Assembly: GCA_965637545.1 (NCBI GenBank)
Contig: OZ281497.1
Location: 19,282,001-19,346,000, forward strand
Reading direction: 5' to 3'
From: Phallusia mammillata
Lineage: Eukaryota
DNA: 64,000 bases
The notes beneath the pieces were generated by a model. It ran no database searches and was not told the origin of the DNA. It saw only the letters and a program-made list of their open reading frames with translations. A program made the position numbers and the translations under genes. This document shows, in pieces, positions 1 to 64,000 of this stretch. Each line of letters opens with the position of its first letter. Positions within the stretch are counted from its first letter, which is position 1.

Positions 1-258
1 GCTATTGATGCTTTTTGCAATATCAATTGTGTGGTGTACCAATTGATAAAATACAATAAAAATGAGGCACGAAAAGGCAGTTTCAAGAACTCCGATTCAA
101 TAGTACCTGATCTCTGTTTGTAATTTAGGATCAGATAGTTTACATTTTCAATTCAGGATAACCTTTATTTAATTTCGCTTTATAGTAACTTTGGTGTCGC
201 TGCAACATCACTGCTTAACATGATTTAAACATTTTATTATAACATTGTTTGGTTTCAG

Positions 259-585
259 ATGGATTTATGCACTCTTGGTATGTTTGGAAAAGCCCCTGTT
301 TCCTACTGTATTGTCAACCCTACGGGATCTTGCCAGACAATGTGCGCAACTACGAACTACTTATGTAAGGAAAATATACACAGAAAAGACTTTTATTTCA
401 AAACTTGTGCACTAAAAACAAATAACAAAAACACTAAGTATTATACACAATACACGTATGCCTACAGCTAACCTATTATTTGTTTTAAGACATCTGAAGA
501 TATGGAACAACTTAATGGATTGAATCTGATCATTTGCATTGTTGGCAAATACTTTGACCAATCAGATTTGTTGGATAACACTTAA
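259..585 (+). CDS. GEMIN2: Gem-associated protein 2 (SIP1), last two coding exons (259-364, 490-585); gene starts upstream of the window
   Basis: Spliced translation (R)[35 protein letters not shown]|[31 protein letters not shown] matches the Gemin2 C-terminus (WLYALLACLEKPL...LNLLICLVSRYFDQ.DL). GT-AG sites and phases fit. The frame differs from ORF-track entry 259..471. Confidence 0.9.
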
Positions 586-889
586 TCCTGTGTGTCACAA
601 GTATCAATGCAAATTAAGTTATCTTCAGATACAGAGGCTGACCTCATAAGGCATGTGATGTGGTGTTGAATCTCTGGACAAAACAGTGAGATCGCTAGAA
701 ATGTGTTACTTCACAACTTTGTATAACGGTTTTATGGTGAATAACAAAGTATATTTTGTGTATTTTTCTGATCTTTTTTGTACTCTTTCCAGTGGTAAAC
801 GAATTACAGGTTCTTTTTCGTATCGATTGACCTTATTGAGAAGGCAGCCTCAGCTAAATTTTAAACCACAACAGAAAACGAAAACGGAA

Positions 890-3800
890 CTACAACTTCG
901 CCGCTGTGCATTCGTTTCGGGTGTTCTTAACTTCGCAAATGTAGGCATTCAGTTTAATGCAATTCTCATCGTTCCATACAAACTCGGGTCGGGTCTTTAA
1001 TTCTTCAACACAATCCTCAGTGTGGTACTGTTTGTCGGGGATTCCCCTTGGAAACTTGGTAAATTGCGATATGTTCCTGTAGTGAAGTTCGCTTTTGTCT
1101 GCCCACACCTTTCTTCGTTCCTGGACCCTATCGTCGAGACCTAGTTGACATAGAGTGAACCAGGTGTAAAATGCCAGAAGTACCACTGGTCAGGTCACAG
1201 ATTGATTTGATTCATCACAAAAGCATATTAGCCTATATAAGCTTGCTTACATTTTTTGTGGTTATTTGTAGCGAATGAACACTTTATTCAGATCGAATGC
1301 AAAAGTTTACACGGCCTATGGCCAGCACACAAACTCTTCCTTACCGATCCAAAACGACCACATATTAGACTGTTGCATTAGTATCTCAAGGAAATCTTGA
1401 ATTCGTTCCGTCTTGGGCATTGCAAGCATCCCACCCTCCTGGCGACAAGCACTCTCCGCCAATTCGTAAGTGCGAAGATCGTCAAAAACTTGGTAACATC
1501 GACAATCCAGTTGCTCATAACCCAATGGACATGGATTGGGTTTTCGACCTTAAAATGTATTTTACGTTACTTTTCTAACAATATGTAGGGGTGTCACTCG
1601 AATCTAAGGTGGTCTCTGGAAACAGTTAAGTTTTCCCTAACCATAGCCACAGAGGCATATATGTTTTGGTATTTGTTGAGTGTTGAAAGTGTATGCGGAA
1701 AATGAACACACACTTCTTCGCAATTCGACGCATATCCTTCGAAAAGGTACTGACCTATTTCACGTAGAATTTGAGCAGCGTGCTTTCGCATCTGTTGCTT
1801 GTGTAACGAGGTGTGCCACACGAAAATGTCCCGGATGTCACCATGAAAATGAGGATTGTACTTCGGACTTCCAGGAAGCCGAAAGTCCCTCCTGCCCTCG
1901 CTTAGGTGTCCGTTTTCATCCTGTCAAGTACAGATTTTGTAATACTATTTATGTGGCAAGTGACGAAATTAATTTTGTGACCAAATACTTCCTCATCAGT
2001 TGATATTTACTATAGTCATGCGTAAGGTATTGTAATTTACGGGGTATATGTAATGTAAGCCCATGAACAAAATCAGCCCTAATTGTTGCATATTAAATAG
2101 CAGTTTTCGCTGATGACGGCATGACATTTGGCGCGACCCAAACGTTTGAACTATGTTTTTTTCTAGTTTGGCGAAATATTTCTCATAAAATATCTTTTTG
2201 TATTATTATACTGCTACTGTATTTACTCTTGCGTGTCCGACTGTGAGCAGCGCGTCACTTGAGATGTTTCCGATAATTTGCATAAACGTTCCTCGACCGT
2301 CCGGCAGTCCATCAATGTAGGGCGTAATTACAGCAACGTCGTTTTCGTACGTGTGCCGGTCAACCACAATGCTGACCGTTGTCCATTGGTTACCCGGAAT
2401 CGACGATCTGCCGTAATCAATGTGACCAGGGTGCTGGTTGGCATAAAACGAAACTGTCTCTACCGAAAAATAGGCATTAAGCATTGAGGAAACGTTGTGG
2501 TTTTGGGCATTACAGACAAAATGCTGTTTTCATGCGAGTAAAGGTATATTAAACATACAAGCATTTACGACCATGATTTGATTAAACCAGGGGTGTCCAA
2601 CTCGATTACACCGCCGTGCCAATTTTTGTTTTAAAATATACTCGCGTGCTAACGTTTGGTACTTTTTCCAAACCATGTCTAAAACGTCTTAACGGTACGG
2701 GCTCAATCCGAATATTTGGCCAATATGTAGAACCATATTAAATGGTTAGAAAAAAAACATGTCGTCAAGTGCGAGTAAACTTGTTTGTGATACTCCAGAA
2801 ACCTTTTATTCTGTTTATGCGACACAAGATACGAATAGTTTGCAGGGGCACTGGCGTAGAGTACTTTGTGTAACGTCGAAATCGCATCTTTGTTCAAGTT
2901 ACGGGTTTTAAAACGTATTTCCAACTTACCACAAATGCGTTTGTAGTCACGTAATTAATTGAACTGACATCGATTGAAACGCAACAATTACAATTGTTTC
3001 AAAATAAACAGGCATTTTATTGCAACATAAGCATGGCACGTACACTCACGTTTTAATAATGAAACGTGAATTGCTTTTAAAGATGCATTTTAATCAGTGG
3101 GTTGTATAACTTTACTAATGATCATCTTTACCAAAGTTAGACTAAAGGTCAAGAGGAATCAATAGAAGCAAATTTAATTGCGTAACAAATCCTAATCTTT
3201 ACCATATGAATGTGCAAAAGCTCGTGTGCCATTTTCAAATGCTCTGCGTGCCACTTTTGGCACGCGTGCCACGTGTTGGACACCCCTGGATTAAACTCTC
3301 AACAGTTTTTATTTACAATAGACTTTCAATTCATATAGCCTACATTATACAGCAAACTTCGGTTAAACCAGATTTGGATCTTCGCCTAATTCGGACATTT
3401 TTTGGATCCAAACGGGCCCAGATTAACCGAGGTTTACTGTAGGCTAGGATACAGTGTATTTTTGTGAACTTACGAGTGTAGTAACTGGGTACGACAAATT
3501 CCCAACCAAAATTGTTGCTGTCCCGCTTAGAAAGAATTCTCGCCCCTCGATTTGACTTTTTGTCCCCGCTGCTTGGGCGAAGACGAATCAAAGCAGTGAT
3601 CGTAAAACTTTTGTCGTCCATGTCAAAGTCTTTGCCCAAGTCAATGTAAGTGTGATTTTCGTGCCTGTGAAACAAACAAGGTGACACTGTGATCAAAAAA
3701 CAAAACGTCTTTAACACGTAGGCTACACTGCCTAACAGCGGAAATAAAATTAAACCATGTAACTATACTTTAAACTGTTTTACCAATACGACTTCAACAA

Positions 3801-4708
3801 CTAAAAAATCAAGAATTACTTGCCTATAATTTACACGCCATCTTTTCTTTGGAGTCGGAATTCCTCGATCTACAGCACTTCTGCCCATTCGACTCTCGAA
3901 CTCTCCGTGTATGATTTGTCGCATGGCTCTTACCACTAGGATGTTGGGATCAAAGGGTTTCTTCGAAACCAATGTCCCACTAGCACCCGCAGTATTGCTT
4001 TTTAATCGAGCTCCACCTCGGGTGTTCTTTAAGGGCAAGCATATTCTTTGACCAGAAACGAATCCTAAAAAGACACACCTTTACAATTGTATGACCTTCT
4101 TATTTTGTATGACATTTTCCCGGTATCCTTTTACTAGCTTTGTAGATAAATTTTAAACATGTGACTGTCATCGTTCAATTTTGCTTAAGTCAAATAATTA
4201 AATCTCAGTCCTTTGTCGTATTGTGCGCCCATAAAAATTTTACCACTGCAAAATACCCCAGTCAAGTTTAAAAATCTACCTCCGCTATCATCCAGAATAA
4301 GTTGATCATTGATAGAATCCCTGAGGTTTTGAATTAGTTCCCGCCTTTGATTTTTACGTCTTTCAGCAAACTTGAGCCTTGCTGTGCGTCCAAAGTTTGG
4401 AAAAGGGATTTCAATGTCCCTGGGTGGACTTTGAAGAGCCCCGTGGGTACTGTCACTGGTGTTCACTGCAGATTTTAGTGCTGAACTCCCAGATGATGTA
4501 GCCACAAAAAAGCATAGGGTAAAAACTGAAAGGTAAAAACTAAGGATTGTTGATGGTTCGACTTTGGGTTGATCTGTTCGAAACGGCAGTTTTACATATG
4601 TCTGCGCTCTTTAACCTTGGTGTAGGCTGTAACCGCCGCAGGGGTGTGAGAACAAAGGAATGTGTAAGGGAGTTACCAAAAAGTTTTATATGGGAGAGTG
4701 GCAGTCAT
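890..4708 (-). CDS. Secreted LamG/concanavalin-A-like + C-type lectin domain protein, about 532 aa; exons 4678-4708, 4244-4525, 3824-4064, 3474-3664, 2227-2459, 1755-1920, 1345-1548, 890-1140
   Basis: Exon phases chain into one 1599-nt ORF. Signal-like N-terminus MTATLPYKTFVFTLCFFVATSSG. LamG-like strands (SFTITALIRL, GWEF, WTTVSIVVDR, YIDG, FHGDIRDIFVW). CTLD motifs (CYQVF, AESACRQEGGMLA, FWIGLDD, EDCV, WNDENC, YICE). Intron 3665-3823 requires a GC donor. The first exon is the least certain. Confidence 0.8.
2110..2151 (+). other. Degenerate minimal hammerhead-like motif, related to the one at 51083
   Basis: CTGATGACGGCATGACATTTGGCGCGACCCAAACGTTTGAAC aligns with CTGATGATGGCATGAGCATTTGCCGAAACGTTTGAAC at 51083; the GAAA core is disrupted. 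Confidence 0.35.
2588..3288. mobile_element. Non-autonomous hAT element (MITE) in an intron of the LamG-CTLD gene
   Basis: Perfect 14-bp TIR CAGGGGTGTCCAAC; 8-bp TSD GATTAAAC at 2580-2587 and 3289-3296; no transposase ORF. Confidence 0.9.
3350..3439. mobile_element. Tiny (90 bp) Tc1/mariner-like MITE
   Basis: TIR CAGCAAACTTCGGTTAA / TTAACCGAGGTTTACTG (15 of 17 match) flanked by TA on both sides. Confidence 0.7.
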
Positions 4709-7700
4709 TTGCTTCGAAGAGTTGCAGCGTTTGTATACTTTTCTTTTCCTTGAAAAATGTATCTTCACAATAGGGTTTATACAATAGTTTGATGTTCAAA
4801 TTTCAATTGTCTGTACACCAACCAGAAAGCAGAATAATTGTGACAATGAATGCAAGGGTTCAACGAGTCGCATCATTAGTTTTTCAGGGGCATGAGCGGA
4901 AAATAGATTAAAGAGCACCGATGCCTTTAACATGTTTACACATTGGAATAGTGTAGTAAAAACTTATGTCTACAATCAACATTTATCAAAACGATAAAAC
5001 CTAATTTATACTGTATTTGTCTTTTCTGAATTTTGATTGTCACCAAAAATACACTTCCTTTCTTTTTCACTGATGTGTTCGTATTACCTAATCGAAATAC
5101 ACTGAACTACAGGTGTTTAATAAAAAAAATGGCCCTGTATGATGCAGGGAAGGTAGAACAAAACTTACCAAGACAGACCACCATCGTCCGATTGGTGTGA
5201 TTTCCCAGTGTTTAATAAAATCGCCACTTTCGAAGGCACCTGCTTTTCCTTGCTATAATTTCCACAGTCTTATTTCACCTTTTCACTTTTATACGATCCG
5301 TCCCAGTGTCGATGTCTTTCTCCGAAATTATTGGTTTCTGCGTTGACGTATGGAGGCGTTCTGCAAATGTGAGTGGAAGCACTTCCTTTGCAATTAGCAA
5401 AATACGAGTTTGCCTGGCGGGCATCGTTGATTAGTAGTAAACAGAAGGAAAACGTCCAGTACACGTTGCGCCCATTTCCATATGGCGAACGTCAACAACA
5501 ACCCCAATTAACCAAATAGAACACGGTGAGACAGTAAATGATAATAAACAGTTCAAGGGCTACTCTAGTACGCTAAAACTAGTTTCGATAAACGCAGTAC
5601 AAACATACGTCAAATCATAAAAAGCATGTTTTAAAATATTCTTTTGCTGACTTTGTCTGCTACTGGTTGATATGGCAGTCTTGTTTCGAAATAGACAAAT
5701 ATTATGCGCAGAGCAAAAATTTAATACATATACAACCTTTTTTTCCCCACGAACACCTGTCACTAATCTTTTTTTGATCGATTACTTTCAATTTTGACCC
5801 TAATTGCAACGCAATTCTATAACTATTGCTCCCTCAGCTGCGAACTTTTCGTGAGATCAAAGAAAATTAGGTTTGTTTTACTAAGGTGGCGGCACATTTT
5901 ATTATTGTTGTTAAGCGTGGCGATCAAAAAGAACAACGCTCCACTGCACAGAAGTGTGTCACCATGGAGATATACACAAAAACTCGCGACACAAACACGT
6001 TCCGGTGTCAGTAGTACTGAGCTGAGGCGAGTTAATATCGCGAAAACTGTATACACACGACGATAGAGGCCCGAAAAGACCGACCCATAATCCTACATTA
6101 GCCTAATACAAATAATTCAACGATTGCAATAATAAATGTTGCAAAGCAAGCAGGTTCGACCAAACGGGCGCTGGTGTGGTTATTTACAAAAACATTCGGA
6201 GCGAATTGCAAAATTTGCGTTACGACCCTGCTCTTAAGAAAAAGACACTGGAGAAAACTCCACGCGGTCTTACGAGAAACAAAATCGACGCTGCATCCCT
6301 AAACCGTTGCTCTTTAAATGTATTTAACAGGTGGCGAAATGCACCTGGCGCCCAACTCGTAAACAGCATTTTAACACTAATATAAATTTATATATACCGA
6401 CATGGGGAAACATATGTACATGATGTGATGCCAGCGATGGCCGGCCTACTAAAAAAACGTTATTTAAAAATTTTGGTAGGAGTTATTAGCTAATTCACAA
6501 TTTGACATTTTTAGGTTGGTTAATTTGCAGGAAAAGCATGCATTTCATATGGTGGTTATTAAAACAGAATCAAACAAAAGGAAAAATAATTTTGATTTAA
6601 ATTTTAAGTGATAATGTGGCCAAACACAAAAATATTACATTATTGGTCCCTAAGCAGTTATAAGCGAGGTCAAAAACACGATCCCATTAATCAACATTAT
6701 TTGCGGTAGCAAACCGAACTCATATCACCAAAACATGAAAATGTTAAGTTTTTAGGCACAAAATTACGGAAGTTCAAAAAACGTAGATAGCTGTCGAAGC
6801 AGCAGAAAAAACAACGACAATTTGCGCGCCCCCGCTGAGTCTTTTTAGGCACGAACACAAAAACGATCCTTAGACATTTAATTGTAGAAAATTGTCACAT
6901 CTACCAAATTTGGCATTGTAACGAATAAAAGCGGTTAATTGTGATTAGCAACAGGAAATTTGGCTTTCAGGAGGGCGGCCAAGGACACACAATGCAAATA
7001 TACAAACAAAGGAAAAAACAAAACACTTAACGTGTCTGCCCATGATCAGCGACAGACGACACAAGAACCTTACATCCTTATGAAAAACTCACAACTTTGC
7101 CGAAGTTTTGCTTAATGAACGGTCTCTGATTTCTAGGAAACTGTTCCTACGCAACAACCCAAGATGCAGCACACCAGCAGAGGGCTCAATACCGTCGTTA
7201 AATCACATTAAAAAGGGTTTCATTGGCTTGGGTGGGCCTCAAGTGAGCACCAGTGCGGTTTGGGGTTTAAAAAACAACCTACTTAAACAATGCAACTGTA
7301 ATTTTTAATTAAATTAAAGTAATCTGCGCAACAGGGACAAAGAAAAATAATTTAAGCCATAGTTGCAAGTCAAAAACTTGTTTTCTATTTTCTAAATGGG
7401 AAAGAATTGCTTTTGGGGTTAAACCAATTAATGGGCAAAGAGTCCGCACGGAAAAACGTAAACAGGCGCGCAAACAAATATAATATGATGTATACAATAC
7501 GTGTGGGACCTCGTTTTTGGACACGCGAAAAAAACAGCGCCCACTTGCGGAAACACGTTATCACGTGACTGGTTTGTGAGTTGTAGTGACGTGTGTGGAA
7601 CTGACGAACTTGTCCAAGGGTTAAAGTGAGGATCAATCGCCAGCCACAGGAAAAACTAGTTTAAAACGACACCTGTAATAGAAAAATACTGTAAGTTTTG

Positions 7701-8379
7701 GGAGGATGAGGTTAGATTGCTGTCACAGTTTGCTGCATTTTAGAAGTTAACTTAAATAAACAAGGATTTAAATTTGGGCCAAACTGCTAGTTTTTGTCGA
7801 CCAGAACTGGAAAATGTGTGGTGAAACGAACTTAGGTTTCTGAGAAAATACAGCAGGCTATGACAATAAATGCACGATATCATGTGCAATTTAAATAAGT
7901 TTAGTATTTCTATCTTATTAACGCAGAGTTATAAATTTTAGCAAAACGGAGTTATAAATACAAAAACACAAAAATCTAAGATTCTAAAAATAAAACCAAA
8001 GCAGCAAAAACGTAACGTTTTTATGCTGGTAATTCACATGATTTTTTAAAAGGGCGGGTGCACAACAACTCGAATCATGAACGAAACAAATGAAGCCGGT
8101 CATGTCGGGAAAACGTGGGTCGTGCAAATAAAGCTTGTTAAATTCGATTTGTCGTTATTACATGCCGTCCATGCGGATGTTTCGCAACAAGAAGCCTTTT
8201 GTGTTAAAATTGACTATTATTATAACCGGACAATTATTATGTGTGGTACTGTCGAGCAATGACAATAAACAATTAAATACATAAAGATTACGTCCGCGGA
8301 TATATAACACCTACGTCAGTGTAACGCAACACAGGCGTGGGCTCTGAAAGTACGTATTTTCTCGTTTTACACAGAGACC

Positions 8380-9200
8380 AGCGTCTTCCCGACTTTGGAA
8401 TCAACCCAGACCGGCCTAGCTACGATAAACAGTAAAATCACTCATGCGTGCCGCCCAGCCGCCGTTACGTCATCGCAAAAACGTCATAATTATTAGGATT
8501 GATTGATGGCGGCGCGCGTGCGCACATGCAGGAAACGAGCCACTGCTGTGATGCGTATGCACACACACGCGCGCGCCAAACCCGACCGCACATCCACGCG
8601 CACCATGAACGGCGTTATCAGGAAGTATATGGTTGGGCCGAAGACAGAACGATCTGGTACATCGAACTACGGAAACAGCCTCGAAGCAACGACGAATGGA
8701 CCGGGGCGCGGGAAGACATGGATGTTAGACTAGCTAGCGTGGACACAAGTGACGTGATACGCCGGTGGGGAAGTTTACAGGCTGGATTAATGATTCCTGT
8801 TTTTGCGCATAACACAACCAGCCGTCTGTTTCATGTTCCCGCAGCGGAAGACGCCATTGACGCGGGCGGGTATACATAGAGCTGGCGCTTTCAAGTGACT
8901 ACTCAGCATAACCGACCGCATTTGGTCGCACAATTCCCATAACTGTTGTGCCCTCTGTCTGCATTAAAGGGCGTGGGGCTACGTCATAACAGCGAGCCTT
9001 GTGACGTATCCGATAGACCGTCACGTGCAGGCCGACGCAGACACGTGAGCGGCGCGCGTGTGAGCTTCCAACGAGCGAAGGAACCAGATTGGGAGTCGGG
9101 GCCAGAAAATCATCAAACTTTAGTTAAGTGGGGATGCGAGTTACAAGGGATTTCAGGGCAAACGGCCGGTCACGATTTGTGACCTAAAAGAAACAGGAGA
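8380..9200. promoter_or_regulatory. CpG-rich putative promoter or enhancer
   Basis: Roughly 55-60% GC against an AT-rich background, with many CpG, GGGCGTGG, ACGTCA/TGACGT and ATGGCG motifs. No recognisable protein in any frame. Confidence 0.35.
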
Positions 9201-10433
9201 TAACACAAGTCATGATTGGTTAACTGCAACGAGCGTGCTAATCACTGGCACGCCCAGATTTCCACATAACGGGAAAAGAATCAAAAAAGATTCTTTCGCG
9301 TAAAAAATAATCTCGTTTTCAGAGCAGCTACGGTATTTGCGAAGAACGACATTCTGAATGTATTATATATCCCCGCCTGGCGTTAACGCCTTGTACTATA
9401 ACAAATCGTAGAAAAAGTTGAAAGTAAACGTAATTTTGGCAAGCGCGTGACGATGACATGCTGTCAATCAAGCTAGAATGTTGGATGATCGCAAAATACC
9501 AAAGCAAAAATATGAAACACATCCAGTTGGTTAATAAAACTTGGAAAACCGAATAGCGGGTGTTAACTGTTAACCAGTCGGCACTGCAAAAACATCGGAT
9601 CAATGGCAATGCCAAGACCATACAAGTGGTGATTCGTTCTGTCAATCACAGCATATCCTTCGTAAGTGATGGAAGTCAGTGGTTACGGGCAGGCCAACAG
9701 AACAGAAATGCCATCTTGCTGCTCAGCCAAGTGTTAGTTCTGCGAGTCGTTGCCTCCTACCGTGCGCCACAGCTGTGAGATGTTGCTACCCGTGGTGGCT
9801 TGGCGGGTGCGCGGGCTACGATAGACATATTAGGCACTTGTGTCATGCGGCTAATTTGGCTCAGGGCAAGTGTCGACTTTCCACCCAAATGATAAAGGTT
9901 ACTTTTATGCTTTGGATCAATACAAATCACCTCCTACTTTATGCAAAGCCGGTTGTGATATGAAAGAGTGAGAGGGCTTACTTCATAGAGCGTGTATGGC
10001 AAACTACCGAGCGTGTCTTAAGTGAAAACAATGGAGTAGCGTGTCAGCTCCTGTCACGACACTTTCCTGCTTACAAATAAATCCAAATGAGGCTATGAGC
10101 ACCAGGAACGTGTAAGACTGCTTTTCATTGTTTTACATTATGAACCATGGCCCGCACTGAAGTGCTACGCTAGTAACATGTAGTTAAAGTTAGCCGTTTG
10201 GTCAATTGACTAAAGGTTTTGTAAAGGCGATCAAAATTTGTTTTTGTGTTCAGAAACAAATCGGCAATTTTGCATTGGGTTGCGATTCCGAATGCATAGC
10301 AAATCTCACAGAGCTGTGGCCCACAAGCCAAACACCAAGGTAGCAGAAAAAACACTTGGCAGGTAGCAGCAAATGTCGTGCACCACTTACCACGCTAGGG
10401 GTACCTAATAATGGCACTAGTAACTGTGCTGCT

Positions 10434-10517
10434 CTATAGTATGGAGCAACAGCAGTCTTGGTCGTCTACTGGAGCCGGGTTCCTAGAGTTGATCTGTTTG
10501 ACTAATTCGAAGAATAC
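10434..10517 (-). CDS. RAP1: Alternative terminal exon B of RAP1 (VFFELVKQINSRNPAPVDDQDCCCSIL*)
   Basis: Phase-0 acceptor (ccttcaccaatcgacag|GTATTC). Homologous to exon A (IFFDLVKQIN vs VFFELVKQIN). Ends in a CAAX box. No transcript evidence available. Confidence 0.75.
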   Translation of the reverse strand, partial: VFFELVKQINSRNPAPVDDQDCCCSIL

Positions 10518-10683
10518 CTGTCGATTGGTGAAGGCACACAGTGAAACACACACATATGATTGAATGAATTGTTTTTGCACTTGACCTTGGAGCTGGGCGG
10601 TGGGGGCATGGGTGATTTTAGGGGTGGAGTGTGGGTACTTACCAAGCTGTTCTGATAGAAGGGGTGGGAAAATAGCATTAAAA

Positions 10684-14261
<3,578 letters not shown>

Positions 14262-15391
14262 CTTGTTTTACTTGATATAATGCTGTCACCAAAATAATCA
14301 ATGTTTAGACATAAGGATTAAAAACCATATTATATTTTTTTCATATAAGGCCCATTATATCAAACTATTATTGAGCCGTGTACGTCTAACAACAAACTGA
14401 ACCATCTCCGCTTGTATCGTTATCTGTGTTGTGCCAGTAATGAAAAATGTTGGTTGGATATGAATGAATGTGTCATACCATTCACATGACAAAGTTCACA
14501 AGCCAGTGTTTAAACTAGTTTACAAAGTGAACACTTATTACTGCGTAGACATTAAACAGCCTACTATGCCAGGCAAAAGTTTATTTTCCATGTCATGTAA
14601 TCATCACCACAATCTTTTGTAGTTTGAGGTCAGAGCAGCCATGAAGCATTTCATGCTTAAATTACATGACTGCTCTATGCCTCCTTATTTAGTATGTACA
14701 GCAGTCGACTGCTCATCATTTGCCAAACTAAGTGAGTGCCTTTACTGTATCCTTTTAAGTTACCAATGTTTCAGATAACAAATAAGCACTGACCTTGCTT
14801 AAAGGAGCCACAACAATTACTTTGTCACTTCGTCACGGTAGCAGAAGGGATGGATTTTAGGTGATTAGCAACAAAATTATATCTCAACGCCTATTGGAAC
14901 AAAAATAAAGCTTAAAAGGAGAATTTTTATGTAATATATCATTATAACATGTGAACATTTTTCCGCATGTGAGCGAAATTTAAAGTTTGAAGAAAGCACA
15001 CTATTTATCACAGACAAACTTTCACTGACAAGTAAACTGCCCCAATGAAGTTTTTTTTTTGACAGCAGACAATAAACAACAGCATAGACAGCAAATTGTT
15101 TATCACAAAACAATCAGCTTTAATATCTAAAGGTTATTGTTAGCACACCAATGGAGTTATAAATCAAGATTTACAACAAAAAATGGCTTAACAGTTTCAC
15201 TATGTCTAAAGGCAAAACTATACATGCATGTATGCAAGGCTACTTCCCTAAAACTGACAGTCTGTTTTCAACATTTAAAACTTAGGCGCCTCATTTATAT
15301 TTCTACAGTTGGTTGGCTGCACTATCGTTTTAGCTGTGCCTTCATCTGTTAATTCCTGACATAACATTTGGCAAGAAGCTACAGCCATCTT

Positions 15392-15772
15392 CAGGGTTGC
15401 CATACCGTCATTATTTCTAAGATTTGTCCTTATTTTGAAGGGCTATGTCTTAGAAAAGCTCATTGTCCTTATTTCAAAGAAATGTCCTTATTGTTGACTG
15501 TAGTCCTTCTTTTGTCTTATTTTCAACAATTACAAGTTGAATCACTGCTACAAGTAACAGTGAGTTTAGACCTGAGCTGTCGTGAGATGTACAAAATATT
15601 TTCTACGAACAACGAGTTACTGAAACAGATTGTTTCTGGCAAAAATATTGCAAATATTATGTCATGACTCGTATAAATGCAAAGATTTGTTTAAAAACGT
15701 TTGTTTCGTTTCGCCTAAAAATTTGATTTTTCGGTTGTTCTTATTTTTGGTTTCAAGTCCATGGCAACCCTG
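15392..15772. mobile_element. Non-autonomous hAT-like element
   Basis: 12-bp TIR CAGGGTTGCCAT / ATGGCAACCCTG; 8-bp TSD GCCATCTT / GCTATCTT (1 mismatch); subterminal GTCCTTATT repeats. Confidence 0.75.
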
Positions 15773-17099
15773 GCTATCTTTGTTACCTAGCACAACAATC
15801 TGAACCAATGTTACAGTGACAGGTACTGTTTAAAATAACAAAGAGGACCTGCACACATGTAATTAGAAAATTGGTAGATGCCAAAGAAAAAGAATATGCA
15901 CATTAAGGGGTTTGGACTTGGGGTAAACATTTATTATACTGATGAATTTGTCATCCAACTATTTTAACAAAGAAATAATGTCAAGATTAAAAACATTGAT
16001 AACAAAACTAAATGTCAAATGACATGTGTTATTACCATCAAGATCTATTATTTTACCACAAATATTATTACATTTCATTTCAAGCCAAGCATTACATTTT
16101 TCCACATAAGAAATACGATGAAAAATTCTTACACAGTATATTAGTTTGTTTTAACAAAATACAGTTTCAGATTTGCAAAAATTGTGTTGTAATTAAAATG
16201 GCAATTGTAAAGATAATAGCTTTACAATGTCATATCTAGTCACACATCATTTTATCAAATGTTTTACATTCCCTATGTGTATACAATGAGGTGCGACATG
16301 CTGTTAGCCTTTCATAACAATAATAACAATTGACAACATTACGATTTATTGAAATGTTGAAAAATAAACATGTCACATTTTTCTTCATTTGGGCAATTTT
16401 GTTCCTTTGTCAAAATTATTAACTGTGTCTTTAATAAAAAACAAATTGCTAAAGATGTAGAATAAAACATATCCATTTTATTAAACAGACATTTCGACAA
16501 AAGCATTTGTCATCATCAGTGAAAATATAAATGAATACGTTTTATTCTACATCTTTGGCAATTTGGTTTTTATTAAAGCTACTATTCAAGTCAGTGTCTA
16601 CCTAATATTCACTGAGTGGTTTGGCGTTTTGTAATAATTTTACAACAGTTCATAAAACTGCATTAAGTTCATTAACCCATCTACTACACCATTTATGTTG
16701 TGATAAAACAATGTTGGTATTTGAACCATTGACACATATACACTTGAACTGACATCACAAAAACAACATGTAGAGATTGACTATATTATCTTCAATCGAT
16801 GATTGTTTCAACACAAAAAAAACATCAAAAAGTGAACAGGTTTGCATCAAGAAGTGGTCATCAAACCAATGAGAGTCACAAAACCATTATCTGAGTTGCT
16901 GTTTACAACGGGGTTTGCTGTGAGTGTGCATTTAGTCATGACTAAATAGTTTTGAATAATTTCAACTTTTGTTACCTTGCTTGCAATGTTGGAATTATCA
17001 CACACGTTCAAAATCTTGTTTTTTTTCGTTTCTAGTAAACAGGTAATAAATGTTACAAAGTTATTCACAATGGCACTGCCATATTTCATTCTTAACGTA

Positions 17100-17825
17100 G
17101 GTGTTTTAGACTCCAATACTATGTTTAAAACGGTTGACACGACCGCCATTTTTCTGTTTCTTGAACATCGATAAACGAATCAAGGGATAACTTAGTGACT
17201 TAATATTTGCTTGATTACGCTGCATATATAGGTTTGCTCTTTACACTAAATAATCTTAATTGAAAATATTAACTTCCAAATGTAGAAATTCTTCGCTGCT
17301 TAGCAATTGTTCCACGGTCGAGTAACTAATCGGGTGAGGCCGACAATCGCACGGTTCGCCGAACACGCCCAGTTACGTAGGTTTTCGGTCTGATTATTTT
17401 CTATGATATCTATAGAGTACATACCAAATGACATTAAAAATAGCCAAGCTTCGCATTGCCAAATCCTAACCAAGTTATTAGAACAGTTAATGGTATTGCT
17501 TGCGTTTAGTAGTGTTTACATGTAATGTCTTCTTCTGGCAGCTTAGAAAAATCAAGCAAAAGTGTTCGATCCGGACCACGTGACAAGACAGCAGCATTCA
17601 CTGTTGCGTACTTTGTTATTTCGAAACAATGGAAAACTAGCTTGCTTAGTGTTAGGGTTTTTATATTACATTTCAATCGGCGCAGGATTATTTGTGTTTT
17701 TTTGCTATCGTTTTGTTCATTTAATCACCGTTAAATGTCATACTTAATGAAACAGATTTTTTCTACATAAGCAGCAGCAGTAGGTAAAAAGCAGTTCAAA
17801 AAAGTGCAACACACTTTTATTGCAG
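17100..17825. promoter_or_regulatory. Probable bidirectional promoter between RAP1 (-) and the DZF gene (+)
   Basis: Head-to-head gene arrangement; CpG-enriched patch at about 17310-17390; YY1-like AAAATGGCG on the minus strand at about 17145-17153. Confidence 0.4.
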
Positions 17826-17827
17826 AT

Positions 17828-20800
17828 ATGCTGCACCAAAGGCCGCGTTCTGCTAGACCTCGACCATACAGGAGTGGCAACAGGGGTAACAACATAAGGG
17901 GCAATAATCTATCAAAACCATGGGCCAATCAACAAGATTCACAGTATACAAGCATGGGACATAATAACCCTTGGGGTGATTCAACCAATACTCCCAGAAA
18001 TATTAGGCCCAGACCATTCAGGGGCACAGGCAATTTTCCCCAACGACCACAAGGTTTTCAAGGACCACAGAATTTTCCAAGACCACCAAGGTTTCATGGA
18101 CCTCCCAGTTTCCAAGGGCCCCAGAACTTTGAAGAACCTCCAAATTACCAAGAACCTCCACCTCCAATGCTTCAAGCACCTCGAGGTTTTCAAGGACCTC
18201 AAAGTTTCCAAGCACCTCCAATGTACCAAGAACCTGAATTGCCAGTCATACCACCATTTCCATTTGATGATGGTGCAAATTGGGAAAATGAGCCATTTGG
18301 CAATGATAGGAACCCTAACATGTTTCAAGAAATGGACCAAAATGATTGGAATAGTTATCCACAAGAACCAGCTGAGAATGATTGGAACAGTAATCCACAA
18401 CCACCACCTAAAGTTTTTCGGAAAAATACGGGTCATACAGCACAACAAAATTATGGGCCATCAATAGCAAGGGAAAGAAAAACCAGGATGCTTCCTAAAC
18501 GTGGGAGTATTGGTCCATTACGTGGTGCAGGAAGAAAGATGCTCCCAAAAAGTATTTTTTCTTATGGTAAACCATCTAGAATTGAACAGAATTTTTATGG
18601 GCATGAAGAAGAAGATTGGTTTAATGAAACTGCAGATGAATTCGGAGGCAATGATCGAAATTATTTTAATGAAGATTTCAATGACCGATCTCTTGAACGT
18701 GATGCCATCAATCATCGCTCTGCTGATTATGGTGGCAAGAAGTACGATCATAAATTTGCCAGTAATCGAGACAAAAACAAACCCCTCAAAAATCGCTTTA
18801 CAAATAAGCTCTCAAAACCAGCGGTGCAAAGCAAACCTCAAAACAAAACAACCAAAGCAAAGAAAGAACTAACTGAGGAGGAAAGAAAGTTGGACAAGGA
18901 GCTAAGTAGAATTAATGTTCAGCCCAAACAACGCCAGGCAATATCAAATGTAGTGCGGAAAGTCATGCAAGCTGTCCACCCTGTTTCAAATGCCCTTGCA
19001 AAGAATCATGCATTTGCAATCAATGCACATGGTACTAGCAATGCCAATGGTGACAAAAAAGACTTGGAGACAGAAAAGGATGATATTACCAAACCCTCCC
19101 CTGACACAAACCCCAGCAACAATAATGACATAACAATAATGGATGATGAAGATATGATTCTGTCATCTGACACTGAACCTGAAAATAAACTAATAAATGA
19201 CAATGCAGAAAAGAATGATGTCGCTGTTGTTGAATGTGCTGATACAAGTAATGCATCTGATCGAGGTACAGAAAAAGCGGTTGAAGCTGATTCAACTGTG
19301 ATGGAAACATCTGTTGCTGTAACAGATAAAGAAACTAATGGTGAAAGTAAAAATGATCCACAACCAAAATCGTCTGGTGGGAAAGCAGATGATTTGAAAG
19401 CAGACTCAGCAAAACCCACACCGGCAACAGAAATTGCTGAATCAAAGCCGGTCCAAGTCCTGTTGGGGGCCTTAGCTTGTGGTCATGCAGCAGATTATTT
19501 GTTGTTCGGAAATAGATTTGATTGTTTTATTATTATTGTGAGCAAAGTAAGTTGCCTTATCACTCAGATTTTCATTTTATACTTATACTTTATTTTACAA
19601 ACTAAACAGTTTACTAAACAGTACTATCTTACAAACCAAATTTACTCACAAACAAATTTTACATGGTGACTGTTTGTAGAGTTTAATGTTCTCAACCACA
19701 AATTCGACCTTTTTGCCCATTCCTAATTCTTTCAATACTACACAACTCAAATATGTTTCATTTTTTAGAACAAACCAACTCAAGCTTTGCTCACTGAAAC
19801 ATATCAACTGTTGGTGAAACAATTTCAAAGTGACATCAGTCTGAAGAGTTATTATCTTGTCATGGACTTGAACGAGGAGACAATTACTGTTGATAACCAC
19901 AACATAAAAGGGCTACATCTTAAATTCAGGTGAATGTGTATACATTTTGTGTAGAGATCAACCTATACAAGTTTTGCAATTTTCAGCTGGCCCTACAACA
20001 GTAGGCTAACGGGGCAGGTTCTGGCTTATTTAGGCATAATGCTATATTTGTTCGTTTTTTTATCTTTAGCAAATCTATCTTGCAACAACTTTTTTAGAAG
20101 TTTTGTCTGTACGTTCTTGCCCTTTTTAGGTTTACATCACCGAAGTATTCAGACACTGGGAAATCTCTTGACATGGGGAATACAGTTCAAGAAGTTGAAC
20201 CTACATCCGATTCTAAGCTATTGGATCCTACAAAGTGCAAAGAAGCTCTTTCCATGATCAGAAGAATGCGGTGGTTTCTCAAACAAAGACAGGTCAGTAC
20301 TGGCAGTACAACCATGGTGTAAGGTAGCAATTGATTCTGTTTTGCTACTTGTTAACATGATTTTTTGCTAACTTGAGATATTTTTTAATTTAAAAAACAA
20401 GGAAGCCTCTACATGAGTAATGAATATTTCCAGCCAACACTTAGATCTGTGACAATATTGTAATATAAAACATGTTTATATTACAGGACCCATCATGTCA
20501 TGGAGATGTGTTGATATTAAGGCTTTTCATTATGTTAACCATGCAAGAAAAGTGGAAAAAGTTCTCACTTTGGCAAATGATGGTGTTAATTCCATGTGCA
20601 AGAAAGAGCATTGAGTTTCAGCTTGCTCACGGTGAAGACAAATATGCCTCCACCACTATTGAGCCAGAGTGGCTGTTCCGAAGATGCTTGGAAAGTAGGT
20701 CCTGTGTTAAAGTTGTCCAGATAATATAGTCTATCATACGAACTGACTGAAAACTTTGACAAGTCTGAAGTCATCCACTGTTTTTTTATGTTTAGATATA

Positions 20801-21155
20801 TATATATTTCACCTAAGTTATATGCATCATCAGTATTTTATTCAAATAGATTGCTTGCATGGTTACATCATATAAACTGCTTACATTTTGTGAAAACTTA
20901 TCTTTTAGTTCCTATCTAAACTTATTGGAAGCCACTATTATAACAAAGTATTTGTGTTTAGTTTTAAGTAGTGGTGCCCTGTATGAAACTTGGAAATGCA
21001 TCAAAGATCCTGTGGAAAAGGACATGTACATGGCGTCATGGCTAAGTGATCAAGATGCCGAAGACATTACTGTAGCAGCCATGGATACACTCCGCGAGCT
21101 GTCTATTAGTGGCTTGGACCATATTACAAAGTTAAAAAACGTTCCAGTCTCCTAG
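17828..21155 (+). CDS. Divergent DZF-domain protein (NF90/ILF3-STRBP-ZFR clade), about 814 aa; exons 17828-19546, 19769-19929, 20130-20292, 20487-20694, 20962-21155
   Basis: Spliced C-terminal half aligns by eye to DZF hallmarks: LLGALACGHAADYLLFG..FIIIVSKNKPT (cf. LKGVLRVGVLAKGLLLRG..LVLLCSEKPS), LLDPTKCKEALSMIRRMRWF (cf. LDRQKCLDALAALRHAKWF), RRCLEILSSG...KDPVEKD...AEDIT. Phases are consistent. Confidence 0.85.
18052..18215 (+). repeat. Coding imperfect repeats (F[QH]GP[QP][NS]F)
   Basis: FQGPQNF, FHGPPSF, FQGPQNF and FQGPQSF occur in the first exon of the DZF gene. Confidence 0.7.
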
Positions 21156-21970
21156 ATAAATTACAGTGAGAGAATAGCACCACTGATTCTCGACTGTACA
21201 AAGTCACCCAAACATGATCATTCAGTTTGCTGCAAACTGCTGTTTATTACTTTGATTGTGTGATAAGTTGAATGTTATGAAGTTGTGTGTAGAGTATCTT
21301 TTTACCTTTCAACAAACTTTTGTTTCTGAAAACCGTGGAAGGTAGTCATTTGCCAAACTCTTTCAATGGTCAACTTAACTTTACACTTCTGTAAATACAT
21401 GTAAACTTTGCTTAGTGTCCAAAACCTGACTAACTTGCACATTCTAATCTAAGTGTAACTACAAAGTTTAGCTCAGTGATTCTCAATTGGGTCAATGCCC
21501 CCTTCAGGAGGCCACTAGCCATGGCAGACCCACAACAAGAGACTTGTAAAAATTTCCACACACTGAAGTGTCAAAAAACAGCATTCTAGTGTTAAGCAAA
21601 CCTTTGGCCTTGTTTCTTAGTAATGCACAGAATTTGATGTATGCTGCCAATATCTTTTCCAAGTTAGTGTCATCCTGAAAGGCGGCTGTACATTCTTCAC
21701 CTACTTCAGTTGTCTATTTATATGACAATATTGAAACTGCGATGAGTATGGACACTTGTGTACCAAGCAGGGGGACATGAGTTTTCAGGTTTATTTGCAT
21801 CAAGCCAAAAACTATTTTAGGTTCAGAATCATTGGAACGACTTGGACTTGTTGATTTTGCTTTCTAAGTCTGGTTTGTTACATTTAAACCTTGTTAAATT
21901 TGCCTTTGTTTCATTCCAGTAAACAAAAATGATTGTGTTTTTCTTTTATTGGCAACAAGCAAACAAATGC

Positions 21971-23424
21971 TTATTCATTCTCCTCGCTGCGAAGCCTTGC
22001 ATTAGGGTTGGTAACGTAGATATTAAGTTCATTAGCACGCTGTACAATCACTTTTCGCTTTCTGCTGGACACACCATGTGCAATCTCTGCTGCGAATGTG
22101 CGATTCGACATCATTAAGACCTTTAAGAAGACACAGAATCATTAAGACCTTTTAAGAAAGCAAAGAATCATTTGATGCATTTACAGGCAAGAAATAGATA
22201 ATAGGTAGAGTGCTTAAATATTTTTTGGAGGAATTGTTTCTGTGCCATGGCAAGTTTTTGGGACTTTATTAAGCCCGTTGGCATTGTAACCATGCCCAGA
22301 CTGCTACAGAGAAAAAGTACAAATTACAGTCCATGGTACATTTAGAACATAGCCTTAATCACAAAAACTTACAAAATAGAAAATGTCAGTTCACAACACT
22401 ACAAAAATTGTTCCATTAAGAGCCACTGTTTTTTTCTGCAAGGGTTCAAAATATTTCATGATGATACCACTGAATTATATCATGCTGAAGAACAGCAAAT
22501 GCATTGACATAAAATTTAAAATGTGCTACTTGCCTCCAAATCCCTAATGTTGTGAACCAGGAGTTTTTTGAAGCCACGATGATCTCTCAAGCAGTGTCGA
22601 GTTTTCTTGTCACTTCCATAACCAATACTTGGCATCAAGTATTGGCCCTTGAACCTTCTTCGAACTCTGCTGTCAATACCTTTGGGTTTCCTCCAGTTGG
22701 TCTATCAATTTATTCAAATAAATTTTAATTTCAAAATTGTTTTATTTTAATTGTAGTACTTTACTACAAAATATATACATTAGGATGTTGTAAAAAAAGC
22801 AATAATGTTTTCATTATGTGTCCAGTTACAATTCATCAGTATATTTCCACAAATTTTTGAATATAGAAATCTAATATGTCCAAGTGCTTCAGCACAATTC
22901 TGGGTAGCCTTCTGTATATCTGTTGCAGATTTTTCAGAAAAAAAATCAGAAAAATCTATTAAGATGAGCCTATTTGCATGTAATCCATGAAATTGTTTAG
23001 CTCAAAGGTGTGCAACCTAGGGCAGATTAACTTAGGGTTTTGGCCTGCGCAGATGTCGGACATGCAGTGCTAGCAATGTATATGAATATTTTTTTGTTCC
23101 AGAGCAGATCATGCAACAACAATGTGGTTAAAATCACTAGAATCTTACTCGTAAATGTTACTCAGTATAACCATGTTTGTTATAAAAGTGTGGCCCATCG
23201 CTTAATGATGACAATTTTATTTGTTCCATCAGTAATATGTGTATGTTGCAGACCCCTGGTTAAGACAAAACAACAACAACAATAATCCAGGGGTGTAGTT
23301 CATTTCCATCCAAAATTCTAGATTTACTCACTGCAAGCTTCTTGTATCTGTCAGATTGATGACGGATAAATTTCTTCACCCGCTTCTTGACGATCTTCTT
23401 TCCATTAAGTGGACGAGGTGCCAT
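21971..23424 (-). CDS. RPL32: 60S ribosomal protein L32 (eL32), 136 aa; exons 23332-23424, 22534-22701, 21971-22120
   Basis: [27 protein letters not shown]...[29 protein letters not shown]...[13 protein letters not shown]...[13 protein letters not shown]. The intron after DLE uses a GC donor. Confidence 0.97.
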
Positions 23425-25420
23425 GTCTGAAAGTGTTTAAAAACATAATGTTAATGTATCTTGTAATTTGTTTTACAAATACGTAGAATTTGGGTAGGTT
23501 TTTGTTGCATAAACGTGCAAAAAGGTGTGCACTTGGTTTGTATAATGTCTAAGGTGCCTTGCAAACTCTTAAATGTAACATAACTCAGCAAAGAAATTGA
23601 GTTGAGTTTTTTTCGCTTTGGCGAACTTGTTAACAATTGTCACATACATCATGGATACGACACCTTTGTAAGTATGTATAATTTTTATGTATTACGTTCC
23701 AAATTTTTTGTCTTTAAGGTACACCAATGCAACCACAAGGCATTCAAATCATGCAATTTCAAAACACAAATACTTACTGCCTTTGCACGCTGGAGACCTC
23801 AGAGAAAAGAATTTTGGAACGGAGATTCGACATCTCGTTTCCATAACAGCGCCATCTAGAAAAAGATATTTTTTGCACTACTGGCGTAAATTTATGTTGA
23901 GCGCACATTTTGTTATCTTTTCATTTATGTTTGTAAAGTAAATATTTATTAAACATCAAAAACTAGTTTTCATTATTATTTTTGCATATAAAAGTAAATC
24001 GCAGTGTCAAATTTTATGACATTTTATGTCAGTATGCTTTCGTACCTTAACGTGATAATTTCATTGACTAGAGATGTCAGCACGAGGCTTGTTGAATCCA
24101 ATGAAACGTATTTGTGGTTAAAAAGGATAAAGCGGCGCAACGTCGAGCAAATGCTTATCTGATAGCTTACAAATAGCAGATAGTTACAGACGAAAAGAAA
24201 CCCAACATTTGTACAATTGGAAAAGTTCTATGATGAGGGTTTTGCATTTGGACCAACCACTCATATAGTATTCACGCTATAAACAAAAAAACATGCTTGC
24301 TTCATGAAATATTCAAGAACTTGCGTCTAAATCGGCGAAGTCTAGAAAGAGTAATATTTCTGGCTTCAACAAAAGCGTTCATTGTTAGTGTAGATTTGAC
24401 TTAAAAGAAACCAACAGCCATTTGGGGAGCTTGTGTTTGTTGTGCAGGCACACACACACAAAATTATCAATGCTTATTAAATAGAAGAGGTATGACTTGC
24501 AAGTGCCTAAAGCTATAGCTGTAGCAATAGCAACTAGGCCGTCAACAGCCAAGCAAATCACCCCAATTACTAAACATTGCACTGCTGGTTTGATGCAGCC
24601 ATAGTAGACATCTAGCTTAATTCGTATATTGATCGGAGAATAGTCCACAAAATTGCGCTCTTAGCAGACGTGCATTACTGTTATCGATCATTTCGAATTG
24701 AATAGAGGTGCAGATACGAATAGAAGATTGCCTGGTAAGACGCTTGTTTGCCGAACAACAGCAAAACGAATTGCAATAGTAAATGAGAAGAACAGTTTTA
24801 TTTGGACCGGGAGCTAGGGGTGTAGTTTTCATCGCAAAGGTTCATTTGTTCGTTGATATTGATGTATGTTTGAATGAAGTGCATCTGGCAAGTGCTAGCA
24901 ACAAAACATTATGTATCCATTTTCGTTTGAAAGTGATTGCAAATCTGGCACGCTGTAATAAAAGCGGATGCTAGGCCATTGACTTTGCTGAGTGGGATCC
25001 ATAAAACGAATCGATTTCACAATCAATATCAGGCTTAGTTACGATTTTTTTCGATACACGGTCCGATGACTATTAATTAATGTGTCTATTTGCCAAGCGT
25101 ATAATCGCGAACGTTTCGGGTCTGCATGTAAAAGTGAATACGCCGCGACGGCCAATCGTCTGCATACGTCACAATAGAGATTAGTGCCAGATGTTTTCTG
25201 TATTGTTATGAGATCTGTTCTTTCAGCAGTAGCACAGTTAAGAATATGACTTGTAGTTTGAGTATCGTTTAACCTAAATTTATGTTTCATGTTATTGTAG
25301 CCTACGCAGTGCTGGTTAGGTTTTTAAACATACTGCTTGTTCTTGATTTATACTTGCCTATTTTGAAGGGATAAATTTGTAGGGTTTGGTCCTTAACGTG
25401 ATTAAGTCCTAAGTTCCAAA

Positions 25421-28400
25421 ATGACGTCGATGCAATCCGCAATGAACTATCTTAAGCGAAGGTTTTCCGACAATAATTTTAACGCAAACTTGCCAAACGG
25501 ATATATGGTGGATATGGAGGCAGAAGAGAGGAAAAATGATCAACACGGGAATCAACAGTCACAAGCTCAACCACAACAACCGCCTACACAACTACAGCAA
25601 CGAACCGCAGCAAATCCTAACCCTAATCAGGGAAGATTACAATCAGCTTCAGAGTCTTCAGGTGGGAATAATGACGTTATCGTTTGCAGGTGTACAGCGT
25701 TGTTTTGTGCAAATCACTAATTTTGGTCAATTTTTTAGTTAATCGCACGTTATATCATAAACACAATTAAACTACAGCTATTTGCTTCTCAGGTGGCAGT
25801 GGTTTTCTTGCGTCATTGACATCCGGAAACCCACTCTCGGTGCTAAAGTCGGACAGCAACGATAAATACAAGACGGTGCTAGTGATCGATGAGCACCATA
25901 CAGATTGGTAAGTGAATTAAAAATTATAACCCTAACATAAGCATCAGTTAAACTTTTCATTCGAAAAACATAATTTTATAGCTCTCCTTGCTTCAAAGTG
26001 ATCACTCTTTAGTAGGCATTTGTACGCTACATTATCCGTTGAGTTTTATATTATCTGGAAGCTGGAGCCAATCATGGATTACCCTGTGAAGGGATATAAA
26101 AAGATGCTAATGAAATTCTTTTTTAATGTGCTGCTTATTCATAAGCCATCGAAAGACAGATGCGTGTTTTTACCGTTACTGTGTTCATTTCAGGTCGAAG
26201 TACTTCAAAGGCAGAAAGATCCATAACGATTACAGCATCCGTATCGAGCAGGTAGCCTCAAACACTGCCGCATGTTCAGCCCTCTCTCGCTACCTGTCTT
26301 GTCTTGATCCCTAAGTTCGAGCATTGATTTCTTCCAGAAATTTCTATCTCAATTATTAATGGTTGGCCGCACTTTCATTCCAGCGTCCTTGGTTTGATAT
26401 TATGACCCCATACGTACGTAGTTGAGTCGTGGACGAAAACTTGAGTTTGTGCGACAGAAACAGAATAAATTATTAAAGGTTCCAAACCCGTGACGTGTAA
26501 ACAGATCTCTCATTAGGCCGGTGACCTGTCGCTTTGGATTTCCTTTGAGATGGCGGTTTGACAAGCTGTGAATGAGGTTGTCATGTGACTGTCACCAGTG
26601 AATCCGACACATTGAGTAATGTGAGAGCCTTGGGAGGGCAGGCACACATTTTTCCTTTTTCAAGAGATTTACAATCTGGTTATTATTGTTCGCCAAACTT
26701 TGACCTCATCGCCTTATTTCTGATATATGTGACACCTACTTATCTTAGTTTAGAATCTAAACTAAACTTTAGATGTAGCCTAAGTAATTTTAAGGTTTTA
26801 TGGGAGCTTGACTTGGCCTCGGTCCAAGCAACGGCGTGACACGAAAGTCATAGTTCGTAAAACCTAATTACAGAAAACAAACCCACCAGAAGATTAACTA
26901 GGGTTTGAAACGTTTTTTTCGCATTAACGGATTTGGCCTAATTCGTGTAACCTATACCAGCAATACTCAAACTTGACTGGAGCTCGCTGAAATAATGACT
27001 CCACTTTGAGAACCATGCGACCCCATCACTTTGATACTATTTTGACTCAAAGCTTGGTCTGTCTGCTCCCTAACTTTTATTTCAATATTTATCATTTGTT
27101 TTTATAACGTAAAAGAAACAACAATAATAATATCAATTTATATTTGCAGGCGGAGTTTAGCGAGATCAGTTTGACAAGTCACAGTATTGGTGGAGTAACA
27201 GTTGATATCAACTGTATGAGAAATGGAAATCGAATTATCAGGTAATCTTTTTCCGGCCAAACTGTTTTCCCCAAATGGCAAACAGTGCCACCCTCTACAA
27301 CTGATTGCCTTTAGTGTGCTACAAATGTGTTTCTTTAAAATTCCTTAATACATGCAACGGAAATTTTTTTGGCAGTTGGTGGTTATAAACACCTGTCATT
27401 GGTAATATAGCCCCATTATGCATGGTGCTTTAATGGATTTTGGCGCTTTGTCCCAATATGAATGTTGGCACCAAGTAACTTCTTAAATGGTTTAGGCCAC
27501 TTGGCATATACGCAGGATTTAAAACACCTAGTAAATTAACTGCATCATTTAAACTTCACAACATTGATACTGTTGGACAGTGTTTTTTTAAGGTGTTTTG
27601 GGGGACCGAAACGGTCCCTTAAAACTACTTAGCGGTCACCCAAACCAAACCTTAAAAAAAACCTGCTGTTGGATATTAAAAAAACAAAAGGGGTTCATCA
27701 GTTTTAAACTACCACCCAGAACCCCTGACAATATTGCTGTAAAACAAACAATTCACCATGTAACGTTTTTACATTCTACTTACATAACTAAAATTTTATT
27801 TTGGATTATTGTGTACGCTTTTGTTTTGGATAATATTTTTAGTGGTTGTACTATCGCAAGGTTTTCCTCATAACAAAAAGCTGGGTTGCAATTATCAATG
27901 GCTTGTACGTCATACAATCTTTCATGTCGCAATGATATTACATTTCACCTCAAACGGCAGCATATATAATATGAGATAATACAGCATCAGTTGTCGAAAA
28001 ATAGGCCATTCGTATTTCAATTTGATGCATTGAAATCACTGGCACTGTCTGCGGGCAGTGACAGATGCAGAGATCCGCGGCCCTCTCTTGCTTGGTGTGA
28101 AATATTCATGAAGTGCCAGGACCGGTGCTTTTTAACACAGGTCATTCAAGCCCGATTTCTTGCTCGTGCGGCAATCTCCTCGCTCTATGGCTGCTGGTGA
28201 GGATTTCCGCAACCTGATAATCGGACTAAAATACGGAGGAGTTCCCTCAGTCAATTCGCTTCATTCTTTGTACAACTTCATGGACAAACCTTGGACGGTA
28301 AGTATATCGAGTGAAAGCGGATTTCTCTTATGGAGCAAAAGCGTTTGAGCGGCGGATCTCACTAATTATTTCATCGATTGTTCTAACTAAGGCGAATCGA

Positions 28401-31400
28401 TCATTGGGAATAGTTATTTGCCCATTTACCGGTCAGGCGCCTAATTGAACCCCAAATAGTAAATGTATGAAATAGACAGAACGATTTTGTGGACGTCCCT
28501 GTGGGAAAATTGATAATCCAAAACGTGAATTTTAATCGGTTTGAACAAACTTGCTTCAAGCACAACATTTAAATTGACTGGTAAATTGCACTTTCCCTTG
28601 CATAATACCAACAGATAGCCTTGAAAGATAGGTGTTTACAATCTGGTAAAACTAGTACACTGACTATTGCGTTTCCCACCAGCCATTTAAGACTCGATAT
28701 TTAGCGTTGCTTTGCGTCCTTGAACTACTGTATAGATCAGCAGTTCTCAACGGGGGCACCAGCGCCCCCCTGGGGGCGTTTGCTATCATTAAGGGGGCGC
28801 TGGAGAATAATTGGGCGATTGGGGGGCGCTGAGAGAAGATAGAGCAGTTGAAACGGCACAAAACGTTATTTTTGTCATCTCTTCCAGCGATCAGTAGAAG
28901 TAAATTTATTTTTCACTAAATTATATTTTAAGTATTCACTGTATTGGGTTCTTTGTTTTGCTATGTGTTTTGGATTATGATGTCACAATGAATTTTGTGC
29001 AAATCACAATGCGTTACTTGTCGGGGCTTGTCTGCGCTTTAAATAGCAAAATTTGCAGGTAGTGATTGAGTTGTGCTCGGCCGAATCGAACCAGAACCCG
29101 AGTACTCGGTATTTTTAATGCTCGGCCGCAGAGCGTTAGACAAAGCAGAGCGTTGTGCTCGGCCGCAGAGCGTTAGACAAAGCAGAGCGTTAGACAATTG
29201 CTGTAAACCGTACAACGAATTGATCACTTGTTAATTACACTATAATGCAATGGGTAAGTCACAAACGGGTTTGTTAACTTTACAATTGAACGTGTGATTT
29301 GTTCTCTGCTGACGTAAAGGATCCCTAAGCAGGGAGTCGAACCGGAACTGAACCCGAACCCGCGAACCGGTTTGAGCGGTTAATTTCATTAAACCCGAAC
29401 CGCTAATTACGATTTTCTAAAAACCCGAACCGGAGTTGAACCCCATATTTTGTTTGGCGTTGGACCCGAATCGGACTTGAACCAGTCAAAAATGCATTCT
29501 GTTTGATATTTTGTGATTTTTTTTCTCAAAACAGCGCACTGAAGAATACGCGAGATAACACTTATAGGGCGTGTCAAAAATAACAATGCAGGGGGCAAAA
29601 TTCTTTTGGAGTTTGATACGGCCAGGTAGATGATGGGTAGAATTAAAATCAAACGAATAAAAATTTGAACCGGTTTAAAATCCGCAAACCGGTTCGGACC
29701 GGATAATTTGCCCAAACCGGAACAAAACCTGAACCGAACCCGAACCCTTAAAAACAAAACCAAGTGAACCCGAACCGAACCTGAACCCATATGACAAGCG
29801 GTTCGACTCCCTGTCCCTAAGAATAAAAGTGACCGCTGTCAAAAACGTCAAATAGTGGACACACGTGCACTTAAAAGTGTTTTTAATTAGTTGTTTGGTA
29901 CTTAAAAATCGTTGGTGTTTCATCTAGTATAGCTTGTTAAAGATTAGACTTTCAATTATCACATTGATATTGTACGTGAAATTAAATCGTTTTGATTTTT
30001 GTCAGTTCTAAGGGGGGCGTTTACAAACTTTGTAGGTCTAAAAGGGGCGGTACAGGAAAAAAAGGTTGAGAAACACTGGTATAGATCAATGTGATCGCAC
30101 ATCCTTTGGCAATCTGTTTGGTCAATCTCGTTTTTCGTTTCAAACACGATTTTGCGCCTTCCGACAATCGAAAAGATTCTTAAACAAATTACACGAAATT
30201 AAAACAAGTCTGCATTAGTTTTTTTTGAAAAAACAACATCCTGACCTTCGTATAATGTTTAATAAATTGACTAATTTGAAAAACAATATGTTACCTGTTT
30301 TAAACCTACTTATTTCGCAAAACTTGACTATGCCCAACGTCTGATCTGACACTTTTTTAAATCAAACTGGCCTCATATTTCATTTTATAGTTTGTTAATT
30401 GTTACGTTCTAACAACCTAAGCACCACATTTGTAGTAAAATAGAATTAGGCTGCTATCATTGTGGGAAATAAGCGTTCAAAATGTATTTAACAACAAAGC
30501 TTTAATTTAATAACAACAGTTGATTTCAAATTTCCATGTTATCTTTCTTTATCCATCGGAATTGTACATTTCCTCGAAAGCATTACAAGTTATTGCTTTC
30601 ATCGATCGAACCTCTGAAAGTGGTGTTTGCAAATCACCATGCTTCCATCTGTTGCTCGGCAGACTTGTTCAAACTACTTTTTGCAATCTCGACATTTCCC
30701 AGGAGAAAACGTGGCATTAAATTGCGAATTTGGACATAAACTGTCGATAGGCGAACTTTGACAGATGTTCGTTGTCGAAAATTTCTCCCTAAAAGTAATT
30801 TAATATGTTTTTTTGTCGATAATCATCGAGTTAACTTCGTTTTCAGTACTGATAATGAGCTTTGCTTCAATCTTAAAATCAAATAACAATTAATCGTCCT
30901 CAAGGAGAATAAGTATTTTCACACATCAATCCCTGTGTAACACGTCAGGACATGGATGTTAAACAAAAAAATATGCGGTTTTCACACAACACAAAACAAC
31001 TCTTGACTATATATTGCCGCTTAGATGAACTTTTTTTGTCAAATTTACCGAGTTAACACTGTACTCAGTTGCATCGTAATTAACAGATGACTAGAAAACA
31101 TTACTTTTTAATATAACTACTAAAAGTTTTTAACGTCAAATTAATATTATTTTGTTCCTTGTTTTAGTTTTCCCAACTTATCAGGATCCAACGACGTTTG
31201 GGAAGAGAGAAGTTTCCTTTAGTGGAACAAACCTACTATCCTTCGCACAAACAAATGGTGAGTGTAACCGCGCTTTTCACTATGTTTCTAATTGGATAAA
31301 GTAATATGTCTAAGTGCGTTTAACGCAAATTCAGTCTTTAAGCCTTTAATTTTTTTGACTTTGTTTTGTTTCTGGTTAGTTGATATTTTTAATATAGTTC

Positions 31401-34400
31401 AACTGTTCCACTAGTTGAGCAGTGTCGCTTAAGTTTCTCGTTCGAAATTTGAATAGTTTTGTTTCTACCACTTCACAACCTTAAAAGAAATGGAAGCAAG
31501 TGATTCAAACTGCTGATTTTTTCCATTTTGTCAACAGTAACAATTGTATTTGCTAAAAATTAGTCAAAAGTCGTTCCTCGAGTTGTCTTTCCTACGATTT
31601 TTAAACGGTTTGGAACCTCATTTGTGCCGGCAAGCGCCGGATGTGGTTGCTTTTACGCCAGTTTGTAGTTGTACGATATCCACTATATGTCGCTACAGAG
31701 TTGTAAATCATACATGGCAATGAAGGCGTTTAATGCCCTGGAGTAATGGATGTGTGTCCATTAGAAATGCAGGTTCTGCTTTGTTGCAAGTTACCACACT
31801 GTTGTTTAGAAAGATAGATTCGGTCTGGTTCTTTATACTTTTGCTGACAACGTGTAAAATCATTAAAACTATGCCTTCCACAGGACTTATATTTCTTACA
31901 AGTTTTTTTTTTTAAGTACGGCGTTACTCATCCAGCAAATAGTTCTTCTTTTCTTGATAATGCAGGGTGTTTATGTTAACACTCGTTATTTGGTCTTCGA
32001 AAATGCTACGCTTTGTGGCGAAAAACAAAAATAGGCTTACAATGTGCTCAGCAGGGAGAGCAAAAAAGGTCGAGTGTTATTTGTGTTCGATCGAGTTTGC
32101 AAATAGCGAAAAATATTGTCGACCTCGTCTGATCTCGCGCACGGTTGGCGTAGTACGTCTCAATAAACAGAATGAACGCGGAAACCGATGTTGGGTGTTA
32201 GCTGGTCGCTCGCTGACTTTTCCCGGTTACTGACCTACGAAACCACGACTGGAGAATCGATTCCGACGAACTGATTTCGCTGAATCACTGATTTTCTGTT
32301 TTGGTGGCGTGGGCGGCTATTTGTGCCTAAAAAATCAGGTGAAAACCCGCTACAATGTAGTAGTCAGAATCGGTTTGTTTTGCACACGGCACGTGCTGAT
32401 GTGTTAGCCGGGCTTAATTTTGTTTTGGTTTTATTAATGTGGTTTGAACAAGCATGTGGTTACGTGTGGCCGATGGAAATTAAAAGTTTTGTCAGGTCTT
32501 TGCGCAACAAGTGTGGGCTGTGGCGTAAATAATGTTCCATCTTCATGCAATGAAGTCTAATATAAAACTCTTCTATTTGTCTTTCTGCTAGCAAGAACTT
32601 GCAGAAATGGGTAAACTCCATTGGGGTAATAAAACGTCAAGGTCAAACCTAAGGTTAAATGTTTATGAATGGCTACAGTATCAAATCGGCAATGTTAAAC
32701 AACATTAAAATATGCTTACCCCGTACAACAAATGAAACTTCTCGTACACATAAATCTGTCTTTGCTTGTCTCATTGCGAAACTGCGTAGATTTTAGTATA
32801 CGACTTGCGCAATTGTCGACTGAGGCCTAAAGTCAGCTGTGATTCCTTGTTTTATATTTAGCTCGAATCTATTTGCCAATAAATTTAAATAATTGACACA
32901 ACACATATTAAATAATTGACACAACCCAATAGTATTGACTTCTGTTACCAACAATCTCTATGCAAATTTGTCTCGTTACATGCAAATTAGCACGGGGTTT
33001 CAACGACAAGGAACTTGCATTTGTCCAATAATGTCAATAGTACTTAAATTTCGAAGGCTGGGGCAGCCAGAACGAATTTCCCAATCTTGACCAGGCTAAT
33101 TTGGCGTAATGGCATTGCGCGTTTTGTTTTAACTCCATTACTGCCCCGTGGGAACGAAGGGTAATCAAATCAGGACATTTGCTTCAGCGCCGAGCAAAGG
33201 TCTGTCATTTCCTGCCTCCTGATGCACAAAATCGATAAAATAAACTCAATACAAGCTGTATTTGCAAAAGCGATCGAACAGAGTCTGAAATAATCAAAAG
33301 ACAACAGGTCAAACCGGCGCCCAAACGAACAAAAGGAATATTTGCACAGCAAACATGCCGGATGTCTATGTGGCCGCCGATATGTGATTTAATCGAAAAT
33401 TAAAAGTGAAAGGACAATAGTACAATGCAATTTGTCTGTGCATCAACATCAGTAGGAGACCACAAGTGGCGCCAGGGTTATGTTGGCGCACGTCAAAATC
33501 GAGGTCGCGTATACCTGACGCGTGGCCAGACGACGATATTGTTCTCGACTCGTCTACGTGGGCGATTTCAAACGGCCAGACACTATTACATGACATGACA
33601 TTTTGCTCGCCGGAGTGCAACAAAACTGATGAGTCACGTGAATGTACGGACTATCACGTGACACCCGCAGGTGGCCGTCGTCATAAATCACACCAATTTC
33701 TTCGTACCAGCGTTTTGTTAGTTCTTTAAAATAATTTTATAAGTTGCGGCAATTAGTAATGACTCTTAAGTGGACATGAATTGGACCTGGGTGTGATTAG
33801 TATTGAACAAGTGCAACTGTTTGCCGCGCTCAATAGCACGTGTCGTGGTATTTAACAGAAGACGAAAATGATAAACTTATCACTTTCAAAAAGTAAAAAC
33901 ATATGTTTTGTAGCTATAATGTTTGTATGCACCTTGGAAACAGATCGGAATACAAGAAAAACAAGAAAATAACAAAGCATCTACAGAACACTACGGCACC
34001 GTGTACGCGCACGAGACGCTTCTTAACCAGTAAGAAAGCGATCAAGTGTGCGTTGAAGAAGCGATTTGAACATGTATCGACCTCCGCTAAGCACTCCATT
34101 GCTTTGTGTCTGTTTCTAAGGGAGACTGCTGTCTCTGTGGCTCCTTAAACCGGCGTGGTGTCTGCGATTGCGTTTCATGGACTTGCTGATGGTGGCTCCG
34201 TGCCAAGAACAACGCCCCCTAGTGGTTGGGGAACACAAGAAGTTGGCTTGATGAACGCTGTTTCCGTATTTTCGCTCCATTGCCTTGTTCCACGAACATT
34301 CGTTCTCGTTCTGAGTGTTAAAAATAATATACGTTTAAAAAAATGGCCTAACTCTGTTTGAATTTCCTGAATTGGTATTTTAAGATTACAGCTTCTTAAC

Positions 34401-37400
34401 AACAGAATGCATGATATAATAAAATATATATGTGGCAAAATAGCTTCCCGTTTCTTAACAAGTGTTAAAGATTGGTAGAGTAACAAGGTTTAAGAGGAAG
34501 CATTTCATATGTAACAAACTTCGCAATGTCTTACCTCAGGTTTGCAGTTACTCCATGGGCAGTAGCTGATATCGCATTTCGCTTCACAAACTTTGCCTAT
34601 CTGCTCCATGTTTTTGCGGATGTTGCGTTTTTCCCCTTTTGGTAGAGTCCTCCATGGGATGACGTGGTTGCAAAGTCCGACTGTGAGTCTTCCATCAACG
34701 ATGGAACCTTTGAAAAAAATGCATGGTTAAAAACCACTCGTTAAAGTGTTACTTATGCAAGGAACTGTAGCGTTTTAGGAACGTGAAAGGGCTCTTGCAG
34801 TTTTTACTGTATAGTTGAGTTGGAAATTTTCCGTGAAAGAAGTTTGTTCTTTTGTCACAGGCCCTCTGTATAAAGACTATTATGGAAAACTACAAGCCCT
34901 TGTTAGAAAACCGTATTCAACAGCACTTCCATTATGTTTTGCCCTGTCCATTACACGTAGAGTGTACTCTGGGTCATGTTCACCTCTCCAACGTGCGGTA
35001 ATTACGGGTGGAAACACAAGCGGCCGTGCGCGCGGCGCAATTTAGACCGCAGACCAAAGCACAAAAGGGTGCCTGCGTCGCCGTACAGAGGAAGTGATTC
35101 CACCGCAAAAATATGAGGCGACGGTGTAAAGGCAAAGCTACCAATTGGTCGCTACTTAACAGTCTGGCACAGTTCCTCTCACCTATTATCAGATAGGTGT
35201 CTCTGGGCTTGAGTCGGCGGCCACACAGGCCCTCATCCCGCGCCGAGTAGATGTACAGCTTTTGTTTGTTGGAGCCTTTCGTGTCGAAGCCCTTGTAAGC
35301 CTGGAATAACACAGGGAGCGCGTAAGAGACCGCCATGTATGTAAGCACTCAAAAACACAGGTTTGTTTTGTTTTCCCATCCCTCGGAACCAACCGATCCC
35401 ATAAATAACATCAATTTGAATTCTTCCCACTAACGCGTTTTGAATTCTCAGGGCTTGGCGTTGTTTTGTACAACAATTGACGTGCTGGCATGACATATAT
35501 TAAATTGCTACTTTGACCGTAAAGGAAAATTGCTTTAAATTGTCAATAGATGTTAGGAGTGTGTCATGCTGGAGCGACGTGCGATGGAAATCAATTGCGA
35601 ACCCACAAGTTGAATATTAAATCCTTGCACGGTTACATTCGTTCGTTTTATTGACCGAAAACTGATATTTGCTATCCTTGCTCTTTATAGGCGCAAACAC
35701 TACTAAAATGTGCAAACTCATTTTATCAAGGGTGTGTAAAATCTCTTGGGGCACAACGCGGCGTTAAAGCCTGATATAACCTGGACAGAGCCACACTAAA
35801 GGCTTTATAAGGCCGCGAACGCGCGTCATCTTGGCACTGTGGTGCATTAGGGATACGTTAGGGACCACGCGTCCCATAGTGGATACAGATTTGGCGTTAC
35901 TACAGCAATGACACGTCGCAAAGTTCTACATATGTCACATACCTTATGAACTTTTATTCTGTAACGCACGAGGCTTTCCATGACGTCATCATGGCCGGAT
36001 ACGTCATCAATTATTACCTCACCGGGTAGGGCAGTTGGAACGAAGCGGCCTGTGAAATTAAAACAGGTGTAAGTACATCCGTTCAATAACAGATGGATGG
36101 CTTCCTAAAGTTACGTTAACACTCATTCGCATATTTAGGAAGTCATTTCGGATTGTTTCCCTTGTAGTGGTAAAGTTATTTTACGGGTAGACAGAAAGGA
36201 ATGTCGTTGTCATGAGTGGATACCCTTGTGCAAAAGGTGTTTTGTCGCAAAAGTTAACAGTCGGAGCGTAAATTTCCATATAAGGTCATGTATTCGTTCA
36301 AAAATGTTTCAACCTCATATCCGCCTAAAGTTTTATTCACGCGCAAAGACAAATTAAGAGCATTTTCTACCGCAAATTAACATGTAAACTTCGCCGCAAA
36401 TCTGTAATCTTCTAGCGTTTTGTCCGCAAAATATCGAAATTTCCTCAGTAAAATAGCAGGTGTTGTTCAGGCAGCGCCTCATTAAAATTTTTGGGCGTCT
36501 GTACTACACGACATTAAACAAACTATTACAACCTTTGTGTGCCCTTGGTCGTTGCCCGCTTACGTGTTGTCGGGACGTTTTTAGATTACCTGGCAACTAT
36601 AGAAATAACTTCAAAACTTCCATGTGTTTAATTTTGGCGTCACACTCAAATCGCGGATTCCACGTCTTGAAATGAATTTCACTTTAATCTTATACCGCGA
36701 AACATCGTGTCGCTATTGTGTTTAAAGTTTTATCGTGAATTTTTATAAAGGCTGACGAAATACGAAATAAAACCTTCAGGTGACTAAATTCATTGAAAAA
36801 AATCTTTCCAGACAGCATTCTTGCATTAGTAGTTCACAAAGAGATGGCTTCGTTGAATATGTGGCTTTACTAAATATTTATTGTCAGATTGGCGTTTTTT
36901 GCTCTTTCTTTCAAAACTTTCAAAATGTGTAATGAATTTCTGTATAATGCTTACCGTTTTGGTCGGCCTCCTCCTTGTCAAATCTTCCTTTTGATGTAAG
37001 GATCATTGCGGCTGGTTTTTTGGCAGACTTCTTGTGGCGAATCTGCTCCACCGGCGGGACACTCACGAACATTTCTGACTTGATGCGCACCAATGCCACT
37101 GCAACGACAAACGGAATTTTCAAGAGCACGCCAAGCATGGAAATTTTACTGACAGGGATCAAGCATGAAAAATTAATGTCCGTTTGACGGAAACGGGAAT
37201 TCCGCTTTCCGCTTGTGCCCATGTCCAAACGAGTTAGTGATGCCGGGTTTCTATGTCAGTTGAGGCTGTTACGCTTGTCGCAATGAGGAGTGGCCAAAGA
37301 GAACTTATTGAGATGCTACTCATCGGAAAAGTTTATCAGAAATTTCTTTTCAATTGGTCTTTTAACTTTTGTTTTTTCCATAGGCTGTTTGCGACCGTCA

Positions 37401-40400
37401 TGTTCTTTCCTGCATAATTCGTTTAATTTTTAGTCCTATAGGTACCTATGGGTGCTGAAATGTTAGGCAAACGGCATGAAAATCTTGGTCTTTAAACAAA
37501 AAGTCGGGTAATATGGTTACGGTGAAATGAGGCAACTTTGCCTTATTCCCTTGTTGTTTTCAATGGGCCAACTGCTGGACCAAATTAAATTTAACGACGG
37601 TGCGTTGAAGCGCAAAATCGCGTTTTATGACGAATTGCATTTGCGGAGTCGGGTTCTAGGCACGGAAAAATTACCCATGCGTGAAGCGGCGTCGCGCAAA
37701 TCCTGTCCCGCAAAATTGATGGGCCGGAAAATGGGTCAGTGGCCATCGAAGTTTCAAGAATTATATTTAGTGCTAAAATATCGTTTGCAACTGGATTTTT
37801 GTCAAAAGTTTACAGGAAACTGTAAACGTGATTTAGGACTCGAACAGAATGAATTTATTTTATTTGTTTCCCGCTGTTTGTTAATAATTAATCTGATCAA
37901 GCTTTACGTGGTTACAGTTAATTCAACGAACTTTACCGTACGTTGTCCTATAGTGTCTACTTTTTTGACTATTTTGTTATTGAACAATCTACGATAAGAC
38001 AAACCAATACTTTAACTTACCAAAACTGTCGTTGCGGCATATATCCTTCTGGGGGTGGTTTGGCATACACATGCATCCAAATGCGCCATCCAATAAAAAC
38101 CCAAACACGAAGCTCGCCAAAATCATCGCTAACATTGCTCTCTTGTCATTCATGATGTAGTACAGATAAATTTTATACTTCACAAAAGGTTGTTTCTTTG
38201 CTCGTCGAGATCTGCTGTCCAATACCGTTGCTGTGCTGGTTTTATAGGCCACTGTCGCGAGTCAACTTAGTGCTCAGCAAAAAAAGAGAGAGTGTCGCGA
38301 AACGAGGAAAAAAAGCAATTTACTACTTCTCTCGTTTTTCGTTGACCGCCTCGAAACCGTTTGTGGAGCGAATGACGTCGATGTTTTGGCATCGGTTATA
38401 ACTGATTATGACGTATAATTGCCCGAGGTCAACCGCACCTCCAGTTCCATCAATCTTTTCCGAGTTGTTTAAGCGCCTTGTTTGCGAAGATACTGTCAGG
38501 CATAATCGCTAGCGGTATTTCTTTTTCACGCCTCAAAAACCTATTCTCAAAACATCTGCAAAAATACGCTCTAAATTTTATTAGCAACTCCTAATTCGGC
38601 CTTGTTTTCAAATTACTCAATTTGCATGCAACTTTAATAGATGTTGAGCATTATTGGCAGAAATACGATAGAACTTGCGTTTTTTTCGGTATAAGTATTG
38701 CAGTTTGTCAAATGTCAAATTTAGTACGTAGCAACGTTGGAACAGAAGAGTTTTTAATAAAAATGTTCCACTTATAGTTTAAACATCAACAATCAGCGTC
38801 AAATTGACCCTTGACACATAATTGCACCACTTTCTTCCGTTTCGACAATTTCAAACTACCTATAATACGTCACTGATTACGTCACATCACTTCCATGGAA
38901 GCAAACAACAGGGGCGCGGCTTACCCCAATAACAAAACATTACGTGAGGTCTATGGACGGATTTATCTCTCATCCATTTCGGTTTGGATGGAAGCTTTTC
39001 GGCCACCAACGGCGCTGTGTGCGTTTCTCCTCGCAAACATGTTTTTTTACTTTCCATCAATGACAAAAGCAAAGAATTTATTCGCTTTAGTTAAGCTCCA
39101 TGGCAGGATGCTGGTTGAGTGCCCGACGATGGTATATCACACCTTGACAATAGTTGGGTTTTCTGGGGTTCGTTGAACCTTTATTGCAAAAGTAGTAAAT
39201 TAAAGTCTAGTATAATTTCCGAAGTTTTGTGGGGCGCAAACGAGCGCTGATTGGCTTCTGAAGTATATTTAAAAAAAATTTCATGCAATATTACAAAAAA
39301 ATATTTTGATATAATTGCCATTTTTTGGTCTGGAAATTGTATTGAAGACAAATACTTTTACCCGTCATCTCTGAGATGGTGTCTTTCTCCAAAAAATCAT
39401 CATCGAGGGAACAACGACCCTTCCACCATGCACCGCTTGGGAGAAGAAAAATAACAACACTACGTCATATTATGGTGTGTAAGGCGAGAAACTGCGCCGA
39501 CATACGTATTTCACGGTCGGCAGGAGCAGCAACATGTGTGAGCACTTGAACCTTTGAAACAGTCGCTTTGTCACGTAGGAGATTAAATGCCACGAAAGGC
39601 GCTAGCTCAGGCCTTATTTGGTCATTACTTTTTGCCGCCTTTCAAGTACCCCGCTCTTGTGCAAAACACCTCAAACCTTTGTAGCTGACCGCAAAACTGC
39701 ATAAGGTTTCTATATTGAGGTGGTGCGTTAACAATACAGTCCAATGACGTGTTGTATCGAGGTCCACACCCGTTTGAATCATGGCCAAGACCTTTTCAAT
39801 CGTAGGTTGCACCTCACATTCCGGTCTTATCAAACCCCGTACATCTTGTTCGGTCCCACCCCTTAGTTGAACGCTCCTGATCCGGGCCTGGTCTTGTGTA
39901 AATCCACGCGCTGGTTACGGACATGTCTAAAAATGTGCCGCAGTTTCGTGTTTTGCGACATTGTAAATGACGTTTCGTATTTTGCATTTTTGTCCTGCTA
40001 GTGGTGATTTGGATAAGACAACTGTGTGATAAGTTTGTATTCCTTGCTAAGCACCAAGCTTCAATAATGAAGAATACTTGAAAGTGAGCAGAGATAAACG
40101 CAAATACCGCGCATACTTTGGACATAATTCAAATAATTTCTAAACGCAACGTCACAAAGCCCCAGGAGTTATGGCATTTGAAAAACCAAAATTTCATTAC
40201 AACATAACATGATACGAAATAAAGTTTGTGTGTGATGAGAAAAGTCAGTCATTACACATGCGCATTCTGCAGTAGGAAAAAACGATAGGTTGCGGTCAAA
40301 ACCGTTGGGAATCAAGACAAACGGGCGATAACGCGTCCATCGACAGCATTCCCGACGTCTTGACACCCAACACACGCTGTGAGAAGGGCAAGAAATACGT

Positions 40401-43400
40401 CGCGACGAACGGGTTTCCACATTTCCGCTTTCGGTTTTGATCGAATTTCCTGTGTGAAAAATGTTTCTACTTTAACCATCGGACCTTTAGCAAACCAATG
40501 ACGAGCGTATATGGATTCCATTACATATAAGGAGTTTGGAACCGTTTGTTACATGTACATTTAGAACCACGGTTCAATAAAAGAAATGCGGTTTTTAGAC
40601 CAGGATGCTCCATACGCTGTTTGCTTTTTGGGTATGTCTTCGAATACTAAATGGGTTGGTGACTTTGCGGGTACTGATCTATTTCAAGAAATAGTTTGTA
40701 TGTTACGTACGTCGCGACGAGACATGTCTGGGTTCATTGGCAAGTTAACGGCAATTTATAACTCAACTCCGGTTCAACATAAAAGTATTTGACGTATCAG
40801 CCTGACGTATGACGTACGTAGAGCAATACTTTGCACACTTTACCGGATATCAGGTCGCAACATGACGTTACGCATCTTAATGCGGGATGCAAAACGCAGC
40901 ACGTGATCCTTCGTTTCCTTTGGTGGAGAATAAGACAAGTAAGATTTTATTTGGGTTGGTCCCGAGTACGTCACTTCACTGGTCAACTTCAATACCATTT
41001 CAATCGCTTATTGGCGCAGTACGTCACTCTACATACGTAAGTTACGTTCGCACCGTATCTTTTACAAAATGAGTTATGCGTACAACGGAAGCAACTAAAA
41101 AGGCGACGATAGTAATAAAATACGTATTAGTGTCCCAGTGGAAACAGCGTGAATATAGAAGCACGTCATGTAACTGAAGTCGCACGAATATGCCAAGTAG
41201 TTGCGAAATTTCGCTCACGTGATTTATAATGCGCTCTGGATGGGACGTTGCATCACATGCGGAAAACGGACATTGTGACGTCACAATTGGCGCTAATTCG
41301 AATGACGCAAGTGTGAGATTACAATGGAAAGTTAGTGCGATTGCCAAATTTAGACCAAAGCCCGATTTAGACTAATCGGACATTATAGAATCACTGGATT
41401 AAAAAACTGTTTGTATCCGGACATATTTAACTAAAGTAGCTTTATTACAACTGTTGGCGTTAATATAATACATGTTGATCACTCAAGTCGCTGCTCTTGC
41501 TTGTAAAGTCCATGGCGTAAATACAACACCTTATAAAAAACTACAGCTGCGCTTAGTGTTGACATGTTGGCAATATTTACACAAAGAAGAGCTTACACAA
41601 AATGATGAAAAATGTCGGTCCAATTTTACTCAAACATTTTTCTACTGTTTCATTGATGGACATCACACCTTGGTTATATCAACAAGGTTGACAAACATGC
41701 AAGGTTTTTGTTTTATTTTAAATACTGTTTGAAAAAAATGCTAGCAGGTAGTAATTAGTTGGTTTATGAACTGACCTTTTAAACCGCTGAATCATAAGGC
41801 GTCTCGACAAACCTTTAAAAACAGTTTTGTAATCTGTAGGTTTTCGTTATTTTTCGTTATAATTCGTGTAGTTGTTAATCGACCAATCCTGCCTCACCCA
41901 CACCACAAATGTGAGTTTCTTCCTAATGTTGCCGCTTAATGAATTTCCACCTATGTTTTAAACAGCAAATGTGAACAACGTTACGTGAAGTGTTGCCTCC
42001 CTTGAGCGTGTAACACTGACGTCACGCGAGATGCCAAAACTGATAAGATTTGCCACGACCTTTTTAACTTGTTTCTAATATTTGGAATTCAACTTTACGA
42101 CCTTTTCCATCGCCTACTTTTACATTTGGCCTACATTGTTTACAACAAGACGATTCAATGTTAGCGAAGTTCAAAAGTTTCAACGTATTTAATCAAGTAA
42201 AATGCGGTGACTTGAACTTTTTGTCAGATTTGTTAAACCATTGCGCTGTTTGACCATAAGCCATCGTGAAAAATTGCAGCTTAAATGTAATAAGCTGCAG
42301 AAAGTTTAGCTCTTTTAAAGATTACTTTTACTTTACGCTGCTGTGGCAGTATGAAAAACAGCTTTACTCTTATTAAATGGCTTATCTAAGATCAATACTG
42401 TTGTCAACATCCCGGAAGAGATGTTGTCTGTTCGCGTAAGGATCGTTCTGGGTCAAGAAATGATCGAAGTGATGTGAATAGATTATATCATAAATTTGCC
42501 CAGTTGCCTCATATATAGTCATTATTCAACCTTAGACGTGACAAAAGGTGTTCTTAATGACGGCCGATAACCTTCGACGTATCGGCGCGAATGAATGTGA
42601 AACTGCTTTGTGCGTTCGTTTCTAGGCAACCTGGAACACAGTGCTATCCCTATCAATCTTTTGTTATCGCAAACTGCGTCAAATGCGCGGTGGTTACAGA
42701 ATTCGCTCACAGGAAATTATCTGTGCTTGTCAAGTGTAAATGTACTCTTGTGCAAAACTGAGGTCCCTCATCCCACTGAACCCTACAAAACAAATCTTAA
42801 CTACGTCATGTATGCTTTTACTTACTGTGACGTGCACGTTGACCTAAAACAACAACAAGGTTCGTGCCAATCGGAAGTTATAATGACGTAATATTTTTCA
42901 AAGAGATCGTGACAAAATTTTTTCTCGGGTTGCATGTATTTTAGACGTGTGCACTGTAGGCTTACCTTAGGAGTTAAGTGTTTGTACATAAAGACTGTTT
43001 GCACTTGGGTCAATAAAATTTCGGCACAATAGAGTTTGTTGGCACCGCACGCAGTCATGGCAAGACAAACAACTTTTACATCGATCTCGTCGCTAGGATA
43101 ACGTAATAGATCAAATACAATTTCCTTTATAATGCAAACTTAAGTATTGCCGAACGCTCGCAAATTACACTTGAACAAACGTCTCCTCTTCTCAATTTTT
43201 CTGCTATTTTGACCATCATGATCTTATATATTTATAGCGTTGTAGTTTTTATCTTTCACAAAACAACAGCTTGCAAAACAAAATGTGTTTGTACAAGTTT
43301 ATTCCAAGTACTTATAAAAAGAAACGCAAGATGTCGTACCACGCAAATAGAGCTTAAACATTTTTACGATGTCAGTAAAAAAGCAATCTCCAAACTATTT

Positions 43401-46400
43401 GGTTCCAACGTAGCGTATAGCCACCACAGAGTTGCAAGCTGGCATTCTAAAAGTCAGAATTAGGACAAAAAATTGGTAAAATTGCGGCGCAGATGATGCC
43501 GAGTGCAAAATCAGGTCCTAATCATTTTTTTAAAAACTTAAGCTAGAACCCGACCTGAAAACCCGGCTCGATTTACAGCTTTGAGCCACCAACCCCACTT
43601 TTGTTTCTCATACGGGATTTCGCAAACAAAACGAAGATACAAAATTTGCGCAACGACTGCATTACAAGCTAGCAAAACCGGTAAAAAGGATGCGGAAAAT
43701 AATATCGATGCGCCGGTTTTTCGTCTTTAGCACTTTGACAAGTATTTACAAAACTATTAGTGTTCGTTCAAGGCGATTCGACGATATCCAGGTCTTCTGG
43801 AGTCATGTTTTTGTTGTGTGCGTTGTACCATCCGCATCTGCCAGTCTTTAGCCGAATACAAGCAAATTGACTCGATTTTCCGGACATGACTGTGTAGATG
43901 TTGCGCCACAGGCAATGGCGAGGGCTGGCGATCTACACAAAATGAAAACTTTAATTTTCATACAACAGCAAAGTCTGAATTTCGATCCACTTTAGCACTT
44001 CAAGAGACCGGATGGCTCAAGATTGAAAAAAAATCCACCTTCTTTTATCGATAAAAAGAAACAACACTTATTTACCCAAGTAAAAAAAAAACTATAGCCT
44101 TGTTTTTTTATTTTGTTTTCGTTGTTTGTTCTATAAGCATAGGTGTAATATCATCATACATTAGTTCGGTTCAAATCCACTGAGAATCGTTACTTTCACG
44201 GTAAAAACAAATAAGCAGCCTTACCTGTGATGTACAGTCTCCACTTCTGCAAACGGAAACTGTGCAGTTTCCACATCCCCTTTTGAATCGATGTTTCATG
44301 TTTCCCACCAAGTTGCGCGCCTGTTCTCTCCCCAACATGCCCAGGTCGATCTTGTAATCGCAGTAGTTAATATGAAGTCGCGAATCTCTGACTTTGCCTG
44401 CAAAACAACACTTATGTTGGTCACTGAAGTTTCATACAAGCAAAATGAATTTAATCACATTTTTATCTCGGGTTCAGATGGAAATGATAATATTTGTTCA
44501 CTTTTCTCGTACAATAAATTACTGGGAGTTTTTACATCCACTTACCAAGGAGAAGGTAGCGCGTCCTCAGGTTCAGATCCATTCGGCACATGGGACTGCT
44601 TGGTGGAGTAAAAACGTACGCGGTTCCGTTTGTAATATCTCCTTTGAGAACCTGTGAATGAAACACGCTACATCATTTCCCCATGCCAAGTTAAAAAATG
44701 CAAATAAAGCTCGCAACGTCCGCGAATGTCAAGAACACTGTTTCTCAACCTTTTTCAGTCCAGTTTTGCCTTTGAGCGAAAAAACAACCATGAGCGAAAA
44801 ATGTGAAGTAATAAAATCTTTGTAAGAGTAAAAAAAACGCAGATCCATGTATAGCAGCGGTTCCCAAACTGGGGTCCGCGGTCCTTTAGGGGTCCGTGAG
44901 GCAATTTTGAGGGGACCGCGAGGCGATTGAAGTAATTCTTATAATCTTATTTGGCGTCAGTTTGTGCCACTAAATAAGTTTAAATCAAAGTAGAATTGAG
45001 AATCGACTGTCTCCATTGCTAAACAATGGCCTTTATTGAATGACAACTATAATAAATGCAATTGTTTGCGCACAATCGTAATGTTTTGTCCTGTTTGTGA
45101 TGTCACATGCTGTCTTTGGATGATTATTATGCGCAACTTTGCACAACTGGCTAAAATCCTGCAATCAACTTTTGTTTTTATGAAATACACATTTAGGCTT
45201 AAGGACCGCGAGCCCTCGAAATAATGGCAAGGGGACCGTTTAGAAAAAAATAGTAAAAAGTTTGGGAACCACTGATGTATAGTGTTTTAAAGTGAAAAAA
45301 CAGTCAAATATTTGACATGTTCAAAGACGAACAAAAAAAGATCAAAATCATGCTTGCTTATACCCGTGTAACTTGAACAGTGTATCGTGTCATTCTAACT
45401 CCTTTTCCCGTTGCACCACTTGGAATGTGACTTCCTGCAAAAACAAAAGAACAACTTTTGAAATGTGCTTTTAATGCACCGCAATGAGACTACGCAGAAG
45501 TATACACGTGCCTTGTATTTGCCCTATAATTGTAAAAAATACCTATTTTTAAATTCCAACTCAACTAATCTAGCAGTTATTAAATTGTAGATATATTTTA
45601 CCTGGAGTTCTGTCTCCCGGAAAAACAACCCCTCTTTTGTATCGCTCGTTGGCGACTTTGCTGGACCGAGGGTAGGCTGGTGGTCCGTTGTCGTCACTTC
45701 GAAGTGCAAATGCTCTTCCCGTGCCCTGCCATCAATATTATCTGTTAACTACTAAACTAGTGTGGGTTCAAATTACGTTTCACCGTACAATTTATCTAAA
45801 AAACGAAACTACCCCAAATTTTGACCAAACTTATATACCCGACTGAGGTTTTACAAGGTAACACAAACTGTGTATGTTGAGGTTGGGTCTTTACTTACTT
45901 CAAATCGCTCGTTTCGTCCCGGCATCGCCCCCTCTGGGCCTCTGTAGGTAGCGATGTATGCTGGGGGTCGGTAGGCAGCGGCTACTTCGGTTTCTCTCAA
46001 TGATGGACGAACCAAAGTCGCTACTTCGCCTTTGTCCTCCACTTTGAGATCTACCAATGCTTCACTATGTGCCTTTGACGACGTTGTGATCGAGTGTCCT
46101 AAAATCTCATTACCAGTTCCGGGCTCTTCCGCTTCTGGCTCCAAGGCCTCGGGTGGAGACACATCCACCGGTTCGCCATTGAGATCCTCCACCTCCGAGG
46201 AAGCAGCGTCAGGACCTCCACCATTTACTGTAAGGATCTCGTCCAAAAGCAAACCATTATCTGGTTCCTCCGGCAAAGGTTGACTTTCCACAGCTACACC
46301 GTCTATAACAGGTGCAGGGCGAGTTTCATCCCCTTCCCCCTCCTCTGTTACAACTTCCGGTTCATCTTTTTCTATCTCTGGTGACTCAACATCGCCCTCC

Positions 46401-49400
46401 CGTGGTTGTTCTTTTTCCTTCTTATTCTCATCGGGAATGACTTCGATTGATCCGTCACCATGAACGTAAACGTCTTCTTTTTCTCGAATATAGGCTTTTA
46501 TAGCTGTGAAACAATAATTTAGTTGGCGTTGCTGTTTAAAACACACTTAAATGTTACACTGTGGTATATTTAAGGTCATTGTCTGAGCAGTAGTTGCTTC
46601 AATTATTCTTTGGGAAACCTAATGGTCCACATTTACGTGAAATGTTAAATAGGGTCCCACAGGAATGATAACCTTTCATGCTCTGTGATGAAAAACTCCA
46701 TAATAACTGATTTAAACCATGAACTATTCGTTTCCGAGTCTTGACAAAGCTTGACGAACAATGTCTAGCCTACTTACCGAAACCGGCTTTGCAGAAAAGC
46801 ACTTGTGGATGTTCAGGCATACAAGAGCACGCTTCACTCGTAACTGCAACCGTCAGCAAGATGGCAAGTAAAATTCCAAATTTCATTTTGTCGTAGTTTT
46901 TTGTTCTGTCTACCATAAACATTAACTTACTAAACCTGTTGAGGCAAGTAAAAAGTCTTAATAATTTTGCAAAGGGAGGTCCTTTCACATCCAATTATCC
47001 TAACCAACTGCTAAAAGTGTCTTTACTTTACTCGTGAAACCGTCACTGTCACTGTAGATTATTCCTTAAGTGTACAACAATTGACGCACAAAAATTCCCA
47101 TTTCCTGGCAAAGACCTACGTCACGATCTATTGTTTCAATGATCTTCCGTCTATTTGACACAGATACAGCCTCTTAACCAACTTCAAACGGTATCAGGTA
47201 GATTTTAAACGGTTGAACGAAGCCAATGCTGCCGTAACGACTCACATGCGAAGAAGTGAAGTATAACAACGAGCAAGAAATGTGTGCAACGCTCGAGCCT
47301 TTAGCAACACATACATCATTACAATGCGTCGTAACAGCATACTATAACGACCTTGCTGACATTTTGCCAACTGACCCGTTATGTCCTACTAACGTTTGCA
47401 TGTAAATATATGTATGTCAACATGGATACTGCCTTAGCAGTGCAATATACGGTATTGACAAACTTGTGTCTGTAAACCAACCTTAAGTACACAAGACAAA
47501 GACTAAATTAATAACTAAATCACCGAGCTTAATTAATAACTAATTCGTCGAACTCAATTAATAATGTAACCGCCGGTAAACTAGCATAAAACGCATTCAT
47601 CTCATTTCCCTTGCCATACCAACGCTGCACATTATGCTACTTTGACATCATTTTCGACGAACCAACTTTCATAAAGTTTAATGTCCACTTTGCGGACGTA
47701 AGTTTTACACAAAACTTTGTTTTTGGCAGCCGATAGCCACTCTGCTCAGCCTCAAAAGGCTGATGCCAAGTTTACGCCAACTTCAGCTTATAAATATCCC
47801 TATTTCCTTCCATACATTTTATACGTTCCCTAGGCGCAACGATTCTTCGCCATAAAAGAAGGAAGGTATTACGTGCGCCACTTAGCATGTGATGCGCATT
47901 CAATCTCTTGCTACCCAAGTGCTGGCTTCCTCCTAGCCTCAGTGAATGCCACCAACTCACGGGTTACGTCTCCATTTAAACGCTGAGCGTGGCCGACTGC
48001 GTCTTCTGGCTGTTCTGTCGCAGGAGAATATGTGCAACTTTCTATTGCTGTTTCACTGCCGCGTAAGTGACGCATCAGCTTGTTGCGCACCTATTGAGAA
48101 AGTCTCTTTGAGCGGTGGATAATATTTACAACAACCTTTTACGGCTCTAGCAGCAACTGGGTAATGTCAATGACATGTCGTGGGCAACATAGTATCACAT
48201 TGATTTCTCCTATAAATGAGATGAATTTTTTGGCGGAATTATGAACAGGCAATAAACCTCATGGCGAATTTTTGTGATGTTTACGGATATGCAGACCTCG
48301 TATTTTTACACTGCCAAGATTTGACCCCCATGTCTAAAATTTAATGTTTTCCAGACTTTGCTTGTCTGATCCGCCCATGTTGTCTGGCAAAATCGCCTTA
48401 CGGTTGCTAGGATTTCAGGAGTCGGAAAAGTACAAAGGCGTTTTCTGCACGCGGTCTTGTCAAGCTGAATAGGAATGGTGTTGATAAACAAGTTATTCCC
48501 GTGGCCCAGTTCCCCCTCCTCAGCATTATACTACAGTTGTATATAGACTGAGGCATTGTTGATATTTCACGAATATCCAGTGCAAGCGGAATTACAGTGT
48601 CTTACGTCATGCATATAGTTGCATGCTGAATTACGTATAAAACATGGGAATGAATTCAGCGTCCTAAATAACAGAATTGAGAATTTATTTCATGTCATCG
48701 CGTATCTAATACAAAATCGCCCACCGTCACGTGATAAAAGCGTTGGCATCAGCATGAAAAACCAAGAACGGTTTTCTTTCTTGCTGTAGCGAATGTCGAA
48801 TATTTGCTATTGATTGAAACATGTGAAGGTTTTAAAGATCTTTTATGTGTTACAATTTCAACCTTAACGTGTTAAACACAACTGTATCCCCGCTAGACGT
48901 GTTTGGGAGTGTATTTCAAGTTGTGTTTCCGACAAGCATGTAGTTTTTTTTATTGAGAAACGCCGTTTGCGTCTTGAAAACAGTGTTTTAGTGAATTACA
49001 CTGATCAATACGTATCCATTTCATATCCATTTGCTTATAACAGCCTTGGGGTGGCCGACTTTGTAACTTGGTGACGCACGTCTTAGCAATGACCTTGGCA
49101 ACAAAATATGTTTTATTGCTTACTATGACATAAATTTGCATCAGTCGTCTTGATCATCGATGATGGTAAATGCGACACTATTGTATTTAACATTTTAGAC
49201 GTTGGCGAAATGTTTGCAACATGATGTGCTTTTGTAGTCGCTATAGTAGACACAAAGTGTATAATTATCTTATACAGGCTTATAAGCTTTTATACTATGT
49301 GACTGTTTTGAAGGGACACGGCCTATGAAACTAACGGAGACTCATTAACCAATAACTATTACTAATGCCACTTAAAGTGAAACTTGCATATCTTCCAGAT

Positions 49401-52400
49401 CAACATGATTTATCAGATCAAAATTTGCGCCCAATAAAACGAGCTATACTTTAAATTAATTTAAAATATATTAGTCACAAAGTCGTATACCTCTAATATA
49501 TGTTTTTCAGCTTACTTCTTCCCATTTCCCGATCGTTCTGAAGATCGGGCATGCTCACCGCGGGATGGCCAAGTTCAAAGTCGAAAACCATTACCAGTTT
49601 CAGGACGTGGTGAGCGTCGCAGCTCTCACTAACGCCTACGTGGTGGCTGAGAAGTTTATTGACGCAAAATATGACATCCGTGTACAGAAGATAGGCGGCA
49701 ACTACAAAGCTTACATGTAAGTGGGATCTGTCGATCTTGTGTGTTAGAATTACACACCATCTGGCTTGGTATGTCAACGAGCTTGTTGCTGCAGTTTTGC
49801 GGGTTTGGCTTCATTTCGATATACACGACAAGGCGTTGTAACAGACGTTTTGCGGCTTGATTAGTAAATTTAGTGCTGTGTGCATGACTTTTTGTTGCAC
49901 CTGTTTTGGCCTTGGGATGAAGCATTAATCTTTTCCTTGGGAATTAGAATACTATAAATCGACAAACAATTTATAGTGTTGTCAATGTGTTGTAAAGTAT
50001 ATTGCATATTATACGACGTTTTGTCTAAATTTTAAAAATCGAATAAAGACAGAGTTGTTGTAGCCGAATTTCCGATGTCATAGATGTAGCTTATTGTTAT
50101 CAAATCTTCGACAGAAACGACGTACATTTTCTTCCAAATTACTAAGAAATTTAGGAACACTATACACGGACCTGAAGAGTAATTTAATCAAAAACATAAC
50201 TACTAGACACAATTTGGCAATTATGTTTTTAATTAAACTAAGAAATGTAATTTAAAATTTCTGTACACCAATGTCAAGTTGAATAACTGGGTAATTTGAG
50301 CAACGCAATAATAAGAAAGGTAATGCTGATATCAGGGGATAAATCCAAACAAAGTTGCGGTTATTAAAAAATGTTTGTGCACCAATTTTTTAGGTTGATA
50401 CCATTCAACATGATAATTTGCGTTTTCCTAAGTCTTATATGTTTAGCAGTTACCAGATATGGCGCAATTTGACACCAAACATCAATTGTCATACCATTCC
50501 CGTGGGTGACCGTTAATTGAGTTCTTCCACGCATGCCCAGTATTTAAATTTCTCTCGCACTAAAGGTACAGCACGTGTCAACTTTTAAATGTCATTATTT
50601 GCATCATTGTTTTTCTCCATAGCCTGTGCTCTCGAAAAATTGTTACAAATGTGTTTTGTAAAGATTCAGTCGATTATCGTAAAATTGCATTGAAATGACG
50701 GGACGTTTTGCTATTCGATTCCAATATCTGTCAAAAACGACATTTGTTTGCACGATTTATTGCATATACGCCCTCTGGCCTGGATGCCACATGTAACTAC
50801 TTCTTCGATCGTTGCTGTATTGACATTCTGTCACGTTCGTAATTTTAAAATGCTGTATTTACAATTGCAGTCGTTGGGTAATCTAATAACTGTCAACGGT
50901 TTGTCTGCATTTTATTTCAAAAACATTGCAGGGTGTTTATATTAGACAAACAGTTTGTTGTAAAAATGCGACATAAATAACCCCTTTATATCAATAAGTA
51001 CTAGAGAGTAAAATCCACATTCTAAATTTTATCCATTAACAAAACAAGGAAAATATTTGCCGAAACGTTTGAACAATAAACACTGATGATGGCATGAGCA
51101 TTTGCCGAAACGTTTGAACAATAAAGCATGTCGCTTTTTATGTCTATTTGGGCCGTAATTTTCACCATTAAACTTATGAACAGATCCGTATATAGTGTTC
51201 CAAAGGAAATATATTTTACAATTAACGGTGATTTCGCCCAATTCTTAACAGATTTACCCAAAGAGTCAAATTATAACGAACGTTTGATGATAAGGTCACT
51301 ATGGTGTATAAAACAGTACTGCTTTGAAAACATTACACTTAAAGTTTTGCACAATTTTCAATCCCACCTCGTTTTCTAAGCAGTAGAAAGCAAAACTAAT
51401 TAAACCGAATAATTTGCAAACAATAAAGAATTTGCCATCGTTTATTGGTTGACATTGTCCTACACAAACAATTCCTGTAAATGCGGCCAAGAAGACAGGT
51501 TTGCTTAAAAACAAAACACCAAAAATTTGAATATGCTTTTCAGTCGCACTTCGATTTCTAAGAATTGGAAAGCAAACACTGGTTCAGCGATGTTGGAGGA
51601 AATAGCTGTGACAGAACGACACAAGTTGTGGGTGGATGCCTGCAGCGAAATGTTTGGAGGTCTGGACATCGTCACTGTTAACGCCGTTCACGGAAATGAT
51701 GGGAAGGATTACATTATTGAGGTTGGGCTTGACGTGTTTGTGAGATGAAAAACACTGTTGCTTTTTCTCGAGTTTTACCTAAACTTACAAATTTTAATTG
51801 TTGCTTATTGATAAATGAGTTCTTATGCTGACCGATAGACGAAACAAATGCAGAAAAAATACTGGGAACTCTTTCACTATTATTTAAATAAAAGTGGTTC
51901 TAAACCTGGCAAGAATCCCATCCCAGCGAAAAATTCTTACAAATTCTGAGCAAGAATTGCACTTTTGCATTTGCGTGTTGTTTATACAACAAGATAATTT
52001 TGGCAGCATGGCATTCGAAGTTGTGTGGAGTCCATCTTAAATATTTTTGTTCTGTTTAGCTTTATATATTTTGTTTGTGTTATATCAGCATGAAATCAAA
52101 TTTTCAAATGACAAACAAAGCAATACAGCTATCATGAAAAAATGTCTTACTCGTTTCAAATCTGATTGAAAAAAATGTTTTAGATAAGGCAAAAAGGGCG
52201 TGCAATAAAAAAATTTTAAAAAATGTTATTCCTATATCTAATGGGATGCAATAAAAACATATCAATAGTTTGTTATTCTGTTCTATCCGACTTTCGTCAT
52301 TTTTGCGCCGCGACAAATGTTCGACTTCAACTGTATTCCGACTTCCTTTTACCGCGTAACCTGTACCGTGTTTACACCTTCGTCACCAAGCCACCGAATC

Positions 52401-53871
52401 ACGTGGGCCCACTTGAGAATTTTCCCACAGTGAGCGCGATCGGTTGGAACGCTGACGTAACATCTGATGTGCTGGGTGCACTCCATTATCATGCCACTGT
52501 TGCAAACACAAACAGAAATATGAAACAAAGCGGAAACGCCATTGGTTTGTCAAAATCATTGACCAACTATGTCACGTTACTTAGTGCAACTAACTTTAGG
52601 ATCTAAAGCTTGTCTGATGCCGACGAATGCTTATGACAAAATAAAGGTGGCCATTTAGGATGTGACACAGTTTCGTTTAGTAAATAGAAAATGTTTAGTA
52701 AACAAAAAATATGAACTCTGTTACATTTAGATTGCCACTTTTGCTGTATTGACTGACTGTGCATTGAGGAAAGCCATCTACTATAATAAACCAGCAATTT
52801 ATATTACAAGCAGCTAAAGTAGACCAAAAAGACGTGCAAAACCTTGCCAAGAAACCAGTCAGCTGTTTTCCAATGGCCCTGGAAACTTGTTTTTTTCGGC
52901 AACTGCGACCAGTCATGCTAAATCTTATGGATAAACTGTTGCTGCCAGGCATAATGTATCAACTTTATGGTACTTTATGACAATTTTGTGTTTTCAATTT
53001 ATGTCATTATCCTAATGAAGGTGTCTCGTATGGGACATCGAAACGTCGGCACATTATAATGAAAACTTCTGGAAGAGCTGAAAATTTGTTGATGCCGAAT
53101 CTTATATGATGCATTTTTGTGTAGGTAAACGACTGCAGCATGCCACTGTTGGGAGAGCGCCAAGAAGATGACAGAAAACTGATATCGGATCTTGTCCTAC
53201 AGCGTATGACCGCATGCATTCGTCCGCACGATCCTTCAGTTAGTCACAACTCGCGGCCAACTCCGCAAATGAGGTATAAAAAGCACGCCTGAAGGCACCA
53301 GTGCAGCAGTTTCGCATTGCCTTTCAAAACAGTTAGAATAAAAACTCCAGGAAACCGAGAAATACTCGTAAGCTGATTGGTGAAAGGAAGCATACATGAA
53401 CAAGTTGATTGGTCGCACCATCAAATTGTAACTACCAATACTTTTGCTTGCATGGGCCATTTAAAGGTGTAATGAAACTTAGCTGATAGCCTCGACTGCA
53501 TGTTTACGAAACCATCCTTGCCGTGGTTAAATTTAGGCAAAAATTAAACACGCCGTGAAAACAAATACATTTTTTATCATGTATACGTTTCGTTTTAAAG
53601 AATGACACAAAGGCCACAAGTAAGCAGCAAGCCTCCGATGCCATCTGCACCACCGTCCTGTCCACCATCAGTACCGCCCAGTAGTCACGGATCCGAGCCA
53701 CCGTCCCCTACTGCTACCAAGCGGGATGTTTGCACTAGCGAACCACCGTCGCCAGGTGGACCTAGAGAGCGTCGCCGATCCCGTTCGGGAACGATCAGCG
53801 AAGACGAGGAAAGCAAGGCCGAGAAGATACGAAGTCTGCGGCAGTCGTTTGCGAGTTTGTTTTCTGACTAG
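25421..53871 (+). CDS. SYN: Synapsin, about 518 aa; exons 25421-25661, 25793-25907, 26194-26251, 27150-27241, 28141-28297, 31168-31257, 49511-49716, 51544-51721, 53125-53273, 53601-53871
   Basis: Domain [23 protein letters not shown]; complete domain C ([62 protein letters not shown]); domain [19 protein letters not shown]. All phases are consistent. Confidence 0.96.
29120..29197. repeat. Short tandem repeat inside the outer hAT element
   Basis: GCAGAGCGTT at 29128, 29145, 29165 and 29182, interleaved with GCTCGGCC. Confidence 0.8.
29330..29813. mobile_element. Non-autonomous hAT-like element nested in the 28738-30078 element
   Basis: Perfect 15-bp TIR CAGGGAGTCGAACCG; 8-bp TSD TCCCTAAG at 29322-29329 and 29814-29821; many GAACC[CG] subterminal repeats. 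Confidence 0.9.
34116..38153 (-). CDS. TIMP: TIMP paralog A, about 289 aa, nested antisense in the synapsin intron; exons 38021-38153, 36955-37098, 35943-36049, 35183-35300, 34535-34707, 34116-34310
   Basis: Signal peptide followed by [13 protein letters not shown]; YRIKVHKAYKG; [13 protein letters not shown]; YLIIG; GRLTVGLC; 12 TIMP cysteines; phases are consistent. Confidence 0.92.
43768..46886 (-). CDS. TIMP: TIMP paralog B, about 434 aa, with a very long acidic insertion; exons 46778-46886, 45899-46503, 45602-~45748, 44546-44651, 44225-44397, 43768-43932
   Basis: Signal peptide followed by [13 protein letters not shown]; VLKG...[11 protein letters not shown]; RYLLLG; LHINYC; GCGNCTV; HCLW; FAC; RCGW. 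The exon 2/3 junction has two possible splice solutions that both keep the frame. Confidence 0.88.
44855..45274. mobile_element. Non-autonomous hAT element in a TIMP-B intron
   Basis: TIR CAG[C/T]GGTTCCCAAACT (15 of 16 match); 8-bp TSD ATGTATAG on both sides; subterminal GGGGTCCGCG/GGGGACCG repeats. Confidence 0.9.
51055..51125 (+). other. Minimal hammerhead-like motif with a tandem partial duplication
   Basis: CTGATGA-T-GGCA(tgagcatt)TGCC-GAAACGTT at 51083-51113. The 26-mer ATTTGCCGAAACGTTTGAACAATAAA is repeated at 51055 and 51100. Stem I is only about 2 bp. Confidence 0.45.
53011..53050 (+). other. Degenerate minimal hammerhead-like motif
   Basis: CTAATGA-A-GGTGTC(tcgtatgg)GACATC-GAAACGTC. 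Stem II and GAAACGTC are intact; the core carries a G-to-A change (CUAAUGA). Confidence 0.45.
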
Positions 53872-54826
53872 ACGTGGTTTGTTGGACACGTATAATGTGA
53901 TGTACAAAATATGCACTACAATATCAACGTTATATTATATATTTCGCATTATTTAATTCATTATGGTGCAATGGTGTTTAACAGTCTGATCTCGCTCCTA
54001 TACGCTGAGTGACTGTTTGGTAGCGTAAGTTGTTTTTTCGTTCTATGTATAGAGTTTATGTATACGACCATTTAACTTATCAAAAAACATCTAAAAATTT
54101 GCCCCACGCTGGTGTTTTGTGTACATAAGCTTGAGAATGAAATTGCATGGTGATTATTTATTTATGACGACACTGCGATGGCGCACAGTGGACAGGGTGC
54201 TGTGTTTTGAATTTACATCACGTCAATATATCTTGTTGTATTTTTGTTTTTGTGTTTTTTTCTGCATTTGTATTTTTTCGACTTTGCTTCGTATACTAGT
54301 TAGTAGTAACCTGTGTTGGTACGGTCAAAGTAACAATTGTAGTCTTCTCGCGTACATACTTAGAGAATTATTTTCACAGATAAATTTTAGCCTACACATT
54401 TATGTCAAAAATCATGTATTACGAAAAGATTTTTTCGCAACAAAAATTCACAGGCTTCTGACTCGGAGATACAAACGATTTTATAACACTAGCAATATTA
54501 TTGCTTTTTTGTCCTTCATAAACAATGAACACTAGCTTTCTCTTCCAGGTTTTGTGCAATATTTTTTTCTCGTATCGTGTATATTTTTGTTGCTTGATGA
54601 TGTTGTGTTCACTTGCTTACACTGCCCGTTCCTTAATGTTTCCATTTGCTTGTTCCTGTAATATTTACTTTTTGTTGTTTTATCGTAGTGCTGGTTTAAC
54701 AATCGTCTTGTCAGTGTGTGTAAAACGTTTAATATTTGCAATACGATTTTGTATAGGGAAACTGCAGCAATACAAAATATTTCTGGATTTCTTGTGAAGT
54801 CGCCATGTTTTTGTATTACATTAAAC

Positions 54827-55688
54827 CAGTGGTTCCCAACCTATGGGTCGCGACCCAAAGTTGGGTCGCCTGAAAATTTTGTTGGGTCGCCTGTTTTTGT
54901 GACAATAAGAGATTTACTCTTCGACTTCGTTTCGCAGCGTTTTCCACCCCAAGGCTTTAAATCAGGGTTCTTCAACTTTGTTCATTGTATGAATATATAA
55001 GCTCACAAGAACTGTGAAACTCAGCTAACTTTATCTTATAAGCAGATAAAGTATTTGAATTTATTGTGTTTACTGGCGATTGTTTGTGTTTTTGTGTGAT
55101 CTCAAGAGCAAGGTTGGGCATTTAATTAGCCACACACTTTTTGTTTAGGCTGTGTATGGTGACCGGTTATGCTTAACTTCTTTTGCTTTCACATTTCTTA
55201 TGTAGGCCGAATAGCGCTTCCCAAACTGCGTATTTGTATCATTTCATTTGGAAAATGTAGTGTAATTTGATGTTGAATGTATAGGATTCTCCTGTACCGA
55301 GTAATGGCCTATGTTTCAACAAAAGAAGGGCATTGTTTGCGCATAATCGTAATATTATTTTGTCTATGATGTAACAAACTGCTCTAAATTGTTGCCTCAA
55401 AATAATTTTAAGAAAACTTGGCGTGATAATGGTTAATTCTGTATGTGACGTCTTATAGGCTGATAATGCTTTGAGCCAATAGAAATGTTTTTGTAAAAAA
55501 AAACGAATAGTGTTTGTTCGCTTTTTAAATTTTCCAAACTGGCGTATTAATTTTCGAAAATCATAACTGATTTAAAGGCCAAAATACAACCAAAATATTA
55601 AGAATGGGTGTCCATGGGTCGCGAGAAACCACAAAACAAAATTTTGGGAAGTATTAGGGTCGCGTCAAAAAAAGGTTGGGAACCACTG
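54827..55688. mobile_element. Non-autonomous hAT element
   Basis: Perfect 16-bp TIR CAGTGGTTCCCAACCT; 8-bp TSD CATTAAAC on both sides; subterminal GGGTCGC repeats. Confidence 0.92.
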
Positions 55689-55814
55689 CATTAAACCAAC
55701 CACTTTGGAAAACACCAGAATGAAATTGTTTAGGTTAAAACTAAAATTCACTTTTTTAGTGCTTCTAAACGCTTAAGTAACACAGATGGTGACTTCATTA
55801 ACCAAACCTTAGTG

Positions 55815-57628
55815 ATGTCGGACAATTACATACCAGTTGTCGATTTCGAAGCATATAATTTGGAAAGGAAAGAATGCTTGCAAGAAGATCTTACGAAAAT
55901 TGGAAAACAACTTGTCGACGCTTTCTCCAGTATTGGTTTTGTGTACATAAAAAATCACGGTATATCTGAGTAAGTGATGTTTGCAATTTTTCAAATTGTA
56001 GAAGAATACAAGTTTGAATGTTTTAGGTCTTACTTAAAAAACCTTGAGACTGTCACAGAAAGGTTTTTCACAAGTCCAGATGAGGAGAAACAACGTTGGG
56101 ACGAAAAACATTTGGTTGGATTGGTATTGGGAAGGAAAAGCTAAGGTGAGCCCATTTGCGTTTCCATTTTGCTGTTTGAAACTATTATTCTGATCTAGAC
56201 TGCATAAGAAACGGTTTGTTTTGCATTTTACCCAGAGCGGATCCGAGTTTACCTGGAGATTACAAGGAAGCGTTTAATATAGATGGAAATCTATTCACTC
56301 GAAATAAAAGTGAATGGCCGGATGACATTGCTCCAGGTTTCTCGTGTAAAATCAAGGATTTTATGGAACGCGCAAAAAAATTGTCGCTTCGCATTCTTCA
56401 TGCTCTCGCTATTCTTGAATTAAAGACTTGAATTAAAGGTTGTCGTTCATTTGTGCTTGCAGTAATCAATAAAGGCTGATGACTTTTTAACCACATTTCT
56501 ATTACTACTGTATGAAGTCGTATGCTTATCATTACAAGTTCTTGTTAGCCTAATAAGTTTGCTACTGGATTACACACAAATTTGTGTCAAAATTTACTTC
56601 TAAGATTACAATTATACTTTAAAATTTAAGTGTTGTATTTTTCAATATATCGCTCTAATTTTTAGGACGAGTTTTTCTTTAACAAGTGTCACAGCAAAAT
56701 ACATACCAGTAACAATCCTACCACCGCCAGGTCTCTTTATTACCCCCCATTGCCAGATGATTTGCTGCCACAGCAGATGAGGTTCGGCGATCATAGCGAC
56801 AACACTTCAATCTCACTTGTTTTCCAGGATGATGTTGGCGGTTTGCAGGTTAACTTTAATATAAAATACCTACATGGATCGCAATTTGCTGACTTGAAGC
56901 AAATTTTGTGTGAAGGTTTTAAGAGCTGACCGCGTGTTTGCTGATGCAACACCTATTAAGGGAACTGTCCTAGTGAATATCGGCGATATTTTGCAACACT
57001 GGACCAACCACAAGCTTTTGTCCACCGTAAGACACACCGGTTACTAAAAGTTATTGACAAATCGCGACAAAATAGAGTTTCACTTGCTTCTAATATTCAG
57101 CAGCACAAAACACCACATTGTATTAAAAAAAATTCGCATGTACGTCGAGAAATCTCAAAAAGATAAGTCCATGAAGTGTATTTGTTTTGTTTCTGAAGTA
57201 TATTGTAGATGGAGACCCTTTTTTTAAAGTTGTAGCACCAAGGATTAAAGTCATGTAAAATATCGTTCTACCATCATTGAAATAGAGGATAATATCAGGC
57301 TGTTTTGACTTTGATTCTTCTTATTTAATATCTAGTATCCGATTTGATTTTGATTTAGTTTGTGTCTATGTTTAACTCTAATTATTTCTGTTATATTTAG
57401 ATACACCGGGTAATTATTAAAGAAGGAGAGTTAAGGAACAAACTGGTTCGACGTTCATTGGTTTATTTCGTTATTCCCGACAATGACGTGTTCATTAACG
57501 AGCCGCTTGCCTACAAAGACGAATCTTTGAATGAAGTGAATGTTGAACCGCATAAGCTAATCACAGCTAAAGACTGGCTCATGGAAAAATTGGCTGGTTA
57601 TTGGAATTTTACAGAGGACGATGATTAG
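55815..57628 (+). pseudogene. 2OG-Fe(II) dioxygenase (DIOX_N + 2OG-FeII_Oxy, IPNS-like) copy 1, apparently disrupted; exons 55815-55969, 56027-56145, 56236-56438, 56666-56848, 56916-57026, 57401-57628
   Basis: IPVVDF, GFVYIKNHGI, PGDYKEAF, DHSD..SISLVFQDDVGGLQ, LVNIGDILQHWTN, STIHRV, RRSLVYF. Frameshift near 56100 gives TAA at 56142; a 12-bp duplication (CTTGAATTAAAG) gives TGA at 56429. Either lesion could be an assembly error or a null allele. Confidence 0.8.
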
Positions 57629-59198
57629 ATATTGAAGTTCTACAAGTGTTTTCGTAATTTTTGCACTAATTTATGTAAAACCTTTTGCTTCAATGTAAAA
57701 AAATATGTACTGAGTTTCGGTATTGTTGCAAATATGTATGAAAAATAAACTCTTTGCAGCAACATGACGTTATTGTCGTAATAACAAATTGTTTTGTTAA
57801 GTGATGCGTTGATATGTCTAACGCTTGTTCACTTCAGTGTTCTGAAAAACATGTGTAATCTATACACGTCGCTTTGACATGTCAACAAATTGATTTGCTG
57901 ACAGGGTACATCCCTACAAGGTTAATCAAAGTAGAAAGGTTGAGCAAAAATAGCTTAAGGGAAAGAGGTATTTAATTCTTATTACTGCTTCTAACTTATA
58001 TGGTGTAGCGATTTTAACGGCAGTCAGATTATATGCAGCAGTGGTCCAAAGTTGCAAATTTAACTGCAATGCAAATTTAACAGTATGACCTGAAACGTAT
58101 TTGAAAAATGCCTGAAAATTGTTTTTAATTGCTGCTGTAATTTTTACACCCGACGCCGCAAAACCTTCAACCGATTGGAAAAGTAGAAACTGTTTTTTTA
58201 AGCAGAACGGTGGGTTTATTGGTATCGCTGTGTGGACTCGAGATGGGTAAAAACTACATTCCGATTATTGACTTTGAGTCGTGCATTTTTCCAAAAGATG
58301 AATGTTCACATGATGATTTCAGTCGAATCGACAAACAGCTGGTCGAGGAATTCTCCAACGTTGGTTTTGTGTATCTGAAAAATTATGGCTTTACAGAGTA
58401 CAGGCAATATTGAAATGAAATGAAGAATTTCGATGGGATTTTAAACCAAACAATGTGTGCAGTGCCTACATAGAAAGACTTCACGAAGTGACTGAAAGAT
58501 GTTGTACCAGTCCCACTGAAGAGAAGATGCGGTGCAAGTGAAAAGGCGCCAGCGCTTTCGTTTATATCGAAATGGAAAAGGAAAATTCAACGTAGGTATA
58601 TTAGGACGCCCTATAGTGGAATTTTTAATTTTATGACACGCGCGCAGAAGTTGTCACTTCGTATTCTTCATGCACTGACAATTGGAATGGGGTTAAAGGT
58701 CAGCTCCAAGTTTATTAGCTAACGATATGAGTTTACAAAACCAAACATGTTTTTTCGGGCAACCCTGATAATCGGAAGAAAATTCTCATCTGAAATGTAT
58801 TTTCTAAGGTATTCGATTGTTTTACTTTTTATATTACAACCAAGATAATTGTTTTTGTCGAAAACGCTTGATACCTGCTAGGTGAATAATATACATTACT
58901 ACTTTTGGCTGGTAAAAATCATTTAATGTTAACTCATTTTACAAATAAAAAAAGTTCAAACCCAACCACAAGATGCCTTTCAGGACGAAAACTTATTTAT
59001 TAACTACATTTGCATTGTTAATTTCAGGTCAAAGGTTTCGATGGTTGTTATGTAGATGCGAAACCCATTAGGGATACAGTACTCGTTAACGTCGGCGATA
59101 TTTTGCAGCATTGGACCAATGGCAAACTCAAATCAACGGTAAGTTGTCGACAAGTTTGAGCACGAGTATGAGTTTTTTGGACATGAAGAAAAATCCTA

Positions 59199-59250
59199 AG
59201 CTGCAGACAGTGCACACTGTTTCGACCTATAAGGTCTCATCAGTGCAGCT
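59199..59250 (-). ncRNA. Type I hammerhead ribozyme (minus strand, perfect consensus)
   Basis: Minus strand reads AGCTGCA-CTGATGA-GACC(TTATA)GGTC-GAA-ACAGT(GTGC)ACTGT-C-TGCAGCT: 7-bp stem I, intact core, 4-bp stem II, 5-bp stem III, GUC cleavage triplet (cut between 59206 and 59205). Confidence 0.9.
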
Positions 59251-59370
59251 GGTGACGAGAGATCGGCCGCATTGGCTAGTGTAGCCATTCAACGTTGTAT
59301 CCTGTGCTCCCAACAAACTGGAGTGCCGTTGAATGGCTACACTAGCCAATGCGGCCGATCTCTCGTCACC

Positions 59371-59422
59371 AGCTGCACTGATGAGAACTTATAGGTCGAA
59401 ACAGTGTGCACTGTCTGCAGCT
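59371..59422 (+). ncRNA. Type I hammerhead ribozyme (plus strand, one stem II mismatch)
   Basis: AGCTGCA-CTGATGA-GAAC(TTATA)GGTC-GAA-ACAGT(GTGC)ACTGT-C-TGCAGCT; predicted cut between 59415 and 59416. Confidence 0.85.
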
Positions 59423-60862
59423 TATCATTTATTGGCTCTATGCTTTTACAAGAAAAATCCTGATCTGTTAACCACCAAACACAATTACAGATTAGGCAAA
59501 ATAGTGTTACATGGATGTTACGTAGTTCCATAGAAGTTGCCTATATATTTAGCTCCTATTGTCATATGTTAATCACTGTGCTGTGGGTTTTCTGCCGTTC
59601 TTTTTAAGATGTAATTTAATGCTATTTCCGGCTATACGTTATCACGATGGCGTTGAAGACTACAAGCAATTTTCGTTGTTTCTAGGTACGCAGGGTTGTG
59701 GCCAAAGCTCACGAGAGGCAGGGAAGATCCACTCGACGTTCGTTGGTTTATTTTGTGTTGCCTCACAATGATGGTTTATTTAATGAGCCGTTGGTGTACA
59801 AAGATGAAAGTCTAAATAGTGAAGACGATTTATCCATCAAACCAATTCTTCTTGAAAAGTGGTTGTTTGAAAAAATGAAACAGTTTTGGGAAGTTACACG
59901 GTTACAGAAACAGAAGAAATGTTGAAATAACCTGTATCCTTTCGTTGTTTGACATGTATTTAGTACATAAGGTATATATAACATTTGAGATTGAAATTAT
60001 TGTCATGTCATTTTGCAGTTGCTGTTTGGCACATTCTACTTGAACTTTTTTTAAGCCTTTGTTGTATTTTGCAAAAATTTTATTACATTGACCCAATGGC
60101 TTGTCAATATGTACAGCAGATTATCATGTTTTTATAACTCAGATACGAACAGCTAAAGTTGCGAAAAAAATGCAGGTCGAAAAGGTCAAACTCCCGACAT
60201 CCTGAACTAATTGTTTTTAGAAAGTTAAAACAACGATAAAAGAAAAGATGCTCGATTACATTTCAAAACACGTTTAACACAAAAGTCACCACGAGCCGAG
60301 TTGCGGAGTCTTGCATAAACATTTAACATGACTCCAAGTAACTTACCATATGGCATATGGGACCATATGCGTTGATATGTCGACTTCTAAACCGAAACTC
60401 CTTGGAAGTTGAAATATTAACCTAATGGTTAAATACAAATTCTATTTTGTTTTAAAAGGCCAGTTTCACGTCTCGCGACGTGTTTCCTTTAGTTATACGT
60501 TTTTTTTTGTGAAATATAAATAAAATAGTCATTGAAATTTCACGATATACGACCCAATATAAAGCATGGTAAATACACGTCATGGTGATGTCGTTAAATA
60601 AAAACACTATTTCCTCTTATTTTAATAAAAGCTCCGCGCCAAACAGATTCTAGTTAACTCTTCGTGTGAACATTCCTTGTTTGCAAAACTGCACCACTCA
60701 AAATCAATAACTGGAATGTAACTTTTTCCGTTCTCTATTTAGCACAGCAGTACCAACCAACCTATACTTCTACTATTTTGATTCACAAAAACGTCTGTTG
60801 TATACAAAGCAATGCAATAAATTACTGACGCTGACAGCAAGGCGGTTTTCATTGGTATTTAT

Positions 60863-62074
60863 AGTCACTTGTTAGTCATTTTCCGTATGTTTGGGTCGTA
60901 TGTGGATGTGGGGGTCGTGTCAATGATCGAACCTAAGAAGGTTAAGGTCGTCTTGCAGTTTTCCAGGACGCGCATGTTGGCGGTTTTCAGTTTAACGTTA
61001 ACATGAATAGCTTACATATGTGGGTTACTGCGCTGACACCGCGCATATTTTGTGTTGAGGGTTTGAAATCCAACCGCACATTTGCTGATGCAACATTTAT
61101 CAAGGGAACTTGCTTGCTGAATATAGGCGATATTTTATTTATGACACAGGACCAAGCACAAGCTTTTTCTAACGTAAACAAAACCATTGAAATGTGTTGA
61201 CAACTCGCCGCTAAAGTGTATTTTTACTCCATATTTGCTAATTAACTATTATATTCACAAGGCAAAAATGCGTGTATTTTTTTGCATGGTTTATACCATA
61301 TTTGGTATACTGCTAAAACTCATTGGAAAATTACCGTTATGAAGGCAAATCTGCCTTGCAAGGTTGTTAAGAAAATCCCACATACATTTTAAAATAGCTA
61401 AAAATTATAACTGTTTGGAAAGTCTGTTATGTTGCAAATTGTTTCGTAGACTACTGTTCATGAATATTTACACGGTATGCTTGTTACACAGACAACAAAA
61501 TAAGAAACAGTAAATACGTCATCATATAGAAAAAGTAATAAGGAAAATCTAGTTGCTCTTTTTCGTGAAACGATAAAGTATTTATCATCTACTTTTTATG
61601 GTTTTCCTTATACGCCGTTGGTGCAAAAGATGAAAGTTTAAATAATGAAGACGAAGTATCCATCAAACCAATGCTTCTTGAAAAACGGCTGTTTGAAAAA
61701 ATGAAACAATTTTAGGACGTTGCAGAAACAGAATAAATGTTTAAATAACTTGTATTTCTTTGTTATTTGACATGTATTTGGTGTATGAGATATAACATTT
61801 GAAACTGAAATCAGTGTCATTTCAGATTGCAGTTGCTGTTTGGCTCATCCGATTGCATTCGGGTTGCGATGAAGCATATGTTATATTTTTTGCTAAACAG
61901 TTTATTACATAGATGCAATGGCTTGACATTTTGTACAGCACGCCGTCGCGCTTTGCTTGGTGCAGTTCAACAAACAAACTTTAGGCACTATTTTTCCTTA
62001 AACATTTTTTAATGCTGATGTATTTGGCAGTGACACAAACTTGCAGGTCACATGTTCCATTACATTTCTAAGAA
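60863..62074 (+). repeat. Segmental tandem duplication, copy 1, with decayed dioxygenase exon 4/5/6 fragments and 3' flank
   Basis: Near-identical to 62790-64000 (offset about 1927 bp). Contains TTTGCTGATGCAAC..AAGGGAACT..GAATATAGGCGATATTTT (exon 5-like) and GAAGACGAAGTATCCATCAAACCAATG (exon 6-like) with disabling changes. Confidence 0.9.
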
Positions 62075-62621
62075 CAGCAAATGTCACCACAAGTCGTGTT
62101 GCAGAATCGTGATTAAGCATTTATCATGGCTGTAAGTAAAGTTTGTCGATATCAAAGTTGAAAAACTAACTTGATGGTTGATCAAATACAAATTATTTTT
62201 TTCTGTACTTTGAAACGAAATTTCTGAGCAGTTATGAGCTTACATTGCAAAAGCGTCTTACAGCGTGTTTCGTATATAGTTCCGTTTTTAGCAAAATGTA
62301 AAAAAACGACTTTGAAAAGTGACGAATTACGATCCGATATAAAGTAAATACAAAGTATGATGACATGTCATGACCATGTCGTTAACAAACAATAAAAACA
62401 CATCTTATATTGTTTTCCTGAAAAACGACCAGCAATTATATCATTTAAAAAATTATTACATGCATTGACACGCTCCTGTTTTGTGTCAACCAGTGTTTAC
62501 ATATGTACACTCGTTTCTTTTTCAAAAAAGAAGAATGTGTGAACATTGTGTGACGCAAAACTATAATTTTACATTTGTTACAATTAAAAACAGTATTTCC
62601 TCCCAAAGCGAATCAAACCAT

Positions 62622-62789
62622 TTAACTTCCTGAACTGTCCTGATCGTTTTTTGTAACATCCCAAAACTGTTTCATCTTTCCAAGTATCCACTCTTCGATA
62701 GTCATTTCACTGATTGGTTCGGCGTCTTTCACGTTTAGACTTTTGTCTTTGTACACCAATGGCTTGTTTATAAGAGCGTCGTTGTTTGC
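62622..62789 (-). pseudogene. Inverted, truncated last exon of another dioxygenase paralog
   Basis: Minus strand reads ANNDALINKPLVYKDKSLNVKDAEPISEMTIEEWILGKMKQFWDVTKNDQDSSGS*, homologous to PDNDVFINEPLAYKD...WLMEKL. It is cut exactly at the start of duplication copy 2. Confidence 0.8.
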
Positions 62790-64000
62790 AGTCACTTGTT
62801 AGTCATTTTCCGTATGTTTGGGTTGTATGTGGATGTGGGGGTCGTGTCAATGATCGAACCTAAGAAGGTTAAGGTCGTCTTGCAGTTTTCCATGACGCGC
62901 ATGTTGGCGGTTTTCAGTTTAACGTTAACATGAATAGCCTACATATGTGGGTTACTGCGCTGACACCGCGCATATTTTGTGTTGAGGGTTTGAAATCCAA
63001 CCGCACATTTGCTGATGCAACATTTATCAAGGGAACTTGCTTGCTGAATATAAGCGATATTTTATTTATGACACAGGACCAAGCACAAGCTTTTTCTAAC
63101 GTAAACAAAACCATTGAAATGTGTTGACAACTCGCCGCTAAAGTGTATTTTTACTCCATATTTGCTAATTAACTATTATATTCACAAGGCAAAAATGCGT
63201 GTATTTTTTTGCATGTTTTATACCATATTTGGTATACTGCTAAAACTCATTGGAAAATTACCGTTATGAAGGCAAATCTGCCTTGCAAGGTTGTTAAGAA
63301 AATCCCACATACATTTTAAAATAGCTAAAAATTATAACTGTTTGGAAAGTCTGTTTTGTTGCAAATTGTTTCGTAGACTACTGTTCATGAATATTTACAC
63401 GGTATGCTTGTTACACAGACAACAAAATAAGAAACAGTAAATACGTCATCATATAGAAAAAGTAATAAGGAAAATCTAGTTGCTCTTTTTCGTGAAACGA
63501 TAAAGTATTTATCATCTACTTTTTATGGTTTTCCTTATACGCCGTTGGTGCAAAAGATGAAAGTTTAAATAATGAAGACGAAGTATCCATCAAACCAATG
63601 CTTCTTGAAAAACGGCTGTTTGAAAAAATGAAACAATTTTAGGACGTTGCAGAAACAGAATAAATGTTTAAATAACTTGTATTTCTTTGTTATTTGACAT
63701 GTATTTGGTGTATGAGATATAACATTTGAAACTGAAATCAGTGTCATTTCAGATTGCAGTTGCTGTTTGGCTCATCCGATTGCATTCGGGTTGCGATGAA
63801 GCATATGTTACATTTTTGCTACACATTTTATTACATAGATACAATGGCTTGACATTTTGTACAGCACGCCGTCGCGCTTTGCTTGGTGCAGTTCAACAAA
63901 CAAACTTTAGGCACTATTTTTCCTTAAACATTTTTTAATGCTGATGTATTTGGCAGTGACACAAACTTGCAGGTCACATGTTCCATTACATTTCTAAGAA
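62790..64000 (+). repeat. Segmental tandem duplication, copy 2 (runs off the window end)
   Basis: Near-identical to 60863-62074 with only scattered substitutions and indels. Confidence 0.9.

What the first reader, a model, noticed from the sequence alone, without database searches (positions are those of the whole stretch)
45602..46503. TIMP-B carries a roughly 240-residue acidic, Pro-rich insertion in the AB loop
Seen: between strand A (AIKAYIREK) and strand B (LFFRETELQ|VLKG) lie about 240 open-frame residues rich in E/D/P/V, across two exons, while the 12-Cys scaffold and CSC N-terminus are intact. Known: the TIMP AB loop is normally about 10-20 residues and contributes to MMP selectivity (for example TIMP-2 with MT1-MMP). 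The tail EDLDIVESP resembles the acidic TIMP-2 tail that binds proMMP-2. Inference: a doubled-size TIMP with a disordered polyanionic arm that may change target range, bind cations or matrix, or be a regulatory cleavage site.
Basis: partly seen in the sequence, partly recalled or inferred. Interest (0 to 1): 0.75.

Follow-up and report, generated by a model that had tools for sequence, protein, structure and literature searches.

The report
Sea-squirt TIMP with giant disordered loop
A sea-squirt protease-inhibitor gene (a TIMP) really makes an mRNA for a double-sized protein with a roughly 250-residue floppy, mostly acidic loop in one hairpin; the loop is kept in at least three sea-squirt species and carries a conserved furin-type cutting site, which makes it an unusual but testable variant of a well-known family.

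Summary
Spliced RNA contigs from three runs in two studies define a 7-exon, 450-residue TIMP on the minus strand. It has a signal peptide, a Cys-Ser-Cys N-terminus and 12 cysteines.

A 248-residue insert lies between strand A (AIKAYIREK) and the true strand B ([10 protein letters not shown]|VLKG). It is spread over three exons, not two.

The insert is always included in the contigs seen. By composition it looks disordered (net charge -29 on a +15 core), and AlphaFold gives a low-confidence model (pLDDT 51).

Two other ascidian-like sequences (L001, L002) keep the insert in frame with the same intron positions. Shared features:
- an acidic first part and a +6 second part
- the motifs DGSxEVI, YRGP[ED]GAMPG and GPPxY
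- an R-x-K-R furin-type site 24-32 residues before strand B

The tandem paralogue TIMP-A has a normal short loop. Both TIMPs sit inside a synapsin intron, as published for Ciona.

I found no paper or annotated protein that describes the insert. What it does is inferred, not shown. I class it as a new variant of a known kind, of moderate interest.

The parts
46778..46886 (-). TIMP-B exon 1 (coding part): ATG at 46886, signal peptide, and the mature N-terminus [17 protein letters not shown]. It ends in phase 1. The 5' UTR reaches at least 46936.
   Evidence: RNA joint 46778/46503 with GT..AG ends in X1 and X3; the X2 contig runs to 46936. Translation.
45899..46503 (-). TIMP-B exon 2 (605 nt): strand A (AIKAYIREK) followed by the first 193 residues of the insert. 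This covers the acidic arm and the [22 protein letters not shown] island.
   Evidence: Joints 46503/46778 and 45898/45724 in X1, X2 and X3 and none in DNA run X5. Homologues P0001 and P0003. No Pfam family. AF2 pLDDT 51.
45602..45725 (-). TIMP-B exon 3 (124 nt, phase 0 to 1): [41 protein letters not shown].
   Evidence: Joints in X1, X2 and X3. Same length and frame in L001. Only this frame keeps the 450-aa ORF open.
45633..45644 (-). Codons for R-Y-K-R (residues 266-269), a furin-type R-x-[KR]-R motif inside the insert, 24 residues before strand B.
   Evidence: The aligned positions are RHKR in L001 and RQKR in L002. The polymorphism at 45637 gives RYRR, which keeps the motif.
45917..45946 (-). 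Codons for [10 protein letters not shown] (residues 223-232), the most conserved island of the insert.
   Evidence: 9 of its 10 residues are invariant across the window, P0001 and P0003 (E/D at one position).
45364..45434 (-).
   Evidence: 72 extra letters lie between exon 3 and exon 5 in the contigs of X1 and X2, at joints 45433/45601 and 44649/45362. 90% identical in L001.
44546..44651 (-). TIMP-B exon 5: [36 protein letters not shown]. This corresponds to the C-D region that holds the Cys pairing with Cys1.
   Evidence: Joints. Weak alignment to N-TIMP-2 residues 60-79. 82% identical in L001.
44225..44397 (-). TIMP-B exon 6: the rest of the N-domain and the start of the C-domain, with 5 Cys.
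   Evidence: Pfam PF00965 TIMP, E 3.5e-6, 27.4 bits against a cut-off of 23.1. Aligns to TIMP-2 residues 93-137.
43377..43932 (-). TIMP-B exon 7: the last 54 codons (ending at 43771, tail ...[11 protein letters not shown]), the stop codon at 43768-43770, and about 390 nt of 3' UTR.
   Evidence: X1 contig 43377-43932 joined to exon 6. Aligns to TIMP-2 residues 140-180, E 0.0014.
34116..38153 (-). TIMP-A, the tandem paralogue used as an internal control. It has 5 exons and 12 Cys. A single 107-nt exon 2 encodes a normal short A-B region ([36 protein letters not shown]).
   Evidence: tblastn and GT..AG model. Not checked against RNA.
44850..45279 (.). A very high-copy element with terminal inverted repeats (MITE-like) inside intron 4. 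It is not part of the protein.
   Evidence: DNA word depth of 0.65-1.1 million against about 300 in the flanks. Inverted arms at 44850-44889 and 45198-45279.

Best explanation
Shown:
- TIMP-B is a real, transcribed, secreted-type TIMP of an ascidian.
- Its A-B beta-hairpin carries a 248-residue insertion, encoded by an enlarged exon 2 and two extra small exons.
- The insert is present in every spliced contig seen and has no detectable fold or family.
- It is retained in frame, with the same intron positions, in two other ascidian-like genomes.
- It has two parts. The first is an acidic arm of about 155 residues that diverges fast but keeps its composition. The second is a Pro/Gly/Tyr/Arg-rich segment of about 90 residues with net charge +6 and conserved short motifs, including an R-x-K-R site.

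Inferred:
- The protein most likely still inhibits metzincin proteases through the intact Cys1 ridge (CSCxP, HPQ, SSPMC).
- The insert projects from the hairpin that in vertebrate TIMP-2 and TIMP-3 tunes protease selectivity. It would act as a disordered polyanionic arm that changes which proteases or matrix partners the very basic core (pI 9.5) can reach.
- A furin-type convertase probably cuts at R-x-K-R in the secretory pathway. That would open the loop and give a two-chain inhibitor still held together by the Cys1, Cys3 and Cys13 disulfides.
For: - Six GT..AG joints appear in RNA contigs of X1, X2 and X3 (two studies) and are absent from DNA run X5. The joined exons give one 450-aa ORF.
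- TIMP identity: Pfam PF00965 scores above its cut-off on exon 6. The best solved matches are TIMP-2 chains. There are 12 Cys. The gene is nested in a synapsin intron, as published for Ciona (PMC2825198).
- Disorder: no Pfam or Atlas match; AF2 pLDDT 51 and pTM 0.13, from a 3-sequence alignment; the charge-hydropathy values fall on the disordered side.
- Conservation: P0001 is 52% and P0003 34% identical over exon 2. L001 keeps exons 2-5 and L002 exons 1-7 in frame. Exon-2 length differences are multiples of three.
- Charge pattern in window/L001/L002: acidic part -35/-24/-23, second part +6/+6/+6.
- RYKR/RHKR/RQKR align, and the K268R polymorphism keeps the motif.
- TIMP-A next door has a short loop.
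Against: - No protein-level data exist. Inhibition, secretion, cleavage and binding partners are all untested.
- dS is saturated between the species, so dN/dS could only be computed for short pieces: 0.18 for the end of exon 2 and 0.10 for the core. Selection on the acidic arm is not quantified.
- Only three species were found.
- The L001 and L002 gene models are by homology, without RNA support. L002 may have an extra intron or 32 extra in-frame residues in exon 3.
- The AF2 run used a 3-sequence alignment, so low confidence is only weak proof of disorder.
- R-x-K-R could be a basic binding patch rather than a cleavage site.
- A 250-residue chain beside the reactive ridge could equally abolish inhibition.
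Confidence: 0.6

Rival explanations
1. Pro-TIMP (latent inhibitor). The acidic arm folds back on the basic core and masks the reactive ridge or a glycosaminoglycan-binding surface. Cleavage at R-x-K-R, or by a target protease at the collagen-like GPEG-AM stretch, switches the inhibitor on or releases it from or to the matrix.
For: - The insert (-29) and core (+15) carry opposite charges, and this is conserved in L002, whose core has pI 9.0.
- The R-x-K-R motif is conserved.
- The conserved YRGP[ED]GAMPG island resembles collagenase-site sequences. That resemblance is from memory and was not tested.
- The insert sits in the hairpin next to the protease-binding edge (established TIMP-2/MT1-MMP structural knowledge).
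Against: - One cut at R-x-K-R does not release the arm. It stays attached through strand A and three disulfides, and no second conserved site was found near strand A.
- No known TIMP needs activation.
- There are no structural or biochemical data.
Confidence: 0.15
2. Neofunctionalised TIMP-like matrix protein, in the way holothurian tensilin is a TIMP-like collagen-binding stiffener. The TIMP fold is only a scaffold, and the insert carries the function, for example binding tunic or ECM components or cations.
For: - Echinoderm TIMP-like proteins with non-inhibitory roles are documented (PMC8467561).
- The gene is one of two tandem copies, which frees one copy to diverge.
- Conserved short motifs lie in an otherwise fast-evolving disordered region.
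Against: Every inhibitory hallmark that tensilins and other TIMP-like proteins tend to lose is kept here and in L002: C-x-C with one residue between the cysteines, HPQ, and 12 Cys.
Confidence: 0.15
3. Tolerated passenger. The insert is a neutral, slowly eroding disordered expansion with no role of its own, for example exonised former intron sequence.
For: - The acidic part is only 30-48% identical between species and has many indels.
- No homologue was found outside this gene.
- It has no predicted fold.
Against: - It is kept open and in frame, with conserved intron positions, across species whose synonymous sites are saturated.
- The charge pattern and several motifs are conserved.
- dN/dS is 0.18 at the end of exon 2.
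- It is included in the mRNA in every spliced contig seen.
Confidence: 0.08
4. Annotation or assembly artefact: the long open frame is intronic or non-coding, and the real mRNA skips it.
For: None found.
Against: - Spliced contigs from three runs contain all of exon 2 joined to exons 1 and 3.
- Skipping exons 2-4 would remove strands A and B.
- Only about 0.001 such open frames are expected by chance.
Confidence: 0.02

Closest known systems
Vertebrate TIMP-2 (solved structures 1br9, 1gxd, 1bqq)
   Same: - It is the best solved-structure match for exons 5-7.
- Both have a CxC N-terminus, an HPQ motif and 12 Cys.
- Both have a long A strand with an EKE motif and an acidic C-terminal tail.
- Both genes belong to the TIMP family that is nested in synapsin introns.
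   Different: - TIMP-2 has about 194 residues, and its A-B hairpin is a tight beta-hairpin of a few dozen residues.
- Here about 248 disordered residues and two extra introns are inserted in that hairpin.
- HMMER did not align the tails.
The two TIMP genes of Ciona intestinalis nested in the synapsin intron (CiTIMPA and CiTIMPB, PMC2825198)
   Same: - Same locus architecture: two TIMPs in reverse orientation inside one synapsin intron.
- The window's synapsin motifs are 79-93% identical to Ci-Syn.
   Different: - The paper lists coordinates and model IDs only. Neither its text nor supplementary file 1 mentions an insertion.
- I could not retrieve the Ciona protein sequences, so one-to-one orthology with CiTIMPA or CiTIMPB is not shown.
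TIMP-A, the tandem paralogue in this window
   Same: - Same strand and same intron phases, including the intron just before the [LY]KG motif.
- 12 Cys and a basic mature protein (pI 9.5).
   Different: - It is 31% identical in the core.
- Its A-B region is encoded by one 107-nt exon with a loop of about 13 residues, against 800 nt in three exons in TIMP-B.
Tensilin and other echinoderm TIMP-like proteins
   Same: They are lineage-specific, diverged TIMP paralogues in an invertebrate deuterostome, thought to have matrix roles (PMC8467561).
   Different: - Tensilins differ at the N-terminal C-x-x-C and by losing motifs. No giant hairpin insert is described in the passages I read.
- TIMP-B keeps the canonical inhibitory motifs.

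Membership tests
TIMP (Pfam PF00965; tissue inhibitors of metalloproteinases) | Significant match to the TIMP family profile | tested here: met
   The reading frame containing exon 6 scores 27.4 bits (E 3.5e-6) against a gathering cut-off of 23.1. Exon 7 gives E 0.056. The best PDB matches are TIMP-2 and TIMP-1. The full-length spliced protein could not be submitted by reference.
TIMP (Pfam PF00965; tissue inhibitors of metalloproteinases) | Signal peptide followed directly by the Cys-x-Cys N-terminus whose Cys1 chelates the catalytic zinc, plus the HPQ motif | tested here: met
   The product begins [19 protein letters not shown]|[13 protein letters not shown]. L002 has the same pattern (CMCQPEHPQVLYC). 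The signal-peptide cleavage site is inferred by eye, not predicted with a tool.
TIMP (Pfam PF00965; tissue inhibitors of metalloproteinases) | Twelve conserved cysteines (six disulfides) spread over the N- and C-domains | tested here: met
   The mature products of TIMP-B, L002 and TIMP-A each have 12 Cys. The Cys of exons 6 and 7 align with TIMP-2 Cys. Disulfide pairing was not tested.
TIMP (Pfam PF00965; tissue inhibitors of metalloproteinases) | Compact size (about 184-194 residues) with a short A-B beta-hairpin | tested here: not met
   The mature protein has 431 residues, with 248 residues between strands A and B. This is the variant feature. It is typical of the family but is not a defining catalytic or structural requirement.
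TIMP (Pfam PF00965; tissue inhibitors of metalloproteinases) | Tight-binding inhibition of MMPs or ADAMs | not testable with these tools
   This needs recombinant protein and enzyme assays.
Synapsin-nested TIMP locus | TIMP gene lying in reverse orientation inside a synapsin intron | tested here: met
   Synapsin exon matches lie on the + strand at 25876-28240 and at 49526-49609. They flank both minus-strand TIMPs. The arrangement is described in PMC2825198.
Proprotein-convertase (furin) substrates | An R-x-[KR]-R motif in an accessible, disordered segment of a secretory protein | tested here: met
   RYKR at residues 266-269 in the low-confidence, disordered insert. The aligned positions are RHKR and RQKR in L001 and L002, and an RYRR allele exists.
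Proprotein-convertase (furin) substrates | Actual cleavage after the motif | not testable with these tools
   This needs protein chemistry: reducing against non-reducing gels, N-terminal sequencing or mass spectrometry.

The most novel reading that the evidence does not exclude
TIMP-B is a latent, proteolytically switched inhibitor (a 'pro-TIMP'). The conserved acidic loop shields the basic core or reactive ridge. A convertase cut at the conserved R-x-K-R, possibly together with a target-protease cut at the collagen-like [10 protein letters not shown] island, opens the loop and changes inhibitory range or matrix retention. As far as I know no TIMP needs such activation, so this would be the first one regulated like a zymogen.
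Probability: 0.15. Interest if true: 0.8.

Novelty: new variant of a known kind. Interest (0 to 1): 0.5.

Why it matters
TIMPs are among the most uniform extracellular inhibitors in size and shape. Their A-B hairpin is one of the few elements known to set protease selectivity, as with TIMP-2 and MT1-MMP or TIMP-3 and ADAM17.

[quoted passage not shown] Several features make it a ready-made experiment:
- a normal-loop paralogue lies next door as an internal control
- the charge is split between an acidic arm and a basic core
- a candidate convertase site is conserved

Together these allow a test of how a disordered arm can retarget, tether or gate a protease inhibitor. The locus also shows a coding exon growing about seven-fold and gaining two introns.

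It would matter less if the arm proves to be a passive spacer.

Tried and rejected
Searches that found nothing:
- Word-based protein search with the 231-aa open frame that contains exon 2: no hit.
- The same search with a three-sequence profile: only P0001 and P0003 again, and no annotated full-length protein. The length filter (up to about 467 aa) could hide longer models.
- ESM Atlas feature search: no usable hit.
- Pfam on the insert pieces: no family.
- JGI metagenome scan with the profile: only the L002 contig again.
- Self-comparison of the insert: no internal repeats. tblastn against the window: no second copy. So there is no evidence for a repeat-expansion or local-duplication origin.

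Results set aside:
- The exhaustive search gave three hits. P0002 (3084 aa, no aligned stretch) was set aside as probably compositional and was not inspected.
- Tail homology to TIMP-2 is not supported by the alignment, because HMMER stops at residue 180 of 194.

Readings rejected:
RNA shows another frame and an intervening exon.

Not done:
- The full-length spliced protein was not folded or searched. It has no contiguous reference and I did not paste it.
- The species behind the window, L001 (run DRR090687) and L002 (JGI 3300001463) were not identified by name.
Full report
**What is in the sequence**

The region lies in a minus-strand gene. Reading the minus strand shows a signal peptide and a [10 protein letters not shown]-terminus at 46886-46778. 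After an intron, a 231-codon stop-free frame holds exon 2, which begins with AIKAYIREK. With the window's base composition, about 0.001 frames of that length are expected over both strands. The long frame is therefore not chance.

**Transcript evidence**

One sequencing-run search found runs of the same organism. I laid X1, X2, X3 and the DNA run X5 on 43200-47100.
- X1-X3 are labelled RNA only as a guess. Their contigs carry six joints with GT..AG ends on the minus strand. The DNA run has none of these joints, so the contigs are spliced RNA.
- The runs come from two studies.
- The joints define seven exons: 46886-46778, 46503-45899, 45725-45602, 45434-45364, 44651-44546, 44397-44225 and 43932-43377.
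- Joined, they give one 450-codon ORF ending ...[10 protein letters not shown].
- No contig skips exon 2, 3 or 4.
- A low-depth X1 contig runs unspliced from exon 5 into intron 4 and looks like pre-mRNA.
- Contigs cannot exclude rare isoforms.

- Exon 2 ends in phase 0 at the GTAAGT donor.
- The acceptor used in RNA places exon 3 in the frame reading GTGRAF...[16 protein letters not shown].
- Exon 3 does not join VLKG directly. A 71-nt exon (45434-45364) lies between them and encodes ...[15 protein letters not shown].
- Exons 3 and 4 together are 195 nt, which restores the frame.
- The true strand B is [10 protein letters not shown]|VLKG. It matches the paralogue's [10 protein letters not shown]|AYKG.
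- The insert is 248 residues (46-293) over three exons.

**Is it a TIMP?**

- The reading frame containing exon 6 passes Pfam's TIMP cut-off, at 27.4 against 23.1 bits.
- Exons 5, 6 and 7 align to TIMP-2 residues 60-79, 93-137 and 140-180. TIMP-2 is the best solved match.
- The mature protein has 12 Cys, the C-x-C N-terminus and HPQ.
- Short Ci-Syn motifs taken from the supplement of PMC2825198 match + strand exons at 25876-28240 and at 49526-49609, with 79-93% identity.
- Both TIMP-B and a second TIMP (TIMP-A, 38153-34116, minus strand) therefore sit in one synapsin intron in reverse orientation. That paper describes the same arrangement for Ciona intestinalis.

**Nature of the insert**

- It has no Pfam family, no Atlas look-alike and no internal repeat.
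- Composition: E 15%, G 11%, P 10.5%, V 9%. Net charge is -29 and pI 4.4. The 183-residue core has net charge +15 and pI 9.5.
- Charge-hydropathy values fall on the disordered side.
- AlphaFold2 on the exon 2 product, with a three-sequence alignment, gives pLDDT 51 and pTM 0.13. The only structure is a small hairpin, [11 protein letters not shown], right after strand A. With so shallow an alignment this is weak but consistent evidence of disorder.
- The first 157 residues or so are strongly acidic (net -35). The last 91 are Pro/Gly/Tyr/Arg-rich with net +6.

**Relatives**

The exhaustive HMMER search with exon 2 found only two real relatives.
- P0001 is 52% identical. It lies on a 1.7-kb Logan contig of run DRR090687, fetched as L001.
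- P0003 is 34% identical. It lies on a 13.6-kb animal contig in JGI metagenome 3300001463, fetched as L002.
- Both are open frames that start at strand A and end at the same exon 2 donor.
- L001 carries exons 2-5 with identical phases and intron positions. Its exons 3, 4 and 5 have identical lengths of 124, 71 and 106 nt.
- L002 carries all seven exons and predicts a 483-residue protein with 12 Cys. It may have one extra 96-nt in-frame intron in exon 3; I modelled it as spliced, without RNA support.
- Exon 2 lengths differ by 42 and 45 nt, both multiples of three.
- Core identity is 49% for window TIMP-B against L002, but 31% and 27% against TIMP-A. L002 is therefore a B-type orthologue, and the insertion predates the split of these species.
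- TIMP-A encodes the whole A-B region in one 107-nt exon. The B lineage thus gained 693 nt and two introns there.

**Conserved features inside the insert**

- DGSxEVI just after strand A.
- AAxxAYxxxYRGP[ED]GAMPG at the end of exon 2.
- GPPxY in exon 3.
- An aligned R-x-K-R (RYKR, RHKR, RQKR) lying 24, 24 and 32 residues before strand B.
- The KG[VI]R lead-in to strand B.
- The charge pattern is also conserved: the acidic part is -35/-24/-23 and the second part +6/+6/+6.
- Among the four differences between runs, one changes RYKR to RYRR, which still fits R-x-[KR]-R. The others are E91D, P70A and one synonymous change.
- Synonymous sites are saturated between species. dN/dS could be computed only for short pieces: 0.18 at the end of exon 2, 0.37 for the start of exon 4, and 0.10 for the core.

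**How it most likely works**

Shown: the gene makes an mRNA for a secreted-type TIMP with intact inhibitory motifs and a conserved, probably disordered, bipartite insert in the A-B hairpin.

From established knowledge: that hairpin borders the protease-binding edge. In TIMP-2 it contacts MT1-MMP, and in TIMP-3 it contributes to ADAM17 binding.

Inferred:
- The protein remains an inhibitor, and the insert acts as a flexible polyanionic arm. The arm would alter which proteases or matrix partners the basic core can engage.
- R-x-K-R is cut by a furin-type convertase.
- Cys1, Cys3 and Cys13 lie before the insert and pair with cysteines after it. A cut would therefore open the loop but leave a disulfide-linked two-chain molecule with the acidic arm still attached.

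Rivals:
- A latent pro-TIMP gated by that cut.
- A tensilin-like, non-inhibitory matrix protein (PMC8467561).
- A neutral passenger.
- An artefact, which one search excludes.

**Novelty**

- Three full-text searches and two papers on Ciona metzincins and synapsin-TIMP loci mention no insertion.
- PMC1867822 found one Ciona TIMP, and PMC2825198 found two.
- No annotated full-length protein with this insert came up in the protein collections. Length filters and incomplete eukaryote coverage limit that statement.
- I rate it a new variant of a known kind.

**Limits**

- I did not fold or search the full-length spliced protein, because it has no contiguous reference.
- Species names were not established.
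- All functional statements are untested.

Noticed in passing
window 25876-28240 and 49526-49609 (+ strand): Synapsin exons are 79-93% identical to Ciona intestinalis Ci-Syn motifs. They flank both TIMP genes, so the conserved synapsin-TIMP nested locus is present here with two guests in one intron.
   Followed up: partly
window 34116-38153 (- strand): TIMP-A is a tandem paralogue with 5 exons, 12 Cys, a normal short A-B loop and a long basic C-terminal tail ([19 protein letters not shown]). The model is by homology and GT..AG rules only and was not checked against RNA.
   Followed up: partly
window 44850-45279 (intron 4 of TIMP-B): An element of about 430 bp has terminal inverted repeats (CAGCGGTTCCCAAACT... 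/ ...AGTTTGGGAACCACTG). Its DNA word depth is 0.65-1.1 million against about 300 in the flanks, so it is a MITE-like repeat present in thousands of copies. Fragments also appear in the RNA-run contigs.
   Followed up: partly
window 45637, 46340, 46358, 46405: Single-base differences between runs inside the insert-coding exons: K268R (inside the RYKR motif, giving RYRR), E91D, a synonymous P85 change and P70A.
   Followed up: yes
L002 5719-5814: In the distant relative, exon 3 seems to be split by an extra 96-nt intron that is itself open and in frame. Without RNA it could equally be 32 extra coding residues.
   Followed up: no
window 44623-44881: A low-depth X1 contig (5.7 against about 290-345 for the spliced contigs) runs unspliced from exon 5 into intron 4. 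It is probably pre-mRNA or genomic carry-over.
   Followed up: no

What the first reader, a model, noticed from the sequence alone, without database searches (positions are those of the whole stretch)
59199..59422. Fold-back element with a complete hammerhead ribozyme on each strand
Seen: the element is a 96-bp inverted repeat with one mismatch and a 32-nt spacer, flanked by TA. Each arm carries a full type I hammerhead (7-bp stem I, CUGAUGA, 4-bp stem II with UUAUA loop, GAA, 5-bp stem III, GUC). The element ends coincide exactly with the outer end of stem I, so a transcript of either strand ends in a ribozyme. Known: type I hammerheads occur in Penelope-like pLTRs and in retrozymes, where they lie in direct repeats; a ribozyme in both polarities with a rod-like fold is typical of viroid-like RNAs. 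Inference: this may be an undescribed non-autonomous family with ribozyme termini, or an inverted pLTR pair made by template switching. In a full-length RNA the antisense arm is made first and should sequester the ribozyme in a long hairpin, giving a self-inhibited switch and a Dicer/ADAR substrate. The plus-strand ribozyme is sense to the host pre-mRNA.
Basis: partly seen in the sequence, partly recalled or inferred. Interest (0 to 1): 0.93.

Follow-up and report, generated by a model that had tools for sequence, protein, structure and literature searches.

The report
Head-to-head hammerhead retroelement insertion
The fold-back is one 252-bp copy of a hammerhead-ribozyme retroelement present in thousands of copies, inserted into a gene intron as two truncated copies joined head to head, which is the known insertion pattern of Penelope-like retrotransposons and not a new kind of element.

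Summary
The inverted repeat is real: 96-97-bp arms, one mismatch, a 32-nt centre. The minus-strand arm carries a complete type I hammerhead. The single arm mismatch (A59387) breaks helix II of the plus-strand copy.

Contigs of two DNA runs show a family of thousands of copies whose 3' edge is at 59449/59450, not 59422. An exact 12-bp target-site duplication (AAGAAAAATCCT) abuts 59198 and 59449, so "TA" is not the duplication.

The usual family unit is not palindromic. It continues 5' of about 59295-59307 with other conserved sequence. Other copies carry inverted junctions at many different places, and some are tandem.

The locus therefore reads: duplication, inverted 5'-truncated copy without tail (59198-59294), direct 5'-truncated copy with a 27-nt tail (59295-49449 read as 59295-59449), duplication. 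This matches published Penelope-like insertions: an inverted truncated partner, an optional tail at one end, reverse transcription from two adjacent internal sites, and both target strands extended.

Best reading: a dead-on-arrival copy of a metazoan non-LTR retrozyme, probably mobilised by Penelope-like enzymes. Both ribozymes are locked in a hairpin of -208 kcal/mol.

First readers of this scan noted similar head-to-head hammerhead insertions, and Penelope elements with tails, elsewhere in this genome. Those notes are unchecked. Ribozyme cleavage, circular RNA and the centre in other individuals remain untested.

The parts
59186..59197 (.). Left copy of the 12-bp target-site duplication AAGAAAAATCCT
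   Evidence: Direct repeat D1. It abuts the insertion exactly; 1 of 20,000 random placements reached 12 nt.
59198..59294 (-). Inverted, 5'-truncated copy of the family's 3' part, without tail. Its outer end lies 7-8 nt beyond the ribozyme cleavage site.
   Evidence: Reverse complement equals 59327-59423 except at one base. An independent DNA run (X2) has an exact contig over 59072-59221 that covers this outer junction.
59199..59250 (-). Complete type I hammerhead motif on the minus strand, with predicted cleavage between 59206 and 59205
   Evidence: RF00163 at 22.8 bits, E 0.0036, below gathering. The minimum-energy fold is the hammerhead. Pattern count 2 against 0.00 expected. Cleavage not tested.
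59295..59449 (+). Direct, 5'-truncated copy of the family unit (155 nt). 59295-59326 is the single-copy 'spacer' of the fold-back.
   Evidence: Family contigs match from about 59294-59307 rightwards and continue leftwards with a different, conserved sequence. At 59307, 86 and 79 contigs do so with agreement 0.65. RNA contigs match from 59294.
59371..59422 (+). Plus-strand hammerhead copy with an A.G mismatch in helix II (A59387 opposite G59395). Predicted cleavage between 59415 and 59416. Sense to the host pre-mRNA.
   Evidence: fold lacks helix II; only a RAGATH-1 partial match of 19.2 bits. Most of the family depth lies on the arm that carries C at this position.
59423..59449 (+). 27-nt 3' 'tail', present at the right end only
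   Evidence: It belongs to the family: depth 1.55 million against about 400 in the flank, and 104 contigs in each DNA run diverge only after 59450. It has no counterpart at the left end. It corresponds to the optional tail of Penelope-like insertions (PMC8557442, PMC11167929).
59450..59461 (.). Right copy of the 12-bp target-site duplication
   Evidence: X2 has an exact contig over 59422-59700.
59139..59685 (+). Host intron (547 nt) of a 2OG-Fe(II) oxygenase paralogue. The insertion plus duplication makes up 264 nt of it.
   Evidence: Exon 59028-59138 matches PF03171 at 31.3 bits, cut-off 23. A GTAAGT donor lies at 59139, and an RNA contig leaves the genome at 59141. The acceptor TTCTAG ends at 59685, in frame with the ORF that ends at 59925. 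The acceptor is inferred.

Best explanation
This is a single, recent, dead-on-arrival insertion of a short non-coding hammerhead retroelement of the metazoan 'non-LTR retrozyme' kind. The family has thousands of copies in this genome.

The element entered the intron by target-primed reverse transcription of the Penelope-like type. The target was cut with a 12-bp stagger. Two cDNAs were started just 3' of the ribozyme. One started at the distal site and kept a 27-nt tail (right end, 59449). The other started at the proximal site next to helix I and has no tail (left end, 59198). Both stopped early and were joined head to head at 59294/59295.

The outcome is a 97-bp inverted repeat with a hammerhead at each outer end. 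The fold-back is therefore a by-product of insertion, not a designed feature.

Both copies run uncut through the ribozyme cleavage site. The template RNA was therefore uncleaved, multimeric or circular.

At this locus the ribozymes are probably inert. The plus-strand copy has a broken helix II, and both are locked in a hairpin of about -208 kcal/mol. Both copies also lack the 5' part of the unit, more than 120 nt.

Shown here: the anatomy, the duplication, the family size and edges, and the variable junctions in other copies. Inferred: the enzyme (a Penelope-like RT/endonuclease acting in trans), the two-strand priming, and ribozyme activity.
For: Anatomy and duplication.

Family size: 8,946 and 5,131 contigs were laid in two DNA runs. 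Summed word depth is 2.6 million against about 400 in the flank in X1, and 375,000 against about 32 in X2.

3' edge with tail: 104 contigs in each run diverge after 59450 into unrelated sequence.

Non-palindromic usual unit: 86 and 79 contigs continue left of 59307 with a shared different sequence. One RNA contig carries 127 nt upstream of the 59307-59450 match, so the unit is at least 271 nt.

Variable inverted junctions in other copies: 59214/59323, 59263/59350, 59279/59350, 59307/59388, 59307/59394, 59311/59365 and 59324/59384. A 3.3-kb RNA contig joins 59197-59258 to 59311-59419. 'Goes back' joints show tandem copies.

Private junction: the words across the centre are held only by run X1, not by DNA runs X2-X4, which hold the arms and flanks.

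Independent support for outward-facing ends: X2 has exact contigs over both outer junctions.

Literature:
- Penelope-like insertions often carry an adjacent inverted 5'-truncated copy and a 30-40-bp tail at one end only (PMC8557442).
- A purified Penelope-like protein cuts and extends both target strands. It starts reverse transcription at two adjacent internal sites, and the interval between them is the tail (PMC11167929).
- Paired hammerheads on opposite strands 100-700 bp apart were already noted in Penelope-bearing genomes (PMC4209133).
- Metazoan type I hammerhead repeats of 170-400 bp are non-autonomous and have long duplications (PMC7229834).
- These repeats are related to Penelope terminal repeats (bioRxiv 10.64898/2026.07.22.740005).
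Against: No reverse transcriptase or GIY-YIG ORF lies in the window, and no other family copy does either. Linkage to an autonomous Penelope-like element rests on the insertion signature, on the literature and on unchecked first-reader notes.

The tail is 27 nt, slightly under the published 30-40 bp.

The hammerhead scores below Rfam's gathering threshold, and cleavage was not tested.

The centre of the fold-back is seen only in run X1, which may be the sample the assembly came from. X2 holds a contig at single-copy depth that is colinear over 59202-59385 but differs at 19 letters and 2 gaps. I could not explain this contig.

The RNA runs are contigs only. They cannot show cleavage, circles or true expression, because DNA carry-over from a family of thousands of copies is not excluded.
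Confidence: 0.75

Rival explanations
1. A heritable fold-back subfamily. A master element that is itself a hairpin with ribozyme termini is transcribed and re-inserted as such, which is the reader's 'undescribed non-autonomous family with ribozyme termini'.
For: X2 holds a contig at single-copy depth that is colinear across the left arm, the centre and 59 nt of the right arm, at about 10% divergence. This could be a second copy with the same architecture. First-reader notes describe 250-300-bp elements with inverted ribozyme ends elsewhere in the genome (unchecked).
Against: The junction words are absent from every DNA run except X1. Inverted junctions in other copies lie at many different positions, each in 1-3 contigs. 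The majority unit continues 5' with non-palindromic conserved sequence. The two ends differ, one with a tail and one without. A 97-bp perfect hairpin RNA would be a poor template.
Confidence: 0.08
2. The outer ends are real, but the centre is a post-insertion rearrangement or an assembly or long-read fold-back artefact.
For: The centre words occur only in X1, probably the assembly's own sample. At 59300 the window's T has a depth of only about 53 in X1 and none in X2, while all other laid contigs read C.
Against: An independent run (X2) has exact contigs over both outer junctions with the ribozyme ends pointing outwards, so an inverted arrangement must exist there too. A single private T/C difference at 59300 would remove almost all centre words and explains without any artefact. 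Fold-backs with other junctions are common in the family.
Confidence: 0.08
3. A miniature inverted-repeat DNA transposon (Tc1/mariner-type, TA duplication) whose terminal inverted repeats happen to contain hammerhead motifs.
For: Near-perfect terminal inverted repeats.
Against: The family edge lies 27 nt beyond the right repeat. A 12-bp duplication abuts the true ends. Most family copies are not fold-backs, and tandem copies exist. The breakpoints of the inverted arm vary between copies.
Confidence: 0.03
4. A DNA copy of a viroid-like or rod-like circular RNA replicon with ribozymes in both polarities.
For: A hammerhead motif on each strand and a rod-like fold.
Against: The two ribozymes are one sequence duplicated in inverted orientation and differ at 1 of 97 positions. 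They are not distinct plus and minus ribozymes. The usual unit carries one polarity only. The element sits as thousands of genomic copies with duplications.
Confidence: 0.01

Closest known systems
Metazoan non-LTR retrozymes (type I hammerhead repeats of corals, mussels, axolotl; Cervera & de la Pena 2020, PMC7229834)
   Same: A canonical type I hammerhead with a stable helix III. A non-coding unit of a few hundred bp (at least 271 nt here). Thousands of copies, tandem as well as dispersed. Duplications longer than 4 bp. GC below 50%. As in mussels, no obvious loop 1/loop 2 contacts.
   Different: This locus is not a tandem array. It is a head-to-head pair of truncated copies with a one-sided tail. 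That paper does not describe inverted arrangements ('inverted' occurs 0 times). Circular RNA was not tested here.
Penelope-like element insertions (pseudo-LTR, inverted 5'-truncated partner, 30-40-bp tail; Craig et al. 2021 PMC8557442; Frangieh et al. 2024 PMC11167929)
   Same: An inverted 5'-truncated copy adjacent to the direct copy. A tail at one end only. Two alternative 3' ends a few tens of nt apart. A variable, long duplication. A hammerhead near the 3' end.
   Different: No RT/GIY-YIG ORF; the whole insert is 252 bp. The hammerhead has a 5-bp helix III and can act as a monomer, unlike the minimal dimer-dependent variants usual in Penelope terminal repeats. The tail is 27 nt.
Paired minimal hammerheads on opposite strands near truncated Penelope-like elements (Cervera & de la Pena 2014, PMC4209133)
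   Same: Two hammerhead motifs 100-700 bp apart on opposite strands, attributed to truncated Penelope-like insertions.
   Different: Those are minimal hammerheads of autonomous elements. Here a canonical hammerhead of a non-autonomous family is involved, and the insertion anatomy is resolved to the base.
L1 'twin priming' inversions
   Same: A retro-insertion with an inverted 5' segment, explained by priming from both target strands.
   Different: In twin priming the inverted and direct parts are adjacent, non-overlapping parts of one RNA. Here both parts copy the same 3' region, which needs two templates, or a multimeric or circular one.

Membership tests
Hammerhead ribozyme, type I (Rfam RF00163) | Conserved core (CUGANGA ... 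GAAA ... UH) with helices II and III closed and helix I open | tested here: met
   Minus-strand copy: all core letters are present, with helices of 7, 4 and 5 bp. Plus-strand copy: the core is intact, but helix II has an A.G mismatch at 59387/59395.
Hammerhead ribozyme, type I (Rfam RF00163) | Score at or above the curated gathering threshold | tested here: not met
   22.8 bits against 34, and no hit at gathering. Twenty natural type I hammerheads from metagenomes with the same core, helix II and loop also miss the threshold, some of them beside pistol ribozymes. The model is therefore insensitive to this variant.
Hammerhead ribozyme, type I (Rfam RF00163) | Mg2+-dependent self-cleavage after GUC | not testable with these tools
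   Contig data show no RNA ends (table 6: none).
Metazoan non-LTR retrozyme | Non-coding repeat of about 170-400 bp that carries a type I hammerhead, in many copies, some tandem | tested here: met
   The unit is at least 271 nt. There are thousands of copies and 'goes back' (tandem) joints. No ORF with a Pfam match lies in the element.
Metazoan non-LTR retrozyme | Expressed as unit-length linear and circular RNA | tested here: inconclusive
   RNA-run contigs contain family copies, some embedded in contigs of 1.8-3.3 kb. Contigs cannot show circles, and DNA carry-over is not excluded.
Penelope-like insertion signature | Inverted 5'-truncated copy adjacent to the direct copy | tested here: met
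   59198-59294 (inverted) is joined to 59295-59449 (direct). The junction is private to this locus and varies in other copies.
Penelope-like insertion signature | Optional tail of 30-40 bp at one end only, reflecting two adjacent RT start sites | tested here: met
   A 27-nt tail at the right end only. The tail is part of the family. It is slightly shorter than published.
Penelope-like insertion signature | Autonomous partner (RT plus GIY-YIG endonuclease) in the same genome with a related 3' end | not testable with these tools
   None in the window. First-reader notes report Penelope elements with a duplication, a 30-nt tail and an inverted arm in this genome, unchecked.
Miniature inverted-repeat DNA transposon with TA duplication | Family ends at the terminal inverted repeats, flanked by a fixed TA duplication | tested here: not met
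   The family edge is at 59449/59450. The duplication is 12 bp. The usual unit is not a fold-back.
Viroid-like RNA with ribozymes in both polarities | Distinct plus and minus ribozymes in one unit-length replicating circle | tested here: not met
   The two motifs are inverted duplicates that differ at 1 of 97 positions. The usual unit has one polarity.

The most novel reading that the evidence does not exclude
Fold-back copies such as this one may be a regular by-product of Penelope-type priming on both target strands from circular or multimeric retrozyme RNA. When they land in introns of expressed genes they would be transcribed into perfect hairpins of about 97 bp, and these would be processed into small RNAs against the family's own ribozyme. 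Under this reading the family would keep seeding its own silencing triggers. The two end classes next to helix I would also be base-level genomic evidence that retrozymes are mobilised by Penelope enzymes that start internally on circular RNA.
Probability: 0.15. Interest if true: 0.6.

Novelty: new member of a known kind. Interest (0 to 1): 0.35.

Why it matters
The published link between animal retrozymes and Penelope-like elements rests mainly on co-occurrence and on similarity of terminal repeats. This locus shows the complete Penelope insertion signature on a 252-bp non-coding hammerhead element: a long duplication, a one-sided tail, and an inverted truncated partner whose end sits at the second start site.

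It also shows that the template was not cleaved at the ribozyme site. If a genome-wide census confirms the two end classes, that would be direct structural evidence for the mobilisation mechanism, and for the use of uncleaved or circular RNA as template.

For annotation the point is practical. Hammerheads 'on both strands' in this genome are insertion artefacts of one family, not viroid-like or bidirectional ribozyme genes.

Tried and rejected
- Rfam at gathering thresholds over the whole window found nothing. The relaxed search gave sub-threshold hammerhead hits plus meaningless miRNA, CRISPR and snoRNA matches caused by the hairpin.
- My first motif pattern had the wrong spacing and found only a chance site. 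It was corrected.
- I aligned the equivalent intron of the neighbouring paralogue to look for an empty site. The introns cannot be aligned.
- A metagenome scan for the ribozyme core returned 20 loci. They are unrelated type I hammerheads, probably phage or bacterial, that share only the core, helix II and loop. None is a family member.
- A search for the family's conserved 5' extension in the window found no match. blastn of the element against the window found no other copy.
- A literature search for the ribozyme sequence gave no paper.
- The protein atlas, used to place the organism, gave only low-complexity look-alikes. I did not pursue the organism's identity.
- I tested whether X2's divergent centre contig is the same locus with the spacer flipped. 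A flip would give about 9 mismatches and 10 gap columns, not the observed 19 and 2, so I rejected it.
- I considered snap-back self-priming at the junction palindrome CAACGTTG. I found no matching microhomology in the cDNA and left it as unresolved inference.

Full report
**What is in the sequence.**

The interval holds a near-perfect inverted repeat. The repeat finder reports arms 59191-59294 and 59327-59430 (97%) with 32 nt between them. A direct comparison gives 97-nt arms, 59198-59294 against 59327-59423, that differ at one base, 59387.

The hammerhead core pattern CTGATGAG-N8-16-CGAAAC occurs exactly twice in the 64-kb window, once on each strand inside the arms. Shuffles give 0.00 expected.

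The minus-strand copy (59250 down to 59199) has everything a type I hammerhead needs:
- helix I of 7 bp, left open;
- CUGAUGA;
- helix II GACC/GGUC closed by UUAUA;
- GAA;
- helix III of 5 bp closed by GUGC;
- GUC, which puts cleavage between 59206 and 59205.

Its minimum-energy fold is the hammerhead.

Rfam's type I model scores this copy at 22.8 bits (E 0.0036 for the 421-nt search), below the gathering score of 34. The whole-window search at gathering thresholds is empty. I do not count this against the motif. Twenty natural type I hammerheads pulled from metagenomes have the same core, helix II and loop, and those scanned also miss the threshold, including two that lie beside pistol ribozymes.

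*The plus-strand ribozyme.* The single mismatch between the arms lies in helix II of the plus-strand ribozyme: A59387 faces G59395. The plus-strand copy loses helix II in its minimum-energy fold, and the type I model does not report it. Most of the family depth lies on the arm that carries C at this position, so the C state is the family's majority.

*The ends.* An exact 12-nt direct repeat, AAGAAAAATCCT, lies at 59186-59197 and 59450-59461. It abuts 59198 and 59449 exactly. Among 20,000 random placements of a 252-bp interval in this window, with ±3 nt of freedom at each end, one reached 12 nt. The insertion is therefore 59198-59449. The right end carries 27 nt (59423-59449) beyond helix I that have no counterpart on the left. 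'TA' is not the duplication.

**Family evidence from public runs.**

Contigs of two DNA runs and two RNA runs of the same organism were laid on 58950-59700 at 85% likeness.

- *Copy number.* 8,946 and 5,131 DNA contigs were laid. Summed word depth rises from about 400 (X1) and about 32 (X2) in the flanks to 2.6 million and 375,000 inside the element. The tool warns that this is no exact copy number, but it means thousands of copies.
- *3' edge.* The family's 3' edge is at 59449/59450. In each DNA run, 104 contigs turn into mutually unrelated AT-rich sequence there (agreement 0.44-0.47). The 27-nt tail therefore belongs to the family.
- *Usual unit.* It is not a fold-back. At 59307, 86 and 79 contigs continue leftwards with a shared sequence different from this locus (agreement 0.65). 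RNA contigs that match from 59294 continue leftwards in the same way. One RNA contig carries 127 nt upstream of its 59307-59450 match, so the unit is at least 271 nt.
- *Other fold-backs.* They exist with different junctions. 'Opposite strands' joints lie at 59214/59323, 59263/59350, 59279/59350, 59307/59388, 59307/59394, 59311/59365 and 59324/59384, each in 1-3 contigs. A 3.3-kb RNA contig joins 59197-59258 to 59311-59419.
- *Tandem copies.* 'Goes back' joints show them.
- *Variation among copies.* In the ribozyme part it is mainly C>T/G>A at the CpG formed by C11.1 and G12 (59397/59398 and their mirror 59224/59223; about 7-16% of depth in the two DNA runs). The part upstream of the ribozyme has sites split at about 40-54%. 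This is only a weak sign that the ribozyme is conserved across subfamilies. It also means a noticeable minority of copies have a dead core.

**Is this fold-back inherited or made on the spot?**

The 31-letter words across the centre (59262-59328) are held only by run X1. DNA runs X2-X4 hold the arms and flanks but not these words. A propagating fold-back master would put those words into every DNA run. The junction is therefore private to this locus.

There is a caveat. Only three words were sampled. The window's T at 59300 is itself private, because all other laid contigs read C, so one difference could hide the words.

X2 independently has exact contigs over 59072-59221 and 59422-59700. The insertion, with ribozyme ends pointing outwards on both sides, therefore exists in a second sample.

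One item remains unexplained. X2 has a 194-nt contig at single-copy depth that is colinear over 59202-59385 but differs at 19 letters and 2 gaps. It is not a flipped spacer. It may be a second fold-back of similar build.

**Reading of the anatomy.**

From left to right the locus is:
- duplication;
- inverted copy of the family's 3' part, cut short at its 5' side and ending 7-8 nt past the cleavage site (59198-59294);
- direct copy, cut short at 59295 and ending with the tail (59295-59449);
- duplication.

This is the published anatomy of Penelope-like insertions. Such insertions are often preceded by an adjacent inverted 5'-truncated copy and carry a 30-40-bp tail at one end only (PMC8557442). 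A purified Penelope-like protein cuts and extends both strands of the target. It starts reverse transcription at two adjacent internal sites of the RNA, and the stretch between them is the tail (PMC11167929).

Applied here, one cDNA started at the distal site (59449) and the other at the proximal site beside helix I (the equivalent of 59422/59423, now at 59198). Both stopped early and were joined. This step is inferred.

Both copies run uninterrupted through the cleavage site. The template was therefore not cleaved there: it was an unprocessed, multimeric or re-ligated circular RNA. This fits the in vitro finding that unprocessed RNA is the substrate. It also fits the circular-RNA proposal for these elements.

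The arm difference at 59387 may mean that two different template molecules were used, but a copying error explains it equally well.

**What the family is.**

It fits the metazoan non-LTR retrozymes on these counts: a canonical type I hammerhead with a stable helix III, a non-coding unit of a few hundred bp, thousands of tandem and dispersed copies, and long duplications (PMC7229834). These elements have been proposed, on co-occurrence and terminal-repeat similarity, to be non-autonomous derivatives of Penelope-like elements (bioRxiv 10.64898/2026.07.22.740005). Hammerhead pairs on opposite strands 100-700 bp apart were already noted near truncated Penelope-like elements (PMC4209133).

The window holds no RT or GIY-YIG ORF and no second family copy. 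First-reader notes of this scan report, elsewhere in this genome, the same kind of head-to-head hammerhead insertions, 273-281-nt units with 11-14-bp duplications, and Penelope elements with a duplication, a 30-nt tail and an inverted arm. These notes are unchecked leads. They agree with my reading, but I do not use them as support.

**Context and consequence.**

The insertion lies in a 547-nt intron (59139-59685) of a plus-strand 2OG-Fe(II) oxygenase paralogue. The upstream exon 59028-59138 matches PF03171. An RNA contig follows that exon and leaves the genome at the GTAAGT donor. The acceptor is inferred.

A transcript through the element folds into a hairpin of -208.5 kcal/mol (z = -36), while the isolated ribozymes fold at -12 to -18 kcal/mol. 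In the pre-mRNA the antisense arm is made first. The plus-strand ribozyme, already weakened in helix II, should therefore be sequestered.

I regard this copy as inert for self-cleavage. It is also incapable of further transposition, because both halves lack the 5' part of the unit. That the hairpin feeds Dicer or ADAR is possible for any long intronic inverted repeat, but nothing here tests it.

**Verdict.**

The 'ribozyme on each strand' is one ribozyme copied twice in opposite orientation during a Penelope-type retro-insertion, and one of the two copies is damaged. This is a new member of a known kind of element, showing a known insertion pattern. Its modest value is that the Penelope signature appears, base by base, on a short non-coding retrozyme copy.

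Noticed in passing
L001-L020 (e.g. L004:7674-7698, L009:2055-2079): Twenty metagenome contigs carry type I hammerheads with exactly the same core, helix II and loop (GACC-UUAUA-GGUC) but unrelated helices I and III that co-vary. L004 and L009 also carry several pistol ribozymes above Rfam's threshold. None of the eight loci I scanned gave a hammerhead hit at gathering, so these hammerheads miss Rfam's threshold.
   Followed up: partly
window 42282-42308: A short palindrome, TTGCAGCTTA-AATGTAA-TAAGCTGCAG, repeats the element's terminal 10 nt on both strands with the ends facing each other (blastn E 0.11). It could be chance, or a remnant of two abutting element ends.
   Followed up: no
window 59202-59385 (run X2, contig record 11): A 194-nt contig at single-copy depth is colinear through the left arm, the centre and part of the right arm, but differs at 19 letters and 2 gaps. 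It is not explained by a flipped spacer. It may be a second fold-back copy of similar build, or a divergent allele.
   Followed up: partly
window 59223-59224, 59256-59257, 59364-59365, 59397-59398: Variation among family copies is concentrated in C>T/G>A changes at CpG dinucleotides. One of these is the CpG formed by the ribozyme's C11.1 and G12. This suggests methylation-driven decay that inactivates a noticeable minority of ribozyme cores.
   Followed up: partly
window 56200-64000: A tandem array of 2OG-Fe(II) oxygenase paralogues. ORFs at 60869-61513 and 62796-63440 are nearly identical, which suggests a repeat with a period of about 1.9 kb. In the exon after the host intron (from 59686) the expected 'HRV' iron-binding histidine position reads VRRVV under the inferred splice, so the enzyme may lack a ligand. 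The splice site is not verified.
   Followed up: no
window 59150-59480 (run X16): A DNA run labelled as a second species (organism B) holds about the same share of words (0.37) as runs that hold only the arms. The family, at near identity, is therefore probably shared between two species.
   Followed up: no
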